Assembly (NCBI GenBank): GCA_964187785.1 | Contig: OZ076414.1 | Coordinates: forward strand, 47,926,001-47,990,000 | Length of the DNA: 64,000 bases | Direction: 5' to 3' | Source: Amphiscolops sp. MND2022 | Taxonomy: Eukaryota | In this document: positions 1-64,000 of the stretch, piece after piece | How positions within the stretch are numbered: the first letter of the stretch is position 1 | Layout: every line of letters begins with the position of its first letter | Program-made: the position numbers and the translations under genes | The notes under the pieces: model-generated | Told to the model about the DNA's origin: nothing | The model's input: the letters and a program-made list of their open reading frames with translations, nothing else | Database searches by the model: none

Positions 1-695
1 AGTCACCATGATGATAAGGATACACGGTAGTAAAGCCTCAGTATAAGAGGTAATTGAGACAATTGCGTGCTAAAATGACTGGTGCTTGCGGTCATACTAG
101 ATCAAACATGAATAATTAAACGCCGATTATCACCCGTCACGACTGTAACCACCAGTCGTCGAGTGCAATTAAATAGCAATTAGTAAATCGAATGTCATTG
201 GCTAAACGGAAAGGTGCTAACACACTTTTATAGTTACACAATCGTGTAAAACCGAAGTCACTCGCGAGTTGTAACTATTGATAGAACAAGTTGCTCACTA
301 CCCTGCTTACAAGTTATCAATCTTTATCATAACATTAACACATTTCAATTCAACTTAAAACTTCCAGACTTTTCATGGTAACTACTAGATCTCAAAGTAG
401 CCAAAATAGACAAGTAGAAACTGGAAATATGGACAGATCAAGCGATAATGAAAGTGAATCCAGTTTCCCTGAACTCTTATCCAGAGACCAAATCGTAGAC
501 CTGACTCTGACGACGTATTAACTAGACGTCAAAATAGTAATAATTATAGCATTGATCAACGATTTAATGAGATAAATAGACAAATCGGAGACCTTACCAG
601 CATAGTCCTTACATTAACCAATCAGTTTGCCTCCGTTAATGGAGAAGGGAACAGACTAAACTCAGCAACTACAAGTGCTGACAGTCGTTCCGACA
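1..695 (+). mobile_element. 3' part of an LTR (solo or 3' LTR) of a further Gypsy family
   Basis: Ends ...CGTTCCGACA at 695 with no TGG primer site after it. Carries an ATG-led ORF remnant that ends at the terminal A, like the E1 and E2 LTRs. Left end is outside the window. Confidence 0.55.
429..695 (+). pseudogene. LTR-encoded Gag-leader remnant
   Basis: MDRSSDNESESSFPELLSRDQIVD, one frameshift, then DSDDVLTRRQ...TSADSRSD plus a terminal A. Confidence 0.5.
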
Positions 696-876
696 ACATC
701 ACAATACACTATTAAAGTATTGCTAAAAAAACATCGCTATCAAATCTCTTGTTCATGAAACAAAATGACAGAATGTCTTTGATGTAAAATATAATTTAAT
801 TTGAGGCTAAAACTCTTATGTTTTCCGTAATGAAATAAAAATCTAGCAGTCAGTAAAAAGCTTTTATCATAGTATT

Positions 877-1948
877 TGTTGCAGGCTGCCGACTGTGATG
901 GCAACCTCTACACTATCGACCAAAGTGTACCTATGGCCCTACCCGGCACATTGCCAATATAATCGCAATTGTTAACAAACTCGAAAACAATATTTGTATT
1001 TTTGCTATTAACATATGTAAATTAGTTTTACGTTTTTATGAATTTAGTGCAGTTATAATTTGACAGCAAGGTACACTGACAGGCAGAAAGAAAACGAGTT
1101 CAAATATTTGCCTGTCCAGTATATTTAGCATAGCCGCGTACGGCGTATTAGCCAATCTAGTCTCATTTATAGCTGCTACAATACGTTTACTGCTAATCAG
1201 AAAAGACCGATAAGGCCACTTGGCCTAAGCGGTCTTATTGCACTTTGTTATTGTACTGTGAAATTACTGAGTAGTTATAAAAGGACAAACGTGGCTTTGA
1301 AGTCTAATTAGCCTTATTTGTTGAAATATTGCTGACGATGCTATTATATGGAATAAAACCTGGAACCGCTGATAAACCAAACAAGCCTTTTCAATCTTTG
1401 AAACTCTGATATGATATTGGGTATAGACATAATCATAACTCAGTGAAATACATATTCTGGGATGTCATATAGTCAATTTCATGAAAAATCAACATGTAGT
1501 GTTGCCCTATTCTTCCTATGTGGAAATGAAATCGAATTTCCCGTGCGGCCATTGGCCGTATAAACCAACATGAATTTATTATGCATGTGAAATTGTTTTA
1601 TACAAAAAGTTACGCCTGTAAACATTTTGACCTATACGTCCCGCGGCCTTGCTCAGCACTTTGATCTAACCGCTCCCACAAGCCCCCGGTGACGTAATGT
1701 TGCTATTTGTAGTGATGATGAATGCTATTTTTAACCTGTAAGTTATTTATAGTAACACTCCACTATTTTACCGCGTGTCATGCCCACTTGGGTTTATATA
1801 CCCAACCCGGGCATTTGAACGACACAATTTTTCACTTGAAATGCATTTATTCAGTTGCTCTGTAGTTATACAAGTTTTGTAAAACTCTCCTACTCTACCC
1901 CATTACAGGAACAATTTCTTCCCGTAGAAACGCTTTTTTGCCTTCCAC
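877..1948 (+). repeat. E1 5' LTR, truncated by internal deletion
   Basis: Colinear with 26219-27291 (roughly 85% by eye). Breaks just after the leader start codon and joins the RNase H end (CAATTCAATTTT, QFNF). Confidence 0.8.
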
Positions 1949-4169
1949 AATTCAATTTTGTAATAGCACATGCTCCAGGAAAAAACAATATTGCGACCGA
2001 CTACCTATCTCGTATGGAAATGAATCCCAAGGAGAAACTCATCCTGAAAATCCGTGAAGACGTCGAAACACGGCCCTTTGAGGTAAATGTCCAATCAGCA
2101 GGCGTATCAGAAGAGGAACAAGTGGTCTTCACTGAAGACGATGACGAAACGGAAACGCAAATTTGGGAACTTAAAAAACGAAACCGTAACAACCCAATCG
2201 ACCAAGAAATCGTAATCCATATTGATACAATATCTGAAAATATTGTTGATGAAATCACAAACTTTACTCAGAATATACGTAAAACGTACCAGATTCTACT
2301 CGAGCAGTCCAAAAATCCTACGTTACAACAACTAAATGCCAAATTTTAGAACGGAAACTTTTCTGAAGAAATTCTCCAACAAGATGTTCGCTATAAACAC
2401 TATCTCAACAGTTTGGAGCGAATAGTCCTCAAGGACAAGATAGCCACGCGACAGTACAAAGATGAGACTGGACAAATTAAATACCACCAGATTCTTTTGC
2501 CGAAACACCTGCTGAGAGAGCTTTTACAAGCGGTACCTGGAACCGCTCACAAACATCCTGGCATATCTAAAATGTTGCTGGAAATTCGCCAGAGGTAATA
2601 CTACCCCGGAATATCTAAACATTTGAAAAGATGGGTAGAAGGATGCGAAACTTGTGCAAAAAATAAACGTGTTCCAAATAACTCAATAACACCTGAACTG
2701 TTCAATTCGTCCGAATGGGACCTTGGACAAGAGGACGCAATGCAGATTGACTTATTACCAAATCTGTCAACGAGTGGAGGTTATCAAACAGTGATGACGG
2801 CGATAGATGTTTTCTCTAGATACCTGTTCGCCTACCTGCTAGATGAGGCTACCGCCTGAAACGCGGCAAAAGTTCTAATCGACATCTTGACAAAACATGC
2901 ATATCTGCCTACTACAATCATCACGGACAAAGGGACTGCATTCACGTCAAAATTTATTGCAGAAAAAACACAAATTCTTGGCATCGCGATAAAATTAGCA
3001 ACTAATAAACACCCGCAAACAATTGCCAAGCTTGAAAGTACTCATGCCTCATTAAAAACAAACCTGAAAAGGGCCTCACGTGAATATCGCCATCAATGGC
3101 ATAAATATTTGCCACTAGCTGTGCTCAATTTCAATACTACCTACACCTCCAGTAATGTCTTCCACGGCCGATTTCTTTACAATGTCCTATATCATAAAAT
3201 TGGAGATAAAGCCAATAAAGGTTTCTTGCCCACAACGGAATTTGCAGAAGATTACAACAGAGGACGCAAATTCTCATCGGTAAAACTCAACAAAATGTCA
3301 TGCAGTTTTACTTGAAATGCAAACAGAAATATGACCACAAAGCCAAGGCTGCCCCTCTAAACGAGAAAGATTTCTGTTTTGTTTGTCAACCCAAAGCAGA
3401 TAAGTAAGGATCAAAAATACCGTTTAGGGACTACCGTTGGGATGGTCCTTACCGAATTGAAAAAGTACTAACCACAAGAATTATATCGTCCGGCGTTTAA
3501 ATACAAATAAAACGCAGATACTACACCGCATCAGACTGAAAACATTTGTCTCAAATACACCCTTAGAGGACAAATATTCCAAAAAAATGACAACCTGATG
3601 ACGAAATAATCATTCCCCAAGATGATTTACATACTATTTGATGGGAACAATTTTTTTGACTACAATTCTTCGAGCCGAGACAGGACGATAATGCTAACAC
3701 TGCAAAAAAGATTGTCATTTACGACAATGCTGATGACGACGCGGTAGAGCCAAGACCGGCCACCATTCGCGATGGCATGACTACACGAGATGCAAATGAC
3801 GTCACTGAAGCAATAAAAATGAACACGACGTAAGGCCGCATAACCACTATCCGAGACACATTAACCTTAAATGATGAAGATGACGTCAACGAGAACGCTG
3901 CAAAAGATAAACAACACAGCGAAATAGAGATGTCGGATTCGGCGACTAGCGAGACAACCAAAATATTGGCGCCACGCTTACCGACTCATGAAATGATATT
4001 GATGAAGGCACCTGCAATTCTTCTAAGAGTGGGGAGGATAAGCCCGTGCCCGGAACATCCGATAATGGAAAAAATGAAAAAAAACTAATGAAACATTTAG
4101 CCCTAGAGGAGGGAAATATAACCTTCGTCCTAACCCCACCCCAATTTTACTGTTTAATACAGATATTAG
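1948..4169 (+). pseudogene. pol: E1 pol remnant: RNase H C-terminus, integrase and C-terminal tail
   Basis: QFNFVIAHAPGKNNIATDYLSR; HKHPG...CETC (HHCC); QIDLLP, TDKGTAF, KLESTH (DDE region); final NLRPNPTPNF motif also seen in E2 (NLRPNLKPN). Many stops and frameshifts. Confidence 0.9.
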
Positions 4170-4199
4170 TCAGATATTTGAAATCTGAAAGTAGTTGAC

Positions 4200-6050
4200 A
4201 TCTTTTGAACATTTGGCCAAATAAGAATGAGCAGGTAAGAGCATATCGATGAGGCGGCATTTGGGGCTAGAAGTATCCACCTCATGAAACTTATTGGATG
4301 GGAGTTCTGTCCCACTCGCGGTCAGGCATAGGCAACTCAGCCGGAAGAGTTAAAATAAATTCTTGCGACTCCGCAGGCAGAAAGAACAATGAGGAAGCTG
4401 ACTATATCTGTCACTTGTCCAGGTTGATCCTTGAAGTGGGCAACGCTAGTGCGCAAATATTCCACAAACTCCACATACTCATCGCGATAATCAGACTCAG
4501 AGGCCCGTTGGACAACTCCACCCAAACAAATTGTTTGAAATAAAGCGTTGAAACAAAAGGAGACTTGCTCCATTGGCAACGAGACCAACACGTGGGGGTC
4601 GAAACAAGCCATTCCGTGGACAATATCCGCAGTAAGATGGACATCACGCAACATTGTCTCCAATAGAAACACAAAATAACCTCGGGCATTCGCTGCAAAA
4701 TTATCCCCTTCACTGGGTATTAAAGCTTCAATATTGTTGACAGGCTTCTGGAATTGTTGTCAGAAGCACTTCGAGACTGTTGGACCCTGTTCTTACAGAT
4801 GGCATCTATATCAGTTTTCAACTTCAAGCGATTCGGGAAGTCCCGGCCGGAAAGCAGACGGAGACCATCAGGGTATAGGTATAGCAGGCCCGTCCGATTA
4901 ACATCGTCAGGAATGCATTTGGAAAAGACAGCACGGGTTTAGAGCTTTCGCAAGAAACGGCAGAATTGTCCGTAGGTGAAGAAAGCGGCATCACGTTGTC
5001 CGGTTAAATTGCGGTCGAAAGACTTGACATCTAAACGTCACCCTTTCAGAAAGACGAACCTGGAAACCAAATGTCAATAAAAAGTCCATACTTACAGTCG
5101 CGGACGAAAAGGCTGAAGATCTCTAGCTTGATAAGGAAATACTCGTCCATCAGGATCATCCACTCCAGACTCTGTGGCTATAATACAAAACCAGGATGAA
5201 AACCTTGTGAGTGAAACTACCTGCTAGGGTCCTAATGATTATCATTCTTGTCGCACTCAAATCACAAGACGACCCAAGTCAAATTTCTGGTGTTGGTCAG
5301 CAATAATTAATATACGTTACTGAAAGGCAAACTAAGCGGAACACGATGTGTAACTTAATCGGTTTTGGACTCCTTGGACAGCTTGGGAGGGGGCATTCCG
5401 CGTCATGAAATCCGGGATGTTGTGCCATTGTGTCACCACCTCAGTGCTGAAGGCAGGGATGCTTCGAAGATCCAAATCACAAGCGGTAATTGCCTAGAAA
5501 ACAAATGTTTGCCTTTAGAGTACGACCTCAAATGGTCTAAGAACCTCCCTCCACTAACATGAACCCGAATACAATTCCCTAAGGAAAGGAAAGAATATTT
5601 ACCTTCGAGAGGTTGGGACACTCGAGGATCCACGACTGATCAAGATTGTCACTGCGGAAAACGACCAGTAATTTGAGTAGTGGAAAGAAGTCTGTCTTCA
5701 CGAAGAAACTCTCATACTTCTGGTGCATGAGGCCTGGCAGGGACAAGACTTCGAATCTGAAAAGGTACTGGACAGTGTGTTTGAAGAGGCCACACTGGTC
5801 GAGTGTCTGTAATATGGCGGACGTACAACTAGAGATGCTAACGAGATTGGGCTCGGCAAAGACTAAGGACAACAAGCGTGAAACCGAACCGAGGAAGATT
5901 CCTGGATAAGCTGAGGTGAGGGAATCTCAGCATAACTCTATTCGCTGGATGACATCATCCCGCCAGAATCGCACCGCCATATAACAGTAACCTTTGCGGT
6001 TTGTGAATTCCAAGGAATATGTTCCTTCCTTGGCCACTTGTACGGCAATG
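4200..6050 (-). pseudogene. E1 antisense cargo gene, 3' part (hAT-like fold)
   Basis: AVQVAKEGTYSLEFTNRKGYCYMAVRFWRDDVIQRIEL (6047 down), LLSLVFAEPNLVSISSCT... (5875-5579), LTADIVHGMACFDPHVL...RDEYVEFVEYLR (4672-4337), then RKNLF*LFRLSCLCL. Aligns with the E2 cargo gene. Confidence 0.7.
5962..6050 (+). repeat. 89-bp direct duplication flanking E2 (partner 22534-22622)
   Basis: GCCAGAATC...TACGGCAATG on both sides, 1 mismatch in 89. Confidence 0.9.
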
Positions 6051-6447
6051 TGTTACAACAGACATTCGGGTCGTTTTGCGTAGAATTTATCCTAACCGAT
6101 TTTGTCGGAGTATAAATACTCCTAGTTTCGTTTTCCGTTTTCTCATCGAAGTTATCTCTAGGGTTCTCTCTTCTTTCAGATTTTAGAAGCTTCAACATCT
6201 CCTTCTGAGATTCAATGAGGAGATTCTTGATCTCGGAAGTTATTTCCTCCTTCAAAGAAGCCCTTAAGTTCTCCAAGAGGCTATTTTCAATTCGGGGTGA
6301 TTTTGGTCTAGATGGACCCGTTACTTCTACGTCCTGGTTTGAGGAACAGGGGTTTTCCATTACTATTGGTGAAACAAAACCTTCACTTACGTTTCTATCA
6401 CCTTCTTGTTGATCATTCCTTCTTTTCTGGCTTCTTGTTGTTGACAT
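6051..6447 (-). CDS. Gag N-terminal leader inside the E2 3' LTR (132 codons, reads out into flank to 5938)
   Basis: MSTTRSQKRRND...NDPNVCCN; near-identical peptide is in frame with Gag in the 5' LTR (ORF 19336-20322). Confidence 0.7.
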
Positions 6448-8717
6448 TTTGTTGTAGAAAACACTTATCTTGAAGAATTGAAATTCTTTCGGAGATACTT
6501 TCTAACAGAGTTAGGCGAAAATGAGAGTTTGGCGAAGTTGAGAATTCAACTGAATTATACAATTGCAAAAGACTGAGTCCCTCAGCCAACTAAAATCTTC
6601 GTATATATACCCTCCTCGCATCATTTGATCACAACTAAAATTCCCAAATTTCCTTGAACAAATTAGTCATTTCCTGTATTTTTGATGAAAAATTCATTCT
6701 TTCCCAATTTTACGTCGACTTTTTGTCAATTTTTGAGACACGACAATCTTTGCTTTATATTAGTCATCAGGCATAATCACATCATTTCATCTCGGCGTCC
6801 TTTTTATTTCCTCCCAAGCAGGAAGTAGATAATACTTCAGTCTGTCAAACCGGAAATATTTCCCTGTTTTGCTGCTTTGGTTCGTAAGAAATTGACGCGG
6901 AGATGACGTTGACGTGAACAACTAAAACCTGATTTTGAATTTCCACTTGAAGAAAATGCTATGACTAATGTTTTCAGCCTTGGAATTTCCAAAGATGCTA
7001 GGAAAAATAGAACCAAAAGGTATAGAATTAGCAACGATTTTTAAATTGAATTCAATTTAGATGATTATTAATTAATTAGAACAAGTCAACGAAGTATTGA
7101 CGTTTACATTAGACTACTAAAGTAATTTAACTGCAACACTTGACCATTACAAAACTGGCTAGAACGTTACGGGAATATGACGTGTTAATCAGGAAATTCA
7201 AAGCGTAAAAATCTTCGCAAGTAAATCTTCATAACTCACGAAATTATAGATTGATGTCGTCAAATTAGATCAACGAAACAAAACAACTAGTCACTATAGT
7301 AGTTACAAATGATGAGGTATTTAAACGTGATTTTTATGTACAATTGAGGCAACAATGAACATAGTTATTGTGGAAAGATACAAATGTGGGCATTGCATTA
7401 GAAAAAATTTGATTATGTTATTAAAAATATAGCTTTCTCCAGGTCATATTTCACTGCTTCACGGACACGTCAAAACGACGTCAAGTTATTCAAAATAGTA
7501 TCCAAAGTCTGTAACAGTTAATACAAAATGTAGAGTAACAGCAGTCTCTTCTAGAATAAACGGTGACTTTAGTCATAAAGAGTAGGAAAACCCTATTTAG
7601 GTTATATTGTAACGTGATTTCAATCGGCCAGTACCCAAATTGGCGAGGCCTAGACGTAATCTGTCGGGTTTTTGTTCTAATCTTCGTTGAGCTCTAAATC
7701 GTCCTTAAACGTTTCCTTTTCGTCATTTTCATAATACCGGTATTCATTTCACTATAGTGAATGGACTAAAACAGCTATTTTGATGGATTTTGGACGTAAC
7801 GCGGACGTACGTATTAGCATTAGCCTTAGTTCGCTGGTATTGGACGTAGCATTGACGTAAATTTGGAATGGAATCTAGCTTGGTGTTATAGCTGTGACGT
7901 CACACCGACGTCTGATTTGGAATACTTTCTACCTCGTTAACTAGTTAGTGGCGGAATGCTGACGTCACGATTATAGTAATATTTGCATGTACCTTTAATA
8001 TTTGTTTCCTCAGCGACGCGGTATCGTCCTATTCTACATTAATTGCTGTTCAAAGTGCAATTAAGCTACCTTTCTTAGAAAAGACGTAAATGTTTCGGCG
8101 TGCCATCTCAATGTATTTTCTAGTTTAGATCTGATTGATGTTCTTTCCCGATTGACGACTTTGGTAATGTTTTCGTTTAGATCGGTCTATGGTCTTTGTT
8201 TCAAGACGTATTCTTAAATAAGTTTTCAGGTGGCGAATGTTTCTATTCTGACGTGATAAAAGCGTCCTGCCGGAAGTGTATGAAATCATTTTGGTTCATT
8301 CTAGTTTCTGTTCTCTTTTCCTTTTAAACTTTACGTAAGTTAGACGAACGTTTTCGTATTTCCAGTCACAGTTTATTCAAGATTGGGTTTAAAGTTTTCA
8401 AGTTAGTAGTTGAAATACCATTTGGGGAATCGCAGGCTGCACCCATGGCCTCTTCCGATCCCCACTCGTCTGCAATGGCAACCCAGACCGGGAGCGGGCT
8501 GTGACAGGGCCACTCCTCTGGGGAAAACACCTGGCTGTCTTGGCAAAAACATTAGTGGAGGAGGCCTCGTTTCAGTATCTTCCGGGTCGTCAAAGCTGCG
8601 TCTCACTTCGAGATCGTTTAGTGGGCTTGCAGGACCGAAGTTAATCTTCCTGAGGGTTCCTGGGGGCGTGATGAAATATAATATAATGAGGAATCTTCTT
8701 GATGCACCTTTTCGACA
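6051..8717 (-). repeat. E2 3' LTR
   Basis: Minus strand reads TGTCGAAAAGG...TGTTGTAACA. Colinear with 19785-22454 (2-4 differences per spot-checked 60-mer). The upstream purine tract is weak (GACGAAAGCA), so the 8717 boundary is partly inferred. Confidence 0.8.
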
Positions 8718-9053
8718 TGCTTTCGTCGGGACTTTCAGGGCTGTCTGGAATTTCTTCACTCGCTTGTGCTTCGTCGTTCTCTTCTTGTTGTGGGTGAGAC
8801 TTAGAATCGATGGAGGCCAGACTCGAGTTCAGTTTTATTTTTTGTAGCTTGCTTCAAGCGAGTCTGCAGACACATCAAAATATTCTTCCTCGTCGGCTAC
8901 AGCTTCTGCGGAGGACAGGGAATTTTCCAGTATCACCCTGTAATTGGGTATTGCCTCTCTAGGAAGAGGGGTTGAAGATCTTTCCACAAGATCTCTTTCG
9001 TCTTCACTCGACGAAATGTCAATTAAGTCATAGACGTTTTTGAGGGAGTTCAT
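8403..9053 (-). pseudogene. E2 sense accessory ORF straddling the 3' LTR start
   Basis: Acidic MNSLKNVYDLIDISSSEDE... and EENDEAQASEEIPDSPESPDE, then YFITPP...GCHCRRVGIGRGHGCSLRFP, which is preserved in both LTRs. Frameshifted. Confidence 0.55.
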
Positions 9054-9099
9054 TTTGCGTCGTCGCTGCTGAGTCGTATGTTACAGGGCTGCTGAATTT

Positions 9100-9470
9100 T
9101 TCTTTTGATTGTTCCACAATGAATTTGAGATCAATAAGGACTAAGGAGAATATTGGGATGAATCCCTCCATTCTGATTGGTTGAACAATCATTTTAATCC
9201 TTTTTAATCATCAGGTGTTGACGTTATGTCAACGTCGCTTTTTATTGGCTGCAAATTAAATTGTTTCGCTCAGCCAAGTTTGTCAACGTTATGCTGACGT
9301 CATTTTCGCTAGCTTAGCTAACTTTTGTTTTGTCACCGTTATGATGACGTCATTGTAGATCATAGGATTAGTTTTCTAACCTTAATGACCTTTTGCCGAC
9401 GTTATGTCGACGCCAATTTCGTTGGTGATTAGCCAACTTTAGGTTTTGTCACCGTTATGATGACGTCAAT
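9100..9470. promoter_or_regulatory. Putative bidirectional promoter between the divergent E2 accessory genes
   Basis: TGACGTCA at 9295, 9345 and 9461; repeated TTTTGTCACCGTTATGATGACGTCA; ATTGG (reverse CCAAT) boxes; lies between ORFs pointing away on both sides. Confidence 0.5.
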
Positions 9471-9759
9471 TTTTGGTTGTTGTTTTCATCTTCAGGTTTT
9501 GTTTTCAGATTCTGAGCTATTTCACAATCGACTCACGTCCCACTGTTTCTTCTATTGATCCCGGTGCCCAGAGCGGTAATGAATCACATTGTGTGTTCTC
9601 GGAGAGAGACGTGCGTCAGAGTGACGCAGACGACATTCGCCCACGGGTTGTTGGTAAGAACTTCATTCCCTGATCCATTAAGCTTTTGTGAATAATACTA
9701 CTATCAGATAGGCCTTTTCTGTTTCTTATTTTCACAGCTTAGATTTTCTTGAGGCGTCG

Positions 9760-12700
9760 ATGCTGGGAATGTGCTTTTCTTTTCTAGAGCCCGTGGTGAA
9801 ATCTACTCCTCTTCCTGGTACAGGTTTGGATGTTCCGCCTGTGACCACCTCTCCTGTGACGCCTTCTGCTGACCCTGCGAGTGTTCCTTGTGGGTCTTCT
9901 GCACCTGTGTCCGTTGGTGGTGAGACTCCTGTTGCGTCAGTTTCGAAGCTTGACGTTGTCTCTGCGAAATTGGTCGCTGATTCTTCTTGCGGAGGCGAGA
10001 TAGTATTCCCCACCGGAGAGAAAGATGACGTCTTTGGGACGGAATCTTCGAGAGCTGGGATCCTTGACCAGACCTCCAGCTCACCTCAATTGACTCCTTT
10101 CTTGACTGGATTCGGGAAAGCATTCCCTGGACTGACGCCGTCTGATTCCAAAAGAGAGGTAGGGTTGACATATTTTGTTTGTTCCTTAGCTATTATTTTG
10201 GTTGGCTGCTTGGTCATACATGTTGACGTTACAGTTGCGTCCGCTGCTGCAGAAAGGACTGGGACAGGCTCGTCTGGGAAGAAAAAACGTCAACTGCGCG
10301 TTCAGACTGTGAGCGGTAATGAAAATTTCTTTGTTCGTGAAAATTGAGCTTGGCCGTTAGTGTGGCACATCGAATGCGACTTTGGCTTGTTTCGTAGATT
10401 CTGGTGATTGTGCTGCTCAAGGAATCTCTGGAGTCAGTGATTTGGACGTTTTCAGGACCGAACCTGCTGAAGTTGGCCCCGTTCTAGCGAGTGAGTATTC
10501 TTGATTCTTGTCGTGGTTGTAGTCGTTGTTTTGTATCACGTTGGGTGTTCTGTAATCTGTATCTAAGTATTTGTCGGTTTTGCTAGTCCCATAGATGTAG
10601 TTTGAATGGTGTTAATCGGTAGTTGTGTCGTTTCGTAGGAATGCAAGATCTCATGACGCGGATGGAGAGCAGTCTGGAGGCAGTTGCTTTGCGCGGGAGC
10701 CCCGTCAAGAAGTACAGCAGCCGACATCATCTGCGAAAAGATATGGTGGGCGACCACCCTATCTTTAGCTTGTTTGTCAGTGGAGCTAGCAACGGGTCGG
10801 TATCGCGCTTTCACTGCATGATCTGCAAACGTGATGTTTCCATGTTGTCACGTGGGGCGAGGGAGTTCCTCCGCCATTAATCCGGCGATCGCCACTGGTC
10901 TCGAGATGTGGCATACCGGGTCCAGCAAGGTCTGCCAGTTTTTGACCAGCTCATGAAACCCCTAGAGTTGACGTCAAAGGAGCGAGCGGCATACCTAAGT
11001 CAAGATGTAGTGGATAAGGACGAGGGATTCAGTTTCCCTGAGGACCTGCTGCCGGCGTGCACTCGGGTAGATTCCACGATTCCCCTGCTCACCATGGTGA
11101 ACTGTGTCGCAGAGTTGTGTAGGTGGGGTGGCAGCTACACCTTGTTGCGCAAACTGTGGGGCAATTTCCGTGCTACTTTGGGGCGTGACAATCCCCTGTA
11201 CAGCCTCCGTTGGAACTGTCCTGAGACACTGGTTAGTAATTTCATATTGAGGAGTTTGTCTTCTTTCTTCTTTTTTTCTCTTTTCTGTCCCTCGTGGACG
11301 TATCGTGGTCGGCTTGTAAAAGTTGTGTGGCAGCTGAGTGAGTTGGGGGATTTGTGTTTTAGTCGTTGAGTTGTCGTGCCCTCTTTCCTCGGGTTCTGCG
11401 CTCCATCATTTTTTGCGTGACAGCCTTCAACTGCTACAGCGTGCGCTTTGAAGAGCATCCAGATGGCCAGTACTGCTTTGTACTAACTTGGGAGGGCAAT
11501 ACCCTATTGGACCTTTGCATCAATGTCGAGCCTTCGGGTCAGCGGGTACCCCAGTCAGAGTTGTCGTCCCTGTCTCGCATCAAAACAAGTCTGCCTTCAG
11601 CCTCCTTCCCCGTCAGCATTCGTGGTGTCAGCCCTTCGATTCTGCGAGTACTCAGCGACGAACGCAGTGACGGGCATCGTTTTGTGTATGCTCGGGAGTT
11701 CTCTGCTGATGTGTTCCTGCACTGTTATCGTGTGGCTCGTCAGGAGAATTTTGGACTGTTGGAAGTCACCACAATGGTCGATTTCTTGATGTTGCGTCTT
11801 CGCGGGGCTCTGCAGGAGCGTTGGATGGAGGACTGGCCCGAGCTCTGCCGTTGTGTGGTCGCCGGGAAGGTGTCCTTTGATGAACTGCGCGGAGTCGTGA
11901 CGGAGCTGATTTCGATTTGGAAGACTGTCCGTGAGTACGTCCGGTACACGGCCCTCGACATATCAAGAGCGAGTCCGACAAGGTGGGTATAGTTTTGTTT
12001 CAGAGTGCTATTTTGTAGTCATGCGGTAGGGTGTCGCCACCATGTGCATTTGGCTAAGTGTTCATCGTATTGTTGCTATTTAGATGCGAGGCACTGACAC
12101 ACTCGTCTATTCCGAGACGACGAACAAGCTGCGACTGGGGATGATGCTTCACGTTCTTGATCTGTGTAAGTTGTGCTGTTTTGGTTCTTTCTTTCTCTCT
12201 GTTCTGTTGTGGTTGATATTGTAGATCATTTAGTAAACTGGGTGGTGTGATCGTCGTCGTCATCAGGTTGTCGTCTAGGTATCGTGGTCTTAGTTCTCTG
12301 TTGTGTTTAGATCACTGCACTTTCGTAGAACAAAGAGCTGGACGTGGCGACTACGCATTCCATGCATATAGTGAGATATGCCAATTTGTGTACTGCTTGC
12401 TGGTTCGCAGTCGTAAGGTGTCTAGTCTGCCTCCTCTAAACGATTGGGACTCATACATGGAGCCTTCGAAACTGGACGCATTTGAGAAGGCTAGCAGTGA
12501 TGATTTCCTGGAGAACCATGAGTTTGGGGTCGCGTTGCATCGATCAAACACTGACGTGATGTGTGAATTCCGCAATCGTTGCCGGGAATTTGTGGATCGT
12601 CTGGTGGACATTATCTTGGGCCAGCAGGTCGTATCCTCCGATTTCCTGCAGGGTTGTATTGCTTTTGCCCCGAATTGCTCCTCGAAGGTGACGATCGTCA

Positions 12701-13626
12701 TGTCTTCCAGCTGTTCTCTCGGCGGTCCGCGTGCTCGAGCGTTGTGGCTGTCTCTCCGGCAGTGATGCCCAGTCGAGTCGTGAGGAGTTCGCCACATTTG
12801 TTGTCGATGCTAGGACGCGGCATCGAGAATCAGAGAAAAGTGCAGAGCAGATCAAAGATGTCACCAAGTGTCTGTTCTCTGATTACAGCTTCATGTCACG
12901 GAGAAGTCTGGTCCAGGTGCTGAAAGTGTGCTGTTTGGTGGTAGATCGCCCCCAAAGAAAAATGCCGGACATTGAGATTGATTTGAAAGACTGTGCTGTT
13001 CCGGTTGCCGTTGTGACGTCGTCTCTGAGGGGCGTCCAAAGTCTCGTGTCCTCCCCCGGGTACAAGCAAGGCGCTTTCTTCACCCAGTGAACAATGGAAA
13101 GCGTTCGCGATGCCATTGCCAGTAGTCGCGATTTCATGTCCTGTGCTAGTTTCGACCCTCGGGAGAGTGTGTCGTGTGGCGATCGTTCGTCCTTTGTGCG
13201 AAAATATTCTTCAGCTTTTGATGCTTACTTGAGCCGTAAGAAGAGTGAAGCCACGAAACAATTGCACAGTGCAAACCGACAGCCGCGCTGCGTCCTTTTT
13301 CGGAATCTGGTGGTTCCGGTGGGTCAAGTGTCTGTGGTTCTCTTCGCTCTGCTGTACTGCCCTCTCCTTCGTTTGCTGTTGCTTCTCCTGGATCTGGTTC
13401 TGATAGTGGGACGTCGAGGCAGCGTACGTATACCGCTGAGTCTTCCCTGGCTGCTATTCCTGGACAGAAAAAGGAGCTGAAACCAGTCGATAAGGAGCCC
13501 GTTGCTAAGAAAGAGTCGTCAAAGACGAGTTCAGGAAAAGAGTCTGTGAAAGATCAGGATAAAGATGGGCAGAAAGGTACAGTGCCGACTAGAAAACGAC
13601 CGGGAGCTAAATCCAAGAGCGAGTGA
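9760..13626 (+). pseudogene. E2 antisense spliced cargo gene: disordered N-terminus, BED/TTF-type zinc finger, hAT-like fold
   Basis: FHCMICKRDVSMLSRGAREFLRH*SGDRH. Phase-0 GT-AG intron 11232-11362 joins ORFs 10908 and 11366 in frame. Further candidate introns at 10159-10234, 10492-10638, 11983-12310. C-terminal DFLQG/LYCFCPELL...REEFATFVVDAR; K/S-rich tail ends 13626. Confidence 0.7.
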
Positions 13627-13911
13627 AATTTGCAACTGAGACTTTGTATAACTGCCGTTTTGAGATTGTAGTGATAGTCTTTATAGTTCTATAGTGCATA
13701 CTGATATATCAGGTTGTATTTGTTGTATGTTTGATGATTTTATTTTGCTGGAGTTAGAAAATTAGATGGTGGTAAATGGCTCCCCAGCAAAATAGTACAG
13801 AACAAGTTTGGAGTCAGAAAAAAAACGAGTAAAGCAATAAAAAGTAGAATGCCTGTAATTGAAGTTGTCAGGTCGGTTCGATCTGGACACTTGATAATGC
13901 TCTTTTTCTTC

Positions 13912-16900
13912 TTATTGAGTCGTAGTGATGGCGTCAAGTCGTCTGAAGTCAGGATTAGCGTTGGGTTTGAGATTAGGTCGTAAATTGTATTTTGCTGTTT
14001 TCCTTGGATTGTATCCAACTACTGTAGGCGGCGATTTTGGGGGAATAGGTGGACTTTCAATAGGTGGGGGGCGACGTATATATGGATTATCCTCCACGTT
14101 TGTAGTAAGATTCGAAAAGTCCGGAGACGGCGGCGCTGCGTCGTTCTCAGTTTCAAGCTGATTTTCCGGTACTTGTTGCGTCGCTGTTTCGTCCTGCGTG
14201 TTCGTTACTTTTTGTGTTTCTGCTTGCTGATTATTGTGTATATTCTCTCGCGTCTCGTGTTCGTCAATTTGTTTCTTGAAATCCATTTCCCACGAAACTG
14301 CGTACCACTCATTGTGTGACATTTTGACATCTGGATCCGGAAGATATTCGCTTGCTTGTACCGTGACGTCTGGCATACGTTGTTCTGGCTCGTAGTGTCG
14401 TATGCGAATTCTGTGAAGCGTTTGTGTATATCTTGTGCCAAGTTTTCGTATCGTTTAGTTGTTATTGGAAAGCACTTTGATCACTACATACGGTCCAGTC
14501 CAGATGCAATCTTGGAACGCAAGTTTTGTCGACTAGTTGTCGGCTTTCGCGTTAAGTATGTAACAATATTCATTGATCTTCAGTGGAGCTGCGGACGCTT
14601 TGCGGTTGTAATATTTTTTATATTTGAGGTAGGAGAGCATGATGTTATCTTTCGCCGTCGCTCGTATCTCATCAATTTGTTTCTGGATTTGCTCTGATAT
14701 ATCTGAGTTGGGCGTAGTTTTCCATTTTGGCTTGATTCCCAGTTTTAAGTCAAGGACATTGTAAGGTATTCGTCCGTGGAATACTGTAGATGGTTCGCAG
14801 CCTAGAGTTTCGTGGTATGTTGTGTTATAGTTCCTTACCGCGATTTGAACATATTTGTGCCACATTGAGCGTCTTTCTCCCGTCGAAACTTTTAGTGCTG
14901 TTTTGATTGCAGCGTGTGTTCTTTCCAAAATGCCAATCGTTTGTGCATGCTTCGTGGACGCGTGGCTAATTTGGATTTCGAGGATCTGTGCTACTTCGGT
15001 TACGATTTCTGATCGGAATTGCGACCCTTTATCCGATAGAATCAGTGTTGGAAAGTATGCATGTATTGTCATGACGTCGACAATGCATCGTCCGATTGTT
15101 TTCGCTGTGACATTCTGCGTTGGATATGCAAATAGGTAGCGTGAAAATACATCGATCATTGTAACAATGTTTTGGTATCCTGCAGAGTTTGGTAGGTTCG
15201 GTAATATATCAATTTCGAGGATATCTTCCGGGCCTAGGACGTGTTCTGTATTGTTGATCATCTTCGGTCTGATTTGGCTGCTGCTGATTCGTTTGTATTT
15301 GATGCAGTCTTCACATTGCATTACCCACTGTTTGATTCTTGTTGCTAAACTGGGGTAGTAATACTTTGATTGGCATTCTTGAATCATTCTTGTGATCCCT
15401 GGGTGTTTGCCCATTTGTCCATGAATTGCTTTCAAAAGTTCTGTAACCAGATGTTCGGGAATTAATATCTGATGGTGAGTAACTTGACCGCATTCTCCGT
15501 AGTATTTGCGCATTAGTACTCCGTCTTTGACTAAGAGACTGTTTTCATGTACTAGGAGACGTTTTGCTGTCGGATCAGTTTGCAAAAGGTGCTTGTCGTA
15601 TTCTTCGCATATTAGTTTTCTTTTGATTGCCTTGAATACTGGGCTTGAATCCTGTTCAACTCCGATGCGTGCATCTTCTTTTATTGCTCCAAAAGTATAG
15701 GAGGCTTTGTTGATTGGGATTGGAGTTGTTTCCTTTATGGCCAGCTTTATTTTTGTCGTTTCTTCGTCGAGTGCACTTTGTTTTGCTTGTTCTTTTTGTC
15801 GGAGGATTTCTTCTTCGGTTTCTATTGTTTCATCTGGAAGAAAGAAAAGTTGTTCTTCGTCTGCGACGTCAGTGGATTGTAAATTGACTTGTACTGGACG
15901 GATTGTAATGTCTTCTCGGATTTTTAATTCAACTCTTTCTTTGGGATTGAGTTCAATGCGCGACAAGAAATCGGCCGCTGTGTTCTGCGCACCAGCCACG
16001 TGCATTATGTGAAAGTTGAATTGTAGCACCTAATCACACGCGTTCCACAGCGTAGGTGGTATGACTTTCGTTTGAAAGAAGCGCGTGACTGATCTGTTAT
16101 CGGTCATTACGAGTGTTGGTAGCGTCGTTTCCCACAAAATATGGCTAGATCCTAGGAATGCATGGTAAATTGCCAGGAATTCTTTGCAATAGATAGACAT
16201 TTTCATTTGAGCTGGGGAAAATACTTTCGATCCGAATGCGACTGGGGCAAACGTTTTCTTTTTGGAGTTGATTTTCTTGTCATTGTTTTCTTCAATCATT
16301 AACGCATAGCCAGAGGCTCGAAAGCTGGCATCCGTCATTAGGACGTATTGTTGTCCTGTGATTGGTTGTTTGAGAGCCAATCCGCAGGCTTGCGCCAGAG
16401 CTGCGTTGATCGCTTTGTAATGGTCGAGTAGCTCTTCAGTGATTTTGATTTGTTTATCTGCTTTCAACAGCTCATAGAATCCGAGTAATTTTTCAGATAA
16501 TCGCGGGATGTAGTTGCGATAATAATTGACAAAAGCCGATGTATCTTTGTACTTGCTTTTTTGATTTCGGAAATCGTACATTTGCTACGAATTTTTGTAA
16601 TTTATGGTCTTGGGGGCAATTCCTTGCGGAGTGATTGTTCTTCCAAGAAATTCGACTTCAGTCACCCCAAAATGGCATTTTTCTATGGTTAGTTTGAGCC
16701 TCGCTTGTCTGATGCATTCGAAAACAGCCCGGATGTTGCGTATCAGCTGCGTCACTGAATTGGCCGCAATCCCAATGTCATCCACATATTGTGCGCACTG
16801 ATCTGCTTTGATTACTTTGTCTAAGTATTCTCTCATGAAACTTGAGAATGCTGATAAAGCGCTGCTGATAAAGGGCGAACGTCCTGCTTGCGAAGTTAAA

Positions 16901-18595
16901 TGCCAGCATTTCTATAGATCTTTGATCTGCCATCTGTAAGCAGTGGTATGCTTGCGAGCAGTCTAGTTTGCAAAACAATTTTTTACCAGCTAGGTGTTGA
17001 GCTGCGTCTGACAAGGTGCTAACTGGATGGTTATTGTTGATGTAGTCATCTGAGATTAGTGCGTTTATTTTTCGCAGGTCGACAAGTAGACGTAACTTGT
17101 CATTCGATTTGCGTTGTGCAAAAATTGGACTTGCATATTTTGAGAATGGTAGGGTCGTTTTTCTGCCGTACCTGTGCATTAGCGTCAAGTCTACTGTTAG
17201 GTCTTCTTTCAAATTGATTGGTACCGGCAAGCTTCGCGTGTAAATTGGACGCTCGTCTTTCGGAGTTAGTTTGACTTTGAAGCTGTTGTTGATTCCAATG
17301 TCAAGGCGATGGCGATCAAAAACATCATTGTATTCGAATATCGTTTGCTCGAGTTGCCTCCTGTCGTTGCCTCTGGTTTAGTTCACGGATTTCTTTTCAG
17401 GATCCGTCGTTGGATTGGCGTATGCTCTTCTTCATTTCCTGGATTCTCGGGTGTGGGGAACCTGAGAATTTCGTCACTTTGATCAGTTTCGTTGGATTTC
17501 ATGAGATAATTTACGTACATGTGGGTAACATCAGGATCTTCTAGCAGTTTGAGTGCAGCGGCGTCTACTGGTCGTATTTGTTTCGTGTCCTCGGGTTTGA
17601 GGATTTGTAGTTCCGCCAGTTTTGTGTGATTATTTATTGTATGAGGGAAATCCGTTAAGTTGGCGATTCGGATGTTGAGCTTTTTATTGTGGGCTGTCGC
17701 CAGTGCTGGTGCGACAATAATTGTTGCTGTTTCATCAAATTGTGGCAGTGGTTGTACCGCACCAGTGACGTCATTCGTGTTTGTGGTTATTACTATTGCG
17801 TTCACTGTTGTCTGTTGGTGCGGTAGCGTTTGATTTCCTTCTGCCATTATTTGGAGCGGTTTCGGATTACATTTTTTCATCTCGTCTGTCATGGCTAGCG
17901 TCATTTCGACGTGCGGAAAATTGATGGTTCCATTGGCAGTGTCAATTACTGCTTGGTGATTTCTCATGAAGTTCAATCCTTTGATAGGAAATGACGTTTT
18001 CGATAGGATGACGAAGGTATCCGTGAAAGTATATGTCCCAATGTTGAACTGAGTGTCCGCTGTGGCTATTGGTTGCTCTAGTTGTGCGTTTGCGCATTCA
18101 ATCTTGAAGGGAGGCTGGGGTATTCTTTTATGACACACTATCGCTATTCATTTTGATCGCGTTGTAGTCTGACCAGGACATGGCGTTGATGAACGCGCCT
18201 GAATCGACAAGTCCATCCTTTGTTATTTCTCCAACTTCAAGCGGGAGATAGAGCATCCTTCTCTTTTTCTTGAGGATTATTGTCGAGTGGAGGGGTATAT
18301 ACGTCTCTCCATCCTTTTTAGTGACATACTCTTTGATAGAGTTGAGAGATGCGGGGAAATCGTTTGTGAAGATAAGTGCTTGAGTGGAGCCGTTAGTATC
18401 TTCCTTAGTTTGTGGTGACGATGGTTGGTCGTTCTGGGCGTTGTCGTTGTATTCTATCTTGTTTGCAATGGTGAATTCTGTGTTGGTGAGGGGCGGCTGG
18501 GTGGAAAGGTCCATGTTTTGTTTTGAATTATCCCGATAATCTTTATCTTGGGGGTAAGTTTTTCCGTGTTCAGTTTGGATTTGTGGTCTTTTCAT
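13912..18595 (-). pseudogene. pol: E2 pol: protease, dUTPase-like linker, RT, RNase H, integrase
   Basis: LVDSGA (protease); LRLLVDLRKIN, KLDCSQAY, QYVDDI (RT); MTDASF (RNase H); HGQMGKHPG...CEDC, EIDILP, SDKGSQF, ILERTH (integrase). Broken by frameshifts and stops. Confidence 0.95.
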
Positions 18596-18747
18596 GGAGG
18601 CGAGTGCTTGTCGTCGTAGCCACTCCTCTGTTGGTGTACCATTGCACTCGATTGTTACGTTAATGACGTATGTGGTAGGGGGATCTTCTGTTGCATACGC
18701 CCTTGCGACTACTGTTTCCCCGAAGCGCAGGCGCGGCGTAATTAGTT

Positions 18748-20180
18748 TTATGACTCAGTGACAGAATTGGCTGTCGTTGGTTGGACGGGGATGTCCCTCT
18801 TTGGTTCTTGAGTATTGTGACGCTTAGGTCGTGGATCGTTGGCAGAGTTGGCTCCATTCCAACAATCTTCCGTTTTGTGTGGTTTGCAGCAAGTGTCGCA
18901 TTTAAGCGGTTTGCCTGCACTAGAGTTGGCTTGGCCATTGTTTCTCTTGGTTTGCATCCATTTATCCCTTTTCATTTTTCTACATTCTGCTTTGTAGTGT
19001 CCAAATTTGTTGCAGTAGAAGCGATACCCCTTTTTGACGTTTTGCGTTGTGTTGTCGACCTGTTTGGACTCAGTTTTTGGTGGGGCTGGTTCTACTTTGT
19101 TTAGTGGTACCAGGGTCACTTCGTCTGGCGCCCCAAGGCCGTTAAGCCTCATTTCCTTTTCTAGGTGGAGTACGATGTCGTTCTAGGGTTTGTCTTCAAG
19201 ATACGCCCTATTTAGTATTTTCTTTACGTGGTCTGGCATTTTTGCATAGATCGACTTATCAATAAATTGTTGGGCTTCAGAGCCGAAGGCTTCTTTGGCA
19301 GTTTTTTGAAGTACATCCAGAAATTCGTGGAGTTTCTAGTTCGAGGGATCAAATTTGAGCGCATCCCATTCGCATCTTGCTTTGGCCATGGACAAATAGT
19401 ATCCGAAACGTCGTTTGAAAATCGTCATTATTTCATCAAGGGAATCTTTTTTCGTGTCTTCAATATTGCAAAACGCCTGTAAGGCGTCTCCTCTGAGCAG
19501 GGAGTGAAAATAGTTTATTTTTTGGATTTCCGTGAGACGTGGGTACATTTTGATGTTATTACGAAAAAGGTCTTCGAAAAGCTCAAATTTTTCCGACTTC
19601 CCGTCGAAGGTTGGGAGTGACGCCGTTAGTGCTTTTGGCATGGGCAGTGCAGTTCCATCATTTTTATCCGTTGCAAATAAAGTCCTTGCCACTACTGGAC
19701 GTTTTTTTGACGTCGGTTGACTTTGAGACCGGGCTTTCGTTCTTTTTGGCTGGTTTGTGGAGTCGGTTAGGACTCCTGTCACCATGTTACGACATACATT
19801 CGGGTCGTTTTGCGTAGAATTTATCCTAACTGATTTTGTCGAAGTGTAAAAACTCCTAGTTTCGTTTTCCGTTTCCTCATCGAAGTTATCTCTAGCGTTC
19901 TCTCTTGTTTCAGATTTTAGAAGCTTCAACATTTCCTTCTGAGATTCAATGAGGAGATTCTTGATCTCGGAAGTTATTTCCTCCTTCAAAGAAGCCTTTA
20001 AATTCTCCAAGAGGCTGTTTTCATTTCGGGGTGATTTTGGTCTAGATGGACCCGTTACTTCTACGTCCTGGTTTGAGGAACAGGGATTTTCCATTACTAT
20101 TGGTGAAACAAAACCTTCAATTACGTTTCTATCACCTTCGTGTTGATCATTCCTTTTTTCTGGCTTCTTGTTGTTGACAA
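18748..20180 (-). pseudogene. gag: E2 gag including the in-LTR leader
   Basis: LPTFDGKSEKFELFEDLF..., knuckles (R)FYCNKFGHYKAEC and CDTCCKPHKTEDC. Leader start codon is TTG here (20180) versus ATG in the 3' LTR; internal stops. Confidence 0.85.
19770..19784 (-). promoter_or_regulatory. E2 primer-binding site TGGTGACAGGAGTCC, probably tRNA-Leu
   Basis: Directly follows the LTR end ...GTCGTAACA; resembles the complement of Leu tRNA 3' ends (TGGTGTCAGGAGT) at 12 of 13 positions. tRNA identity is inference. Confidence 0.75.
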
Positions 20181-22454
20181 TTTGTTGTCGAAAAGACTTA
20201 TCTTGAAGAATTGAAATTCTTTCGGAGATATTTTCTAACAGAGTTAGGCGAAAATGAGAGTTTGGCGAAATTGAGAATTCAACTGAATTATACAATTGCA
20301 AAAGACTGAGTCCCTCAGCCAACTAAAACTTTCGTATATATACTCTCCTACCATTATTTGATCACAACTAAAATTCCCAAATTTCCTTGAACAAATTAGT
20401 CATTTCCTGTATTTTCGATGAAAAAATCATTTATTCCCAATTTTACGTCGACTTTTCGTCAATTTTTGAGACACGACACTCTTTGCTTTATATTAGTCAT
20501 CAGGCATAATCACATCATTTCATCTCGGCGTCCTTTTTATTTCCTCCCAAGCAGGAAGTAGATATTACTTCAGTCTGTCAAATCGGAAATATTTCCCTGT
20601 TTTGCTGCTTTGGTTCGTAAGAAATTGACGCGGAGATGACGCTGACGTGAACAACTAATACCTGGTTTTGAATTTCCACTAGAAGAAAAATGCTATGACT
20701 AATGTTTTCAGCCTTGGAATTTCCAATGATGCTAGGAAAAATAGAAACAAAAGTTATAGAATTAGCAACGATTTTTAAATTGAATTCAATTTAGATGAAT
20801 ATTAATTAATTAGAACAATTCAACGAAGTATTAACGTTTACATTAGAGTACTAAATTAATTTAACTGCAACACTTGACCATTACAAAATTGGCTAGAACG
20901 TTACGGGAATATGACGTGTTAATCAGGAAATTCAAAGCGTACAAATCTTTGCAAGTAAATCTTCATAACTCACGAAATTATAGATTGACGTCCTGATGTC
21001 GTCAAATTAGATCAACGAAACAAAACAACTAGTCACTATAGTAGTTACAAATGATGAGGTATTTAAACGTGATTTTTATGTACAATTGAGGCAACAATGA
21101 ACATAGTTATAGTGGAAAGATACAAATGCGGGCATAGCACTAGGAAAAATATGATTATGTTATTAAAAATATAGCTTTCTGCAGTTCATATCTCACTGCT
21201 TCACGGACACGTCAAAACGACGTCAAGGTTTTCAAAATAGTATCCAAAGTCTGTAACAGTTCATACAAAATGTACAGTAAAAGCACTCTTTTCTAGAATA
21301 AACGGTGACTTTAGTCATAAAGAGTAGGAAAAACCCTATTTAGGTTATTTTGTAATGTTTTTTCAATCGGCCAGTACCCAAATTGACGAGGCTTAGACGT
21401 AATCTGTCAGGTTTTTGTTCTTATCTTCGTTGAGCTCTAAATCGTCCTTAAACGTTTCCTTTTCGTCATTTCCATAAGACCGGTATTCATTTCACTATAC
21501 TGAATGGACTAAAACAGCTATTTTGATGGATTTTGGACGTAAGGCGGACGTACGTATTAGCTTTAGCCTTAGTACGCTGGTATTGGACGTAGCATTGACG
21601 TAATTTTGGAATGAAATCTAGCTAGCTGTTATAGCTGTGACGTCACACCGACGTCTGATTTGGAATACTTTCTACCTCGTTAACTAGTTAGTGGCGGAAT
21701 GCTGATGTCACGATTATAGTAATATTTGCATGTATCTTTAAGATTTGTTTGCTCAGCGACGCGGTATCGTCCCATTCTACATTAATTGCTGTTCAAAGTG
21801 CAATTAAGCTACCTTTCTTACAAGAAGCCGTAAATGTTTTGGCGTGCCATCTCAATGTATTTTCTATTTTACATCTGATTGATGTTCTTTCCCGATTGAC
21901 GATTTTGGATATGTTTTCATTTAGATCGGTCTATGGTCTTTGTTTCAAGACGTATTCCTAATTAAGTTTTCTGGTGGCGAATGTTTCTATTCTGACGTGA
22001 TGAAAGCGTCCTGCCGGAGGTGTATGAAATCATTTTGGTTCATTTTAGTTTCTGTTCTCATTTCCGTTTAAACTTTACGTAAGTTAGACGTACGTTTTCG
22101 TATTTCCAGTCACAGTTTATTTAGGATTGGGTTTGAAGTTTTCAAGTTAGTGGTTGAAATACGATTTGGGGAATCGCAGGCTGCACCCATGGCCTCTTCC
22201 GATCCCCACTCGTCTGCAATGGCAACCCAGACCGGGAGCGGGCTGTGACAGGGCCACTCCTCTGGGGAAAACACCTGGCTGTCTTGGCAAAAACATTAGT
22301 GGAGGAGGCCTCGTTTCAGTATCTTCCGGGTCGTCAAAGCTGCGTCTCACTTCGAGATCGTTTAGTGAGCTTGCAGGACCGAAGTTAATCTTCCTGAGGG
22401 TTTCTGGGGGCGTGATGAAATATGATGAGGAATCTTCTTGATGCACCTTTTCGA
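19785..22454 (-). repeat. E2 5' LTR, outermost 2 nt missing
   Basis: Matches 6051-8715; ends TTTTCGA then a 79-bp unrelated filler (22455-22533). Confidence 0.85.
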
Positions 22455-22533
22455 GGTAGTCTGCGACTATGATGCTTGAGATTGACCCTTCGTTACTGAT
22501 GGCTTCTTCTACGATGAACACATCCGACGACAT

Positions 22534-24387
22534 GCCAGAATCGCACCGCCATATAACAGTAACCTTTGCGGTTTGTGAATTCCAAGGAATATGTTCTTTC
22601 CTTGGCCACTTGTACGGCAATGTCCTCGGTGCAACGAAGGAAAATGTGATGGAAGATTTTTTGAAAACAAACTCACGCTAAGATAAACCAACTCACTGAG
22701 AAATCTCGCCCTACATAGATAGTGAGGTAATACATACTGTGAGGTTATCAGCTCTCCAATCGAAGTCGGGGAACCTTTAGTGGCTGGTGAAGCAAAAATA
22801 AGTCTCCTCCGTGTGGCATAAAAAGCCCATAAAAAGAGATTTCAGTCGTCTTCCTTAACTAGTCCAGGCTTGACGATCCCCCCAATGTGGCCATGTAATC
22901 GTTATAGAAAAGGAAACTGTCTCCGATGTTCACGAGAGGGGCATCAATGAAGAACAGCTTCTCTTCTTCCAACTCTAGAGGGGTAAGGATGTATCCCTCT
23001 TTTCCTCGGACTTGGTGAGTCACTCTGCCCGTGTCGGCATCAAGTTCTCTGAGATGTTCGAACCTCCACCGTTGGTCGCGTCGTAAGTGTCCCTCAGTCT
23101 TGTAATGACGTAGATTCTCTCGTGCGTCTTTGAAATAGATTGATACGTTTGCTTTACATATCTGACAGTAAAATTTATACCGGTTATGGATGGGATCAAG
23201 CGGCATAGAGACAAAGGTCCTTGTCCATTGAATTCCTTCAAAATAGGCATCTTTCATGACTTTGCTTGGCTTACACAGCATTCTTCTTCGTTTACGTGGA
23301 GGACTAGTAACGACAGTGACAGGTGAATGCGCTTGGGCGAGGAACGCCAACGGCCTATAATCTCCACTGCTGTAGCTGCTGCAAGAATTTTGAGTCAACA
23401 CTCTAGTCGGATCTGAATTAGTCGTTTTTGTATCCAGGATCCTGGAAGCGGAAATGGTTGGCGGATTGGCCTCAGAGGAAGTCTCGAAGTTACGGAGATC
23501 CTTATCCGAGTTTAGCGCCCCGCTCCTGTATCCATCACTATCTGCGGCGGTGCTTTCTCCCCCTGAACTGGACTCATATCCTGGACCGGGGGTACCAGCT
23601 CTACGAGGGATGTTCCGGGATGGGCGCTTGTGCAAAAGGTTTCCTTTAGTGACCTTTCTTAGCAATGATTTCATCCTTTGAATAATGAAATCACAGATTC
23701 GTTGGCTATCGTACGCAAGATCGTAAAAATCTGCCCTCACTGAAAGCAATGGTCGCGTGGCCTGCAGGCAGTTCAACTGGCTCGTAAGTAGTAAAATATT
23801 TCCTAATGGCATCTGTTTCGCTTGGGGTTGATTTTCTCTCGGATGCAGACACCTTGGTCCTATAGAGTGCCTGCTCAGAATCACTATTCCCTGACGATTG
23901 GCGCAGTTCCTTGTCAAAGTCAGGAAAGACATCTGGGTCAAGCGTGAATGTGCTAGGTTTGGCAGTGGGCAAATCAACCCTGGAGCTGTCAAAAAGTTCG
24001 CCCGGGTCACTCGTATCAGAGTAGAGGCCTCCACAATCAGAAGTTTCGGACTGGGGTTCTTCAGCATTCTGATTAGCCACATTTGGCAATTGACCCACGG
24101 TTACCAGCAACGGCTCAGACTCGGATAATTTAGCTATCTCAGGAAGGCTCTCTTCGGTCGTTTGGGCTGGATGCTCTAACTGGGGAGTTGGAGAGTTGGC
24201 TCCGGGAGCCCGTCCTCTCAATGAAAGCAGTGACACTCTCTTCGGTAGACCAGCTCAATTTGAAAGCCTGAGATTCTGGTTGGACGTCTTTTTCTAGCTT
24301 AATCTTTTCTTGGGCCTGCTTTTGTTCTTCATTACCCTGGTCAACCACAGGATTGGTGAATTCTGACATTACCCCGTCGTTCGACAT
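22534..24387 (-). pseudogene. E1 antisense cargo gene, 5' part
   Basis: MSNDGVMSEF..., long Ser/Pro/acidic region, PPRKRRR, KFYCQICKANVSIYFKDARENLRHYKTEGH; donor GTATGT at 22737 after WRADNLT; next exon KIFHHIFLRCTEDIAVQVAKERTYSLEF continues into 6050 and below. Confidence 0.75.
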
Positions 24388-25088
24388 ATCTAAACGGAAA
24401 GGGATAAACTTTAGCGGGTATATTCCTGAATACACGTTCATAATACAGCTTAACAAATCTTCTAGAAGGGAATTGAAAAGTATGGCAACAAGCCCAAAGT
24501 GGCATACTCAAATTGACAGAAAGTAAATGAACGTGAACAGGTCCTGATCAAACCTAATGCTGTTGAAAATAAAACAAAGACCAGATAGTTTATCTGTTGG
24601 CGTGTGGAGTAGAAGTAGAAAATTGGAAGACTAGTACGCGCTTCGTGAGGACCATTTGGACCAAGACGGCTGTGATACCAGATGGGAAGGAAGAACTTAG
24701 GTACACTAGGAGGAGATACTAGCTGGATTTGATAGGGATGTCCACTGTCCCTGTACGTCCAGAAGATGGAAAGATTAAAGACTTGGAAGACTGAAATGAC
24801 TATCTGACTAACTAAAAGGAAGCTGATAATGTAACAATTGATGAACTAAAAGATCGATGAGAGGTGCAAATGCTGAGAAAGTGGAGTTCGTGGCGGCAAG
24901 CTGGATTTGATGTCAATTATTTATACAATTATGGATATTATTCTGTGGATGGAATCTGCCAGGGAAACCTATAGAAGTTATATGTTTCGAAACTTCTCTT
25001 CTGTCACGGGAGTATTTTTTTTACAAATTTTATTTTATTTCATTTATTTCCTCTTTTAAACTATTATTACCTAATTCGCCATTTTGGA

Positions 25089-26363
25089 ATGCAGACAAAA
25101 CGAACTCTTGCCGTACATGGCCTTAGGTCTCACACATCGCCTCTTGAAATTCTTAAGTGGGAATCAAGAGTTAATAAACACTCAATGTTGTCTTTGATGG
25201 TTTCTTGCCAGTGTAGACAAACCACTGAAGTGATGATGTAAACAAAGCGGATTATTGGATTCATCGAAAGGTGTTTGGAAGAATTTATCATTGTAAAGAA
25301 ATGCGGCGAATTACAAAACCCCGGGAAAGTAATCACGAGTCTTGAAGAAAACTTTAAGCGGATTCGGAAAGAAGAAATTGTCATTTAGTCTCTTGGAGCC
25401 TACAAATTCAGTCGACTCATAAAGCTTAGAAGTTTGAAAACTTACAAAATTGCGAAAAAACTGATAAAAACCAGCTACATGGCACAACGATTCCCACAAG
25501 ACTTTCAACGCGCTGCGTCCCAAAGAACAGAAACTGTATACCTGTCTAGCGATGATGAAAAGGAAATGGACGACGTTAGTATAACGTCCGTATATACCTA
25601 CAATTGTCATCAGAAGATGAAGAATACGACGATGAAATCATGATGATGGCCCAATGTGTTGAAATGGAATTATCAGCACCCATTCCCGTCCCCGGTCCAT
25701 CAACGTCAAATTTTGGGAGTACCAGTGTTCAAAATAGGCCATCCAGATGCGTGACGCCGAAACCAGATTTTGGTCCGCGGCGTTATTTCGATCAATCCTT
25801 CTTTTCTCTGGGGAAAGGAAATAACCGATACGGAAGTGACCGTATACGAAATAATCACCCAATCAGTTTGTGTAGCGAACTTTTTCCTATGATAGACACT
25901 CCTATCTCGCCGCCACCCGAAGATAAAGGACCATCCTATGATTCTTCCCCAAATTACACCGTATATGCGGAGCTGCAGCAGTCTTTGGATACAATTACAA
26001 ACTACTTCCAAGGGTTGGAAATTAATGGAAACGGCCCGCTTGCGAACTGCTCGGACTGCGTGATTTGTGGGAAATCAACAATGCAACTTCAGCGTGAAGC
26101 AGTATCCGATTATTTAGTCAAAACATCTATTCCAGGAGAAATGTCCTTGCAGGTCGAGGCGTGCAAAAGAGCCTTTATAGAGGGAATGCAAGTTAGAACA
26201 CTTTTACTACTACCTGATGGCTGGCGCCTGTGATGGCAACCTTTACACTATCGACCAAAATGTACCTATGGCTCTACTCGGCACTTTGCCAAAATTATCG
26301 CAATTGTTAACAAACTCGAAAACATTTTTTGTATATTTGCTATTGTCAACATATGTAAATTAG
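25089..26363 (+). pseudogene. E1 sense accessory ORF straddling the 3' LTR start
   Basis: MQTKRTLAVHGLRSHTSPLE..., acidic LSSDDEKE / SSEDEEYDDE, NCSDCVICGKS, then after a frameshift CDGNLYTIDQNVPMALLGTLP, which is also at the start of the 5' LTR (894 onward). Confidence 0.6.
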
Positions 26364-27840
26364 TTTTACGTTTTATGTATTTAGTGCAGTTAATATTTGA
26401 CAGGTAGCTACAAAAAACGAGTTCGAATATTTGCCTGTCCAGTATAGCTAGCATAGCCGCGTACGGCGTATTAGCCAATCATAGCCGTGCTAGACTAATT
26501 TATAGCAGCTACAATAAGTATATTGCTAATCGGAACTGACCAATAAGGCTACTTGGCCTAAGCGGTCTTATTGCGTTTTGTTATTGTAGTGTGAAACTAC
26601 TGATTTGTTACAATAACACAAAAGGGGCCTTGAAGCCTAATTAGTCTTGTTTGTTAAAATATTGCTAACGATGCTATTATATGAAATACAGCCTGGAACG
26701 GCTGATCAACCAAAAAAGCATTTTTATTCTTTGAAACTCTGATGTAATATTCGTGATACACATAATTATAATTTAGTGAAATACATATTGTGGGTTGTGA
26801 TAAATCAATTTCATGAAATACAAACATGTAGTGTTGCCCTATCCTTCCTATGTGGAAGTGAAATCAAACATCCCTGGCGGCCATTAGCCGCATAAGGCCA
26901 ACATGAATTTTTTATGCATTTAAAAATGTTTTATACTTGAAACTACGCCTGTAAACAATTTGACCTATACGTCTCGCGGCCTTGCTGAGCACTTTAATCA
27001 AACCGCTTCCACAAGCCCCCGGTGACGTAATGTTGCTATTTATAGTGACGATGAATGCTATTTTTAACCTGTAAGATATTTATAGTAACATGACCACTAT
27101 TTTACCGCGTGTCATGCCCTCTTGGGTATATATACCCAAGCCGGGCTTTTGAACGACACAATTTTTACTTGAAACGCAGTTATTCAGTTGCTCTGTAGTT
27201 ATACTCCTATTTTGTAAAACTCTCCTACTCTACTCGATTACACGAACAGTTCTAATTTTTCCTCCTGTAGAAACACTTTTATGCCTTTCACTAGAAAACA
27301 GAAAGCAAAGGGCAGAAAGCCAAGAGAACTAGATGTTGTGCAACTACAGCGACTTGGATGTGATGTTAGGAGATGGATATTCAAAATCTGTAGAATGAGA
27401 ATTAGATAGTCTTATTAATGTCCCGGAAAGAAAACAAGACTTTCAGTCTTTTCCCATCAGAGAAAATTCGTCTCAAGATAATGAAACCAGATACATTAGC
27501 AACAGGAATGAACCTGTTAGGGAAGAGAGACTGATAGAGTCAATTAATATGCTATCGGGTGAAATGAATGCTAGGAAGTCTCGGTAAATGGAGACTATGA
27601 TGGACTTCATGCAAACTCAGATTAGCATGGCCATTAGTTGCGCCATAAGCGAGAGAATAATACCTGAAATACAAAACATTGTGGAAAATTCGCCTTTGAA
27701 CCGTCATGACGTTGAGCCTTGTACGTCCTAGAATGAGGATGAGTTTGTTAATAATTGGAAGAACAAAAATACAAAATTTACAAAGAAGGAGTCAATGTCT
27801 ACTTGCGATCTTAAGCAAGACACGGACTTTACTCCTTACA
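26219..27840 (+). repeat. E1 3' LTR, about 1.6 kb
   Basis: Homologous to 884-1948; first bases degenerate; ends ACTCCTTACA followed by the GTATT duplication. Confidence 0.8.
27281..27840 (+). pseudogene. Gag-leader remnant in the E1 3' LTR (about 186 codons)
   Basis: MPFTRKQKAKGRKPRE ... LIESINMLSGEMNAR ... ISERIIPEIQNIVE ... DTDFTPY plus terminal A; stops and frameshifts. Confidence 0.6.
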
Positions 27841-28179
27841 GTATTCGACCACGTTTTTTGATTCCTCATTATTCGGCTACTTAAACATCTCATTTTTCAC
27901 CTTCCGCTTAGTCCTGATTAGTTTGAATGTAGTGAAAGTTAGAAACAGTTCTACAATTGAATCTTGACGAATTTGTCTGACCAAATCCTGTAGGAAACAT
28001 TCGAAGAAAAGTTTTAGTTCTGCTAATACATTGACCACGGAATCCACGTTCATTCTGAAAATAGTATTGCCCTCAGTTTTCTCTTCTGTGCGCTTTCAGT
28101 TTTGTGCATATTGGTTTTTGCTGCACTATCATAAACCAGCAAAAACATATTAATACACATGTTGTTATATATATATATA

Positions 28180-31100
28180 TACGAAAAAAACAATAAAATT
28201 ACTGACGGGTCACCAAGCACTAAAGCCACCATTAAACGCAATAGATCATACAAAACTTACAGCGCACTGCTAACAAGTTGGCTTGACCGATTAGCACACT
28301 TTTCAAGTAACGTAAGCCATTTTGCAGGTAAACAGTTAGCAACAACGGTATACCTCAGTAGAATTCCGTCCGCGCCTTCGCAAGCGGACGATGGGTACAA
28401 CGAAGAAAACGTCGTGAACAACATCATACCACACTTCAAATTCGTATCCAAATACGGTTGCCTTAGCAACCATTTCAATCAATCATACGACAGCTCAATG
28501 GACTCAAAACCACACAACGAAGTAAAAAGTAAACCAACGCAATCTTAAACGCGTGAACAAAAAATCATTGATTGCCTTATTACAATACGCTGCACAAAAG
28601 CAAACAGCAAAATCTACATGGACGCTAAAACCGTCAACAAACTTGAATTAGCTGATCCCTCCGCTGAAACCAGACATCTGATCGAAATGTGGCGGGGTAT
28701 TGTAAAGCCTGGTATTTACCGCCAAGCCGGGGGCAGATGGAAAGAATACCACGGGCCCAAACTCCTGCGAAACGAAAAGAAAATGATAGAAGAGCAACTG
28801 CAACAAGCCATAAGGAACAAAACAGACTGAAACAACTGCCATCGAACAGAAGGTTATCAACCAAAAGTGAAAAGAGACGAGCCATGGACGGTAGATCCAT
28901 TGTGCATTGTGGAAAGTGGACCGCCCACAAAGACCAGACACTGAAGAAATGGCTGACGAACAACCCGGTACTTCAGCACCAAGAGGGGAACAGCCAAACA
29001 ACGAATACTCACCGATGGAAGAAGGAGAGGTCGAGTCAGACACCGACCAGGACCCATCAGTACTAGAGGTACCAGCTAAAAACTGGGCAAAAAACGTGGG
29101 CGTCAAAAGCGTCCAAAACATCAAGATGGGCCACGCACCCAGGGTAAACGCTGAAGAGCCTAACGACTGGGGCCTCGGTAACGCCGTTAGAGAAACAGAG
29201 AAGACTTTCTCTACGGACTTACTACTCTTGATGACCGAGACGATAAATGATCCACTTCTCCTCACAAAACACTGGTTTGTCACGAACGGCAAAGGGTCAT
29301 TGTCCCCAAAAATTCACGAACAACTGTGGTCACCTTACTACGCAAGAACCATCCCGCCATCAACAAGATGTATATGGCGGCAAAATAATTCTGGTGGCCA
29401 AAGATCACCGAAGCATTACAGAAAAAAATGCGACGGCTGCATTCCATGCAAATTGTGTGGTAAGAGCGTTGAACCTAATTTAGTACGAAAAAAAGTCAAG
29501 TATCGGAACTAGTAGCGGAACTTTATAAACCAAACGAAGAAATCCAATTGGATTTTATCGGTCCAACCGCCGAAAAGAATCAAAGGCTTTACAATTCACA
29601 CTTTATGGACCGGTACAATAAAGGGCTTCAGCAAGTCTCTGTAAAACTACAGACAGCCAGATAGCGGTCTGATTTTCAGAACAATACCAAAATCTAAACA
29701 GCGTTTAGAAAACAATCAGGACAGACAAAGCTGCCGCATTTACCGTTGAAACATTTAGAGATTTCTGTAAAAGTCGCCATATTGAACTCATTTACGGAAC
29801 TCCGCACACGATTGGTTGAACGCGGAGTGCAATTCTTAAAAGAAGCGCTACTGACAAATATAAAAGCAGGCGAAAAAATTAGTAAAGCCTTAGACATAGC
29901 GCTTGATGTACTGAGAAAAACACCACATACAAGATTTAAAAATCTGTATTCGATATGCAATATGGCCCCGAACCAAATTATGAACTTAGCAACATGCCTA
30001 ATTTTGATGGGCTGGAAGACATAAAAAACTTTGTATTTCAGCAAAGTCCGACACCCTCAGGTATACTCATTCAAATTCAACGCCGCTGGCGGTGTCTCTG
30101 ACTAGCTACCGACAAAGCAGAAGAAAGGATCAACGGGAGTTAGTAATTATCCATTTCCGTTTTTAGGAAAGAAATTTAACAAGTCAACGTTCGAGAGTGC
30201 TAATTCCGATAAACCACAAATAGTGGCTCAAATTCGGCACTAAACCTAAGATTACAACGTCTGAAAACAAAGTCCTGCTTAAAAAACATATAAGCAAACC
30301 TGTCACTGGTAATATATAGGAGCCGAACAACAGAGCAACAGAACCCCGTGGAGTAGACGGCAGGTTCATCAAATCCCCAAAATTGCACAATAACCTACTG
30401 TCAGACAGCAACTCTGGAGAGCAAACCCCCACCAAACAGCAGCCGGACATCCCAAAATTCAATCCCGGTACACCATCGACATCAAACCATTCATCAGGCG
30501 GTACGAAGAAGAACAGATCGATCGGGAGAGGACGACCACGACTGGTGCGCAATCGACAAAACTCTGGTTCACCAACGGGCTCACCAAGTCAACCGAACCA
30601 AACACAAGATAGTGTGGGCCCACAAACAATCAATACGGAAATTATGTCGGACACTTACATAAACCGTGAACTCGAAGACGCCAGAAAGGCAAATAAAGTG
30701 CTACACATGAAAGACACAAACGGTAAGGTGAATAAACATTCAACAAAATTCCCCAAGCGGGAGGAAGACGACATGGTAGAAAACAATTCAGAAACAGACT
30801 CATCTGAACTAGAACTACCTAGTAACTTTTGTTCAAGCACGGAGTTCGAACAAAGTATGAAAGAAGCTAACTTGCGTAGATCAAAACTCTTAACAAAAAC
30901 CAATCTCATAGTTAGACTATGAATAATCGGGTACCATCTGATTACTGGAAATGCCGTCCAAAGGCTGAACGACCGGCGATCAAGCACAAACCTCGCGAAC
31001 AACCGAGACTCAGACGGAAGCCTGAGCCATTAGACAACATCCATGATGTACATACCGTCTCGGAAGAACAAATGGACCGGACGAAAAATGAAGACCTTTT

Positions 31101-31203
31101 GCGGACCACCGCAAGTACGCGTAACCAGCTATGGACGGACCACCACCTTGAAGAAAACTCATCTCCCCCCATTGGCCAGCTTTCGTCCAATCGCGGAGGG
31201 TAA
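28180..31203 (+). mobile_element. pol: 5'-truncated Gypsy element C (RNase H end, integrase, tail), distant relative of family B
   Basis: YSALLTSWLDRLAHF vs YSARLTRWLDRLNHF; DPSAETRHLIE...KPG vs DNSPETQELVE...RPG; VERGVQFLKEAL. Begins at a (TA)n tract; GCGGAGGG before the LTR-like unit resembles the family B purine tract. Confidence 0.8.
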
Positions 31204-33329
31204 TGAAGCATTCCTAGAGGATGAATTCTAAACTTTACATTATGTTTGTATTTACATATTAGTCTGTATTAGTTATTTAGTCTGTCTGAAGTACCTGCTA
31301 CTATTATTTGTCTAGCATAAAGTAATCTGCACTCGGTAAGCTAGATTTGAATCAGAGAGAACAGTTTTATGATAAAGAATTTCTTTGTAACAATAAAGGT
31401 TACAACACACTGATATCCAATCATCTTTGTGTTGACTAACTAACGGCTGAGTTCAAAGATCGGCATTTTACTGTCGGCCCTTTTTGGTTAGAAAACGTTA
31501 AAAAACGTTCCTTTTTGGTTCGCTTTTGTCTTCTTCCTGAATGAATTGCATTCCTAGAGTGAAGCATTCCTAGAGGATGAATTCTAAACTTTACATTATG
31601 TTTGTATTTACATATTAGTCTGTATTAGTTATTTAGTCTGTCTGAAGTACCTGTTACTATTATTTGTCTAGCATAAAGTAATCTGCACTCGGTAAGCTAG
31701 ATTTGAATCAGAGAAAACAGTTTTATGATAAAGAATTTCTTTGTAACAATAAAGGTGACAACACACTGATATCCAATCATCTTCGTGTTGACTAACTAAC
31801 GGCTGAGTTCAAAGATCGGCATTTTACTGTCGGCCCTTTTTGGTTAGAAAACGTTTAAAAACGTTCCTTTTTGGTTCGCTTTTGTCTTCTTCCTGAATGA
31901 ATTGCATTCCTAGAGTGAAGCATTCCTAGAGGATGAATTCTAAACTTTACATTATGTTTGTATTTACATATTAGTCTGTATTAGTTATTTAGTCTGTCTG
32001 AAGTACCTGCTACTATTATTTGTCTAGCATAAAGTAATCTGCACTCGGTAAGCTAGATTTGAATCAGAGAAAACAGTTTTATGATAAAGAATTTCTTTGT
32101 AACAATAAAGGTTACAACACACTGATATCCAATCATCTTCGTGTTGACTAACTAACGGCTGAGTTCAAAGATCGGCATTTTACTGTCGGCCCTTTTTGGT
32201 TAGAAAACGTTAAAAAACGTTCCTTTTTGGTTCGCTTTTGTCTTCTTCCTGAATGAATTGCATTCCTAGAGTGAAGCATTCCTAGAGGATGAATTCTAAA
32301 CTTTACATTATGTTTGTATTTACATATTAGTCTGAATTAGTTATTTAGTCTGTCTGAAGTACCTGCTACTATTATTTGTCTAGCATAAAGTAATCTGCAC
32401 TCGGTAAGCTAGATTTGAATCAGAGAAAACAGTTTTATGATAAAGAATTTCTTTGTAACAATAAAGGTTACAACACACTGATATCCAATCATCTTCGTGT
32501 TGACTAACTAACGGCTGAGTTCAAAGATCGGCGTTTTACTGTCGGCCCTTTTTGGTTAGAAAACGTTGAAAAACGTTCCTTTTTGGTTCGCTTTTGTCTT
32601 CTTCCTGAATGAATTGCATTCCTAGAGTGAAGCATTCCTAGAGGATGAATTCTAAACTTTACATTATGTTTGTATTTACATATTAGTCTGTATTAGTTAT
32701 TTAGTCTGTCTGAAGTACCTGCTACTATTATTTGTCTAGCATAAAGTAATCTGCACTCGGTAAGCTAGATTTGAATCAGAGAAAACAGTTTTATGATAAA
32801 GAATTTCTTTGTAACAATAAAGGTTACAACACACTGATATCCAATCATCTTCGTGTTGACTAACTAACGGCTAAGTTCAAAGATCGGCATTTTACTGTCG
32901 GCCCTTTTTGGTTAGAAAACGTTAAAAAACGTTCCTTTTTGGTTCGCTTTTGTCTTCTTCCTGAATGAATTGCATTCCTAGAGTGAAGCATTCCTAGAGG
33001 ATGAATTCTAAACTTTACATTATGTTTGTATTTACATATTAGTCTGTATTAGTTATTTAGTCTGTCTGAAGTACCTGCTACTGTTATTTGTCTAGCATAA
33101 AGTAATCTGCACTCGGTAAGCTAGATTTGAATCAGAGAAAACAGTTTTATGATAAAGAATTTCTTTGTAACAATAAAGGTTACAACACACTGATATCCAA
33201 TCATCTTCGTGTTGACTAACTAACGGCTGAGTTCAAAGATCGGCATTTTACTGTCGGCCCTTTTTGGTTAGAAAACGTTAAAAAACGTTCCTTTTTGGTT
33301 CGCTTTTGTCTTCTTCTTGAATGAATTGC
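31204..33329 (+). repeat. 356-bp tandem array, about 6 copies
   Basis: Units start at 31204, 31560, 31916, 32272, 32628, 32984; 1-3 private substitutions per unit; last unit stops at GAATTGC. Confidence 0.97.
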
Positions 33330-35143
33330 TGGTCGAATGTTTCTATATGAGCCCCGTTTTTCAATCAAATGTGAAATGTGAAACTTTTCATCGAATTAGC
33401 TGAACTTTGAATTGCATCACTTCTTGGGCAATGCGTTTGATTTTTCTTCAGGTTCTAGATTTCCACAGGTTTCTGATTGACAAATTTGGCCCATCGCATG
33501 GGATTACTCTTCAATTGCTACCATGAAATCATTCATGATTTCAGGAAAATGTCAATTGGCTGAGAGAAACTTCACAGAGCTCATCATTTTCTTATCAACT
33601 CAAAAATCCAGTCATGCCCAAAAGTTCTTGAAGATGAGTTTCATTGAATCTACGATGCCATCACTAAATAGTTTTCCATTGAACTTTTATACAACATTAC
33701 AACATCAAAGGGTCGATCTTGTGGTATTCACAGAGAAGAAGGGAAACTTCAGAGAGATCATCGTCTTTTTATTATCTCAAAAAACCAGTCATGTTTAAAA
33801 TTTTTTGAAGATAAACATCAATGAATCTACAATGCCTTCACTGATTAGCTTTCCCTTGATTTTTTTATACAACATCAAGGGATTGATTTTTTGGTCATCA
33901 ACAAACGTGTTCAGTCAAGTAAAACAAGACGAGAACGGTCTCAATTGATGAAGGCTCAGAAAAGAAAAAGTTGATACTTTTGAGAACTTTTTGTATCACA
34001 CAAACACATAGAAAAATACTCAAAATCAAATGAAAACGCAAATGCCGTACATGGTAGCGCTTTGAAAATGTATATGGAAACACGATATCCTATCGTTTCA
34101 TAATTGAACAGAACACTAAGTTATTCAGGCAGGCTTCTGGATGTGTGCTTTTGCAAAATTTACCGAATTTTGAGAAATTTGTCGATACATGCATCGTTAT
34201 GGACGCTGTTTGGTTACACTTTCCACTGAAACCACTATCGCAGTCGACTGAATTATTTGTTTTTAATGCCCAGAACCTACCAAGAAAACGATCATCCCCA
34301 ATAATTGATGTTTGCTGGGAGTTCCCAATCGGCCGAAAATCCACTTCGCCGGAAAATTTTCACTTAGCCGTTAAAATTTCATTCAACGCGTGATCAAATT
34401 CATTATAAAATTTGATTGGAGAAAGACAAACTCTAAAGGTGTATGCGGGTAATAGTACATGTGAAACGACAGTGTCGATAGAAAATTACGATAACGTTGT
34501 CAGTTATGGTCACACACGTCCAGTGCACTAAAAGCGAGCGACGTGAAAGTGCTAGTCCAGCGGCTGGTTTCAACTAAAGCCGACCTGGAGGGGCGCGGAC
34601 ACCCTCCAAGGAGGAAGGCCGAGACAAACAATCAATATAAAAATTATAACTGATATGATATACCCCCTGAAATTTGTTTTTTTTGGCTGTGTGATTTTTT
34701 TCGACTAAGTGGGTATTCGACTAAGTGGCACCCCACCGCTGGATCAAGGAGCGTCGTCTTTACAAAAAGTTGCAATCAGGCCAAAACTGTTGTTTAAACA
34801 AAGTAAAATTGAACTTAAAGTTAAGCTGAACTTAAAGTTGAACTGGTAAAGTTAAAGCACACTTAAAATCGGCTGTTTGTTCATCAACTGACCGCTGTTT
34901 CGAAAAGTATTTTTCGAGCATGCAGATGTCACTCGATCGGAAAATTTTTCGAGAAAAGTCTCATAGTGTCAAACAACCAAAAAATGTACAACTTTAGGCT
35001 TGAAAAACGTTTTTTTTTGGAAAGTGAATTTAAGGAAAAACAGAAGGGAGCCCTTTGGTGGTTCGCAAAAAAGTTGCACAGTGCCGAGGAAACTAAAAAG
35101 GGGACCCTCTTGACACTTCAAGGTTTGCAAGCGATGACATTTA

Positions 35144-35212
35144 GTCCTCGACTGGCATCGAACCGACGGGCGTCTGCTTTGGAAGCGCGCATCCTAACTA
35201 CTGGTGGCGAGA
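35144..35212 (-). pseudogene. Degenerate tRNA-like sequence (tRNA-derived SINE head or pseudo-tRNA)
   Basis: B-box GGTTCGATGCC and a CTTCCAAAGCAG loop reminiscent of tRNA-Gly(TCC); cloverleaf incomplete. Confidence 0.35.
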
Positions 35213-35686
35213 AGGTACACTCTTGTGAAAATTGGAATATGCGCATAAATTCTGTGGTTTTCCGAAAAAAAGAGAAAAAAATAGTCACGGTAATATTGGG
35301 GAACATTTCTAATAAAATGAGCCTACCTAAAGCGAGTCATTTTTCAGAGATTGCCTCAGCAATTTTCTCATTTTTTGTCGTACGAAGCTAAAAATTGTAA
35401 CAAAGCTTGCTAACTTTTTGTAATTTTTCTGAGTAAGTTATTGCATAAAATGTTAAACAATCGACAAGATCGTAATCCATTGAAATTAAACTGAGACTAT
35501 AATGATATCAAAACAATCTCAACCGCTTTTCTCAATATTGTTCGTTTGGAATAACCTAATTCAGTTTTCAACTTCAATCTCGAGCGTTTATCTAAAAGAC
35601 GAAAAAAAATTATTGAAGCATTCAGCATAATTGACCTGATTACTGGCAAATGATTTTGTAAAAGGCAGTCAACATTACTTGAATAG

Positions 35687-36425
35687 ACGAGGCGGAAATT
35701 TCGTCGCCAGAAATTTCGTCGTATTAGTAAATCCAGAAATTTCCTCGTCAAAAATATCGTCGTCGGAAATTTCGTCTTATTGACTGGAATTACCAGCATT
35801 CACGAAAAGACATCATTAGAGTTATTCAATTATTTAATTATTACAATGAGATATTGGGAACAAGTTTCATTTTGACACCAAAATTGAGTCAAAAAGTAAA
35901 TTGCAATCAATCAACTCATCAAGACGCTCATTGAGCAACAGTATATTTTCGGTTGCTAAATTTAATTTATAGCGGAGAAAATTTGCATTGATATCGTGTC
36001 TTTACTATACAATATAAACTTGTTCCAGGGTTGAGTTTTGTTTTTTTTTGTCACAAAAGTATCAATAAAACCTGGGTAATTTTTGCTTCAAGTGTCGAAA
36101 CAACTTCGTGTTGGGGTTGGTAAAACACAAGGTGTATCTGGGGGAGAAAGAACATGGTCCGAAACTTTTTCTCTCAAACCATAACTAATATATATAGCAA
36201 TAATTGTACAAATAAAGATAATCATTAAGATAATTATCATGACTCGATAATTAATAAGACTTAAAAATAATAGACGATTCCTAATAGATTAGACAAAATG
36301 ATGCGACATTTTATAGAACGTAATTACCGACGACGAACCTTCTGACGACAAAATTTCTGACGACAAAATTTCCGGCGACGAAATTTCTGGCGACGAAGTT
36401 TCCGACAACGAAAATTCTGGTAAGT
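35687..36425. mobile_element. MITE with inverted arrays of 15-bp repeats (truncated second copy 43141-43831)
   Basis: GAAATTTCGTCG arrays on the left, CGACGAAATTTC arrays on the right; TTGAATAG flanks both sides (35679-35686, 36426-36433), a possible 8-bp duplication. Confidence 0.65.
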
Positions 36426-36749
36426 TTGAATAGGAATGCAAACCTAGCAAAAATCTTGTAATTTTTTACGGTTGATGTTTTCCTCAAAAACTTTCGAAAG
36501 CCGAATCATCCCCAGCAATATTTGTTTCAGGACGAAAATGCTATTTTCGCAAGACTTTTCAAGGAAACCCTCTCATCACAGGAATAAGGCATAGCGAAAA
36601 TCTCGCAAAATCTTCGCAATGAAGGCTTTGTGTATAAGAATGTTAATGGCAAATCAAATTTCATTGCAGCCATTGTGAAATTGTTGCTATTTCGTTTTTA
36701 TTTTCCTCCCACATTTTACAAATGGGGAAGGAAAACCATTATCTGTGAT

Positions 36750-39700
36750 TGTTAAGATCTCTTGGTTTACTATAAAACAATGTTGGTGACAAAGAGTTTT
36801 CATTCAACTATTTCGTATCAAAGTAACAAATGTAGTGAGATCTATGTAATGTAATGCAATAACATAAATATGACAGTAATTAGAGTTTGTTATCAAATAT
36901 GTTTAAACAACTCTCTGTCTAAAGTAGTTCAGTCTATGACCTCTACATTCCACATTTTCCCTCCTCCGGGTGGATTCCGTTTCGAGTGGAGGTAACTGCT
37001 GATGGTTCCGAATTAATAGGTTGAAGTTTTGGTATTCTGCTGTTTTCCGTATTTCACGGTTGATCGTCCGTATCTCACGGTTGCTTCTCTCTTCAGTTTG
37101 TTGTTGACTCGGTTGGCTGCTTTGGTTTTCCTGTAACATATAATTATTTATTTTTCTTTTATTATTATTTGTGGAATATGGGATACCGCCTAGTTTTTCG
37201 GTTTGTCTTGCGTTGGGTATTCTTTTCGATTTTCTCACCGTTAGTTGTGGTTCATTTATTAGTGGATTCGTTTTTATACCTGTTTCTGGGGTTAGGTTAG
37301 TTTCTTTGGGTAGTAGTTGTAGTTCGTCGTCTATGTTGGCATGGACGGGCTTTCCTTCGCTAGTATTGTAGCATTGGAATTCGTCGTCGGATACTATGCT
37401 CAGATCTAGATCCATCGGTTTTCCCGCCGGCTTGTCCGGGCTTGTGAACTGGCCTCTTTCGTTGCGCGGTTGTTCTTTCCTTTTCAGCCAATCTGCACTG
37501 TTTTCTGTATTCTCCGGTTTCGGTGCTTCTTTTCTACGGTATAGACAGGTATTTTCCATCGTCTTTGACCATGTTGGTTTTTCGGCCGTTGTTGTCAATC
37601 TGGTATTGATTTTTTTTGTCGGAGTTGTTGTAGCCTGAAAGGGTATCGGGTTAGATATTAGCTTCCTATGTAGGATTTTGTTCTTGTCCGTGGTTACCGT
37701 ATGTTTGGTCCCCGAGACTGCAGTTAATGGTTTGTTTTTAAATTTGCTTCCAAGTGAGCATTTTGTATGTGTTTTTTCAAAAAAGGTGAACGGGTAATTC
37801 GTATTTTTCTCTTTACTTACTGTATTTGACGGTTTTTGTTTTTGAGTGAAGGTCATCCCCTTCGTCTTTGACATCACCAAGTGGTCGGTAATCTCGCCGG
37901 CTGAGTTGCGGGTGATGTAGACTGATAAGTCCTTGGAATTGACTGAAATAGAATTTTTTAGATTAGATAGTTTTGTTCCAGGTTCTCGCCCGAAGTGTAA
38001 TTCGAACGGGGTTTTCTTTATTTCAGAATGTGTGGTGAAACGGAGGACATATAGGGCTTTGTTTAGGCTCTCGCGTAAATTTTGTGTTTCTTCTAAATTT
38101 GTTTTTGTTAGATTCTTCAGTGATTGGATGGTTCTTTCCACCAATCCCGTGCCAGTATGTAGGTTTGGTGTTCCGTATTTGCGGATTATGTTATATTCTT
38201 TGCAAAAGCTTTTGTACTCTTTTGAGATAAAAGCGCTGCCGTTGTCCGATTTAATTGTCTTCAGTACTCCCTATACAATTATATATTCCCGTAGGAATGT
38301 TATTACTGTATCGTGGTTGGTATTTTTGCAAATTTTCGCTACCGGCCAACGGCTATTTTTATCTACGGCTACTAAGATGAAAGGAGAAGAATCTAAATGT
38401 TTGCTATTCAAATTTCCCGTGAAATCAATTTGGACTTCTTCTCCTGGGTATTTTGGCGGTTCGAGTTTTGATTTTTCGGTACTAGGTAGTTGGGTTTTTA
38501 AATTCTTACCGGCATTCATGCAAGCGGAGCAGGTTTTGGCCTTCTTCTCGATGTCTGCTCTCATGTTTGGCCACCAAAAGATAACTGCATCATTGCACAT
38601 TTTATTTATTCCTGGGTGGCCGAAGTGTAGTGCGTTGAGTGCGGCGTAGCGTAGACTTTTGGGGATAATGATACGGTCGTCCACCATTGTTATTCCCCAG
38701 CGGTGGGTCAGTTTCTTTGCTACTTTTTTGTGGTCGTCTGGGATGGCTTGTGTGTTGTTGTCTTCGATGCAGCATTGAACTTCGATTAGGTCTGGATCTG
38801 CTGCCCATTCCTTGATTAGTGTTTCCAGGTCGAGCATAAAATCGAGTTCTGCGGCTCTGATGTTATCTTCTTGTTGTCGGTTTCTGGGGGCTTTTGTCTC
38901 GATAACCTTGTTGATGCGTACGTAATGTACGGCTATCTCTTCTATTGGGCCTTCGCGGTATTCTTGAACGGGGATCGCTGGGTAAGGCCCTGGTTCTTCC
39001 GTTATTACCGGTTCTTCGGGTGTTGAAGAGACCGTGGATTCGGTGTCCGGTGTGTGCTTCTGTGTTTTTGTGGTTTCCGTGTTGATTTCCGATGATGTGC
39101 CGGATGCTTGTGGAATTTCATCTCCAAAGTTTTTAAAGTAGCCGCCCCCGATATGTGTAACTCGGTTTTCTTCTTTCCTTCTCAAACGGATGTCAATGCG
39201 TTTGATTTCTTTTCTGTCTACGTCGTCCGGTCTTCTTGGAAGGAGTATTTCTCTCTCGAGTTTCTTGTGCCAGTGGTGTCGCATATGGCCCGGTCGTGTT
39301 AAATCAATTCTTCTTTCTACTAATTCTTGCGTCTCCGGTGAATTGTCTCTTCTGTTAATACTCTTCATGATTTCGTCATCGGCTCCCCAGTGGTATTTAA
39401 GTTTATCGTTTAAAGCAAATCGGTCCGGAATTTGACGGTTATTGTTATTGTTGTCCATTTTTGGTTCGCTGTAAGATTTGCAATTATCGTGAATGGTGTT
39501 GTTAATCTGATTAGCGGTCAAATTGGAATGATTTGTGTTTGTTTTGCTGTAGCGCGTACCAGTCCAGCTGTAGCGCGTATCATGCATGTTTGCCGTATCG
39601 CTGTTTTCTGATTGGTCGAAAATCCGTCCAATTCTGCCGTTTACCGTGGCTAGTTGCGCGATGGCGTTGATGACGAATTCTTCTTCGTATTTTTCCTCCG

Positions 39701-42688
39701 GTTCAGCGGTTTCCGTAGGGTTACGGCTAATGAAATCGGTGAATTTGATTTCTTTTCCGGCAGTGTGTTTTAATGATATGTCGAAATGGTTTAGTCTGTC
39801 TAACCACTAGACTGTTAGACTGTTAGTCGGGAGCTGTATTGTTTGTTGGTTTTGTTTCTCTTTAATAATGGTTCCAAAGCCTGGTGGTCGAAGAATAATT
39901 GAACCTGTTTTCCGTATAGGTGAAATCTGAACCGTTCAAGGCCCCAGACTACTGCTAGTAGTTCTAATTCACCGACGGAATATTTTTTCTCTGCGTCATT
40001 GAGATAGCGACTGGCATATGCAATAGCTTTCAATTCGCCGTTGTGTTGGGGTTGCCATAACGCTATGCCTAATCCGGTGTTGCATGCGTCGGTTGTAACA
40101 ATGTTTTCTTTGTTACCGTTGTAGTGTGCTAAACACGGTTGTGTTGTCAATTCTTTTTTCAGGTTGTTAAAGTCTATGTTTCGTTCTTCTGTCCACTCCC
40201 ATTTTATTCCTTTTTTCAGTAGTTGTCTCATATTGTCCGTCTTTTCGGATAAATTTGGTATGAATTTTGCAAAATATTGTATTGCTCCCAAAAATGATTT
40301 TAGGGTTTTTGTATTTGTCGGTGGGTTTAATTCGTTGATTGCGTCCGTTTTTTCTTTGTTCGGTCGAATTCCATCTTGTGATATGGTGTGTCCAAGCCAT
40401 ACCGATTCTTTTTGGTAAAATTTTGACTTCTTTTTGCTGGCCTTATAGCCTTTTGTTTTCCAGTTTTGCTAGGACTGATTCTAATTTTTAAGTATTTTGT
40501 TCCTTTGTTCCGCGGGTCACGATTATTATATCGTCCAGCCATACTGGTATTTGGTGGCCGAGGGTTCGGTCTATTTTCTCCTGAAAGATGGTGGGTATGT
40601 CGGCTGGTCCGTAAAAGCCCTTTAGGAATCGGTAATATCCGTTGATTTTCTCTCCTGTGATGGCAAAGTTACAGTGTTTGCTTGTTTCCGGTGATAGTTT
40701 CATTTGTCCGTAAGCATAGTCCAAATCTATGATTGATATCCAGATTGGGTCTAGTTCGTTTTTTGATAATTCGGAAGAGATTTGGTTTAGCAGTTCATCC
40801 ATGTTTGGCATGTGTGGTCTTTTCTTTATACAGCTGTCGTTTAGTTTCCGGGCATCGAGTGCAATTTTGACAGTTTTGTCCTTTTTTACCGTAATTACAA
40901 CGGGGGATACGAAGCAATCTTCTTCGATTGTTTCTAGTCTTCGTAAATGTCCGGATTTTATTAATCGGTCTAGTTCGTTTTTTACGTCGTCTTGTAGGTG
41001 GTACGGTATTGGTCGTGCTTTTTGTTGTATTGGGTAACAACCCGGTTTTATCTGTATTTTCACATCCGCGTTCTTAATAGTGCGGTTTGTTTCAAATAGT
41101 TTCTTGAATTTCGCATGTATCTTTGTTGTTTCTGATTGGTCGGTGTTGTTGTCCAATGAAATTTTGTTGATGGTAATTGGCAGTTGTTTTAGCCAATTTA
41201 CTCCCAGTAGGGGTGTGATGTCGGTTCTCTTTGTGATTAGTAATGGTAATTTGATGTATTTGCCATTATACTTGGTGTCTACCCATAATTTCCCCAGAAA
41301 TGTGATTTCGTTTTTGTTTACATCTTGGTATCTCTCTTTTAACGGTTGGATATTTTCTGGGTTGTACAGTGTGGGGTTGTTCGGCATAATGGTGACCGGA
41401 GAGCCGGTATCGATAATAAACTTTTGGTTTTTCCCGTTTATTTTTATTTCGACACCATAGTGGTCGTTGTTGTCCGGTGTTATTTTGTTGATTCGTGTGA
41501 TTTGGAGTATTTCTTCGAATTCACTGTTTTCGTCTTCTTCTTCGGAGGTCATATCTTCCAGGTAGTAGATTCTTTTTGTTTTGTTTGGTTTCGTGCTGCA
41601 TACCCGGGCGAAGTGTCCCGTTCTCTGGCAGTTGTTGCATTTTACCGTTTTCGCCGGGCAGTTATTTTGGGGTGTCCAATTTTGTTGTCCGCAGAATCTG
41701 CAGTTGTTTTTCTTTTGTTTTGGTTGTTCTCGATATTGTTTTGTTTGGTTTTTTTGGATCGGTTCTTGTTTTATTTCTTTGTCTTTCGCCAATGCGGGTG
41801 GTATGGTTGATTGTTTATGTCGGCGGTCGTAGCTGTCTTGTGTAATAAGTTTTATGGTGGTTTTCAGATTGAGGGTTTTTTGGCGGATCAGTTTTTCCCG
41901 GAGTTTTTTATCGGTTATGCTTATGATAAATTTCGATATGAGTAGGTCTTCTTGTTTGATATCTTTGAAATCACATGTTTTTTCCAACGTTATCAGCTTT
42001 TTCCAATGTTCCTCGGGTGTTTCGTTTTCCTCTTGCTTGGCCTAGAAGAAATCTCCACGGCAGTGGTATGTATTTCTTTTGGGCATATAGTATTCCCGGA
42101 ACAATTGAATTATCTTGTCGGTTTTTATTGTGTCTGGGTCCGTGTTGAATTCTCCTTTCGTGATGATTTCAATTGCCGACGGTCCGGCGCCCCAAATGAA
42201 ATCTTGTCTGATTTCCGGTTCTTTTGTGTCCCATGGGTCACCGATAGGTACCGTATCGTCGGTTAATATCGGTTTGATATCTATGTTGTGGATTCTTTTT
42301 ATGTAATGTCGAAATCTCTCGGTCCATTCTTTTGGTGTGTATATTTTCTTCCCGTCAAGTCCGGTGTCTTCTAGGTAAGGTAGTTGTATCTTAGTTGCCA
42401 CGGCCATTATTGATATTCGTTGGTTGGTAAAAATGTTTCGTGTTTTAAGAAGGTTTGGTAAAATGAAATCTTGCTACTGCGCCATGTTAAGATCTCTTGG
42501 TTTACTATAAAACAATGTTGGTGACAAAAGTTTTCATTCAACTAGTTCGTATCAAAGTAACAAATGTAGTGAGATCTATGTAATGTAATGCAATAACATA
42601 AATATGACAGTAATTAGAGTTTGTTATCAAATATGTTTAAACAACTCTCTGTCTAAAGTAGTTCAGTCTATGACCTCTACATTCCACA
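36750..42688 (-). mobile_element. Gypsy element B1 (short-LTR, Mag-like), disrupted
   Basis: LTRs 36750-36954 (205 bp) and 42485-42688 (204 bp), TG...CA; primer site TGGCGCAGTAGCAA (42484-42471, tRNA-Ser-like by inference); purine tract CCCGGAGGAGGGAAAA; gag-pol fragments with several stops and frameshifts. Confidence 0.95.
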
Positions 42689-45271
42689 TTACTTTTTTAC
42701 GGTTGATGTTTTTTACGGTTGATGTGTATAAGAATGGTAATGGCAAATCAAATTTTATTGCAGCCATGGTGAAATTGTTGCTATTTCGTTTTTAATTTCC
42801 TCCCACATTTTACAAATGGGGGAGGAAAATCATTATCTGTGATTCGTTTTTTCCCAAATTTTGCCAAATCTCCACAATCTCCACCTTTTGATTACTTGAC
42901 TTGATGAACATAATTCAAGTCCTCTCTCTCTCTCTCAAAGTAAAAATGGGAATAAGATCTAAAGGGAATGAGAGAAGAGAGAGAAATTAATTTCCCCATT
43001 ACCGCAGGGTGGACGCCGAATAAGCAGTTCTGCTTTTCTAAGTCGGCGCCCAATAAGATCTAAAAATCAGGACGGGAATAATATCTAAAAGAAATAAGAT
43101 CTAAAATCACTAAGTATTAGATCTTATTCTTTAGATCCTTTAAATCCAGAAATTTCCTCGTCAAAAATATCGTCGTCGGAAATTTCGTCTTTTGGACTGG
43201 AATTACCAGCATTCACGAAAAGACATCATTAGAGTTATTCAATTATTTAATTATTACAATGAGATATTGGTAACAAGTTTTTTTGACACCAAAATTGAGT
43301 CAAAAAGTAAATTGCAATCAATCAACTCATCAAGACGCTCATTGAGCAATAGTATATTTTCGGTTGCTAATTTTAATTTATAGCGGAGAAAGTTTGCCTT
43401 GATATCGTGGCTTTACTATACAATATAAACTTGTTCCAGGGTTGAGTTTTGTTTTTTTTCGTCACAAAAGTATCAATAAAATCTGGGTAATTTTTGCTTC
43501 AAGTGTCGAAACAACTTCGTGTTTGGGTTGGTAAAACACAAGGTGTATCTGGGGGAGAAAGAACATGGTCCGAAACTTTTTCTCTCAAATCATAACTAAT
43601 ATAGCAATAATTGTACAAATAAAGATAATCATTAAGATAATTATCATGACTCGATAAATAATAAGACTTAAAAAAATAGACGATTCTTAATAGATTAGAC
43701 AAAATGATGCGACATTTTATAGAACGTAATTACCGACGACGAAACTTCTGACGACAAAATTTCTGACGACAAAATTTCCGGCGACGAAGTTTCTGGCGAC
43801 GAAGTTTCCGACAACGAAAATTCTGGTAAGCTTGAATAGGAATGCAAACCTAGCAAAAATCTTGTAATTTTTTACGGTTGATGTTTTCTTCAAAAACTTT
43901 CGAAAGACGAATCATCCCCAGCAATATTTGTTTCAGGACGAAAATGCTATTTTCGCAAGACTTTTCAAGGAAACCCTCTCATCACAGGAATAAGTCATAG
44001 CGAAATTCTCGCAAAATCTTCGCAATGAAGGCTTTGTGTATAAGAATGTTAATGGCAAATCAAATTTTATTGCAGCCATGGTGAAATTGTTGCTATTTCG
44101 TTTTTATTTTCCTCCCACATTTTACAAATGGGGAAGGAAAATCATTATCTGTGATTGTTAAGATCTCTTGGTTTACTATAAAACAATGTTGGTGACAAAG
44201 AGTTTTCATTCAACTATTTCGTACCAAAGTAACAAATGTAGTGAGATCTATGTAATGTAATGCAATAACATAAATATCACAGTAATTAGAGTTTGTTATC
44301 AAATGTGTTTAAACAACTCTCTGTCTAAAGTAGTTCAGTCTATGACCTCTACATTCCACATTCCCCCTCCTCCGGGTGAATTCCGTTTCGAGTGGAGGTA
44401 ACTGCTGATGGTTCCGAATTAATCAGTTGAAGTTTTGGTATTCTGCTGTTTTCCGTATTTCACGGTTGATCGTCCGTATCTCACGGTTGCTTCTCTCTTC
44501 AGTTTGTTGTTGACTCGGTTGGCTGGTTTGGTTTTCCTGTAACATATAATTATTTATTTTTCTTTTATTATTATTTGTGGAATATGGGATACCGCCTAGT
44601 TTTTCGGTTTGTCTTGCGTTGGGTATTCTTTTCGATTTTCTCACCGTTAGTTGTGGTTCATTTATTAGTGGATTCGTTTTTATACCTGCTTCTCGGGTTA
44701 GGTTAGTTTCTTTGGGTAGTAGTTGTAGTTCGTCGTCTATGTTGGCATGGACGGACTTTCCTTCGCGAGTATTGTAGCATTGGAATTCGTCGTCGGATAC
44801 TATGCTCAGGTCTAGATCCATCGGTTTTCCCGCCGGCTTGTCTGGGCTTGTGAACTGGCCTCTTTCGTTGCGCGGTTGTTCTTTCCTTTTCAGTCAATCT
44901 GCACTGTTTTCTGTATTCTCCGGTTTCGGTGCTTCTTTTCTACTGTATAGACAGGTATTTTCCATCGTCTTTGAGCATGTTGGTTTTTCGGCCGTTGTTG
45001 TCAATCTGGTATTGATTCTTTTTGTCGGAGTTGTTGTAGCCTGAAAGGGAATCGGGTTAGATATTAGCTTCCTATGTAGGATTCTGTTCTTGTCCGTGGT
45101 TACCGTATGTTTGGTCCCCGAGACTGCAGTTAATGGTTTGTTTTTAAATTTGCTTCCAAGTGAGCATTTTGTATGTGTTTTTTCAAAAAAGGTGAACGGG
45201 TAATTCGTATTTTTCTCTTTACTTACCGTATTTGACGGTTTTTGTTTTTGGGTAAAGGTCATCCCCCTCCA

Positions 45272-46732
45272 TTATTTCGGGTCATTTGTCTTCTTCTTTG
45301 ACATCACCATGTGGTCGGTAATCTCGCCGGCTGAGTTGCGTGTGATGTAGACTGATAAGTCCTTGGAATTGACTGAAATAGAATTTTTTAGATTAGATAG
45401 TTTTGTTCCAGGTTCTCGCCCGAAGTGTAATTCGAACGGGGTTTTCTTTATTTCAGAATGTGTGGTGAAACGGAGGACATATGGGGCTTTAATTAGGCTC
45501 TCGCGTAAATTTTGTGTTTCTTCTAAATTTGTTTTTGTTAGATTCGTCAGTGATTGGATGGTTCTTTCCACCAATCACGTGCCAGTATGTAGGTTTGGTG
45601 TTCCGTATTTGCGGATTATGTTATATTCTTTGCAAAAGCTTTTGTACTCTTTTGAGATAAAAGCGCTGCCGTTGTCCGATTTAATTGTCTTCGGTACTCC
45701 GTATACATTTATATATTCCCGTAGGAATGTTATTATTGTATCGTGGTTGGTATTTTTGCAAATTTTCGCTACCGGCCAACGGCTATTTTTATCTACGGCT
45801 ACTAAGATGAAAGGAGAGGAATCTAAATGTTTGCTATTCAAATTTCCCGTAAAATCAATTTGGATTTCTTCTCTTGGGTATTTTGGCGATTCGAGTTTTG
45901 ATTTTTCGGTACTAGGTAGTTGGGTTCTTAAATTCTTACCGGCATTCGGGCAAGCGGAGCAGGTTTTGGCCTTCTTCCCGATGTCTGCTCTCATGTTTGG
46001 CCACCAAAAGATAACTGCATCATTGCACATTTTATTTATTCCTGCGTGGCCGAAGTGTAGTGCGTTGAGTGCGGCGTAGCGTAGACTTTTGGGGATAATG
46101 ATACGGTCGTCCACCATTGTTATTCCCAAGCGGTGGGTCAGTTTCTTTGCTACTTGTTTGTAGTCGTCTGGGATGGCTTGTGTGTTGTTGTCTTCGATGC
46201 ATCATTGAACTTCGATTAGGTCTGGATCTGCTGCCGTTTCCTTGATTAGTGTTTCCAGGTCGAGCATAAAATCGAGTTCTGCGGCTCTGATGTTATCTTC
46301 TTGTTGTCGGTTTCTGGGGTTTTTTGTCTCGATAACCTTGTTGATGCGTACGTAATGTACGGCTATCTCTTCTATTGGGCCTTCGCGGTATTCTTGAACG
46401 GGGATCGCTGGGTAAGACCCTGGTTCTTCCGTTATTACCGGTTCTTCTGGTGTTGAAGAGACCGTGGATTCGGTATCCGGTGTGTGCTTCTGTGTTTTTG
46501 TGGTTTCCGTGTTGATTTCCGATGATGTGCCGGATGCTTGTGGAATTTCATCTCCAAAGTTCTTAAAGTAGCCGCAACCGATATGTGTAACTCGGTTTTC
46601 TTTTTTCCTTCTCAAACGGATGTCAATGCGTTTGATTTCTTTTCTGTCTACGTCGTCCGTTCTTCTTGGAAGGAGTATTTCTCTCTCGAGTTTCTTGTGC
46701 CAGTGGTGTCGCATATGGCCCGGTCGTGTCAA
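45272..46732 (-). pseudogene. pol: B2 integrase, split by lesions
   Basis: LHFGHAG...CSAC, QIDFTG, SDNGSAF, VERTIQ across ORFs 46202-46732, 45575-46129 and 45272-45574. Confidence 0.9.
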
Positions 46733-46839
46733 TTCAATTCTTCTTTCTACTTATTCTTGCGTCTCCGGTGAATTGTCTCTTCTGTTAATAATCTTCATGA
46801 TTTCGTCATCGGCTCCCCAGTGGTATTTAAGTTTATCGT

Positions 46840-49824
46840 TTAAAGCAAATCGGTCCGGAATTTGACGGTTATTGTTATTGTTGTCCATTTTTGTTCGCTG
46901 TAAGATTTGCAATTATCGTGAATGGTGTTGTTAATCTGCTTAGCGGTCAAATTGGAATGATTTGTGTTTGTTTTGCTGTAGCGCGTACCAGTCCAGCTGT
47001 AGAGCGTATCATGCATGTTTGCCGTATCGCTGTTTTCTGATTGGTCGAAAATCCGTCCAATTCTGCCGTTTACCGTGGCTAGTTGCGCGATGGCGTTGAT
47101 GACGAATTCTTCTTCGTAATTTCTTTTCGGTTCAGCGGTTTCCGTAGGGTTACGGCTAATGAAATCGGTGAATTTGATTTCTTTTCCGGCAGTGTGTTTT
47201 AATGATATGTCGAAATGGTTTAGTCTGTCTAACCACCGTGTTAGTCGGGCGCTGTATTGTTTGTTGGTTTTGTTTCTCTTTAATAATGGTTCCAAAGCCT
47301 GGTGGTCGGAGAATAATTGAACTTGTTTTCCGTATGGGTGAAATCTGAACCGTTCAAGGCCCCAGACTACTGCTAGTAGTTCTAATTCACCGACGGAATA
47401 TTTTTTCTCTGCGTCATTGAGATAGCGACTGGCATATGCAATAGCTTTCAATTCGCCGTTGTGTTGGCGTTGCCATAGCGCTATGCCTAATCCGGTGTTG
47501 CATGCGTCGGTTGTAACAATGTTTTCTTTGTTACCGTTGTAGTGTGCTAAACACGGTTGTGTTGTCAATTCTTGTTTCAGGTTGTTAAAGTCTGTGTTTC
47601 GTTCTTCTGTCCACTCCCATTTCATTCCTTTTTTCAGTAGTTGTCTCATATTGTCCGTCTTTTCGGATAGATTTGGTATGAATTTTGCAAAATATTGTAT
47701 TGCTCCCAAAAATGATTTTAGGGTTTTTGTATTTGTCGGTGGGTTTAATTTGTTGATTGCGTCCGTTTTTTCTTTGTTCGGTCGGATTCCATCTTGTGAT
47801 ATGGTGTGTCCAAGCCATACCGATTCTTTTTGGTAAAATTTTGACTTCTTTTTGCTGGCCTTATAGCCTTCGTTTTCCAGTTTTGCTAGGACTGATTCTA
47901 ACTTTTGTGTATGTTGTTCCTTTGTTCCGCGTGTCACGATTATTATATCGTCCAGCCATACTGGTATTTGGTGGCCGAGGGTTCGGTCTATTTTCTCCTG
48001 AAAGATGGTGGGTATGTCGGCTAGTCCGTAAAAACCCTTTAAGAATCGGTAATATCCGTTGATTTTCTCTCCTGTAATGGCAAAGTTACAGTGTTTGCTT
48101 GTTTCCGGTGATAGTTTCATTTGTCCGTAAGCATAGTCCAAATCTATGATTGATATCCAGATTGGGTCTAGTTCGTTTTTTGATAATTCGGAAGAGATTT
48201 GGTTTAGCAGTTCATCCATGTTTGGCATGTGTGGTCTTTTCTTTATACAGCTGTCGTTTAGTTTCCGGGCGTCGAGTGCAATTTTGACCGTTTTGTCCTT
48301 TTTTACCGTAATTACAACGGGGGATACGAAGCAATCTTCTTCGATTGTTTCTAGTCTTTGTAAATGTCCGGATTTTATTAATCGGTCTAGTTCGTTTTTT
48401 ACGTCGTCTTGTAGGTGGTACGGTATTGGTCGTGCTTTTTGTTGTATTGGGTAACAACCCGGTTTTATCTGTATTTTCACATCCGCGTTCTTAATAGTCA
48501 GGTTTGTTTCAAATAGTTTCTTGAATTTCGCATGTATCTTTGTTGTTTCTGATTGGTCGGTGTTGTTGTCCAATGAAATTTTGTTGATGGTAATTGGCAG
48601 TTGTTTTAGCCAATTTACTCCCAGTAGGGGTGTGATGTCGGTTCTCTTTGAGATTAGTAATGGTAATTTGATGTTTTTGCCGTTATACTTGGTGTCTACC
48701 CATACTTTCCCCAGAAATGTGATTTCGTTTTTGTTTACATCTTGGTATCTCTCTTTTAACGGTTGGATATTTTCTGGGTTGTACAGTGTGGGGTTGTTCG
48801 GCATAATGGTGACCGCAGAGCCGGTATCGATAATAAACTTTTGGTTTTTCCCGTTTATTTTTATTTCGACACCATAGTGGTCGTTGTTGTCCGGTGTTAT
48901 TTTGTTGATTCGTGTGATTTGGAGTATTTCTTCGAATTCACTGTTTTCGTCTTCTTCTTCGGAGGTCATATCTTCCAGGTAGTTGATTCTTTTTGTTTTG
49001 TTTGGTTTCGTGCGGCATACCCGGGCGAAGTGTCCTGTTCTCTGGCAGTTGTTGCATTTTACCGTTTTCGCCGGGCAATTATGTTGGGGTGTCCAATTTT
49101 GTTGTCCGCAGAACCTGCAGTTGTTTTTCTTTTGTTTTGGTTGTTCTCGATATTGTTTTGTTTGGATTTTTTGGATCGGTTCTTGTTTTAATTCTTTGTC
49201 TTTCGCCAATGCGGGTGGTATGGTTGATTGTTTATGTCGGCGGTCGTAGCTGTCTTGTGTAAGAGGTTTTATGGTGGTTTTCAGATTGAGGGTTTTTTCG
49301 CGGATCAGTTTTTCCCGGAGTTTTTTATCGGTTATGCTTGTGATAAATTTCGATATGAGTAGGTCTTCTTGTTTGATATCTTTGAAATCACATGTTTTTT
49401 CTAACGTTATCAGCTTTTTCCAATGTTCCTTGGGTGTTTCGTTTTCCTCTTGCTTGGCCCAGAAGAAATCTGCACGGCTGTGGTATGTATTTCTTTTGGG
49501 CATATAGTATTCCCGGAACAGTTGAATTAACTTGTCGGTTTTTATTGTGTCTGGGTCCGTGTTGAATTCTCCTTTCGTGATGATTTCAATTGCCGACGGT
49601 CCGGCGCCCCAAATGAAATCTTGTCTGATTTCCGGTTCTTTTGTGTCCCATGGGTCACCGGTAGGTACCGTATCGTCGGTTAATATCGGTTTGATATCTA
49701 TGTTGTGGATTCTTTTTATGTAATGTCGAAATCTCTCGGTCCATTCTTTTGGTGTGTATATTTTCTTCCCGTCAAGTCCGGTGTCTTCTAGGTAAGGTAG
49801 TTGTATCTTAGTTGCCACGGCCAT
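46840..49824 (-). CDS. gag-pol: B2 Gag-protease-RT-RNase H polyprotein, 994 aa open
   Basis: CRFCG...HNC and CNNCQRTGHFARVC knuckles, IIDTGS, IALDARKLN, VWLDDIII, TTDACNTG, SVGELELL; frameshift near 46880 before integrase. Confidence 0.95.
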   Translation of the reverse strand: MAVATKIQLPYLEDTGLDGKKIYTPKEWTERFRHYIKRIHNIDIKPILTDDTVPTGDPWDTKEPEIRQDFIWGAGPSAIEIITKGEFNTDPDTIKTDKLIQLFREYYMPKRNTYHSRADFFWAKQEENETPKEHWKKLITLEKTCDFKDIKQEDLLISKFITSITDKKLREKLIREKTLNLKTTIKPLTQDSYDRRHKQSTIPPALAKDKELKQEPIQKIQTKQYREQPKQKKNNCRFCGQQNWTPQHNCPAKTVKCNNCQRTGHFARVCRTKPNKTKRINYLEDMTSEEEDENSEFEEILQITRINKITPDNNDHYGVEIKINGKNQKFIIDTGSAVTIMPNNPTLYNPENIQPLKERYQDVNKNEITFLGKVWVDTKYNGKNIKLPLLISKRTDITPLLGVNWLKQLPITINKISLDNNTDQSETTKIHAKFKKLFETNLTIKNADVKIQIKPGCYPIQQKARPIPYHLQDDVKNELDRLIKSGHLQRLETIEEDCFVSPVVITVKKDKTVKIALDARKLNDSCIKKRPHMPNMDELLNQISSELSKNELDPIWISIIDLDYAYGQMKLSPETSKHCNFAITGEKINGYYRFLKGFYGLADIPTIFQEKIDRTLGHQIPVWLDDIIIVTRGTKEQHTQKLESVLAKLENEGYKASKKKSKFYQKESVWLGHTISQDGIRPNKEKTDAINKLNPPTNTKTLKSFLGAIQYFAKFIPNLSEKTDNMRQLLKKGMKWEWTEERNTDFNNLKQELTTQPCLAHYNGNKENIVTTDACNTGLGIALWQRQHNGELKAIAYASRYLNDAEKKYSVGELELLAVVWGLERFRFHPYGKQVQLFSDHQALEPLLKRNKTNKQYSARLTRWLDRLNHFDISLKHTAGKEIKFTDFISRNPTETAEPKRNYEEEFVINAIAQLATVNGRIGRIFDQSENSDTANMHDTLYSWTGTRYSKTNTNHSNLTAKQINNTIHDNCKSYSEQKWTTITITVKFRTDLL

Positions 49825-50376
49825 TATTGATATTCGTTGGTTGGTAAAAATGTTTCGCGTTTTAAGAAGGTTTGGTAAAATAAAATCTTGCTACTGCGCC
49901 ATGTTAAGATCTCTTGGTTTACTATAAAACAATGTTGGTGACAAAAGTTTTCATTCAACTATTTCGTATCAAAGTAGCAAATGTAGTGAGATCTATGTAA
50001 TGTAATGCAATAACATAAATATGACAGTAATTAGAGTTTGTTATCAAATATGTTTAAACAACTCTCTGTCTAAAGTAGTTCAGTCTATGACCTCTACATT
50101 CCACATTACTTTTTTACGGTTGATGTTTTTTACGGTTGATGTTTTTTACGGTTGATGTGTATAAGAATGTTAATGGCAAATCAAATTTTATTGCAGCCAT
50201 GGTGAAATTGTTGCTATTTCGTTTTTATTTTCCTCCCACATTTTACAAATGGGGGAGGAAAATCATTATCTGTGATTCGTTTTTTCCCAAATTTTGCCAA
50301 ATCTCCACAATCTCCACCTTTTGATTACTTGACTTGATGAACATAATTCAAGTCCTCTCTCTCTCTCTCTCTCTCG

Positions 50377-51219
50377 AAGTTCTATGGTGGTTTTCAGATT
50401 GAGGGTTTTTTCGCGGATCAGTTTTTCCCGGAGTTTCTTATCGGTTATGCTTGTGATAAATTTCGATACGAGTAGGTCTTCTTGTTTGATATCTTTGAAA
50501 TCACATGTTTTTTCTAACGTTATCAGCTTTTTCCAATGTTCCTCGGGTGTTTCGTTTTCCTCTTGCTTGGCCCAGAAGAAATCTGCACGGCTGTGGTATG
50601 TATTTCTTTTGGGCAGATAGTATTCCCGGAACAGTGGAATCAACTTGTCGGTTTTTATTGTGTCTGGGTCCGTGTTGAATTCTCCTTTCGTGATGATTTC
50701 AATTGCCGACGGTCCGGCGCCCCAAATGAAATCTTGTCTGATTTCCGGTTCTTTTGTGTCCCATGGGTCACCGGTAGGTACCGTATCGTCGGTTAATATC
50801 GGTTTGATATCTATGTTGTGGATTCTTTTTATGTAATGTCGAAATCTCTCGGTCCATTCTTTTGGTGTGTATATTTTCTTCCCGTCAAGTCCGGTGTCTT
50901 CTAGGTAAGGTAGTTGTATCTTAGTTGCCACGGCCATTATTGATATTCGTTGGTTGGTAAAAATGTTTCGTGTTTTAAGAAGGTTTGGTAAAATAAAATC
51001 TTGCTACTGCGCCATGTTAAGATCTCTTGGTTTACTATAAAACAATGTTGGTGACAAAGAGTTTTCATTCAACTATTTCGTATCAAAGTAACAAATGTAG
51101 TGAGATCTATGTGATGTAATGCAATAACCTAAATATGACAGTAATTAGAGTTTGTTATCAAATTTGTTTAAACAACTCTCTGTCTAAAGTAGTTCAGTCT
51201 ATGACCTCTACATTCCACA
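50377..51219 (-). mobile_element. gag: B3: fifth LTR (51015-51219), primer site and 5' gag fragment
   Basis: Gag codons 1 to about 190, broken at a (CT)n microsatellite. Confidence 0.9.
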
Positions 51220-51220
51220 T

Positions 51221-51511
51221 TAATTTTTTACGGTTGATGTTTTCCTCAAAAACTTTCGAAAGCCGAATCATCCCCAGCAATATTTGTTTCAGGACGAAAA
51301 TGCTATTTTCGCAAGACTTTTCAAGGAAACCCTCTCATCACAGGAATAAGTCATAGCGAAATTCTCGCAAAATCTTCGCAATGAAGGCTTTGTGTATAAG
51401 AATGTTAATGGCAAATCAAATTTTATTGCAGCCATGGTGAAATTGTTGCTATTTCGTTTTTATTTTCCTCCCACATTTTACAAATGGGGGAGGAAAATCA
51501 TTATCTGTGAT
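51221..51511 (+). repeat. 291-bp direct duplication flanking the family B cluster (partner 36459-36749)
   Basis: TAATTTTTTACGGTTGATG...TTATCTGTGAT on both sides; internally deleted versions follow the LTRs at 42688 and 50105. Confidence 0.85.
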
Positions 51512-51585
51512 TCGTTTTTTCCCAAATTTTGCCAAATCTCCACAATCTCCACCTTTTGATTACTTGACTTGATGAACATAATTCA

Positions 51586-51616
<31 letters not shown>

Positions 51617-51627
51617 AAAGTAAAAAT

Positions 51628-51825
51628 GGGAATAAGATCTAAAGGGAATGAGAGAAGAGAGAGAAGTTAATTTCCCCATTACCGCAGGGTGGACGCCGAA
51701 TAAGCAGTTCTGCTTTTCTAAGTCGGCGCCCAATAAGATCTAAAATTCAGGACGGGAATAATATCTAAAAGGAATAAGATCTAAAATCACTAAGTTTTAG
51801 ATCTTATTCTTTAGATCCTATTCCC
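51628..51825. mobile_element. About 200-bp MITE (right-truncated copy 42948-43140)
   Basis: 17-bp inverted ends GGGAATAAGATCTAAAG / CTTTAGATCCTATTCCC; internal AATAAGATCTAAA repeats; no duplication found. Confidence 0.7.
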
Positions 51826-52833
51826 CCTCCCAAAATAGCTATGGCTCAGTTGGTGAAGGCGGTTAGGGCGGAAAATATCTCGGTGCTTAGCGGGCGTCTT
51901 GTTTACATTTAAATGTCAAGAAATGACACAATTTGTATGGCTTTGTGAAGAATACGATTATGCAGTTCCTGATTGCGATGCATGGGTCGCGATCTTTGGG
52001 GAGGCGGCGTTATTCCACGATTCATTTTCGTGCCTATGGCCTTTTTCATTAGTTTTTTATGTTCTTTTCAAAAAAAGCTCCAAAAGAATTGTTTTATCTC
52101 AAATCTGTAGTTTTTGAAGAATTCTATTGCTGATTGCAACCGATCAACTATAACCATCGTGGATTGTGGGGTGGCTAGGAATTATGGTTTCTGTTCAACT
52201 TACAAATTAACGGTTTTTCGTTTCCAATTTATGAAATATGGAGTTGGATTCCACTTAGAATTGAGAAACTAATATTTCTTGAGAACACTTTTGTGGGAAT
52301 TATTTTGAAATTTGAGTCCAATTAAAATTGGACACGAGTTGAAATAAGGAAAAGGACTCTTAGGATTGCCTCCATGAATTCAGAATATTGAAACATTAAC
52401 CACTCTAATGAGGAATTTGAGTAGCGCTTATGGAGGAATCATTTATGTTACATTAATTACCTTCTTATACCTGTAGCAATTTTCTACCCTGTTGATCCTA
52501 CAATTCCAATCTCTTCGATACGTCTATGTTAGCGTCGATTGAGAAAAAACACCAAATTTGTTGAAGTATTGCAATTTGATCAACTTTTTCCTCGAATCAA
52601 ATACTGAAAACATCACTTTGATGCCTAGTTTGTTTTGGCCTCTGTAATAGGATTTTTAAATTCTCTGTTTTGTTGCACTACATCCCCAGTTCGATTGGAT
52701 TGCATCTCGACATCAGCGCGCATCTGGGGTGGTTTTGAGGAGCTGAACAGAAACTGTTTTACGTCTTCTCGGAACTTGGTGGAAGTCGTGTAGAACATGA
52801 TTGGATGCACGAAGTAGTTGAGACCAGTGACTG

Positions 52834-52990
52834 GATGATGTAACATTCTGAAATTGACCAATAATACCTTTTTGATGATGTAACAATCTGAAATAGACCA
52901 ATAATACCTTTTTGATGATGTAACATTCTGAAATTGACCAATAATACCTTTTTGATGATGTAACATTATGAAATTGACAAGTAATACCAT
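52834..52990 (+). repeat. 40-bp minisatellite, about 4 copies
   Basis: GATGATGTAACATTCTGAAATTGACCAATAATACCTTTTT. Confidence 0.9.
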
Positions 52991-53351
52991 TTTGATTTCC
53001 AGCTAACAGTTGTAAATTTTCCGTAAATTTAATCTAATTAGAAGAAAGACTTTGTCTGTTAAGCTTGACTCCGTTAGCTACTTTAGCAAAATGCATATAA
53101 TTACAATCATTTATTGTCATGAATTCAAAACCCTTAAAAATTTGCATATTTCGGTCCGTTTTTGATATAGACTTTTTAATCATGCGTTCAACATTCCAAT
53201 GCGATAGTTTTAAGGAATGCAAGAAACGATCCACGACAATACAAATGAAGCTATATACTTTGCCAATGTTTTCAGCACGCCAATCAACTGTACAGGTATT
53301 AAATTTGCGTCAACTTAATTCAATTTCTCCGTCGAGCAGCTGTTTTTAGTT

Positions 53352-53612
53352 GCCGCTTTTCGTAGAAAACGCAGACTATTGCACTGGCTTTTTAGTCGGC
53401 GCTTTTCGTTAAAAAAACGCAGACCATAGTAGTGATTTTTCTTTTTTTAGTCGGCGCTTTTCGTAGAAAAACGCAGACTATAGTAGTGACTTTTCTTTTT
53501 TTAGTCGGCGCTTTTCGTTAAAAAAACGCAGACCATAGTAGTGATTTTTCTTTTTTTAGTCGGCGCTTTTCGTAGAAAAACGCAGACTATAGTAGTGACT
53601 TTTCTTTTTTTT
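53352..53612 (+). repeat. About 55-bp tandem repeat with alternating variants
   Basis: AGTCGGCGCTTTTCGT(TA/AG)AAAAACGCAGAC(C/T)ATAGTAGTGA...; one degenerate copy then A-B-A-B. Confidence 0.85.
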
Positions 53613-54370
53613 AAACCAACGAAGTGACAGATTTTATTAGCTTTATAAGCTGACTTGAACTAACACTAAATGCCACACTACTTCTACTGGCACTTGAGAT
53701 AGAGGTTAATTAGGCTTTTTTGAGGTCCCCTTTGACATTTTTCGGCACTATGCGACTTCCCGGGGACAAAAAAAAATTTGAAAAAAAATATCAATTTTTT
53801 TTCAAATTTTTCTTCATGCGGGTACTGTAGAAGAGAATACTTGACACTTTGAAGTCCTTTTGCTATGTTTGAGCCTTAGATATGGCGCCGACTTGGGCCG
53901 TTCCCGACATGTATTAAAAACCAACGATGTGACAGAGTTTATAGGCTTTATAAGCTGTTGCTTTCACTAACTGTACTTCCACATTAAACTTGTAACTTCA
54001 ACTCCCACTTAGCATGGAGGTTAATTGGGACTTTTTGCGGTATGTCAAGCAGGAGGACGTGGTTCGAGTATCGCCCTTGATCAAAATTTTTTGTGTATGT
54101 TATTTCGGCTTCGTGAGACTTTCTTCGCAAAATTTTTAAAATGTCTCCAAAGGGCACCCCTTCAATTTTTCAATACTCTGAAACGAAATGGATGTTCAAA
54201 AATACCAAAGAGTCCCCCTTTTAAATTTTCCGGAACTAGGCGACTTACCTTATCGGAGTATAAAAAAAACAAAAAAAGTATTCGGGTACTGTAGAAGAGA
54301 ATACTTGACAATTTTGACGACCTTTTGCTATTTTTGAGCCTTAGATATGGCGCCGACTTGGGCAGTTCCC
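53612..54370. repeat. Modular repeat with internally duplicated blocks
   Basis: AAACCAACGA(A/T)GTGACAGA... twice; CGGGTACTGTAGAAGAGAATACTTGACA...GGCGCCGACTTGGGC twice (about 53820 and 54284). Confidence 0.6.
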
Positions 54371-55426
54371 TGCTTGTTCAGACTATCCACTCCGTGAGAT
54401 AAACTGGATCTCGTTCCGACACTCCAGGGCAATCCACCGATGTGTACCATGGACCCAACGAATCGGTGGAAACAAATTTCTCCTTTTCATTACCTTTCGA
54501 CCGGTATCCATTAGTGGAGAAAATTTGGACTCTAAAAATTTGTTTTAATTTTTGGAGTTACAATTATTATTTAAACACCACAGCACACTGAAGGTTTTGA
54601 GGTACAAAACGTTTTGAGGTAAAAAAAAAGGTTATGAGGTACATGAAGGACCTGGTTGTCACAGTCCGCTCCAGGACTCGACTGCAGTTGCAGACGAATA
54701 CAATTAGGAAGGGCACACGGGTGCCCAATGAATCTTAAACACTACTGGAACGAAATAACTCAAACAGAAACTAAGAAACTGTGGCCTAATTTTACTGTTA
54801 AATGCTGGAAAATAGCCTACTAAGCTAATCTGAAAACGAATGGTATCAGTTACCTCTTTTCTAAACAACACTATGATATCCTGAAAGACATCGGGTAATA
54901 ACTATTTTGAATCGATTACCAAATTGCAACTTCAACCGAACGCTCAAATACCAAAATCTTGAAAATATATAGCAACCATATATTCTTGACAAAGTCCAAT
55001 CAGACTCTTCGTAAAGCCTAAAAATAACAACTATTAACACCCTCCAACTAGCTAATAAAAATAAACAAACAGCATGAGACTACTTGACGCATGATTGACA
55101 AAAATAAGGAGAATAGAATGAACAAAATGCCTTGACACTTTTACCGAAGATACAATAACCAATCAAAGTAACGCTAGAGAATTAACACTACGTTAAAACT
55201 ACGTCAAAGCATTGCTTATTAAACCGATTTCGAAAGAATTCAGTCTGCGCTCAGAGTTCGGTAATGAACTACTGTGAAGATAACTGTAATCCAAATTGAA
55301 ACTAATTACGTCAGCCTAACGTCACTAGCATAAGTATAAACTATGATGCCGATTAAACTAGCACTGCAATTGAAAACATAGGCGCGATGGCATGTCGTGC
55401 TTGGGCTCGACCAGAAACGTTCAAAT

Positions 55427-55547
55427 GTCTGCAGAAGGTGCTACAAATTCTTTGTTTTCCAGGGCTTACAACTTTGTGAACTTATCCGATAAGTTCACAA
55501 AGTTGTAGGCCCTGGAAAACAAAGAATTTGTAGCACCTTCTGCAGAC
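55427..55547. repeat. 121-bp palindrome (60-bp arms, 1-nt loop, 1 mismatch)
   Basis: GTCTGCAGAAGGTG...CTTATC-C-GATAAG...CACCTTCTGCAGAC. Confidence 0.95.
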
Positions 55548-55860
55548 GAAAACCATTCTCCCTCACAAAGGGAGGCAAGGATATAGTCTATTTTTTGTAC
55601 CATCAAAGTTTTCGTCAGGAAGTATGACGCCTACGTTTTTCTGCAAAAATTTTCTTCTTTCATCTTTATAGTTCTTTCATTAAAGTTTCCTGATCTGAGA
55701 CTAGAGTCTAGGCTCAGATCAGGAAACTTTAATGAAAGAACTATAAAGATGAAAGAAACTTTTGCAGAAAAACGTAGGCGTCATACTTCCTGACGAAAAC
55801 TTTGATGGTACAAAAAATAGCCTACATCCTCGCCTCCCTTTGTGAGGGAGAATGGTTTTC
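55548..55860. repeat. 313-bp palindrome (about 155-bp arms, 1-nt loop, several mismatches and one indel)
   Basis: GAAAACCATTCTCCC...CTGAGACTAGA-G-TCTAGGCTCAG...GGGAGAATGGTTTTC. Confidence 0.95.
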
Positions 55861-57041
55861 GTATCTATTTTCAGTTCTGAGAAAAATTAGATGGAAGTTG
55901 GAAAAAATGGGACAAAATTCAGAAAAAATTTCGACGTCATTTTTAGCCTCAAACGTAGCCTACATAAACCTCGTAAAATTAACGAAACCATGAACCTCAT
56001 ATTTGGTCTCGATCATAAGATATAGGAGCTCAAGTAAAAAAAGAACCAAGAATTTAAAACAAAAAATTCAAGTATTTTTGGCAGAAAAACGAAGGCGTCA
56101 TATTTGATGACGGAAACTTTGTTGGACCAAAAAGTAGCCTACATCCATGCTGTTTTTCTCGAAAGAGAATGGTTTCTGTATCTTTTATCAGTTCTGAGAA
56201 ATATGAGCGACGAATGAGAAAAAATGTTTTGACAATTTTTTCATCTTTTTCGCTCAAAAACAACCAAGTATAAAAAAAATTGACGTCATTTTTAGGCCAA
56301 AACGTAGCCTCTGAAACGCTTGTACAATTTTCGAAACCATGGACCCTGTTTTCAGTCTCAGTTTTGAGATATGGGGATCGAATATGAAAAACAGTCAGAA
56401 ATAGCGTTTTTTCAAAAATTCTTTTAAAAAAACCATGAAGCCAATTTTTTTCGAAAGTTTTTTTCGGCGAAAATGTAGCCTAGGATCTTGTGCAACTTTT
56501 AGCGAAAACATGGTATCTGTGTCTGTTCTAGGTTTTGAGAAATTTGCCTTCAAGTTTGAAAAATTGGCACATATCACGAAATCTGCGAAAAAAAAACGTC
56601 ACCAAATGGGCACCTCACAAAGCTTGAGCCCCAAAAAGGAACCTTCGATAAAAACCATATCACATGCTTATATGAATAGGACAATGAGAACCTAATTGTG
56701 TGGAAACAACTAAGGAAAATTCAATATCAGTGATGCTAGGAGTGTGGAGTGAAAGTTGCAGAATAAAGGAATTAAACATTTCCTTTCGAATAGACGAAAA
56801 TAGAGTTATGTTTACTACTACTGACTGAACGCAGAAATAAATCACGTCATGACTACGTCAGACTAGAACAGAGAACACCAAGACTGTAAATACGTTAACA
56901 CTACGTCAATACTAAAATGGAAACATAGCTAATGTATTGATAATTGATATGCGTACAGTACACGCTTTATGATGATGATTCAAAGATGAAGATTTTATTA
57001 AAGGTTAAGATCCAGTATTCGTTTGCAACCTCCCACAGGAG

Positions 57042-57569
57042 CAGGCATTCCGAAAATAGTATTGCCCTATTAGGGAGCCTTCCAATAAATTATTGCCCTG
57101 ATGATACCATTAAAATAAAAATTAAAATACCATTAAAAAACATTGATATTGTTTCTTCGTGAAAATAAATAATGGAAATTAGGGTAATAATTTAAATTAT
57201 TTCGCGAAAAGAGGGAAATCAAGATTTATTGTTATCATGTATAAGTCCATTCACAGTTTTTACATCCCAATAAGCACGATTAATTCTTAGAAACAGTTCG
57301 CCCTCCAAATGCATGGGGGAAGCTGTCATTAATAAAGAACTCATTATATGCGAGTCAACTCAGTATATATGACTCATTATGTTAAGGGTGTAATTTCCTT
57401 TCAAGCTATACGCGCAATAATTTTGAAATAATTGTAAAATATATGGAAATGAAAAATAAATAATTGCCCTAAACATTGACGAAGAATAAATAATTGCCCT
57501 ATATTTGTTGCCAGAATAAATTATTTATCGCCCTTATTTTTCCCTACCCTTAATTTTTCGGAATGCCTG
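57042..57569. mobile_element. 528-bp hAT-type MITE
   Basis: 15-bp inverted ends CAGGCATTCCGAAAA; exact 8-bp duplication CACAGGAG (57034-57041, 57570-57577); subterminal ATTGCCCT repeats. Confidence 0.92.
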
Positions 57570-59666
57570 CACAGGAGTACGAAAAGTCAGAGTTTGTCAT
57601 CAACCCGTCCGCTATGGGAAGCCCTTTAATACTCTCCCTTTTTTGATCCTAAGTAACCAACAACGTCTCATGATTTTCCAACATCGTACAAATTTTAATT
57701 CTGTTAATGTGGAAATGAACAAATACATGCTAATACAGTGGCTACAGCATAAGAATGACGTATCTTCTCTGCCACTTAATGTCATGGACGTGATAATAGT
57801 GCTTATATGTAAAACTTTGCTGTAAAATTGATTAATCTTATGCGAATTTTCCTTTCCCAGAAGCCCTGGGAAGAATGACTTCAGACTGAAATGTAAAATC
57901 AGCCCTTGTTTGGTTTCCTTTTAACGCATAAATTGTTAATAGTGTGTGTTTTAAATTTCACGAATCTCGTATGCTTTAGTTTTCTTCCATCATCAAATAA
58001 TCATCCATATTGTTCACGTCCGCGTTGGTTTTGTCTCCTTTTCACGCCTTTTCAAACCAAGTTGGACTGTTCCGATGAAAATATGATTCATGTTTCTGGT
58101 CTATCAGTGATAAAACGAACTTCCCTCAAATACTTTCCAGGAAATACTTTTCAGTGATCAATATCGCAACGATTTTCTAGATGATGAAATTTTGACTGAG
58201 TAAACCTGAACGATTAACGCCAATGATGCATCACACCACGTGAACCACCAGGTTTTCCGCAAGGCTACTTTGGTAATGACTACGATTCGGAGTCAAGAAA
58301 GGCATACGGGCGTGAGAAGATGATGCTACAAGGTTATAAATATGTAAAGTTCTGAATTTTAATGTTGATAATTGCTGTACCGTTAACTTTGTTCTCCAGC
58401 TTTCAAAATCGAAACTTAACTTGAGTTGTTGAAACTCAATATTTTATGAGATGACTTCGAGAGCTCATGAAAAGAAAGCAACAGTTCTAGACAACAGTGA
58501 GAGCGTTAGATCCCCTGTTGCCGATTTTAACAGGGTAGAGAGCGTTGAGATTGATGAACAAACGACATGCGTAGATGAAACGTCTAAGGGTGATCTTCCG
58601 GAAGTAAATTTCTACGAATTTAAAAATCCTAAATCTTCTTCATAAGAAGAACATCAGCTGAAATTAGGAGTCTGTTTGCCCAAAAACGATCATTCAAGTT
58701 TTAAAGTCTAGCGATAGAGAGAACTACTCGGAGGTCCCAGAAACACCTAGTTGTACCGTGTCTAGGACACAATCTACGCGTAACAGGGTTATACGTTTTG
58801 AAGAGGAAGAGAGATGCAAGCTTGAAGAGTCTCGTAACACCGGGTAGTATCTTGAAGCCGCAATGTAAGCTGGTGTTACAGAGTAAACATAGCCCAGTCA
58901 GAACAAAGAAATGAAAGCGCGAATGCTCGAGTGGTGAAACGCCTGGCTATTGAGCAAAGGATTCTTGATGCGCGTCACGGTAATTTCAATAATTTGAACA
59001 AAAAATGAATGTTTGCGTTACTAGTCTACAGCAAAATGTGCCACCATGGCCACTTGTGGGGCCGTGGTTGAAAAGACGATGGCCAGCGATTGATTCCTTT
59101 CGTTAGTCGCCCCGCAATATCTTTGCTCCAAAATGTACTTCACGCGTGAGCAATGTTTTTCGATTCATTTTGCGCTTCACTTATTGTTTTTCGCCCATAT
59201 TCCACGCAGGACCTTTTTTGCCGTATTCCATTTTCCTTAATTTTGCCATTGTCAAGTCTATATTCAGAAGATAGACAATTACCACAAAACTCAATGACAA
59301 AACATTACGTCCTTGAGCATGAGTGTTTTGGGAAATAATTGACCTCTACCAAAAAATAGCTGAATAAAAAAGCCAAAATTCCAATTGTTGACGAGAATAA
59401 TAATATATGTTTCAATAATATTTGTTTCAGATAATCAGTTTCAGAAAGTTAGGCAGAATTCGTCCAGCGTTTTTGGACCGCGAAGTGTTGCCGGAAATCA
59501 ACGCGCATAATATTTCCCTCTTTTTGAGATAGTGTAAATCGGTACTATTTTGTGAAGCGTTAGAAAAAAATGTAATTTTGCACGACACCCGTATCGACGT
59601 CAAATAAATGCCTTATGAACAAGAAATTGGTCTTTAATAATGAATTCAAATCTTTTACAAAAAATT

Positions 59667-59923
59667 CTAATTTATTTGGTGTAATGTGTCATGTCTAGGT
59701 GTTATGGAAGCATTTTTGTGCAGAATAATAACAACGTGCACTAACGAAGCGAAGAATATCCAACAAGAAGTGTACTGCATGTCCATGACTTGGCGGGAGA
59801 ATTCGGTGTGAGAGATATAGAAGAAAGCCTCCCAGAGACAGGGGATCACACTCAGAAGGGAGATTAAAGAGGTGTACACCATGGTCATAGCCAGACTCCG
59901 CTCTGTCTTCACTGCCAGACCCC
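59667..59923 (-). CDS. Probable last exon (TM6-TM7) of a host 7TM receptor
   Basis: Acceptor TTTCAG; phase 1; GLAVKTERSLAMTMVYTSLISLLSVIP...SCWIFFASLVHVVIILHKN; stop at 59667. Confidence 0.65.
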
Positions 59924-60921
59924 CTGAAACCAAGTAGCTCATCTTTTTGTCCAATCAAACACAAGAAAATTGGAAGGAAAACGTTGCAATTAAATTGTCT
60001 GACATGGTCTGGAAGTGCAAACAGAGTTTGCATGTATTTAGAACCGAAGTCCTTGCTGGAAATTTAGAAGCGCTCCGTTATTGAGACCCAAAACGTATCA
60101 TGACAGCATTCACAGTTGTATTCTTTGGTTCTCTAATTCTTTAATACGGCCTGGCTTGTTTTTTTATGAATAATACACGGTCCACCTCGAAAATTTGAAA
60201 TTTCAACTATTTAGAATTTTTGCCTTTTATTTCCATGAGATTCCATGAATGGAACCATAGAACTCCATGAATGGAAACGTATGGAATGATAGAAGGATAT
60301 GGTTCCATGCATGGAATCGCATAAAAATCAGCCGACCATATTGTTCCAACATATGGCATTGCATTGAAGCCTCATGAACGCGGATCTGGAACGCTTTTCG
60401 TGATGATACACGTGTACTACTGTAACCAATGAGTTGATGTACGTTAAGTTTCTGAAAGAACGAACATTTCACCTAGATGTCTGCTTCAAAAAAAACAAAA
60501 TCAGCCACCGTAAAAATTGGATAATTTGTAAATCGAATCCGCTATATGAAAATGCCAGTTATAACCACATTAAGAAATTTTTTCTATAGTTTTAGTTGTT
60601 AGATTGAAAAGTCAAAGTCACAGTGTCTGTAATTTTGAGTTGAAAAACTGATATTTTTTGTCTGTAATACTTATGGACTGAGGCAAGGAGTAATAATACT
60701 TATAGAAAGAGTTGCAAGGACCGTAATTTGTAGCCAGCAAATGTTGGGATCCCTAGATATTTTGTACCAGATACTGAAACTCTGAAAAAAAGAGAGCCAA
60801 ACAAGAGTATCGTGTAGGTTTTACAACACTGGTTTGCCAAACGAATCTGTTGAGGAAATAATATCCGTCTAATATGCAAGAAGAAAAAAGCTTGAGACGG
60901 AAACAAAAAATATGAGTCAAC

Positions 60922-60982
60922 CTGATCGCTGGCTGCTGTGGACACTTGCTGTGGGGGGACGTCGGCTATGTCCCAGCTTCAT
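60922..60982 (-). CDS. Probable third-intracellular-loop exon of the same receptor
   Basis: TTTGCAG acceptor, 61 nt MKLGHSRRPPTASVHSSQRS+G, GT donor; phases 0 and 1 fit both neighbours. Confidence 0.5.
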
Positions 60983-61108
60983 CTGCAAATGAAACAAAAT
61001 TTATATTGTATTGACTAGCATCAATTTGGTCGGCGCTTCCTGTTTGAAAGGACAAATTATAGTAGTGACTTTGCTAGATAAAAGATAGCGATAGTGACTT
61101 TGCTAGAT

Positions 61109-61670
61109 GTTAGCAGATAAAAGCGCCCCAGTCATAAGCGCCCCAGTCATAAGCGCCCCAGTCATAACCGCCCCAGTCTTAAGCGCCCCAGTCATAAGCG
61201 CCCCAGTCATAAGCGCCCCAGTCATAAGCGCCCCAGTCATAAGCGCCCCAGTCATAAGCGCCCCAGTCATAAGCGCCCCAGTCATAAGCGCCCCAGTCAT
61301 AAGCGCCCCTAGTCATAAGCGCCCCAATCTTTCCCACGCCTAACTTGAAGTTCCTCACTTAAATTGAATAATTATTAGTTTTTCTTTTTAAAATGATCCA
61401 TTGATAAATTGCCTCACTAGGATAGTAATTAATTGTGTCTATAGAAGTGCCAAAAATAACAGATTGAGTGGTTTTCAATTGTAATTTGTTAGGTCGGAAA
61501 ATGTCAAACCAGGGAATATTATATTACGTTCAATTTAGATGAGAGGAAATCAACTCGAAAATTAGCAAGGCATCTCGTATTATGGCGCTTTTGACTGCGT
61601 ATTTTGGGCGTTTTTGACTGGGGTGCTTTTGTCTGGGGCGCCTTTGTCTGAAGCGCTTTTGTCTGTAAAC
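61109..61670. mobile_element. Foldback-like MITE with 15-bp repeat arrays, inside a receptor intron
   Basis: About 13-14 x AAGCGCCCCAGTCAT on the left, degenerate inverted copies at 61583-61665; ends CAGATAAAAGCGC / GCGCTTTTGTCTG; no clear duplication. Confidence 0.75.
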
Positions 61671-62377
61671 GTGACTTGGAGACCCAACGACTTGTTTTTG
61701 ATATTTATGCTCTAAAGTTTCAGCGACATAACTAATTGCAGTGATTACACGCATGCATGGAACAACATCTTGAACTTCTTTTTCAACTCGTGAAGTAGTC
61801 TTAAAAAAGTAGCATTTTTGGGCGTAGTACTTCGAATTTATACAAAACCCTCGAGATTTTTTGGACGTTTGAACTCACGAATCGAATTGTTGGGATTCTT
61901 TCTTTAAATCTTTTCTATAATTTTTCCAATTCATGAAGCTGCTGTAATGAAGTTTCCAATTTTTTCAAAATCTTCTTTTCACTAGTGAAAAATGCTCACG
62001 CAGTGCCACTGTGCTTCTTACTCCAGTATGTATTAAAACTATATGAAACAACAAAATTGAAAGATGAGAGTCTTGAAAAAGAATCAGTGGGAGATTTTGC
62101 CACAATCAAAATGAACTTTTCCAAATAACCGAATTTCGTTTATTGACATAAGAAATATCTGCGTAGAGTTTTTATTTTGTCACAAATGTTGGTTGATTTT
62201 TAAAATATATAAAAATTTTCTGAGGCGGATATTGAGGAAAAGCCATTAAGCGTCCAGTATGGCTAGTTCTATTCGGATCAATCGATTACTTACTCGGGGT
62301 AACTTGATCTCCTCTATACTTTGATAACCTTGTACCATGAGGATGATACTCTGTTTACCACCTATCTGTATCTGTAC

Positions 62378-62532
62378 CTTGAGGAAAATGATGAAGTAGA
62401 GGGTGAAATTGACGACGGGTAGAATGAGCGTGATGAAGACGAAGCGGGGGATGAACACGGCTGTGACCCCGTAACACAGAAGCAGCACGAAACTGACACC
62501 TATCTGCTTCTTTGCTCTGCTCACTGTCTGAC
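62378..62532 (-). CDS. Probable TM4-TM5 exon of the same receptor
   Basis: CTTTTCAG acceptor, QTVSRAKKQIGVSFVLLLCYGVTAVFIPRFVFITLILPVVNFTLYFIIFLK, AAG/GTACAG donor, phase 0 end. Confidence 0.65.
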
Positions 62533-64000
62533 CTGAAAAGATTGCTAATGAAAAAGGATCCTAGATAGGTCGACCTATCTAGGCTTACTCTCTTAGAAAG
62601 TCTTTGAAAAAGTCTTACTAATACCAAAAGTTGTCACCCAATCGTTTTACACATCATCTAATAGAGGAAAAAGGCATAAATATCAGTAATTAGATCTCAC
62701 ATAAAAAAGAACAAAAGTAAAAAGAAAAGACAAAGTTTGTAGTAACATATCCTGTCACACAATGAGCAGCGGTTCAACTGTTCGTTATGAAAGTTCAATC
62801 TGTAGTCTGTAAACATGGTAAGGATTTTGTTCAACAAAATGAAGTGAAAGTGATGTTCTCAAGTAGGGATAGGTAATCGCCTCAGTGTAGCAATGGGTTG
62901 ATTGAACATCCAGGTTTCTGTACGATCTTCAACATCTCTCGGTCGTCGGTCGTTTGCAAGAAAATTTTTCTGAATGTGTGCCAGCGGCCATTGCTGAGGT
63001 CTTTCTTTGTACTCAGAGCACATCGTTCACTTTGAAATTCTCAGTACCGTTGGTCCATTTCTTTGTCTCGCAAAAGCTTCACTGCTTTTATTATCCGCTG
63101 GAATTCCTGGAAACGTGCTGGTTTATTTCAAACGGTTCTCATCAGTAGTGGGTTCAAATTCATCAACTGGCCTATCAGAAAAAGACCGTGCAGTAGGTAA
63201 AGCAACGACAACATTCGGATCCTCGGACATTGCAAGTGAGTGGTCTCAAATTTATCATGCTTTCATTTTGGGCCAGCTCAAGTATGTTTGGGTCAATCGT
63301 CTCATTTTTCGGTGAAGATTGTGCTTTATTGTCTTTATAGCCGATCCCCAAACAACACCAAAATAGAGTGCACGAAATAGAATCTAAAACTAATTGGTGC
63401 CAAAATGGCTCTCTGAGCTTTGGAAAAAGTCTCATTGAACAGCGTCATCATGAAATAAGTTGTGAGTTTTTCCTGCTCAGGAAGTGTTTGAGAAGAAGCG
63501 ACCAAATTTAGAGCGTCATCAGAGAATATTTTCGATGCCCTACCACGCCTTGCAAAACACGTATAACAAGAGCAATACATTCAGCTTCGTTCATTGACAA
63601 AATTGTTTCAAAATTGCATGCTTTCGTGCTCAAGCAAACGAAACTGTAGACATGCTTTGAACCAATTCACAGAGCCGATTGCTGCTCATTTCATTTGACA
63701 TTACTACGGGTTCCATCACTTCACATCGATCAATGGGAGGCGTCTTTAGTTCGTGGATTATTTGATGCATCCGTTCGTCCATAACGTTCCTCTAGGTCCG
63801 CAAGAAACGAGACTCTTTCTATTTACTTCTTGATAGTCGGTCGACGCCCTGTTTTTACTTCTGTCTGAGACCTTGGGTGGCTTTGTGTTAGTTTTCATTC
63901 TCCAATTGATTAAAAAGGCGTTAATTTTTCATATTGGAATCGCAACTGTTGAGATTTTTAGGTGAATCGACTGAATGTTGCTTGCTCGTTGCTAATGAGT

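Follow-up and report, generated by a model that had tools for sequence, protein, structure and literature searches.

Two copies of a Gypsy retrotransposon, E1 and E2, were found within a stretch of 64,000 nucleotides from Amphiscolops sp. MND2022 (assembly GCA_964187785.1, contig OZ076414.1, positions 47,926,001 to 47,990,000; hereafter the window), each with a zinc-finger gene behind pol and on the opposite strand. This raised the question of what this gene, here called the cargo, derives from and what it does for the element carrying it. For antisense extra genes of LTR retrotransposons, neither origin nor function is established (PMC7264820, PMC11963269; here and below, cited papers are represented by excerpts of their text).

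The antisense cargo gene and its Gypsy carriers

E1 and E2 are broken copies of one Gypsy lineage. E1 lies on the minus strand and its cargo on the plus strand (about 9745-13623); E2 has its integrase remnant on the plus strand (1840-3312) and its cargo on the minus strand (24387-22534 and about 6051-4190). The insertion of E1 splits the E2 cargo in two, and a 90-bp duplication flanks E1 (89/90 identical). The E1 cargo is broken by a stop within the finger and by frameshifts in the last exon, and that of E2 by frameshifts, the E1 interruption and a match ending about 110 residues before the C-terminus. The features are the following:

884..1948, plus: E2 LTR-like segment, 5' side, 85% identical to 26219-27291; opens with the end of an ORF, the point at which the LTR begins in full copies
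1840..4170, plus: E2 pol remnant with the end of RNase H, the integrase and the tail; its right boundary was judged by eye
about 4191..5028, minus: E2 cargo last exon, frameshifted, match stops early
5097..5177, minus: E2 cargo exon 4, 89% to the L003 exon
5359..5493, minus: E2 cargo exon 3, 62% to the L003 exon
5602..6051, minus: E2 cargo exon 2, portion following the E1 insertion; 5962-6051 duplicates 22534-22623
about 6050..8717, minus: E1 3' LTR, 95% identical to 19785-22454
8406..9134, minus: E1 second extra ORF, sense, head-to-head with the cargo, extending into the 3' LTR; 39% to the L037x/L024x ORF
9745..10203, plus: E1 cargo, N-terminal exon region of low complexity, 62% to the L022 frame by tblastn
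10578..11231, plus: E1 cargo, zinc-finger exon, 83% to L024; donor GT behind the exon
11363..11988, plus: E1 cargo, exon with predicted RNase H-like core and helices
12084..12165, plus: E1 cargo, short penultimate exon, predicted from three-frame translation
12310..13623, plus: E1 cargo, last exon, all-helical by the model of an E2-type relative, frameshifted in E1
13915..20322, minus: E1 gag-pol, split over several frames (Pfam DUF1759, zf-CCHC, RVT_1, RT_RNaseH, Integrase_H2C2, rve)
19785..22533, minus: E1 5' LTR; the gag frame begins within it and passes through the primer-binding site
22534..22659, minus: E2 cargo exon 2, portion preceding the E1 insertion
22738..24387, minus: E2 cargo exon 1, with low-complexity N-terminus, basic cluster PPRKRRR and zinc finger
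25443..26291, plus: E2 second extra ORF, sense, extending into the 3' LTR; 58-68% to P0371
26219..27291, plus: E2 LTR-like segment, 3' side, pairing with 884..1948

The homology of the two cargo proteins, proposed in the initial annotation from an alignment by eye, was borne out: three blocks of the E2-type copy L003 matched E1-type loci by tblastn (E about 1e-5 to 1e-18), with 20-26% identity in alignments. The peptide strings quoted there are all present in the window, but the halves of the E1 string DFLQG/LYCFCPELL lie in different frames.

The elements had been called giant; full copies measured 15.8-16.6 kb with LTRs. These LTRs are of the TG...CA type, and 5-bp target duplications were observed in three of the four LTR-bounded copies. 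Another extended copy, the fifth (L003x), has undergone rearrangement, and its inverted-repeat form was rejected as a family, the junction being spanned by 1/40 matches. The order protease-RT-RNase H-integrase in pol is that of Ty3/Gypsy. The fixed position claimed for the cargo was recovered beyond the window: it stood tail-to-tail with pol in 52 of 58 cargo-picked loci (18/20, 18/18 and 16/20 in three sets), and it was present at all 17 integrase-picked loci. It was antisense at every locus having pol, and not in the sense orientation of env. An unrelated Gypsy at 36-51 kb of the window had no cargo, and a third lineage with a pol identity of 43% did carry it (hhalign probability 77 and 80, E about 1e-5). 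The carrier family is very abundant (6544 and 4140 first-look candidates) and young (LTR pairs 99.6-99.9% identical). In the four full copies examined, the second extra ORF faces away from the cargo.

This layout has precedents, and the term "new system" was too strong for it. The brtn gene of Boty-like elements has introns. It is an antisense gene of a non-plant Gypsy, in the fungus Botrytis (PMC7264820, PMC8365987), and is likened to the cargo by layout alone. In plant Ty3/gypsy elements, antisense additional ORFs between pol and the 3' LTR are termed aORF-3R and include Grande gene23, RIRE2 and Retand TRP28 (PMC7264820, PMC11963269). Like them, the cargo has this position and orientation (52/58 and 17/17 loci), occurs in most copies, is conserved and is predicted to be nuclear and DNA-binding; unlike them, it has no Transposase_28 match and is predicted to be multi-exon. 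In the literature surveyed, mostly open-access main texts and excluding Repbase, no report of the cargo family, its origin or its traffic was found. Predicted introns, the probable hAT origin, cassette exchange, the second ORF and copies in a DNA transposon, described below, had not been foreseen in the initial annotation.

Gene structure and probable hAT origin

Several exons were predicted for the cargo gene. A GT donor stood at the profile-predicted codon boundary in 72/72 loci and an in-frame AG acceptor in 71/72, a count of the first intron alone, the remaining introns having been read from three loci; the acceptor of the last intron was found in 57/79 with a loose, crude automated pattern that misplaced known cases. 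Judging from these signals, the gene is probably spliced. The four finger ligands (C, C, H, H) were invariant in 19/19 alignment rows, with no zf-BED Pfam match to the finger. The nuclear look of the protein was supported by a basic cluster upstream of the finger in 50 of the 60 copies. No cargo exon scored above the Pfam cut-off, comparison with PDB sequences gave nothing useful, and no full-length cargo protein model was present among 7992 candidates in the protein collection.

Indications of origin came from structural models and language-model neighbours. When the exon-2 model (pLDDT 67.5) was searched with Foldseek, Hermes was the top match (4d1q, E 0.016, probability 0.89) and accounted for five of the nine best rows. 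By VIA the same model gave Z 4.2-4.6, the rmsd being 13-15 for 149-164 residues or 4.5 for 97, and unrelated folds scored higher. Among the families listed, Hermes alone was aligned across the whole model (1-197 to 148-344). The named language-model neighbours of the finger exon were hAT clusters (atlas scores 0.82-0.83, under 0.9). In hAT transposases the order is finger, core, helices (PMC6027215), the same as in the cargo, with its C2H2 finger at the N-terminus and, behind it, a predicted RNase H-like core and helices.

Unlike hAT transposases, the cargo lacks a conserved DDE, a Pfam match to the dimerisation domain and flanking inverted repeats in Gypsy. The residues in Hermes (PDB 4D1Q) are D180, D248, R318, W319 and E572 (PMC6027215). 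At two predicted catalytic columns of the cargo, set by secondary structure and range offset rather than by residue-level superposition, D occurred in 0/85 and 0/109 rows; the first had E in 29/85 rows, and the column adjacent to it was mostly D or E. The glutamate motif E-R/S-x-F/W-S was found in 0/121 cargo last exons versus 9/10 local hATs, and none of 121 last-exon sequences matched PF05699 at E up to 1, against 1e-11 to 1e-17 for local hATs. When four LTR-bounded copies were each compared with themselves at E 1e-8, a setting at which short decayed ends would escape, no terminal inverted repeats appeared around the cargo. Profile-profile comparison with ten hAT frames of the same genome (mostly Ac-like) gave nothing, and DUF4371 matched nowhere in the genome, controls likewise, so no Buster/ZBED5-type profile was obtained. 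The last-exon model (pLDDT 90.9, all helical) had no match in the PDB by Foldseek or in the viral library, Hermes being absent from the listed matches; a wide VIA search reached Z 6.4 at best, on a 62-residue hairpin, and the atlas search returned unrelated entries at low scores.

The exon-2 model and the neighbours of the finger exon, two independent indications that are both weak and sub-threshold, suggest that the cargo is a hAT transposase without catalytic residues; a hAT origin is probable. An accessory gene of non-transposase origin, be it a DNA-binding gene captured from the host or a protein of new fold, whose hAT likeness would be convergent in either case, would fit the failure of Pfam, PDB-sequence and profile searches to match hATs; it is rather improbable, given that two separate exons indicate hAT by two methods and in hAT order. 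A still-mobile hAT nested in Gypsy was rejected, as the cargo has neither ends nor DDE and its position is fixed. ZBED5, FAM200 and ZNF862 are dead hAT transposase derivatives, from which the cargo would differ in having been domesticated by another transposon and not by the host. Probable descent from a DNA-transposon family that can be identified also sets it apart from the plant aORF-3R genes, for which the excerpts report finding no resemblance to other transposons (PMC7264820, PMC11963269).

Selection, cassette exchange and a second carrier

The dN/dS comparison proposed in the initial annotation gave 0.01-0.15 for the cargo in most of 20 pairs with measurable dS, reaching 0.38 in short or very close comparisons. 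Among close copies of one young subfamily it was 0.12-0.66, as expected from post-insertion decay. By these ratios, the cargo is under purifying selection.

The common position had been taken as inheritance with the retrotransposon lineage. At depth this held, with congruent cargo and pol trees and a Mantel r of 0.955-0.98 between pol and cargo distances (0/999 permutations as high), but the trees conflicted at shallow level, among close subfamilies that exchange cassettes. In the pair L003/L020, pol dS was 0.03-0.04, yet the cargo was 49-68% identical with saturated dS; in L024x/L037x, the LTR, second ORF and gag-pol were 94-96% identical and the cargo about 65%, in patches. Integrases 98-100% identical were paired with very different cargo versions, and the last few hundred bases of the integrase tail moved together with the cargo cassette. 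Since near-identical backbones carry cargo saturated at silent sites, comparison of the copies indicates that the cargo is swapped between Gypsy elements as a cassette. This mosaicism could also reflect recombination homogenising pol, without selection on cargo diversity.

Homologues outside LTR elements with inverted repeats of their own, a prospect raised in the initial annotation, do exist, but only as a minority, in a DNA transposon. It measures 35.3 kb, has a 37-bp perfect inverted repeat beginning CCCC and shows 2-bp duplications at both loci examined. Its transposase (a 654-aa frame) matched DUF1258 above cut-off (1.4e-9), and Transposase_21 (7.5e-4) and DUF4218 (1.5e-3) below it. The cargo lay within 40 kb of 12 of the 14 copies of one such transposase, in versions 97-100%, 72-73% and 57% identical. 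Sequence relationships indicate that this CACTA/EnSpm-type (CMC) transposon captured the cargo from Gypsy and is not its source; it was rejected as donor because it carries a pol-tail remnant, of which only about 36 codons are retained, and its cargo nests among Gypsy-borne versions. The transposon also contains arrays of 88 bp matching the pol tail of donor-clade Gypsies only; the arrays may be unselected expansions, and the repeats in the disordered pol tail may be neutral.

Neither cassette exchange nor capture by a DNA transposon was found described for the plant aORF-3R genes in the excerpts of PMC7264820 and PMC11963269. A parallel is offered by LTR elements of bdelloid rotifers, which like the carriers described here are animal elements with a dUTPase in pol and with non-env extra ORFs that occur in more than one transposon type, in their case also in Terminons (PMC5408684). 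Those extra ORFs are enzymes (DEDDy, GDSL) common among retroelements, unlike the cargo, and no antisense or intron-bearing ORF was found described in that excerpt.

Proposed function and competing explanations

The reading we favour, tentatively and at somewhat under even chances, is that the cargo is a selected, heritable Gypsy accessory gene, exchanged as a cassette and encoding what is probably a catalytically inactive hAT-type transposase that would bind its own element's DNA and keep it transcribed against silencing. Its origin, which we take as probable, would be a hAT transposon that landed in reverse orientation in the 3' part of an ancestral element and then lost its ends and active site, the finger and scaffold being retained. 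Introns would persist only on the antisense strand, because reverse-transcribed genomic RNA does not present them as splice sites. In the nucleus, the protein would bind the element's own DNA and sustain its transcription against host silencing. Its targets may be short motifs, located in the pol tail or around the promoter, that move with the cassette, and old versions may be retained because each evades or counteracts a distinct host response. Such sequence-specific self-protection is a function we hold with just short of even confidence. A benefit that moves with the gene would fit its presence near most copies of the DNA-transposon transposase, in several versions, and the match of the 88-bp arrays to the pol tail.

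Among counter-silencing proteins encoded by transposons, those of plant VANDAL elements are the best documented (PMC6719617). Like VANC, the cargo is a transposon-encoded accessory protein with family-specific versions, and tandem motif arrays occur in its DNA-transposon carrier, a likeness drawn from sequence alone. Unlike VANC, it has no sequence link, its main carrier is a retrotransposon and no CpG-methylation signature was detected: CpG o/e was about 1, no CpG depletion or hypermutation was found, and CpG transitions were not raised in five of six pairs (ratio about 1; 2.3 in one). On this indirect evidence, VANC-like DNA demethylation by the cargo is unlikely.

A wider scheme is doubtful as a whole, namely counter-silencing across transposon classes. 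In this scheme Gypsy would have domesticated a hAT transposase as a sequence-specific protector, with ancient interchangeable alleles and a target motif in the adjacent pol tail; a giant CACTA-type transposon, which also has SET-like genes, would have acquired it on more than one occasion and multiplied the motif into arrays. If true, an animal case of counter-silencing would come as a surprise, as would the domestication of one transposon class's transposase by another. For the cargo, a candidate origin can be traced and purifying selection is clear; candidate copies number in the thousands, and near-identical backbones carry many natural versions. Together with the unrelated second carrier, in which arrays of candidate targets are amplified, this opens the question to testing, by matching each version to its binding sites.

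The same anatomy would be compatible with a self-limiting repressor, in which a dead transposase-like protein and antisense RNA dampen the own or competing elements and spare the host. Repressive truncated transposases are known, for instance P-element KP, which gives a precedent. Double-stranded RNA could also arise from tail-to-tail transcription (PMC7264820). We regard this explanation as unlikely: the carrier family is very abundant and young, and repeated uptake by a second transposon is better explained by gain than by restraint. Less likely still is a cofactor for integration targeting or nuclear import, tethering the integration complex to chosen chromatin. The basic cluster, the finger and the linkage to the integrase tail that travels with the cassette would suit it; against it, the cargo persists in a DNA transposon that has almost no pol and whose transposase is unrelated, target duplications vary in sequence, and near-identical integrases go with very different cargo versions. 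Most improbable is that the cargo and the head-to-head second ORF form a selfish drive or a toxin-antidote pair, in which frequency-dependent selection would keep old alleles, since, for all the ancient divergent cargo versions on common backbones and the opposed orientation of the two genes, the second ORF was not found in the DNA transposon and goes with the backbone rather than the cargo, being 95% identical where the cargo is about 60%.

The antisense gene and the elements that carry it

The initial annotation had described an antisense gene, tail-to-tail with pol, in two Gypsy elements (E1 and E2) of the window. All of the peptide strings quoted there were found in the window, and the gene itself (hereafter the cargo) proved to be real; pol lies tail-to-tail with it at most of the loci selected by cargo. 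Both window elements are damaged: the gag-pol of E1 is broken, and E2, the older of the two, has lost internal parts. The features of these elements, with one relative from the same genome, are as follows.

Features of E1, E2 and a relative
6051-8715 and 19785-22454, minus strand: LTRs of the Gypsy element E1, 95% identical
884-1948 and 26219-27291, plus strand: LTR-like ends of E2, 85% identical
8406-9134, minus strand: second extra ORF of E1, sense, entering the 3' LTR
25443-26291, plus strand: second extra ORF of E2, sense, entering the 3' LTR
L083:3842-4735: second extra ORF of a relative, ~280 aa

E1 was inserted within exon 2 of the E2 cargo and is flanked on both sides by a 90-bp duplication (window 5962-6051 and 22534-22623), as against 5 bp in other copies. 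Since the cargo was broken in both window copies, natural relatives from the same genome, a 1.07-Gb eukaryotic assembly (G000) in which the window occupies C6:47926001-47990000, were used for the analysis.

First-look searches returned 6544 candidates with the E2 finger exon and 4140 with the E1 C-terminal block, 150 of which were scored per search. Twenty E2-type and 18 E1-type loci, spanning the identity range and with long open frames favoured, were fetched, together with 20 further diverse loci found with a distant protein, P0206. Pol was present tail-to-tail on the opposite strand in 18/20, 18/18 and 16/20 of these loci, respectively, with L022 counted as pol-bearing on its integrase alone. 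Among the six loci without pol, L042, L043 and L048 keep only a remnant of the pol tail, and L004, L016 and L045 have no pol at all, not even this remnant. In the reverse test, loci were selected by E2-clade integrase; 17/17 had the cargo, and no cargo match was obtained for the unrelated Gypsy at window 36-51 kb. A remote cargo homologue, arranged in the same way, is also present in a third lineage whose pol is 43% identical. Four LTR-bounded copies measured 15.8-16.6 kb, three of them with 5-bp target duplications. In a public library, the last-exon profile matched 1068 clusters at 50% identity (the ten looked up were all unnamed), and nothing scored in this assembly exceeds 32% identity to P0206; the family is therefore probably present in other assemblies too.

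The second extra ORF (~280 aa, head-to-head with the cargo, with cysteines and acidic patches) had no Pfam match, and there is no alignment between its E1-type version and its E2-type version. The gag frame starts inside the 5' LTR and crosses the primer-binding site (window 19339-20322, LTR end 19785; likewise in the extended copies L014x, L037x and L058x), so that the N-terminus of gag is encoded in the 3' LTR as well. TGACGT, which resembles a CRE site, occurs 36-45 times, versus ~7 expected, in E1 (window 6050-22533), L024x and L037x, mainly in the LTRs and upstream of the cargo. In E2-type copies, the pol tail is the only place where it clusters. Pol of one relative (L003:5046-9998, minus strand, residues 253-333) contains a dUTPase-like segment between protease and RT (E 3e-4, just under the cut-off). 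The same copy (L081+L003+L082, G000:C9:48418320-48441319) lacks gag and the 5' LTR, which are replaced by a 4.4-kb inverted duplication of the 3' end, a form unique among 40 scored matches.

Splice signals, selection and cassette exchange

Five exons were predicted for the E2-type cargo; the E1-type shares three intron positions with it and has added N-terminal exons (both read from L003, L014 and L029). The predicted intron that follows the finger exon has GT at the profile-predicted codon boundary in 72/72 loci and an in-frame AG in 71/72, and its length is 68-249 bases (a single value of 2339 is a pairing artefact). At the sequence level, these conserved signals indicate selection on splicing. 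An antisense gene may keep its introns through reverse transcription because, as expected from the LTR cycle, the genomic RNA of the element would not expose their splice sites.

Among 20 pairs, cargo dN/dS was low, 0.01-0.15 in most comparisons with measurable dS and 0.19-0.38 in a few exon-2 comparisons. Inheritance with the retrotransposon lineage, as first proposed, held for the deep clades, in which the cargo and integrase/RT trees match. Patristic distances of integrase or RT versus cargo were correlated (r 0.955, 0.971 and 0.980; n=36, 30 and 35; 0/999 permutations), in a comparison restricted to copies with uninterrupted frames and of a kind inflated by kinship. Between cargo and integrase/RT, 1-4 strongly supported splits conflict; between RT and integrase, none do. 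These conflicts reflect mosaicism of cargo versus backbone. L003 and L020 differ by a dS of 0.03-0.04 in pol, while their cargoes are 49-68% identical with saturated dS, and L012/L014 and L024/L037 behave similarly. Between L024x and L037x, identity is 94-96% across LTR, second ORF and gag-pol, and in the 4-kb cargo it is ~65% in patches only. The switch point falls within the final few hundred bases of pol.

Origin of the cargo and its second carrier

No Pfam family exceeded its cut-off with the cargo. The finger has invariant C, C, H and H, with a preceding basic cluster in 50/60 copies. Language-model neighbours of the finger exon that have a family were hAT clusters (DUF4371, FAM200/ZBED5, DUF659, zf-BED; 0.82-0.83), a lead only. 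The exon-2 model (pLDDT 67.5) comprises three strands, a helix, a short strand, a helix and further helices; its top Foldseek match was the Hermes transposase (E 0.016, probability 0.89), which fills five of the nine highest rows, hAT having been named as the lead ahead of the structure searches. By VIA structure comparison, all 197 residues align to Hermes 148-344 (Z 4.2-4.6, rmsd 13-15), with SRP and ribosomal folds ranked higher. When ten local hAT frames were compared by profile, the result was negative, and the confident, all-helical last-exon model had no match in Foldseek against PDB, in VIA or in a viral library. Taken together, a hAT origin is likely. Given that origin, catalysis was likely lost: aspartate was found in 0/85 and 0/109 rows at the columns predicted for D180 and D248, the first two catalytic aspartates of Hermes according to PMC6027215, and the glutamate motif in 0/121 last exons versus 9/10 local hATs.

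Additionally, L042 and L043 are two insertions of one 35.3-kb CACTA/EnSpm-type DNA transposon. Its inverted ends are perfect over 37 bp and its target duplications measure 2 bp; it contains a 654-aa Transposase_21/DUF1258-type frame, an open cargo and ~36 codons of pol tail. This cargo nests among Gypsy-borne versions (L059, L140, L141, L144-L146), so that transfer went from Gypsy to the DNA transposon. The closest scored version is 76% identical with saturated silent sites, so either the capture is old or the donor is gone. Among transposase copies at 90-100% identity, 12/14 lie within 40 kb of one of the 34 closest cargo matches, whose versions are 97-100%, 72-73% and 57% identical; among more distant transposases, 0/19 lie near cargo, a control limited to the same 34 rows. 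The flanks of L045, L142 and L143 confirmed that the second of these versions is in the same backbone. The element also carries 88-bp tandem arrays, which are homologous to the pol tail in donor-clade Gypsies (4/4 tested) and not in five other copies; a sixth, L055, matched elsewhere. For their 18-base core, the genome has 276 occurrences, versus none for the reversed control; of the first 100 listed, 88 lie near such a cargo copy. Short repeats were present in 25/64 pol tails versus 1/54 integrase cores and 1/64 shuffles; within a disordered linker, such repeats may be neutral. The element further contains two SET-like frames with weak Pfam matches (E 0.015 and 0.075; L133:1105-1995 and 3370-3909, minus strand). 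At L138:2-1247, frames resemble, by eye, a Polinton/adintovirus capsid gene.

Possible function and precedents

The tentatively preferred reading is that the cargo protein would bind the element that encodes it and promote the expression of that element. Three features recall VANC and VANDAL (PMC6719617), the analogy raised at the outset: the cargo was taken up more than once by an unrelated transposon, its cassettes are exchanged, and motifs are found in arrays. CpG o/e is near 1 and excess CpG transitions are absent in 5/6 pairs, which argues against DNA demethylation by the cargo; a more plausible opponent would be silencing through histones or small RNAs. Self-repression, with the protein acting against its own element, is unlikely. 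A functional gene of non-transposase origin appears somewhat less probable, followed closely by a targeting function. Drive is very improbable.

In its layout, the cargo corresponds to the aORF-3R genes of plants and to brtn of fungi (PMC7264820, PMC11963269 and PMC8365987). A literature search, with most subscription papers, Repbase and supplements outside its reach, found no report of this family, of an LTR element with a hAT-derived passenger, or of the capture of such a passenger by a CACTA-type element.

One flanking gene encodes ASC channel, CUB and LDL-receptor domains, which suggests that the DNA is from an animal. The window also holds tandem, 97% identical copies of the unrelated cargo-free Gypsy (35728-50369), a 356-bp unit in six copies 98-99% identical (31204-33329), and nested near-perfect palindromes of 51-112 bp (55427-55862).

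Follow-up and report, generated by a model that had tools for sequence, protein, structure and literature searches.

Several hAT proteins have been domesticated by their hosts, including DAYSLEEPER, Kat1, ZBED, ZNF862, ZMYM1 and GTF2IRD2. In these proteins, as in the gene described here (the cargo), a transposase scaffold stayed under selection after loss of DNA-transposon mobility; unlike them, the cargo is multi-copy and mobile, and its beneficiary is another transposon and not the host. Antisense extra genes of LTR retrotransposons are mainly known from plants, and the cited text leaves their origin mostly unexplained (PMC7264820). In the plant Gypsy elements Retand (TRP28/PF04195) and maize Grande (gene23), antisense ORFs are located between pol and the 3' LTR and are fixed in their lineages, as is the cargo; nuclear, DNA-binding roles have been proposed for them, and the origin of most is given as unknown in the sections cited (PMC11963269, PMC7264820). 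The cargo differs in that its origin can be traced to a near-full-length hAT transposase and in its conserved introns, introns being unmentioned in those sections (PMC11963269, PMC7264820), and Pfam scans of the cargo gave no match to TRP28 (PF04195). An intron-containing DNA-transposase gene between putative LTRs is also found in Coe1 of Beta vulgaris; unlike the cargo, it is of the En/Spm type, easily found by BLAST and accompanied by an RT pseudogene, and the abstract mentions one further example and neither the lineage-wide retention nor the catalytic loss seen here (PMC2426827). Captured genes are likewise present in animal LTR elements, namely the bdelloid ORF3s, for which we claim no homology and which, in the part of the report cited, are of env, GDSL or DEDDy types with intact catalytic residues, unlike the cargo (PMC5408684). 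As a functional model, again with no claim of homology, we consider the TE-encoded accessory proteins VANC21 and VANC6 of Arabidopsis VANDAL, encoded by a DNA transposon where the cargo is encoded by an LTR element (PMC6719617, in the part cited). Our search of the literature on extra and transposase-derived LTR genes, which covered mostly open literature, found no LTR retrotransposon with an accessory gene derived from a hAT. We regard the cargo as a genuine and apparently not yet described form of LTR accessory gene, one whose origin from a DNA transposase can be traced.

The window analysed here is a stretch of 64,000 nucleotides from Amphiscolops sp. MND2022 (contig OZ076414.1). It holds two nested Gypsy LTR elements, both broken; between integrase and the 3' LTR, each carries an additional gene that runs antisense to gag-pol. 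In a self-comparison of the window, the inner element reads on the minus strand and its two LTRs are 95.0% identical, and Pfam matches in it follow the Gypsy domain order (DUF1759, CCHC, RT, RNase H, integrase). Its cargo belongs to the family named E2 and spans ~9527 to 13626 on the plus strand, while the E1 cargo of the outer element is interrupted by the inner one and occupies 24100-22534 and 6051-~4170 of the minus strand. The features are the following:

1840..3315, plus strand: integrase remnant of the outer Gypsy element (the E1 carrier), with a weak rve match
4170..6051, minus strand: 3' part of the E1 cargo, broken, with the rest of the RNase H exon, short exons at 5493-5359 and 5177-5094, and the last exon
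5962..6051 and 22534..22623: direct duplication of 90 bp on either side of the inner element, 89/90 identical
6052..8717, minus strand: 3' LTR of the inner Gypsy element, ~81 bp shorter than the 5' LTR at its inner end
8400..9060, minus strand: second extra ORF of the inner element, in the same sense as gag-pol and divergent from the cargo; it extends into the 3' LTR
9527..10320, plus strand: likely upstream exons of the E2 cargo, placed by eye (short conserved N-terminal, S/P/T-rich, KKKR-bearing)
10630..11231, plus strand: E2 finger exon, with the finger at ~10815-10895, a stop at 10878, and helices preceding the RNase H core
11390..11985, plus strand: E2 RNase H-like exon, with beta1-beta2 at 11432-11491, beta4 at 11609-11629, and a frameshift near the end in the window copy
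12084..12167, plus strand: putative short conserved E2 exon, kept in 8/8 E2 copies compared
12308..13626, plus strand: E2 last exon, with the helical insertion domain, CFCP, a degenerate C-terminal region without ERxFS, and a low-complexity basic tail
13850..19784, minus strand: gag-pol of the inner element in several broken ORFs, comprising gag (DUF1759, CCHC), a protease-like ORF, RT, RNase H and integrase
19785..22533, minus strand: 5' LTR (TG...CA) of the inner Gypsy element; TGG, which resembles a primer-binding site, comes next
22534..24100, minus strand: 5' part of the E1 cargo, with a disordered N-terminus, the finger at ~23167-23087 and the start of the RNase H exon

Both cargo copies of the window are broken by stops and frameshifts. 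In E2 the finger begins at ~10815, with a stop at 10878 between its two His; the strand motif CYSVRFEEHPDGQYCFVLTW is located at 11432-11491, GKVSF, at the start of the helical insertion where hATs carry RW, at 11864-11878, and YCFCP at 12657 (all on the plus strand), and the last exon is disrupted by a stop at 13088, preceded by two frameshifts near 12655-12720 and followed by another. In E1, on the minus strand, the strand motif GTYSLEFTNRKGYCYMAVRFW is found at 6025-5963 and CFDP, in the last exon, at 4606-4595. The motifs quoted in the initial annotation are all present in the window, and its C-x2-C...H-x5-H finger can now be written as C-x2-C-x16-H-x5-H. The range it had proposed, 5940..13100, includes GTYSLEFTNRKGYCYMAVRFW and proved too narrow for the two genes as delimited above; the RTYS... 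form of the E1 motif, which is the duplicate at 22597-22535, falls beyond it.

Some further observations were made in the window. The inner element is flanked by 90 duplicated bp in place of the 5 bp found in eight of eight other elements (see below), and aberrant integration or recombination is a possible origin of this duplication and of the ~81-bp-shorter 3' LTR. The gag frame seems to begin within the LTR and to cross the primer-binding site (5938-6501 and 19336-20322, minus strand), so that the 3' LTR holds a copy of the gag N-terminus. A 1.09-kb repeat (884-1948 and 26219-27291, 84.8% identical) probably corresponds to the LTRs of the outer element; since its 5' copy adjoins the integrase region, gag-RT of that element seem deleted. 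Tandem 7.4-kb copies, 97% identical, of a different Gypsy element occupy 35728-51819; no match to the cargo gene was found in this element (35.7-51 kb), which has a 242-aa ORF antisense inside its integrase region (37921-38649, 45351-46079). The window also contains a 356-bp tandem array of 6 copies (31204-33283), clustered near-perfect inverted repeats of 51-112 bp (55427-55862) and a 15-bp tandem array (61084-61354).

Pfam scans of cargo ORFs and their relatives detected no hAT family and no Dimer_Tnp_hAT (PF05699), and PDB sequence searches with four cargo profiles returned nothing relevant, so standard annotation would miss similar cases. Nor did cargo HMMs match the ORFs of 20 PF05699-picked loci of the same genome. 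The cargo profile was compared by hhalign with a hAT reference subgroup gathered with a short motif chosen for its resemblance to the cargo (121 loci, 80 ORFs, 36 after de-duplication), and the match reached a probability of 95.6% (E 1.1e-8) over 496 colinear columns, with controls (reversed and 10 block-shuffled) at 1.1% or less. These reference sequences retain DDE, CxxH, RW and ERxFS, and PF05699 was matched by 7/8 of the long ORFs tested. The probability was 95.0% after deletion of the motif columns, 93.1% when the rows were restricted to E1 and E2 exons with the master unchanged, and 90.9-96.3% in four random halves (jackknives). An identical 27-residue finger, C-x2-C-x16-H-x5-H, is present in the hAT subgroup and in 34 cargo copies, and it supplies much of the score: alone it gives 92.7%, with 21.8% for columns 150-800 without the finger and 0.7% for columns 262-800. 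The last exon alone aligned in register (20.7%, E 0.0011; 0.24% when reversed), and all fingerless alignments followed the same colinear register, above reversed controls. In reciprocal HMM comparisons the median was 7.0 bits forward and -1.7 reversed, solely for the finger-type hAT subgroup, to which the cargo is ~15% identical.

Kinship with TTF-type fingers such as that of ZMYM1, suggested in the initial annotation, was not borne out: the Tip100/ZMYM1 (DUF4371-type) subgroup gave 0.35% against 46 sequences, not above controls, with a profile that matches other hAT profiles at 98-99.8%, and the closest relatives are hATs with the 27-residue C2H2 finger. An Ac-type hAT decoy (0.08%) and a shallow Mutator/MULE profile of 24 ORFs from the same genome (0.12%) were not above controls either; the link to ZNF862 is a weak language-model lead only. 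The cargo thus shares with finger-type hATs, for which Hermes (PDB 8edg, 8sjd) is the structural model, the finger spacing, a whole-length profile match and the order of finger, helices, RNase H strands, helical insertion and (C)F(D)P region. It differs in having no DDE, CxxH, RW, ERxFS, PF05699 or terminal inverted repeats, and in residing inside an LTR element with which it moves. From these comparisons a hAT origin is very probable. Finger-type hATs with catalytic motifs are present in the same genome (L250-L256) and are candidate relatives of the donor.

Structure prediction gave low-confidence cargo models with an RNase H-like core (pLDDT 56-57, pTM 0.31-0.48), and Hermes ranked high in their fold search, below significance, with no significant fold match. 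Foldseek with a model of the C-terminal half gave nothing at E <=0.001, Hermes being absent from the listing, and a viral fold library gave nothing at the same threshold. The Hermes result is suggestive, and the weight rests on the profile comparison. Hydropathy is borderline (maximum 19-residue mean 1.6-1.95), and an Env-like role is not favoured because of the antisense orientation and RNase H-like nature of the cargo.

None of 100 cargo rows covering both strands has Asp at either catalytic Asp position, and none has Asp at both when one residue of slack is allowed. The first-Asp column holds E in 46/109 rows, T in 22/109 and D in 0/109, as the initial annotation had noted in describing a replacement by T or E, and the second-Asp column holds C in 85/136; such rows, being overlapping fragments and related sequences, do not count as independent events, and for the second Asp and the Glu the register comes from a weak global alignment (8.5%) plus reading by eye. 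CxxH occurs in 1/72 rows and RW in 0/52 (7/7 in the references), and an ERxF-like motif in 1/49, ERxFS being absent from the window copies, in agreement with that annotation. No terminal inverted repeats were found around the cargo, where 6/6 regions showed only short, unshared inverted pairs among the top five considered per region. Neither intact DDE nor terminal inverted repeats, which the initial annotation had named as arguments against its reading, were thus seen in the 100 rows and six regions. The cargo lacks the hAT catalytic motifs, keeps the architecture and fails as a working hAT transposase; the loss of these residues makes it highly likely that the protein has no transposase activity.

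The genome (1.07 Gb, 1,929 contigs) was searched and three cargo families, E1, E2 and E3, 21-33% identical, were defined. Matches numbered at least 150 for E1 and at least 150 for E2 and, among those listed, fell on all large contigs; the 4,321 (E1) and 5,363 (E2) first-look candidates are not copy numbers. Twenty loci were fetched per family across the identity range. In them the cargo exons are conserved and the introns divergent; among the 60 loci, the donor GT after the finger exon was kept in all 44 motif-located copies and the AG acceptor of the last exon in all 49. E1 and E2 align colinearly, and their identity is 19-24%. Against 1.84 billion representatives, the cargo profile retrieved 1,041 proteins at E <=0.001, and among the best 150 of them listed was P0045 (890 aa), which reads through the predicted exon junctions and led to E3, whose core has no introns. 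E3 occurs in the studied genome (P0159 matches at 100%; 54 matches). P0045 and P0039 are only 47-53% and 25-36% identical, respectively, to the local E3, so the cargo family probably extends to other genomes. In the same region, intron number is zero in the E3 core (L087:5741-8356), three in E2 and four in E1 (L032, L036), the first and last positions being common to E1 and E2; the E1 N-terminus is a 400-residue disordered stretch with a conserved island. Among homologues searched, none was a longer protein that includes the last exon, which is weak evidence, an atlas search with the intron-bearing ORF gave no usable match, and a metagenome scan for E3 relatives gave 108 pattern matches, with 0 confirmed.

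Eight complete elements (three E3, two E1 and three E2) have TG...CA LTRs, with pairs 98.8-99.9% identical, and all eight show 5-bp target duplications and cargo antisense to pol; the carriers have the domain order PR-RT-RH-IN of Ty3/Gypsy LTR retrotransposons. Carriage by a retrotransposon, as originally annotated, was evident when 20 of at least 150 loci were picked by RNase H without regard to cargo: all 20, which have E2-type backbones, hold cargo antisense to integrase, one only partly. Conversely, antisense integrase was found past the cargo 3' end in 39/40 cargo-picked loci. Of 141 pairs, 25 had a dS of 0.1-2, and their pairwise dN/dS for the cargo was 0.03-0.25; the remaining pairs were saturated or had dS >2. 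Each family forms a single clade in the integrase tree (quick tree) and in the cargo tree (FastTree); with three groups and midpoint roots, this indicates co-inheritance at the family level only. The cargo gene is a fixed component of its Gypsy lineage, under purifying selection. The "repurposing" that had been annotated thus stands as regards selection and fixation, while the role of the protein is a proposal. Overall, the initial observation was confirmed and its interpretation as a catalytically dead hAT is supported.

The second extra ORF was found in 19/20 RNase H-picked loci. Further copies were seen in the window (25580-26233, plus strand) and at L017:1288-2124 and L028:1299-2072. It is acidic with Cys-bearing ends, two copies tested gave no Pfam match, and intact copies carry a hydrophobic-then-acidic, SIM-like motif, seen in 6/8 of the copies scanned. 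Within E2 the integrase protein is nearly invariant and the cargo varied: at 85% nucleotide identity the cargo forms 18 clusters (35 loci) and the integrase 5 (36 loci), and one pair has an integrase dS of 0.048 with a saturated cargo dS. At L013-L030 and L257-L276, cargo, sense-ORF and LTR types are mixed on near-identical integrase backbones. These data suggest that cassette exchange is frequent among E2 elements. Strict cargo-LTR pairing was not seen, single LTR types occurring with several cargo types; swapping of the cargo as a cassette is compatible with conflict-driven diversity and not with strict one-to-one LTR recognition.

The cargo is an antisense accessory gene whose product is likely a helper that binds DNA or chromatin in the nucleus; we propose, at somewhat less than even confidence, that it sustains transcription of its own elements. 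A finger-type hAT would have inserted in reverse into an ancestral element, between integrase and 3' LTR. The hAT ends and active site would then have been lost, and the remainder inherited by the E1, E2 and E3 branches. Introns may have persisted since the genomic RNA, being of opposite strand, would be left unspliced at them. The antisense orientation implies a separate cargo transcript, and a promoter near the 3' LTR could yield a separate spliced mRNA. Retention of the finger, the scaffold and the K/R clusters present in the cargo points to a nuclear DNA- or chromatin-binding protein, which would enter the nucleus via these clusters, bind DNA without cutting it, and oppose host silencing or activate the element, like VANC for VANDAL.

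A regulatory role, transcription-promoting or anti-silencing, ranks first among those considered, although we hold it tentatively. An elaborated version, in which an ancient hAT enzyme became a dead, spliced, antisense and family-specific anti-silencing factor, and in which its many swappable alleles and a partner ORF with a SIM are the trace of an arms race against host silencing (by small RNAs or SUMO-dependent), seems rather unlikely. Somewhat less probable is that the cargo acts at integration as a hAT-derived pseudo-enzyme, tethering or importing the pre-integration complex and steering insertions. The retained DNA-binding finger and K/R clusters, nesting into relatives in the window and around L017, and a varied cargo beside a nearly invariant E2 integrase, as for a swappable targeting module, would fit such a role, but inspection by eye of the 5-bp target duplications of the eight elements revealed no obvious consensus, and copies occur on all large contigs among the matches listed. 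The 18 cargo against 5 integrase clusters, the pair with integrase dS 0.048 and saturated cargo dS, and the sense ORF alongside the cargo in 19/20 loci could also reflect a self-limiting or conflict factor, either a repressor of its own element or half of a pair with the sense ORF, its alleles kept by conflict. This we find improbable: a locked pair would not show the free recombination seen between cargo and sense-ORF types, template switching by itself could shuffle cassettes, and partial matches may have split some clusters.

The remaining alternatives concern the nature of the protein. It is very unlikely that the cargo combines a C2H2 finger with a scaffold, RNase H-like and helical, that is unrelated to hATs and comes for instance from another DDE superfamily, given the colinear register of the fingerless alignments above reversed controls, the 0.12% of the Mutator profile, and reciprocal HMM scores (7.0 against -1.7 bits) confined to finger-type hATs. 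A nuclease or other metal-dependent activity, retained or evolved through non-canonical residues, might be read into the E (46/109) and C (85/136) of the two Asp columns, as Hermes D248C still forms hairpins in Mn2+; yet E is not common to all families, the cargo has lost CxxH, RW and the third acidic residue, and Hermes E572A and E572C abolish all steps (PMC2533014, in the part cited), leaving this activity slightly less probable still. That the cargo is a decaying hAT insertion, copied passively with its retrotransposon, is suggested by the broken state of both window copies and is hardly credible in view of dN/dS far below 1, intact long exons in young elements, conserved splice dinucleotides, retention across families 21-33% identical, and the lack of terminal inverted repeats.

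The 2019 review of TE-encoded anti-silencing counts, in the part cited, three mechanisms, all from plants and none directed against piRNA or KRAB-ZFP (PMC6719617). With the regulatory role as the preferred reading, the cargo gene is a concrete, testable candidate for TE-encoded anti-silencing. In it, one class of mobile element keeps the disabled enzyme of another, under strong selection, in three deeply diverged and recently active families.

Follow-up and report, generated by a model that had tools for sequence, protein, structure and literature searches.

The window, i.e. the whole 64,000-nucleotide stretch that was analysed, contained two nested LTR elements of the Ty3/Gypsy class, E1 and E2, each with a multi-exon cargo gene antisense to pol (Table 1). 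The insertion site of E2 was the cargo gene of E1. The class was assigned from TG..CA LTRs, a target-site duplication and the PR-RT-RH-INT order, and among related elements a 5-bp target-site duplication was present in seven of nine, with LTR identity of up to 99.9%. Stops and frameshifts were found in the window copies of both cargo genes. The likely divergent promoter region of E2 held four CRE-like and four CCAAT motifs, as it did in the related locus L069, and no CRE-like motif was found in E1-type copies. AATAAA was not depleted on the element-sense strand.

Table 1. Features of elements E1 and E2 in the window.
Feature	Position	Strand	Remarks
E2 Ty3/Gypsy LTR element	6051..22249	-	gag-pol on minus strand; decayed copy
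E2 3' LTR	6051..8505	-	includes first ~130 gag codons
E2 5' LTR	19785..22249	-	
E2 gag-pol, broken	13912..20322	-	DUF1759 gag, zf-CCHC, RVT_1, Integrase_H2C2, rve
Likely divergent promoter region separating sense extra ORF from E2 cargo	9100..9500	.	putative function
E2 antisense cargo gene, 8 predicted exons	9527..13626	+	5' end approximate
Four predicted phase-1 introns, low-complexity 5' part of E2 cargo	9654-9787, 10159-10234, 10316-10397, 10491-10638	+	
E2 cargo intron I	11232..11362	+	131 nt, phase 0, GTTAGT..TTTTAG
E2 intron III	11983..12083	+	phase 0; shares its column with E1 intron III
E2 micro-exon	12084..12165	+	82 nt; equal length in both families
E2 intron IV	12166..12310	+	phase 1; shares its column with E1 intron IV
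E1 Ty3/Gypsy LTR element	877..27840	+	pol remnant on plus strand; gag and most of pol deleted
E1 5' LTR part	877-1948		
E1 3' LTR	26215-27840		
E1 cargo 5' half	22534..24441	-	C2H2 finger in the long first exon; then intron I and the beginning of exon B
E1 cargo intron I	22661..22737	-	77 nt, phase 0, GTATGT..TTTTCAA
E1 cargo 3' half	4191..6051	-	remainder of exon B through last exon; 4191 is the alignment end
E1 intron II	5602-5494	-	
E1 intron III	5358-5178	-	donor damaged; micro-exon next
E1 intron IV	5095-5031	-	last exon follows

In E2, the codons TGG AAC TGT CCT GAG ACA CTG were followed by GTTAGT at 11232, and TTTTAG ended at 11362, while on the minus strand of E1 TGG AGA GCT GAT AAC CTC ACA was followed by GTATGT at 22737, with TTTTCAA ending at 22661. 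An earlier note on this DNA had proposed both as phase-0 introns, the first restoring one reading frame and the second lying six residues past the aligned Trp with an apparently mutated acceptor, and each of these proposals was confirmed in the sequence. The E2 intron was recovered exactly by blind spliced alignment of an E1-type protein to an E2-type copy and in the reciprocal run. In the 30 top-scoring DNA matches for each family, intron I was bounded by GT..AG in 28 of 30 copies of E2 and in 28 of 30 of E1; the exceptions were L006, L019, L053 and the window E1 copy, which was the only one with AA at the intron end. The commonest donors were GTAAGT, GTTAGT and GTGAGT. The position was also kept in other copies: with a spliced aligner that was blind to the introns, intron I fell in phase 0, six codons past the Trp, in 72 of 76 genomic loci (a set including four hand-annotated seeds and leaving out the 5'-truncated L149).

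Identity to the reference copy was 0.92 and 0.91 in the exons of E2 versus 0.84 in the intron, and 0.90 and 0.88 versus 0.77 in E1. Indel events in E2 numbered 81 in the 138-column intron versus 11 in 639 exon columns, the copies being related and not independent, and the counts in E1 failed to distinguish intron (6) from exons (12 and 12). The branch-point motif YTRAY was found in 13 of 40 introns versus 13.4 expected and was thus not enriched. Exact probes for junction I matched no spliced copy, against 69 and 47 unspliced matches; L203 and L213 were rejected as copies lacking intron I, as the donor was retained and the deletion imprecise. Overall, the splice signals and the restored conserved frame support the prediction of intron I as a spliceosomal-type intron of the U2 class.

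The joined exons of intact copies ran for 862-1207 codons before the first stop, and the introns, 54-249 nt long and in all three frames, retained GT..AG. The dN/dS of the cargo was 0.04 and 0.05 in the two of eight pairs with an estimable dS; the other six had saturated dS with pN of 0.14-0.28. Judged by these substitution patterns, the cargo exons are under purifying selection. In L217 and L218, which are nested among four-intron lineages, intron III had been lost precisely, leaving a fused exon of exactly 135+82=217 nt, and public homologues were uninterrupted across the predicted junctions at I (P0399), III (P0080) and IV (P0068, P0110 and P0171). These read-throughs therefore give independent support to the predicted joins. 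Intron II was missing from all 18 E2-type loci. In L114 the deletion of intron III was partial. Open frames of about 900 aa, considered as intronless genes, proved to be the long first exon (four of the ten loci from this screen were annotated). A search with exon B found no longer homologue, and two metagenome scans gave no confirmed relative.

The E1 and E2 cargo proteins shared 21% identity over 740 columns (E=8e-47; hhalign probability 100). Mapping the introns on the family alignment, as the earlier note had suggested, placed introns III and IV of both families in identical columns and phases, a match which that note had missed, and intron I one column apart, with MAFFT and hhalign both setting a gap upstream. 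Intron I was six codons past the Trp in both families, but the downstream motif was shifted by one residue, so the claim of a shared codon held for the distance from the Trp and is better put as the same codon or the adjacent one, going by the alignments. A 56-sequence MAFFT alignment with intron I eight columns apart was an artefact of mis-called rows. The last intron was in phase 1 in all 76 loci, and the micro-exon had 27 codons in 71 of them. The chance of two exact intron matches was roughly 8e-6, a figure that does not model proto-splice-site bias. In addition, cargo type agreed with RT type in 18 of 18 E2-type and 32 of 32 E1-type loci, the trees leaving out L127, L129 and four loci without RT. 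Because three introns match in position between E1 and E2, the introns are supported as older than the split of the two families, as had been supposed, and the shared positions would therefore also date the cargo capture before that split. The precise loss of intron III in a nested subfamily and the reading through of homologues are new here.

It is very improbable that the gene is unexpressed and its introns passive fossils, or that the introns were gained independently at the same sites. The broken window copies of both cargo genes agree with such an origin, as does the proto-splice-site bias ignored by the chance estimate, but three positions coincide, natural copies read the joined frame, dN/dS is 0.04-0.05 and GT..AG is retained despite the spread of intron lengths over all frames.

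Among 73 loci picked by cargo similarity, pol was antisense to the cargo in 68 and on the cargo strand in none; the other five had no pol in range, and four of these retained an antisense integrase-tail remnant. The pol-less cargo copies L144, L146, L148, L190, L193 and L151, considered as a donor DNA transposon, were rejected as they retained such a remnant. The introns likely persist because they are backwards in the packaged element RNA, which hence would not be spliced at them, so that the antisense position plausibly shields them. The earlier note had held that introns survive only if antisense. The shielding stands as plausible, but 'only' is too strong, because the plant Ogre Ty3/Gypsy element retains a sense intron, as described in PMC4408406, and only about half of the forward-oriented globin vectors described in PMC6775231 lost intron 2; with about half keeping it, antisense orientation is therefore not strictly required. 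The same source describes globin vectors engineered in reverse so that intron 2 is kept, and in mini-Tnt1 a sense intron was lost (PMC2923131).

The note had also taken the introns to explain the fixed orientation, which the lack of same-strand pol agrees with but does not establish. In its strongest form, selection for intron retention would fix the antisense orientation, since a cargo in sense orientation would not keep the introns it needs. We regard this as unlikely: the zero of 73 loci, the retention of introns across lineages with saturated synonymous sites and the globin-vector precedent (PMC6775231) fit it, but all elements may descend from a single ancestral capture, which would make the orientation one event, and the orientation was unchanged where intron III was lost (L217/L218) and in the 18 of 18 E2-type loci without intron II. 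In addition, two reviews of plant antisense ORFs, PMC7264820 and PMC11963269, nowhere use the word 'intron'; the supplements of PMC11963269 could hold intron annotations. Orientation would account for intron survival; that introns force the orientation is not established.

Regarding the identity of the cargo protein, Pfam gave nothing above the curated cut-off for cargo exons and homologues, the Retand-type domain TRP28 (PF04195) was absent from every exon scanned, and a PDB sequence search with the cargo was blank. Against hAT ORFs of this genome, the hhalign probability was at most 0.6 and hmmsearch did no better than shuffles. The Hermes transposase ranked 1-3 for the exon-6 model (Foldseek E=0.012-0.02, below significance), a poor model with pLDDT of 49, and ranked third for the last-exon model (Z 5.5, rmsd 6.8, 159 aligned; also below significance). 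It was thus the best or near-best fold match for two separate cargo exons. Foldseek with the last-exon model gave no match, and a wide VIA search of the exon-6 model had Pelota/Dom34 first and no Hermes row. With hAT transposases (Hermes; 8edg, 4d1q, 8sjd) the cargo would share the order of its parts, namely a C2H2 finger, a putative three-strand RNase H-like start, a helical region and C-terminal helices; it differs in lacking detectable similarity in sequence, a near-invariant acidic column within the first strands and a Dimer_Tnp_hAT match, and in being carried inside an LTR element.

The CxxC..H..H finger was invariant in the cargo, and zf-BED was found in one of 20 members (E=0.36), generic C2H2 models matching the finger better. 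The conserved DDE triad of hAT transposases was not recovered: within residues 512-707, the span of the first strands, no column reached D/E in 37 or more of the 39 sequences, the first catalytic aspartates being expected there rather than structurally mapped. Because several columns farther downstream were near-invariant D/E, a catalytic role may still exist. On this weak fold likeness, the cargo protein is likely a catalytically dead derivative of a hAT transposase. Derivation from an ordinary host gene, or from some unknown element built on an RNase H-like scaffold, would leave the intron logic the same and appears rather unlikely. It would agree with the missing sequence match to hAT, with the generic fit of the finger and with the resemblance of the exon-6 model to Pelota, resolvases and integrases too, but two separately folded parts reach Hermes in the correct order along the chain, and no unlinked single-copy host homologue was present among the loci examined (best-scoring candidates only).

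The favoured reading, with good confidence, is that E1 and E2 carry a homologous antisense multi-exon cargo gene, in which three predicted introns at shared positions likely persist because they are backwards in the packaged RNA. Beyond the splice signals, shared positions, antisense layout and purifying selection on exons that the sequences show, the steps would run as follows. An intron-containing gene, probably a hAT DNA transposase, would have landed as DNA, reversed, between pol and the 3' LTR of a common ancestor. The cargo would likely have an internal promoter of its own, with a transcript that is spliced and translated, and the unspliced sense RNA would be the template for reverse transcription, so that introns would be inherited like any DNA. 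Occasional loss of a single intron, as with intron III in L217/L218, could be by exact deletion or by short exchange with cDNA of spliced mRNA. No near-invariant acidic residue is found where the first catalytic aspartates would be. With a little under even confidence, the protein could be a non-cutting, DNA-binding accessory factor that aids expression of its own element or its escape from silencing. More tentatively, a large and active Gypsy lineage may have domesticated a hAT transposase rich in introns, turning it into an accessory gene that is antisense, independently transcribed and spliced. The introns would be kept through replication via RNA, the gene would be cassette-swapped between near-identical pol backbones, and recombination with cDNA made from the antisense mRNA would sometimes erase single introns.

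Loss of introns is the expectation for a gene that travels in an LTR retroelement, and here a multi-intron gene persisted inside an LTR element while the cargo proteins fell to about 21% identity. HTLV-1 HBZ is spliced, is driven from the 3' LTR and encodes a short bZIP factor. Ogre, and HBZ as an antisense gene (PMC11963269), resemble the cargo in having introns or antisense genes inside reverse-transcribed genomes, Ogre differing in its single sense intron, used for gag-pol expression (PMC4408406). The cargo would use the same trick as gene-therapy vectors in reverse orientation. In retroviral/lentiviral beta-globin vectors a gene that has introns and a promoter of its own likewise lies antisense, to leave the packaged RNA unspliced (PMC6775231), sense introns being lost in reverse transcription there and in mini-Tnt1 (PMC2923131); those vectors are engineered, whereas the E1/E2 cargo is natural and old.

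A close likeness was to aORF-3R, a group of additional ORFs that lie antisense in the interval from pol to the 3' LTR and are described for maize Grande, rice RIRE2, Retand/TRP28 and fungal Boty (PMC7264820, PMC11963269). As in those Gypsy elements, for which a DNA-binding or regulatory role is proposed, the cargo is antisense, lies between pol and the 3' LTR and is conserved in most copies; it differs by its spliceosomal introns, of which 4-7 are predicted with conservation across families, and by the lack of a TRP28 match. Its weak Hermes-like fold also points to a TE origin, whereas for the plant ORFs origin by TE insertion lacked support in the text of PMC7264820; the likely hAT origin, if true, would show where one antisense accessory ORF came from, which PMC7264820 leaves open for the plant examples. 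No multi-intron antisense gene in Gypsy elements was found in the literature, the coverage being mostly without subscription papers and excluding supplements. Finally, the many young copies and rare precise losses of single introns make mechanisms of intron loss testable in one genome, and the domesticated-hAT cassette, if true, would be a natural high-copy system in which to watch intron loss happening.

The window lies on contig G000:C6 of a eukaryotic assembly of 1.07 Gb. The two Ty3/Gypsy elements in it, E1 and E2, form a nested pair in which the extra (cargo) gene of E1 is broken up by E2. In both elements the cargo gene was antisense to pol and placed between pol and the 3' LTR. Both window copies were decayed, while their relatives were young, with LTR pairs up to 99.9% identical and 5-bp target-site duplications in seven of nine. 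The tail of another internal region preceded the 5' LTR of E2, and 90 bp of E1 were duplicated at the E2 junctions in place of a 5-bp duplication, pointing to either a rearrangement or a tandem that was truncated. In both families, gag started about 130 codons within the LTR and read through the LTR end. Both families also had a second extra ORF of 200-310 aa on the sense strand, divergent from the cargo and entering the 3' LTR; that of E1 had no Pfam match.

The earlier note had placed a spliceosomal intron (intron I) at the same codon in both cargo genes. Its E2 intron (131 nt, GTTAGT..TTTTAG, phase 0) was borne out exactly. The mutated acceptor suspected in E1 was confirmed: among the best 30 DNA matches of each family, 28 copies in each had GT..AG at intron I, and the window E1 copy (TTTTCAA) alone had an AA ending. 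Identity to the reference was 0.84 in intron I of E2 compared to 0.92 and 0.91 in its exons, and 0.77 compared to 0.90 and 0.88 in E1. Indels clustered in intron I of E2 and showed no such clustering in that of E1. Without being told intron positions, an aligner recovered intron I exactly in both directions from the protein of the other family. Intron I lay six codons past a conserved Trp in both families, with the downstream motif displaced by one residue, so it occupies either the same codon, as claimed, or the next one. Phase 0 at six codons past the Trp was found in 72 of 76 loci; in two of the other four the intron was at this site but the Trp was replaced, and the remaining two were damaged.

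Comparison of subfamilies defined four predicted core introns (I-IV; phases 0, 0, 0, 1) in E1-type genes, the relatives of E1, and three (phases 0, 0, 1) in E2-type genes. The 5' region of E2 had four additional phase-1 introns. The predicted E1 and E2 cargo proteins were 21% identical over 740 columns (E=8e-47; hhalign probability 100), and introns III and IV fell in identical alignment columns. In both seed pairs, introns I and III were 621 nt of coding sequence apart and the micro-exon between introns III and IV was 82 nt long. The last intron was in phase 1 in all 76 loci, and 71 of the 76 had the 27-codon micro-exon. As the aligner rewards GT and AG, the independent result across these loci is the positions and not the dinucleotides. 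Two exact position matches would arise by chance with a probability of 8e-6 under a uniform-chance estimate. Cargo type tracked RT type in trees built from RT and from cargo for 18/18 E2-type and 32/32 E1-type loci. Read most simply, these sequences place the gene, with introns I, III and IV, in the common ancestor of both families, and the proposal that intron I predates their split is upheld by intron I, by the exactly aligned III and IV, and by the agreement of cargo and RT types throughout. Intron II was missing from every E2-type locus, which is a further gain or loss.

In loci L217 and L218 intron III was gone and the fused exon measured exactly 135+82 nt, with introns II and IV, 135 and 82 nt away, retained. 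Both loci nest among four-intron lineages, and together with the exact fusion this indicates precise loss of intron III. Among 403 public proteins, P0399 crossed junction I and then ran into apparent intron II, P0080 crossed junction III, and P0068, P0110 (89-kb contig) and P0171 crossed junction IV. P0399 and P0171 had no close match among the scored candidates of G000. These proteins may come from RNAs in which splicing was incomplete, or from lineages that lost one intron; either way the joined reading frame occurs in nature, giving independent support to the predicted joins. In the two nearest families, exact probes found no genomic copy of spliced junction I, compared to 69 and 47 matches of the unspliced controls.

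Among 73 loci chosen by cargo similarity, pol was on the strand opposite the cargo in 68 and on the same strand in none; four of the remaining five retained an antisense integrase-tail remnant. The packaged RNA is the pol-sense strand, on which the cargo introns would be reverse complements and escape recognition, and reverse transcription would therefore copy them. The cargo mRNA would start at an internal promoter. E2-type copies had CRE-like and CCAAT motifs clustered in the putative internal promoter region and AATAAA immediately ahead of the convergent integrase stop. Reverse-oriented globin vectors use the same principle (PMC6775231), and mini-Tnt1 loses sense introns (PMC2923131). The earlier statement that introns survive only if antisense was overstated, as a sense intron persists in Ogre (PMC4408406) and forward globin vectors kept theirs in about half of cases (PMC6775231). 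Orientation accounts for intron survival. That the introns in turn fixed the orientation agrees with the lack of same-strand pol, but this causal direction is unproven, since the gene may have been captured only once and can do without individual introns.

Two pairs had measurable dS, and their dN/dS was 0.04 and 0.05; in six further pairs synonymous sites were saturated and pN was 0.14-0.28. The N-terminus of the cargo protein was of low complexity, and its CxxC..H..H finger was invariant. Structure prediction gave an RNase H-like segment of a helix and three strands, and the C-terminal part was helical. Hermes hAT transposase matched the exon-6 model weakly (ranks 1-3, E=0.012-0.02) and, for the last-exon model, was again weakly the only one of the high-ranking matches to cover a long span (Z 5.5, rmsd 6.8, 159 residues). 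The likeness was absent from sequence-profile comparisons of the cargo. Residues 512-707, where hAT motifs would place the first catalytic aspartates, had no near-invariant acidic column, and several such columns were found further downstream. The cargo probably derives from a dead hAT transposase, and could tentatively be a DNA-binding accessory factor favouring expression of the element.

The pol sequences of loci L116 and L150 matched at 98% of nucleotides along 4.4 kb, while their cargos hardly aligned. The pol of L075 was 94% identical to that of L122 and 78% to that of L077, compared to cargo identities of 52% and 86%. At the sequence level, the cargo region is swapped between near-identical pol backbones; no exchange across the E1/E2 split was seen. 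Plant and fungal Gypsy elements are already known to carry antisense extra ORFs at this position (PMC7264820; PMC11963269), and the word 'intron' was absent from both papers. The literature searched offered no description of a conserved antisense gene with several introns, other papers there being judged by listing alone. The observation in the window is real.

Five loci (L144, L146, L148, L190 and L193) had cargo, introns and integrase-tail remnant in a pol-less unit of more than 24 kb, with copies 92-99% identical. The unit contained a 212-nt palindrome and tandem repeats of 88 and 185 nt, and its downstream end was sharp. This resembles a secondary capture in which another large mobile element took up the cargo. 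L180, not picked as a cargo match, had pol and, convergent with it, the last exon of a cargo gene, which hints that the elements are abundant.

Coordinates of features in the window and of selected loci in the same assembly
Feature	Location	Strand	Remarks
E1, Ty3/Gypsy	877-27840	+ (pol remnant)	
E2, Ty3/Gypsy	6051-22249	- (gag-pol)	LTRs 2.46 kb
E2 intron I	11232-11362		
E1 intron I	22737 to 22661	-	
Tail of other internal region	22250-22533		
Duplicated 90 bp of E1	5962-6051 / 22534-22623		
gag start in LTR	6051-6450, 19785-20270		
Sense-strand extra ORF	8403-9060	-	
Sense-strand extra ORF	25580-26233	+	
ORF fragments	28135-30922	+	basic, low-complexity N-terminus; may resemble a LINE ORF1-like region
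356-nt tandem array, two inverted repeats, 15-nt minisatellite	31204-33300, 55427-55862, 61084-61354		
Tandem ~7.4-kb Gypsy-type element	35728-51819	- (gag-PR-RT-RH)	another family; partial third unit
L217	G000:C9:47181454-47191453		
L218	G000:C4:1762218-1772217		
L180	G000:C6:39637821-39643321
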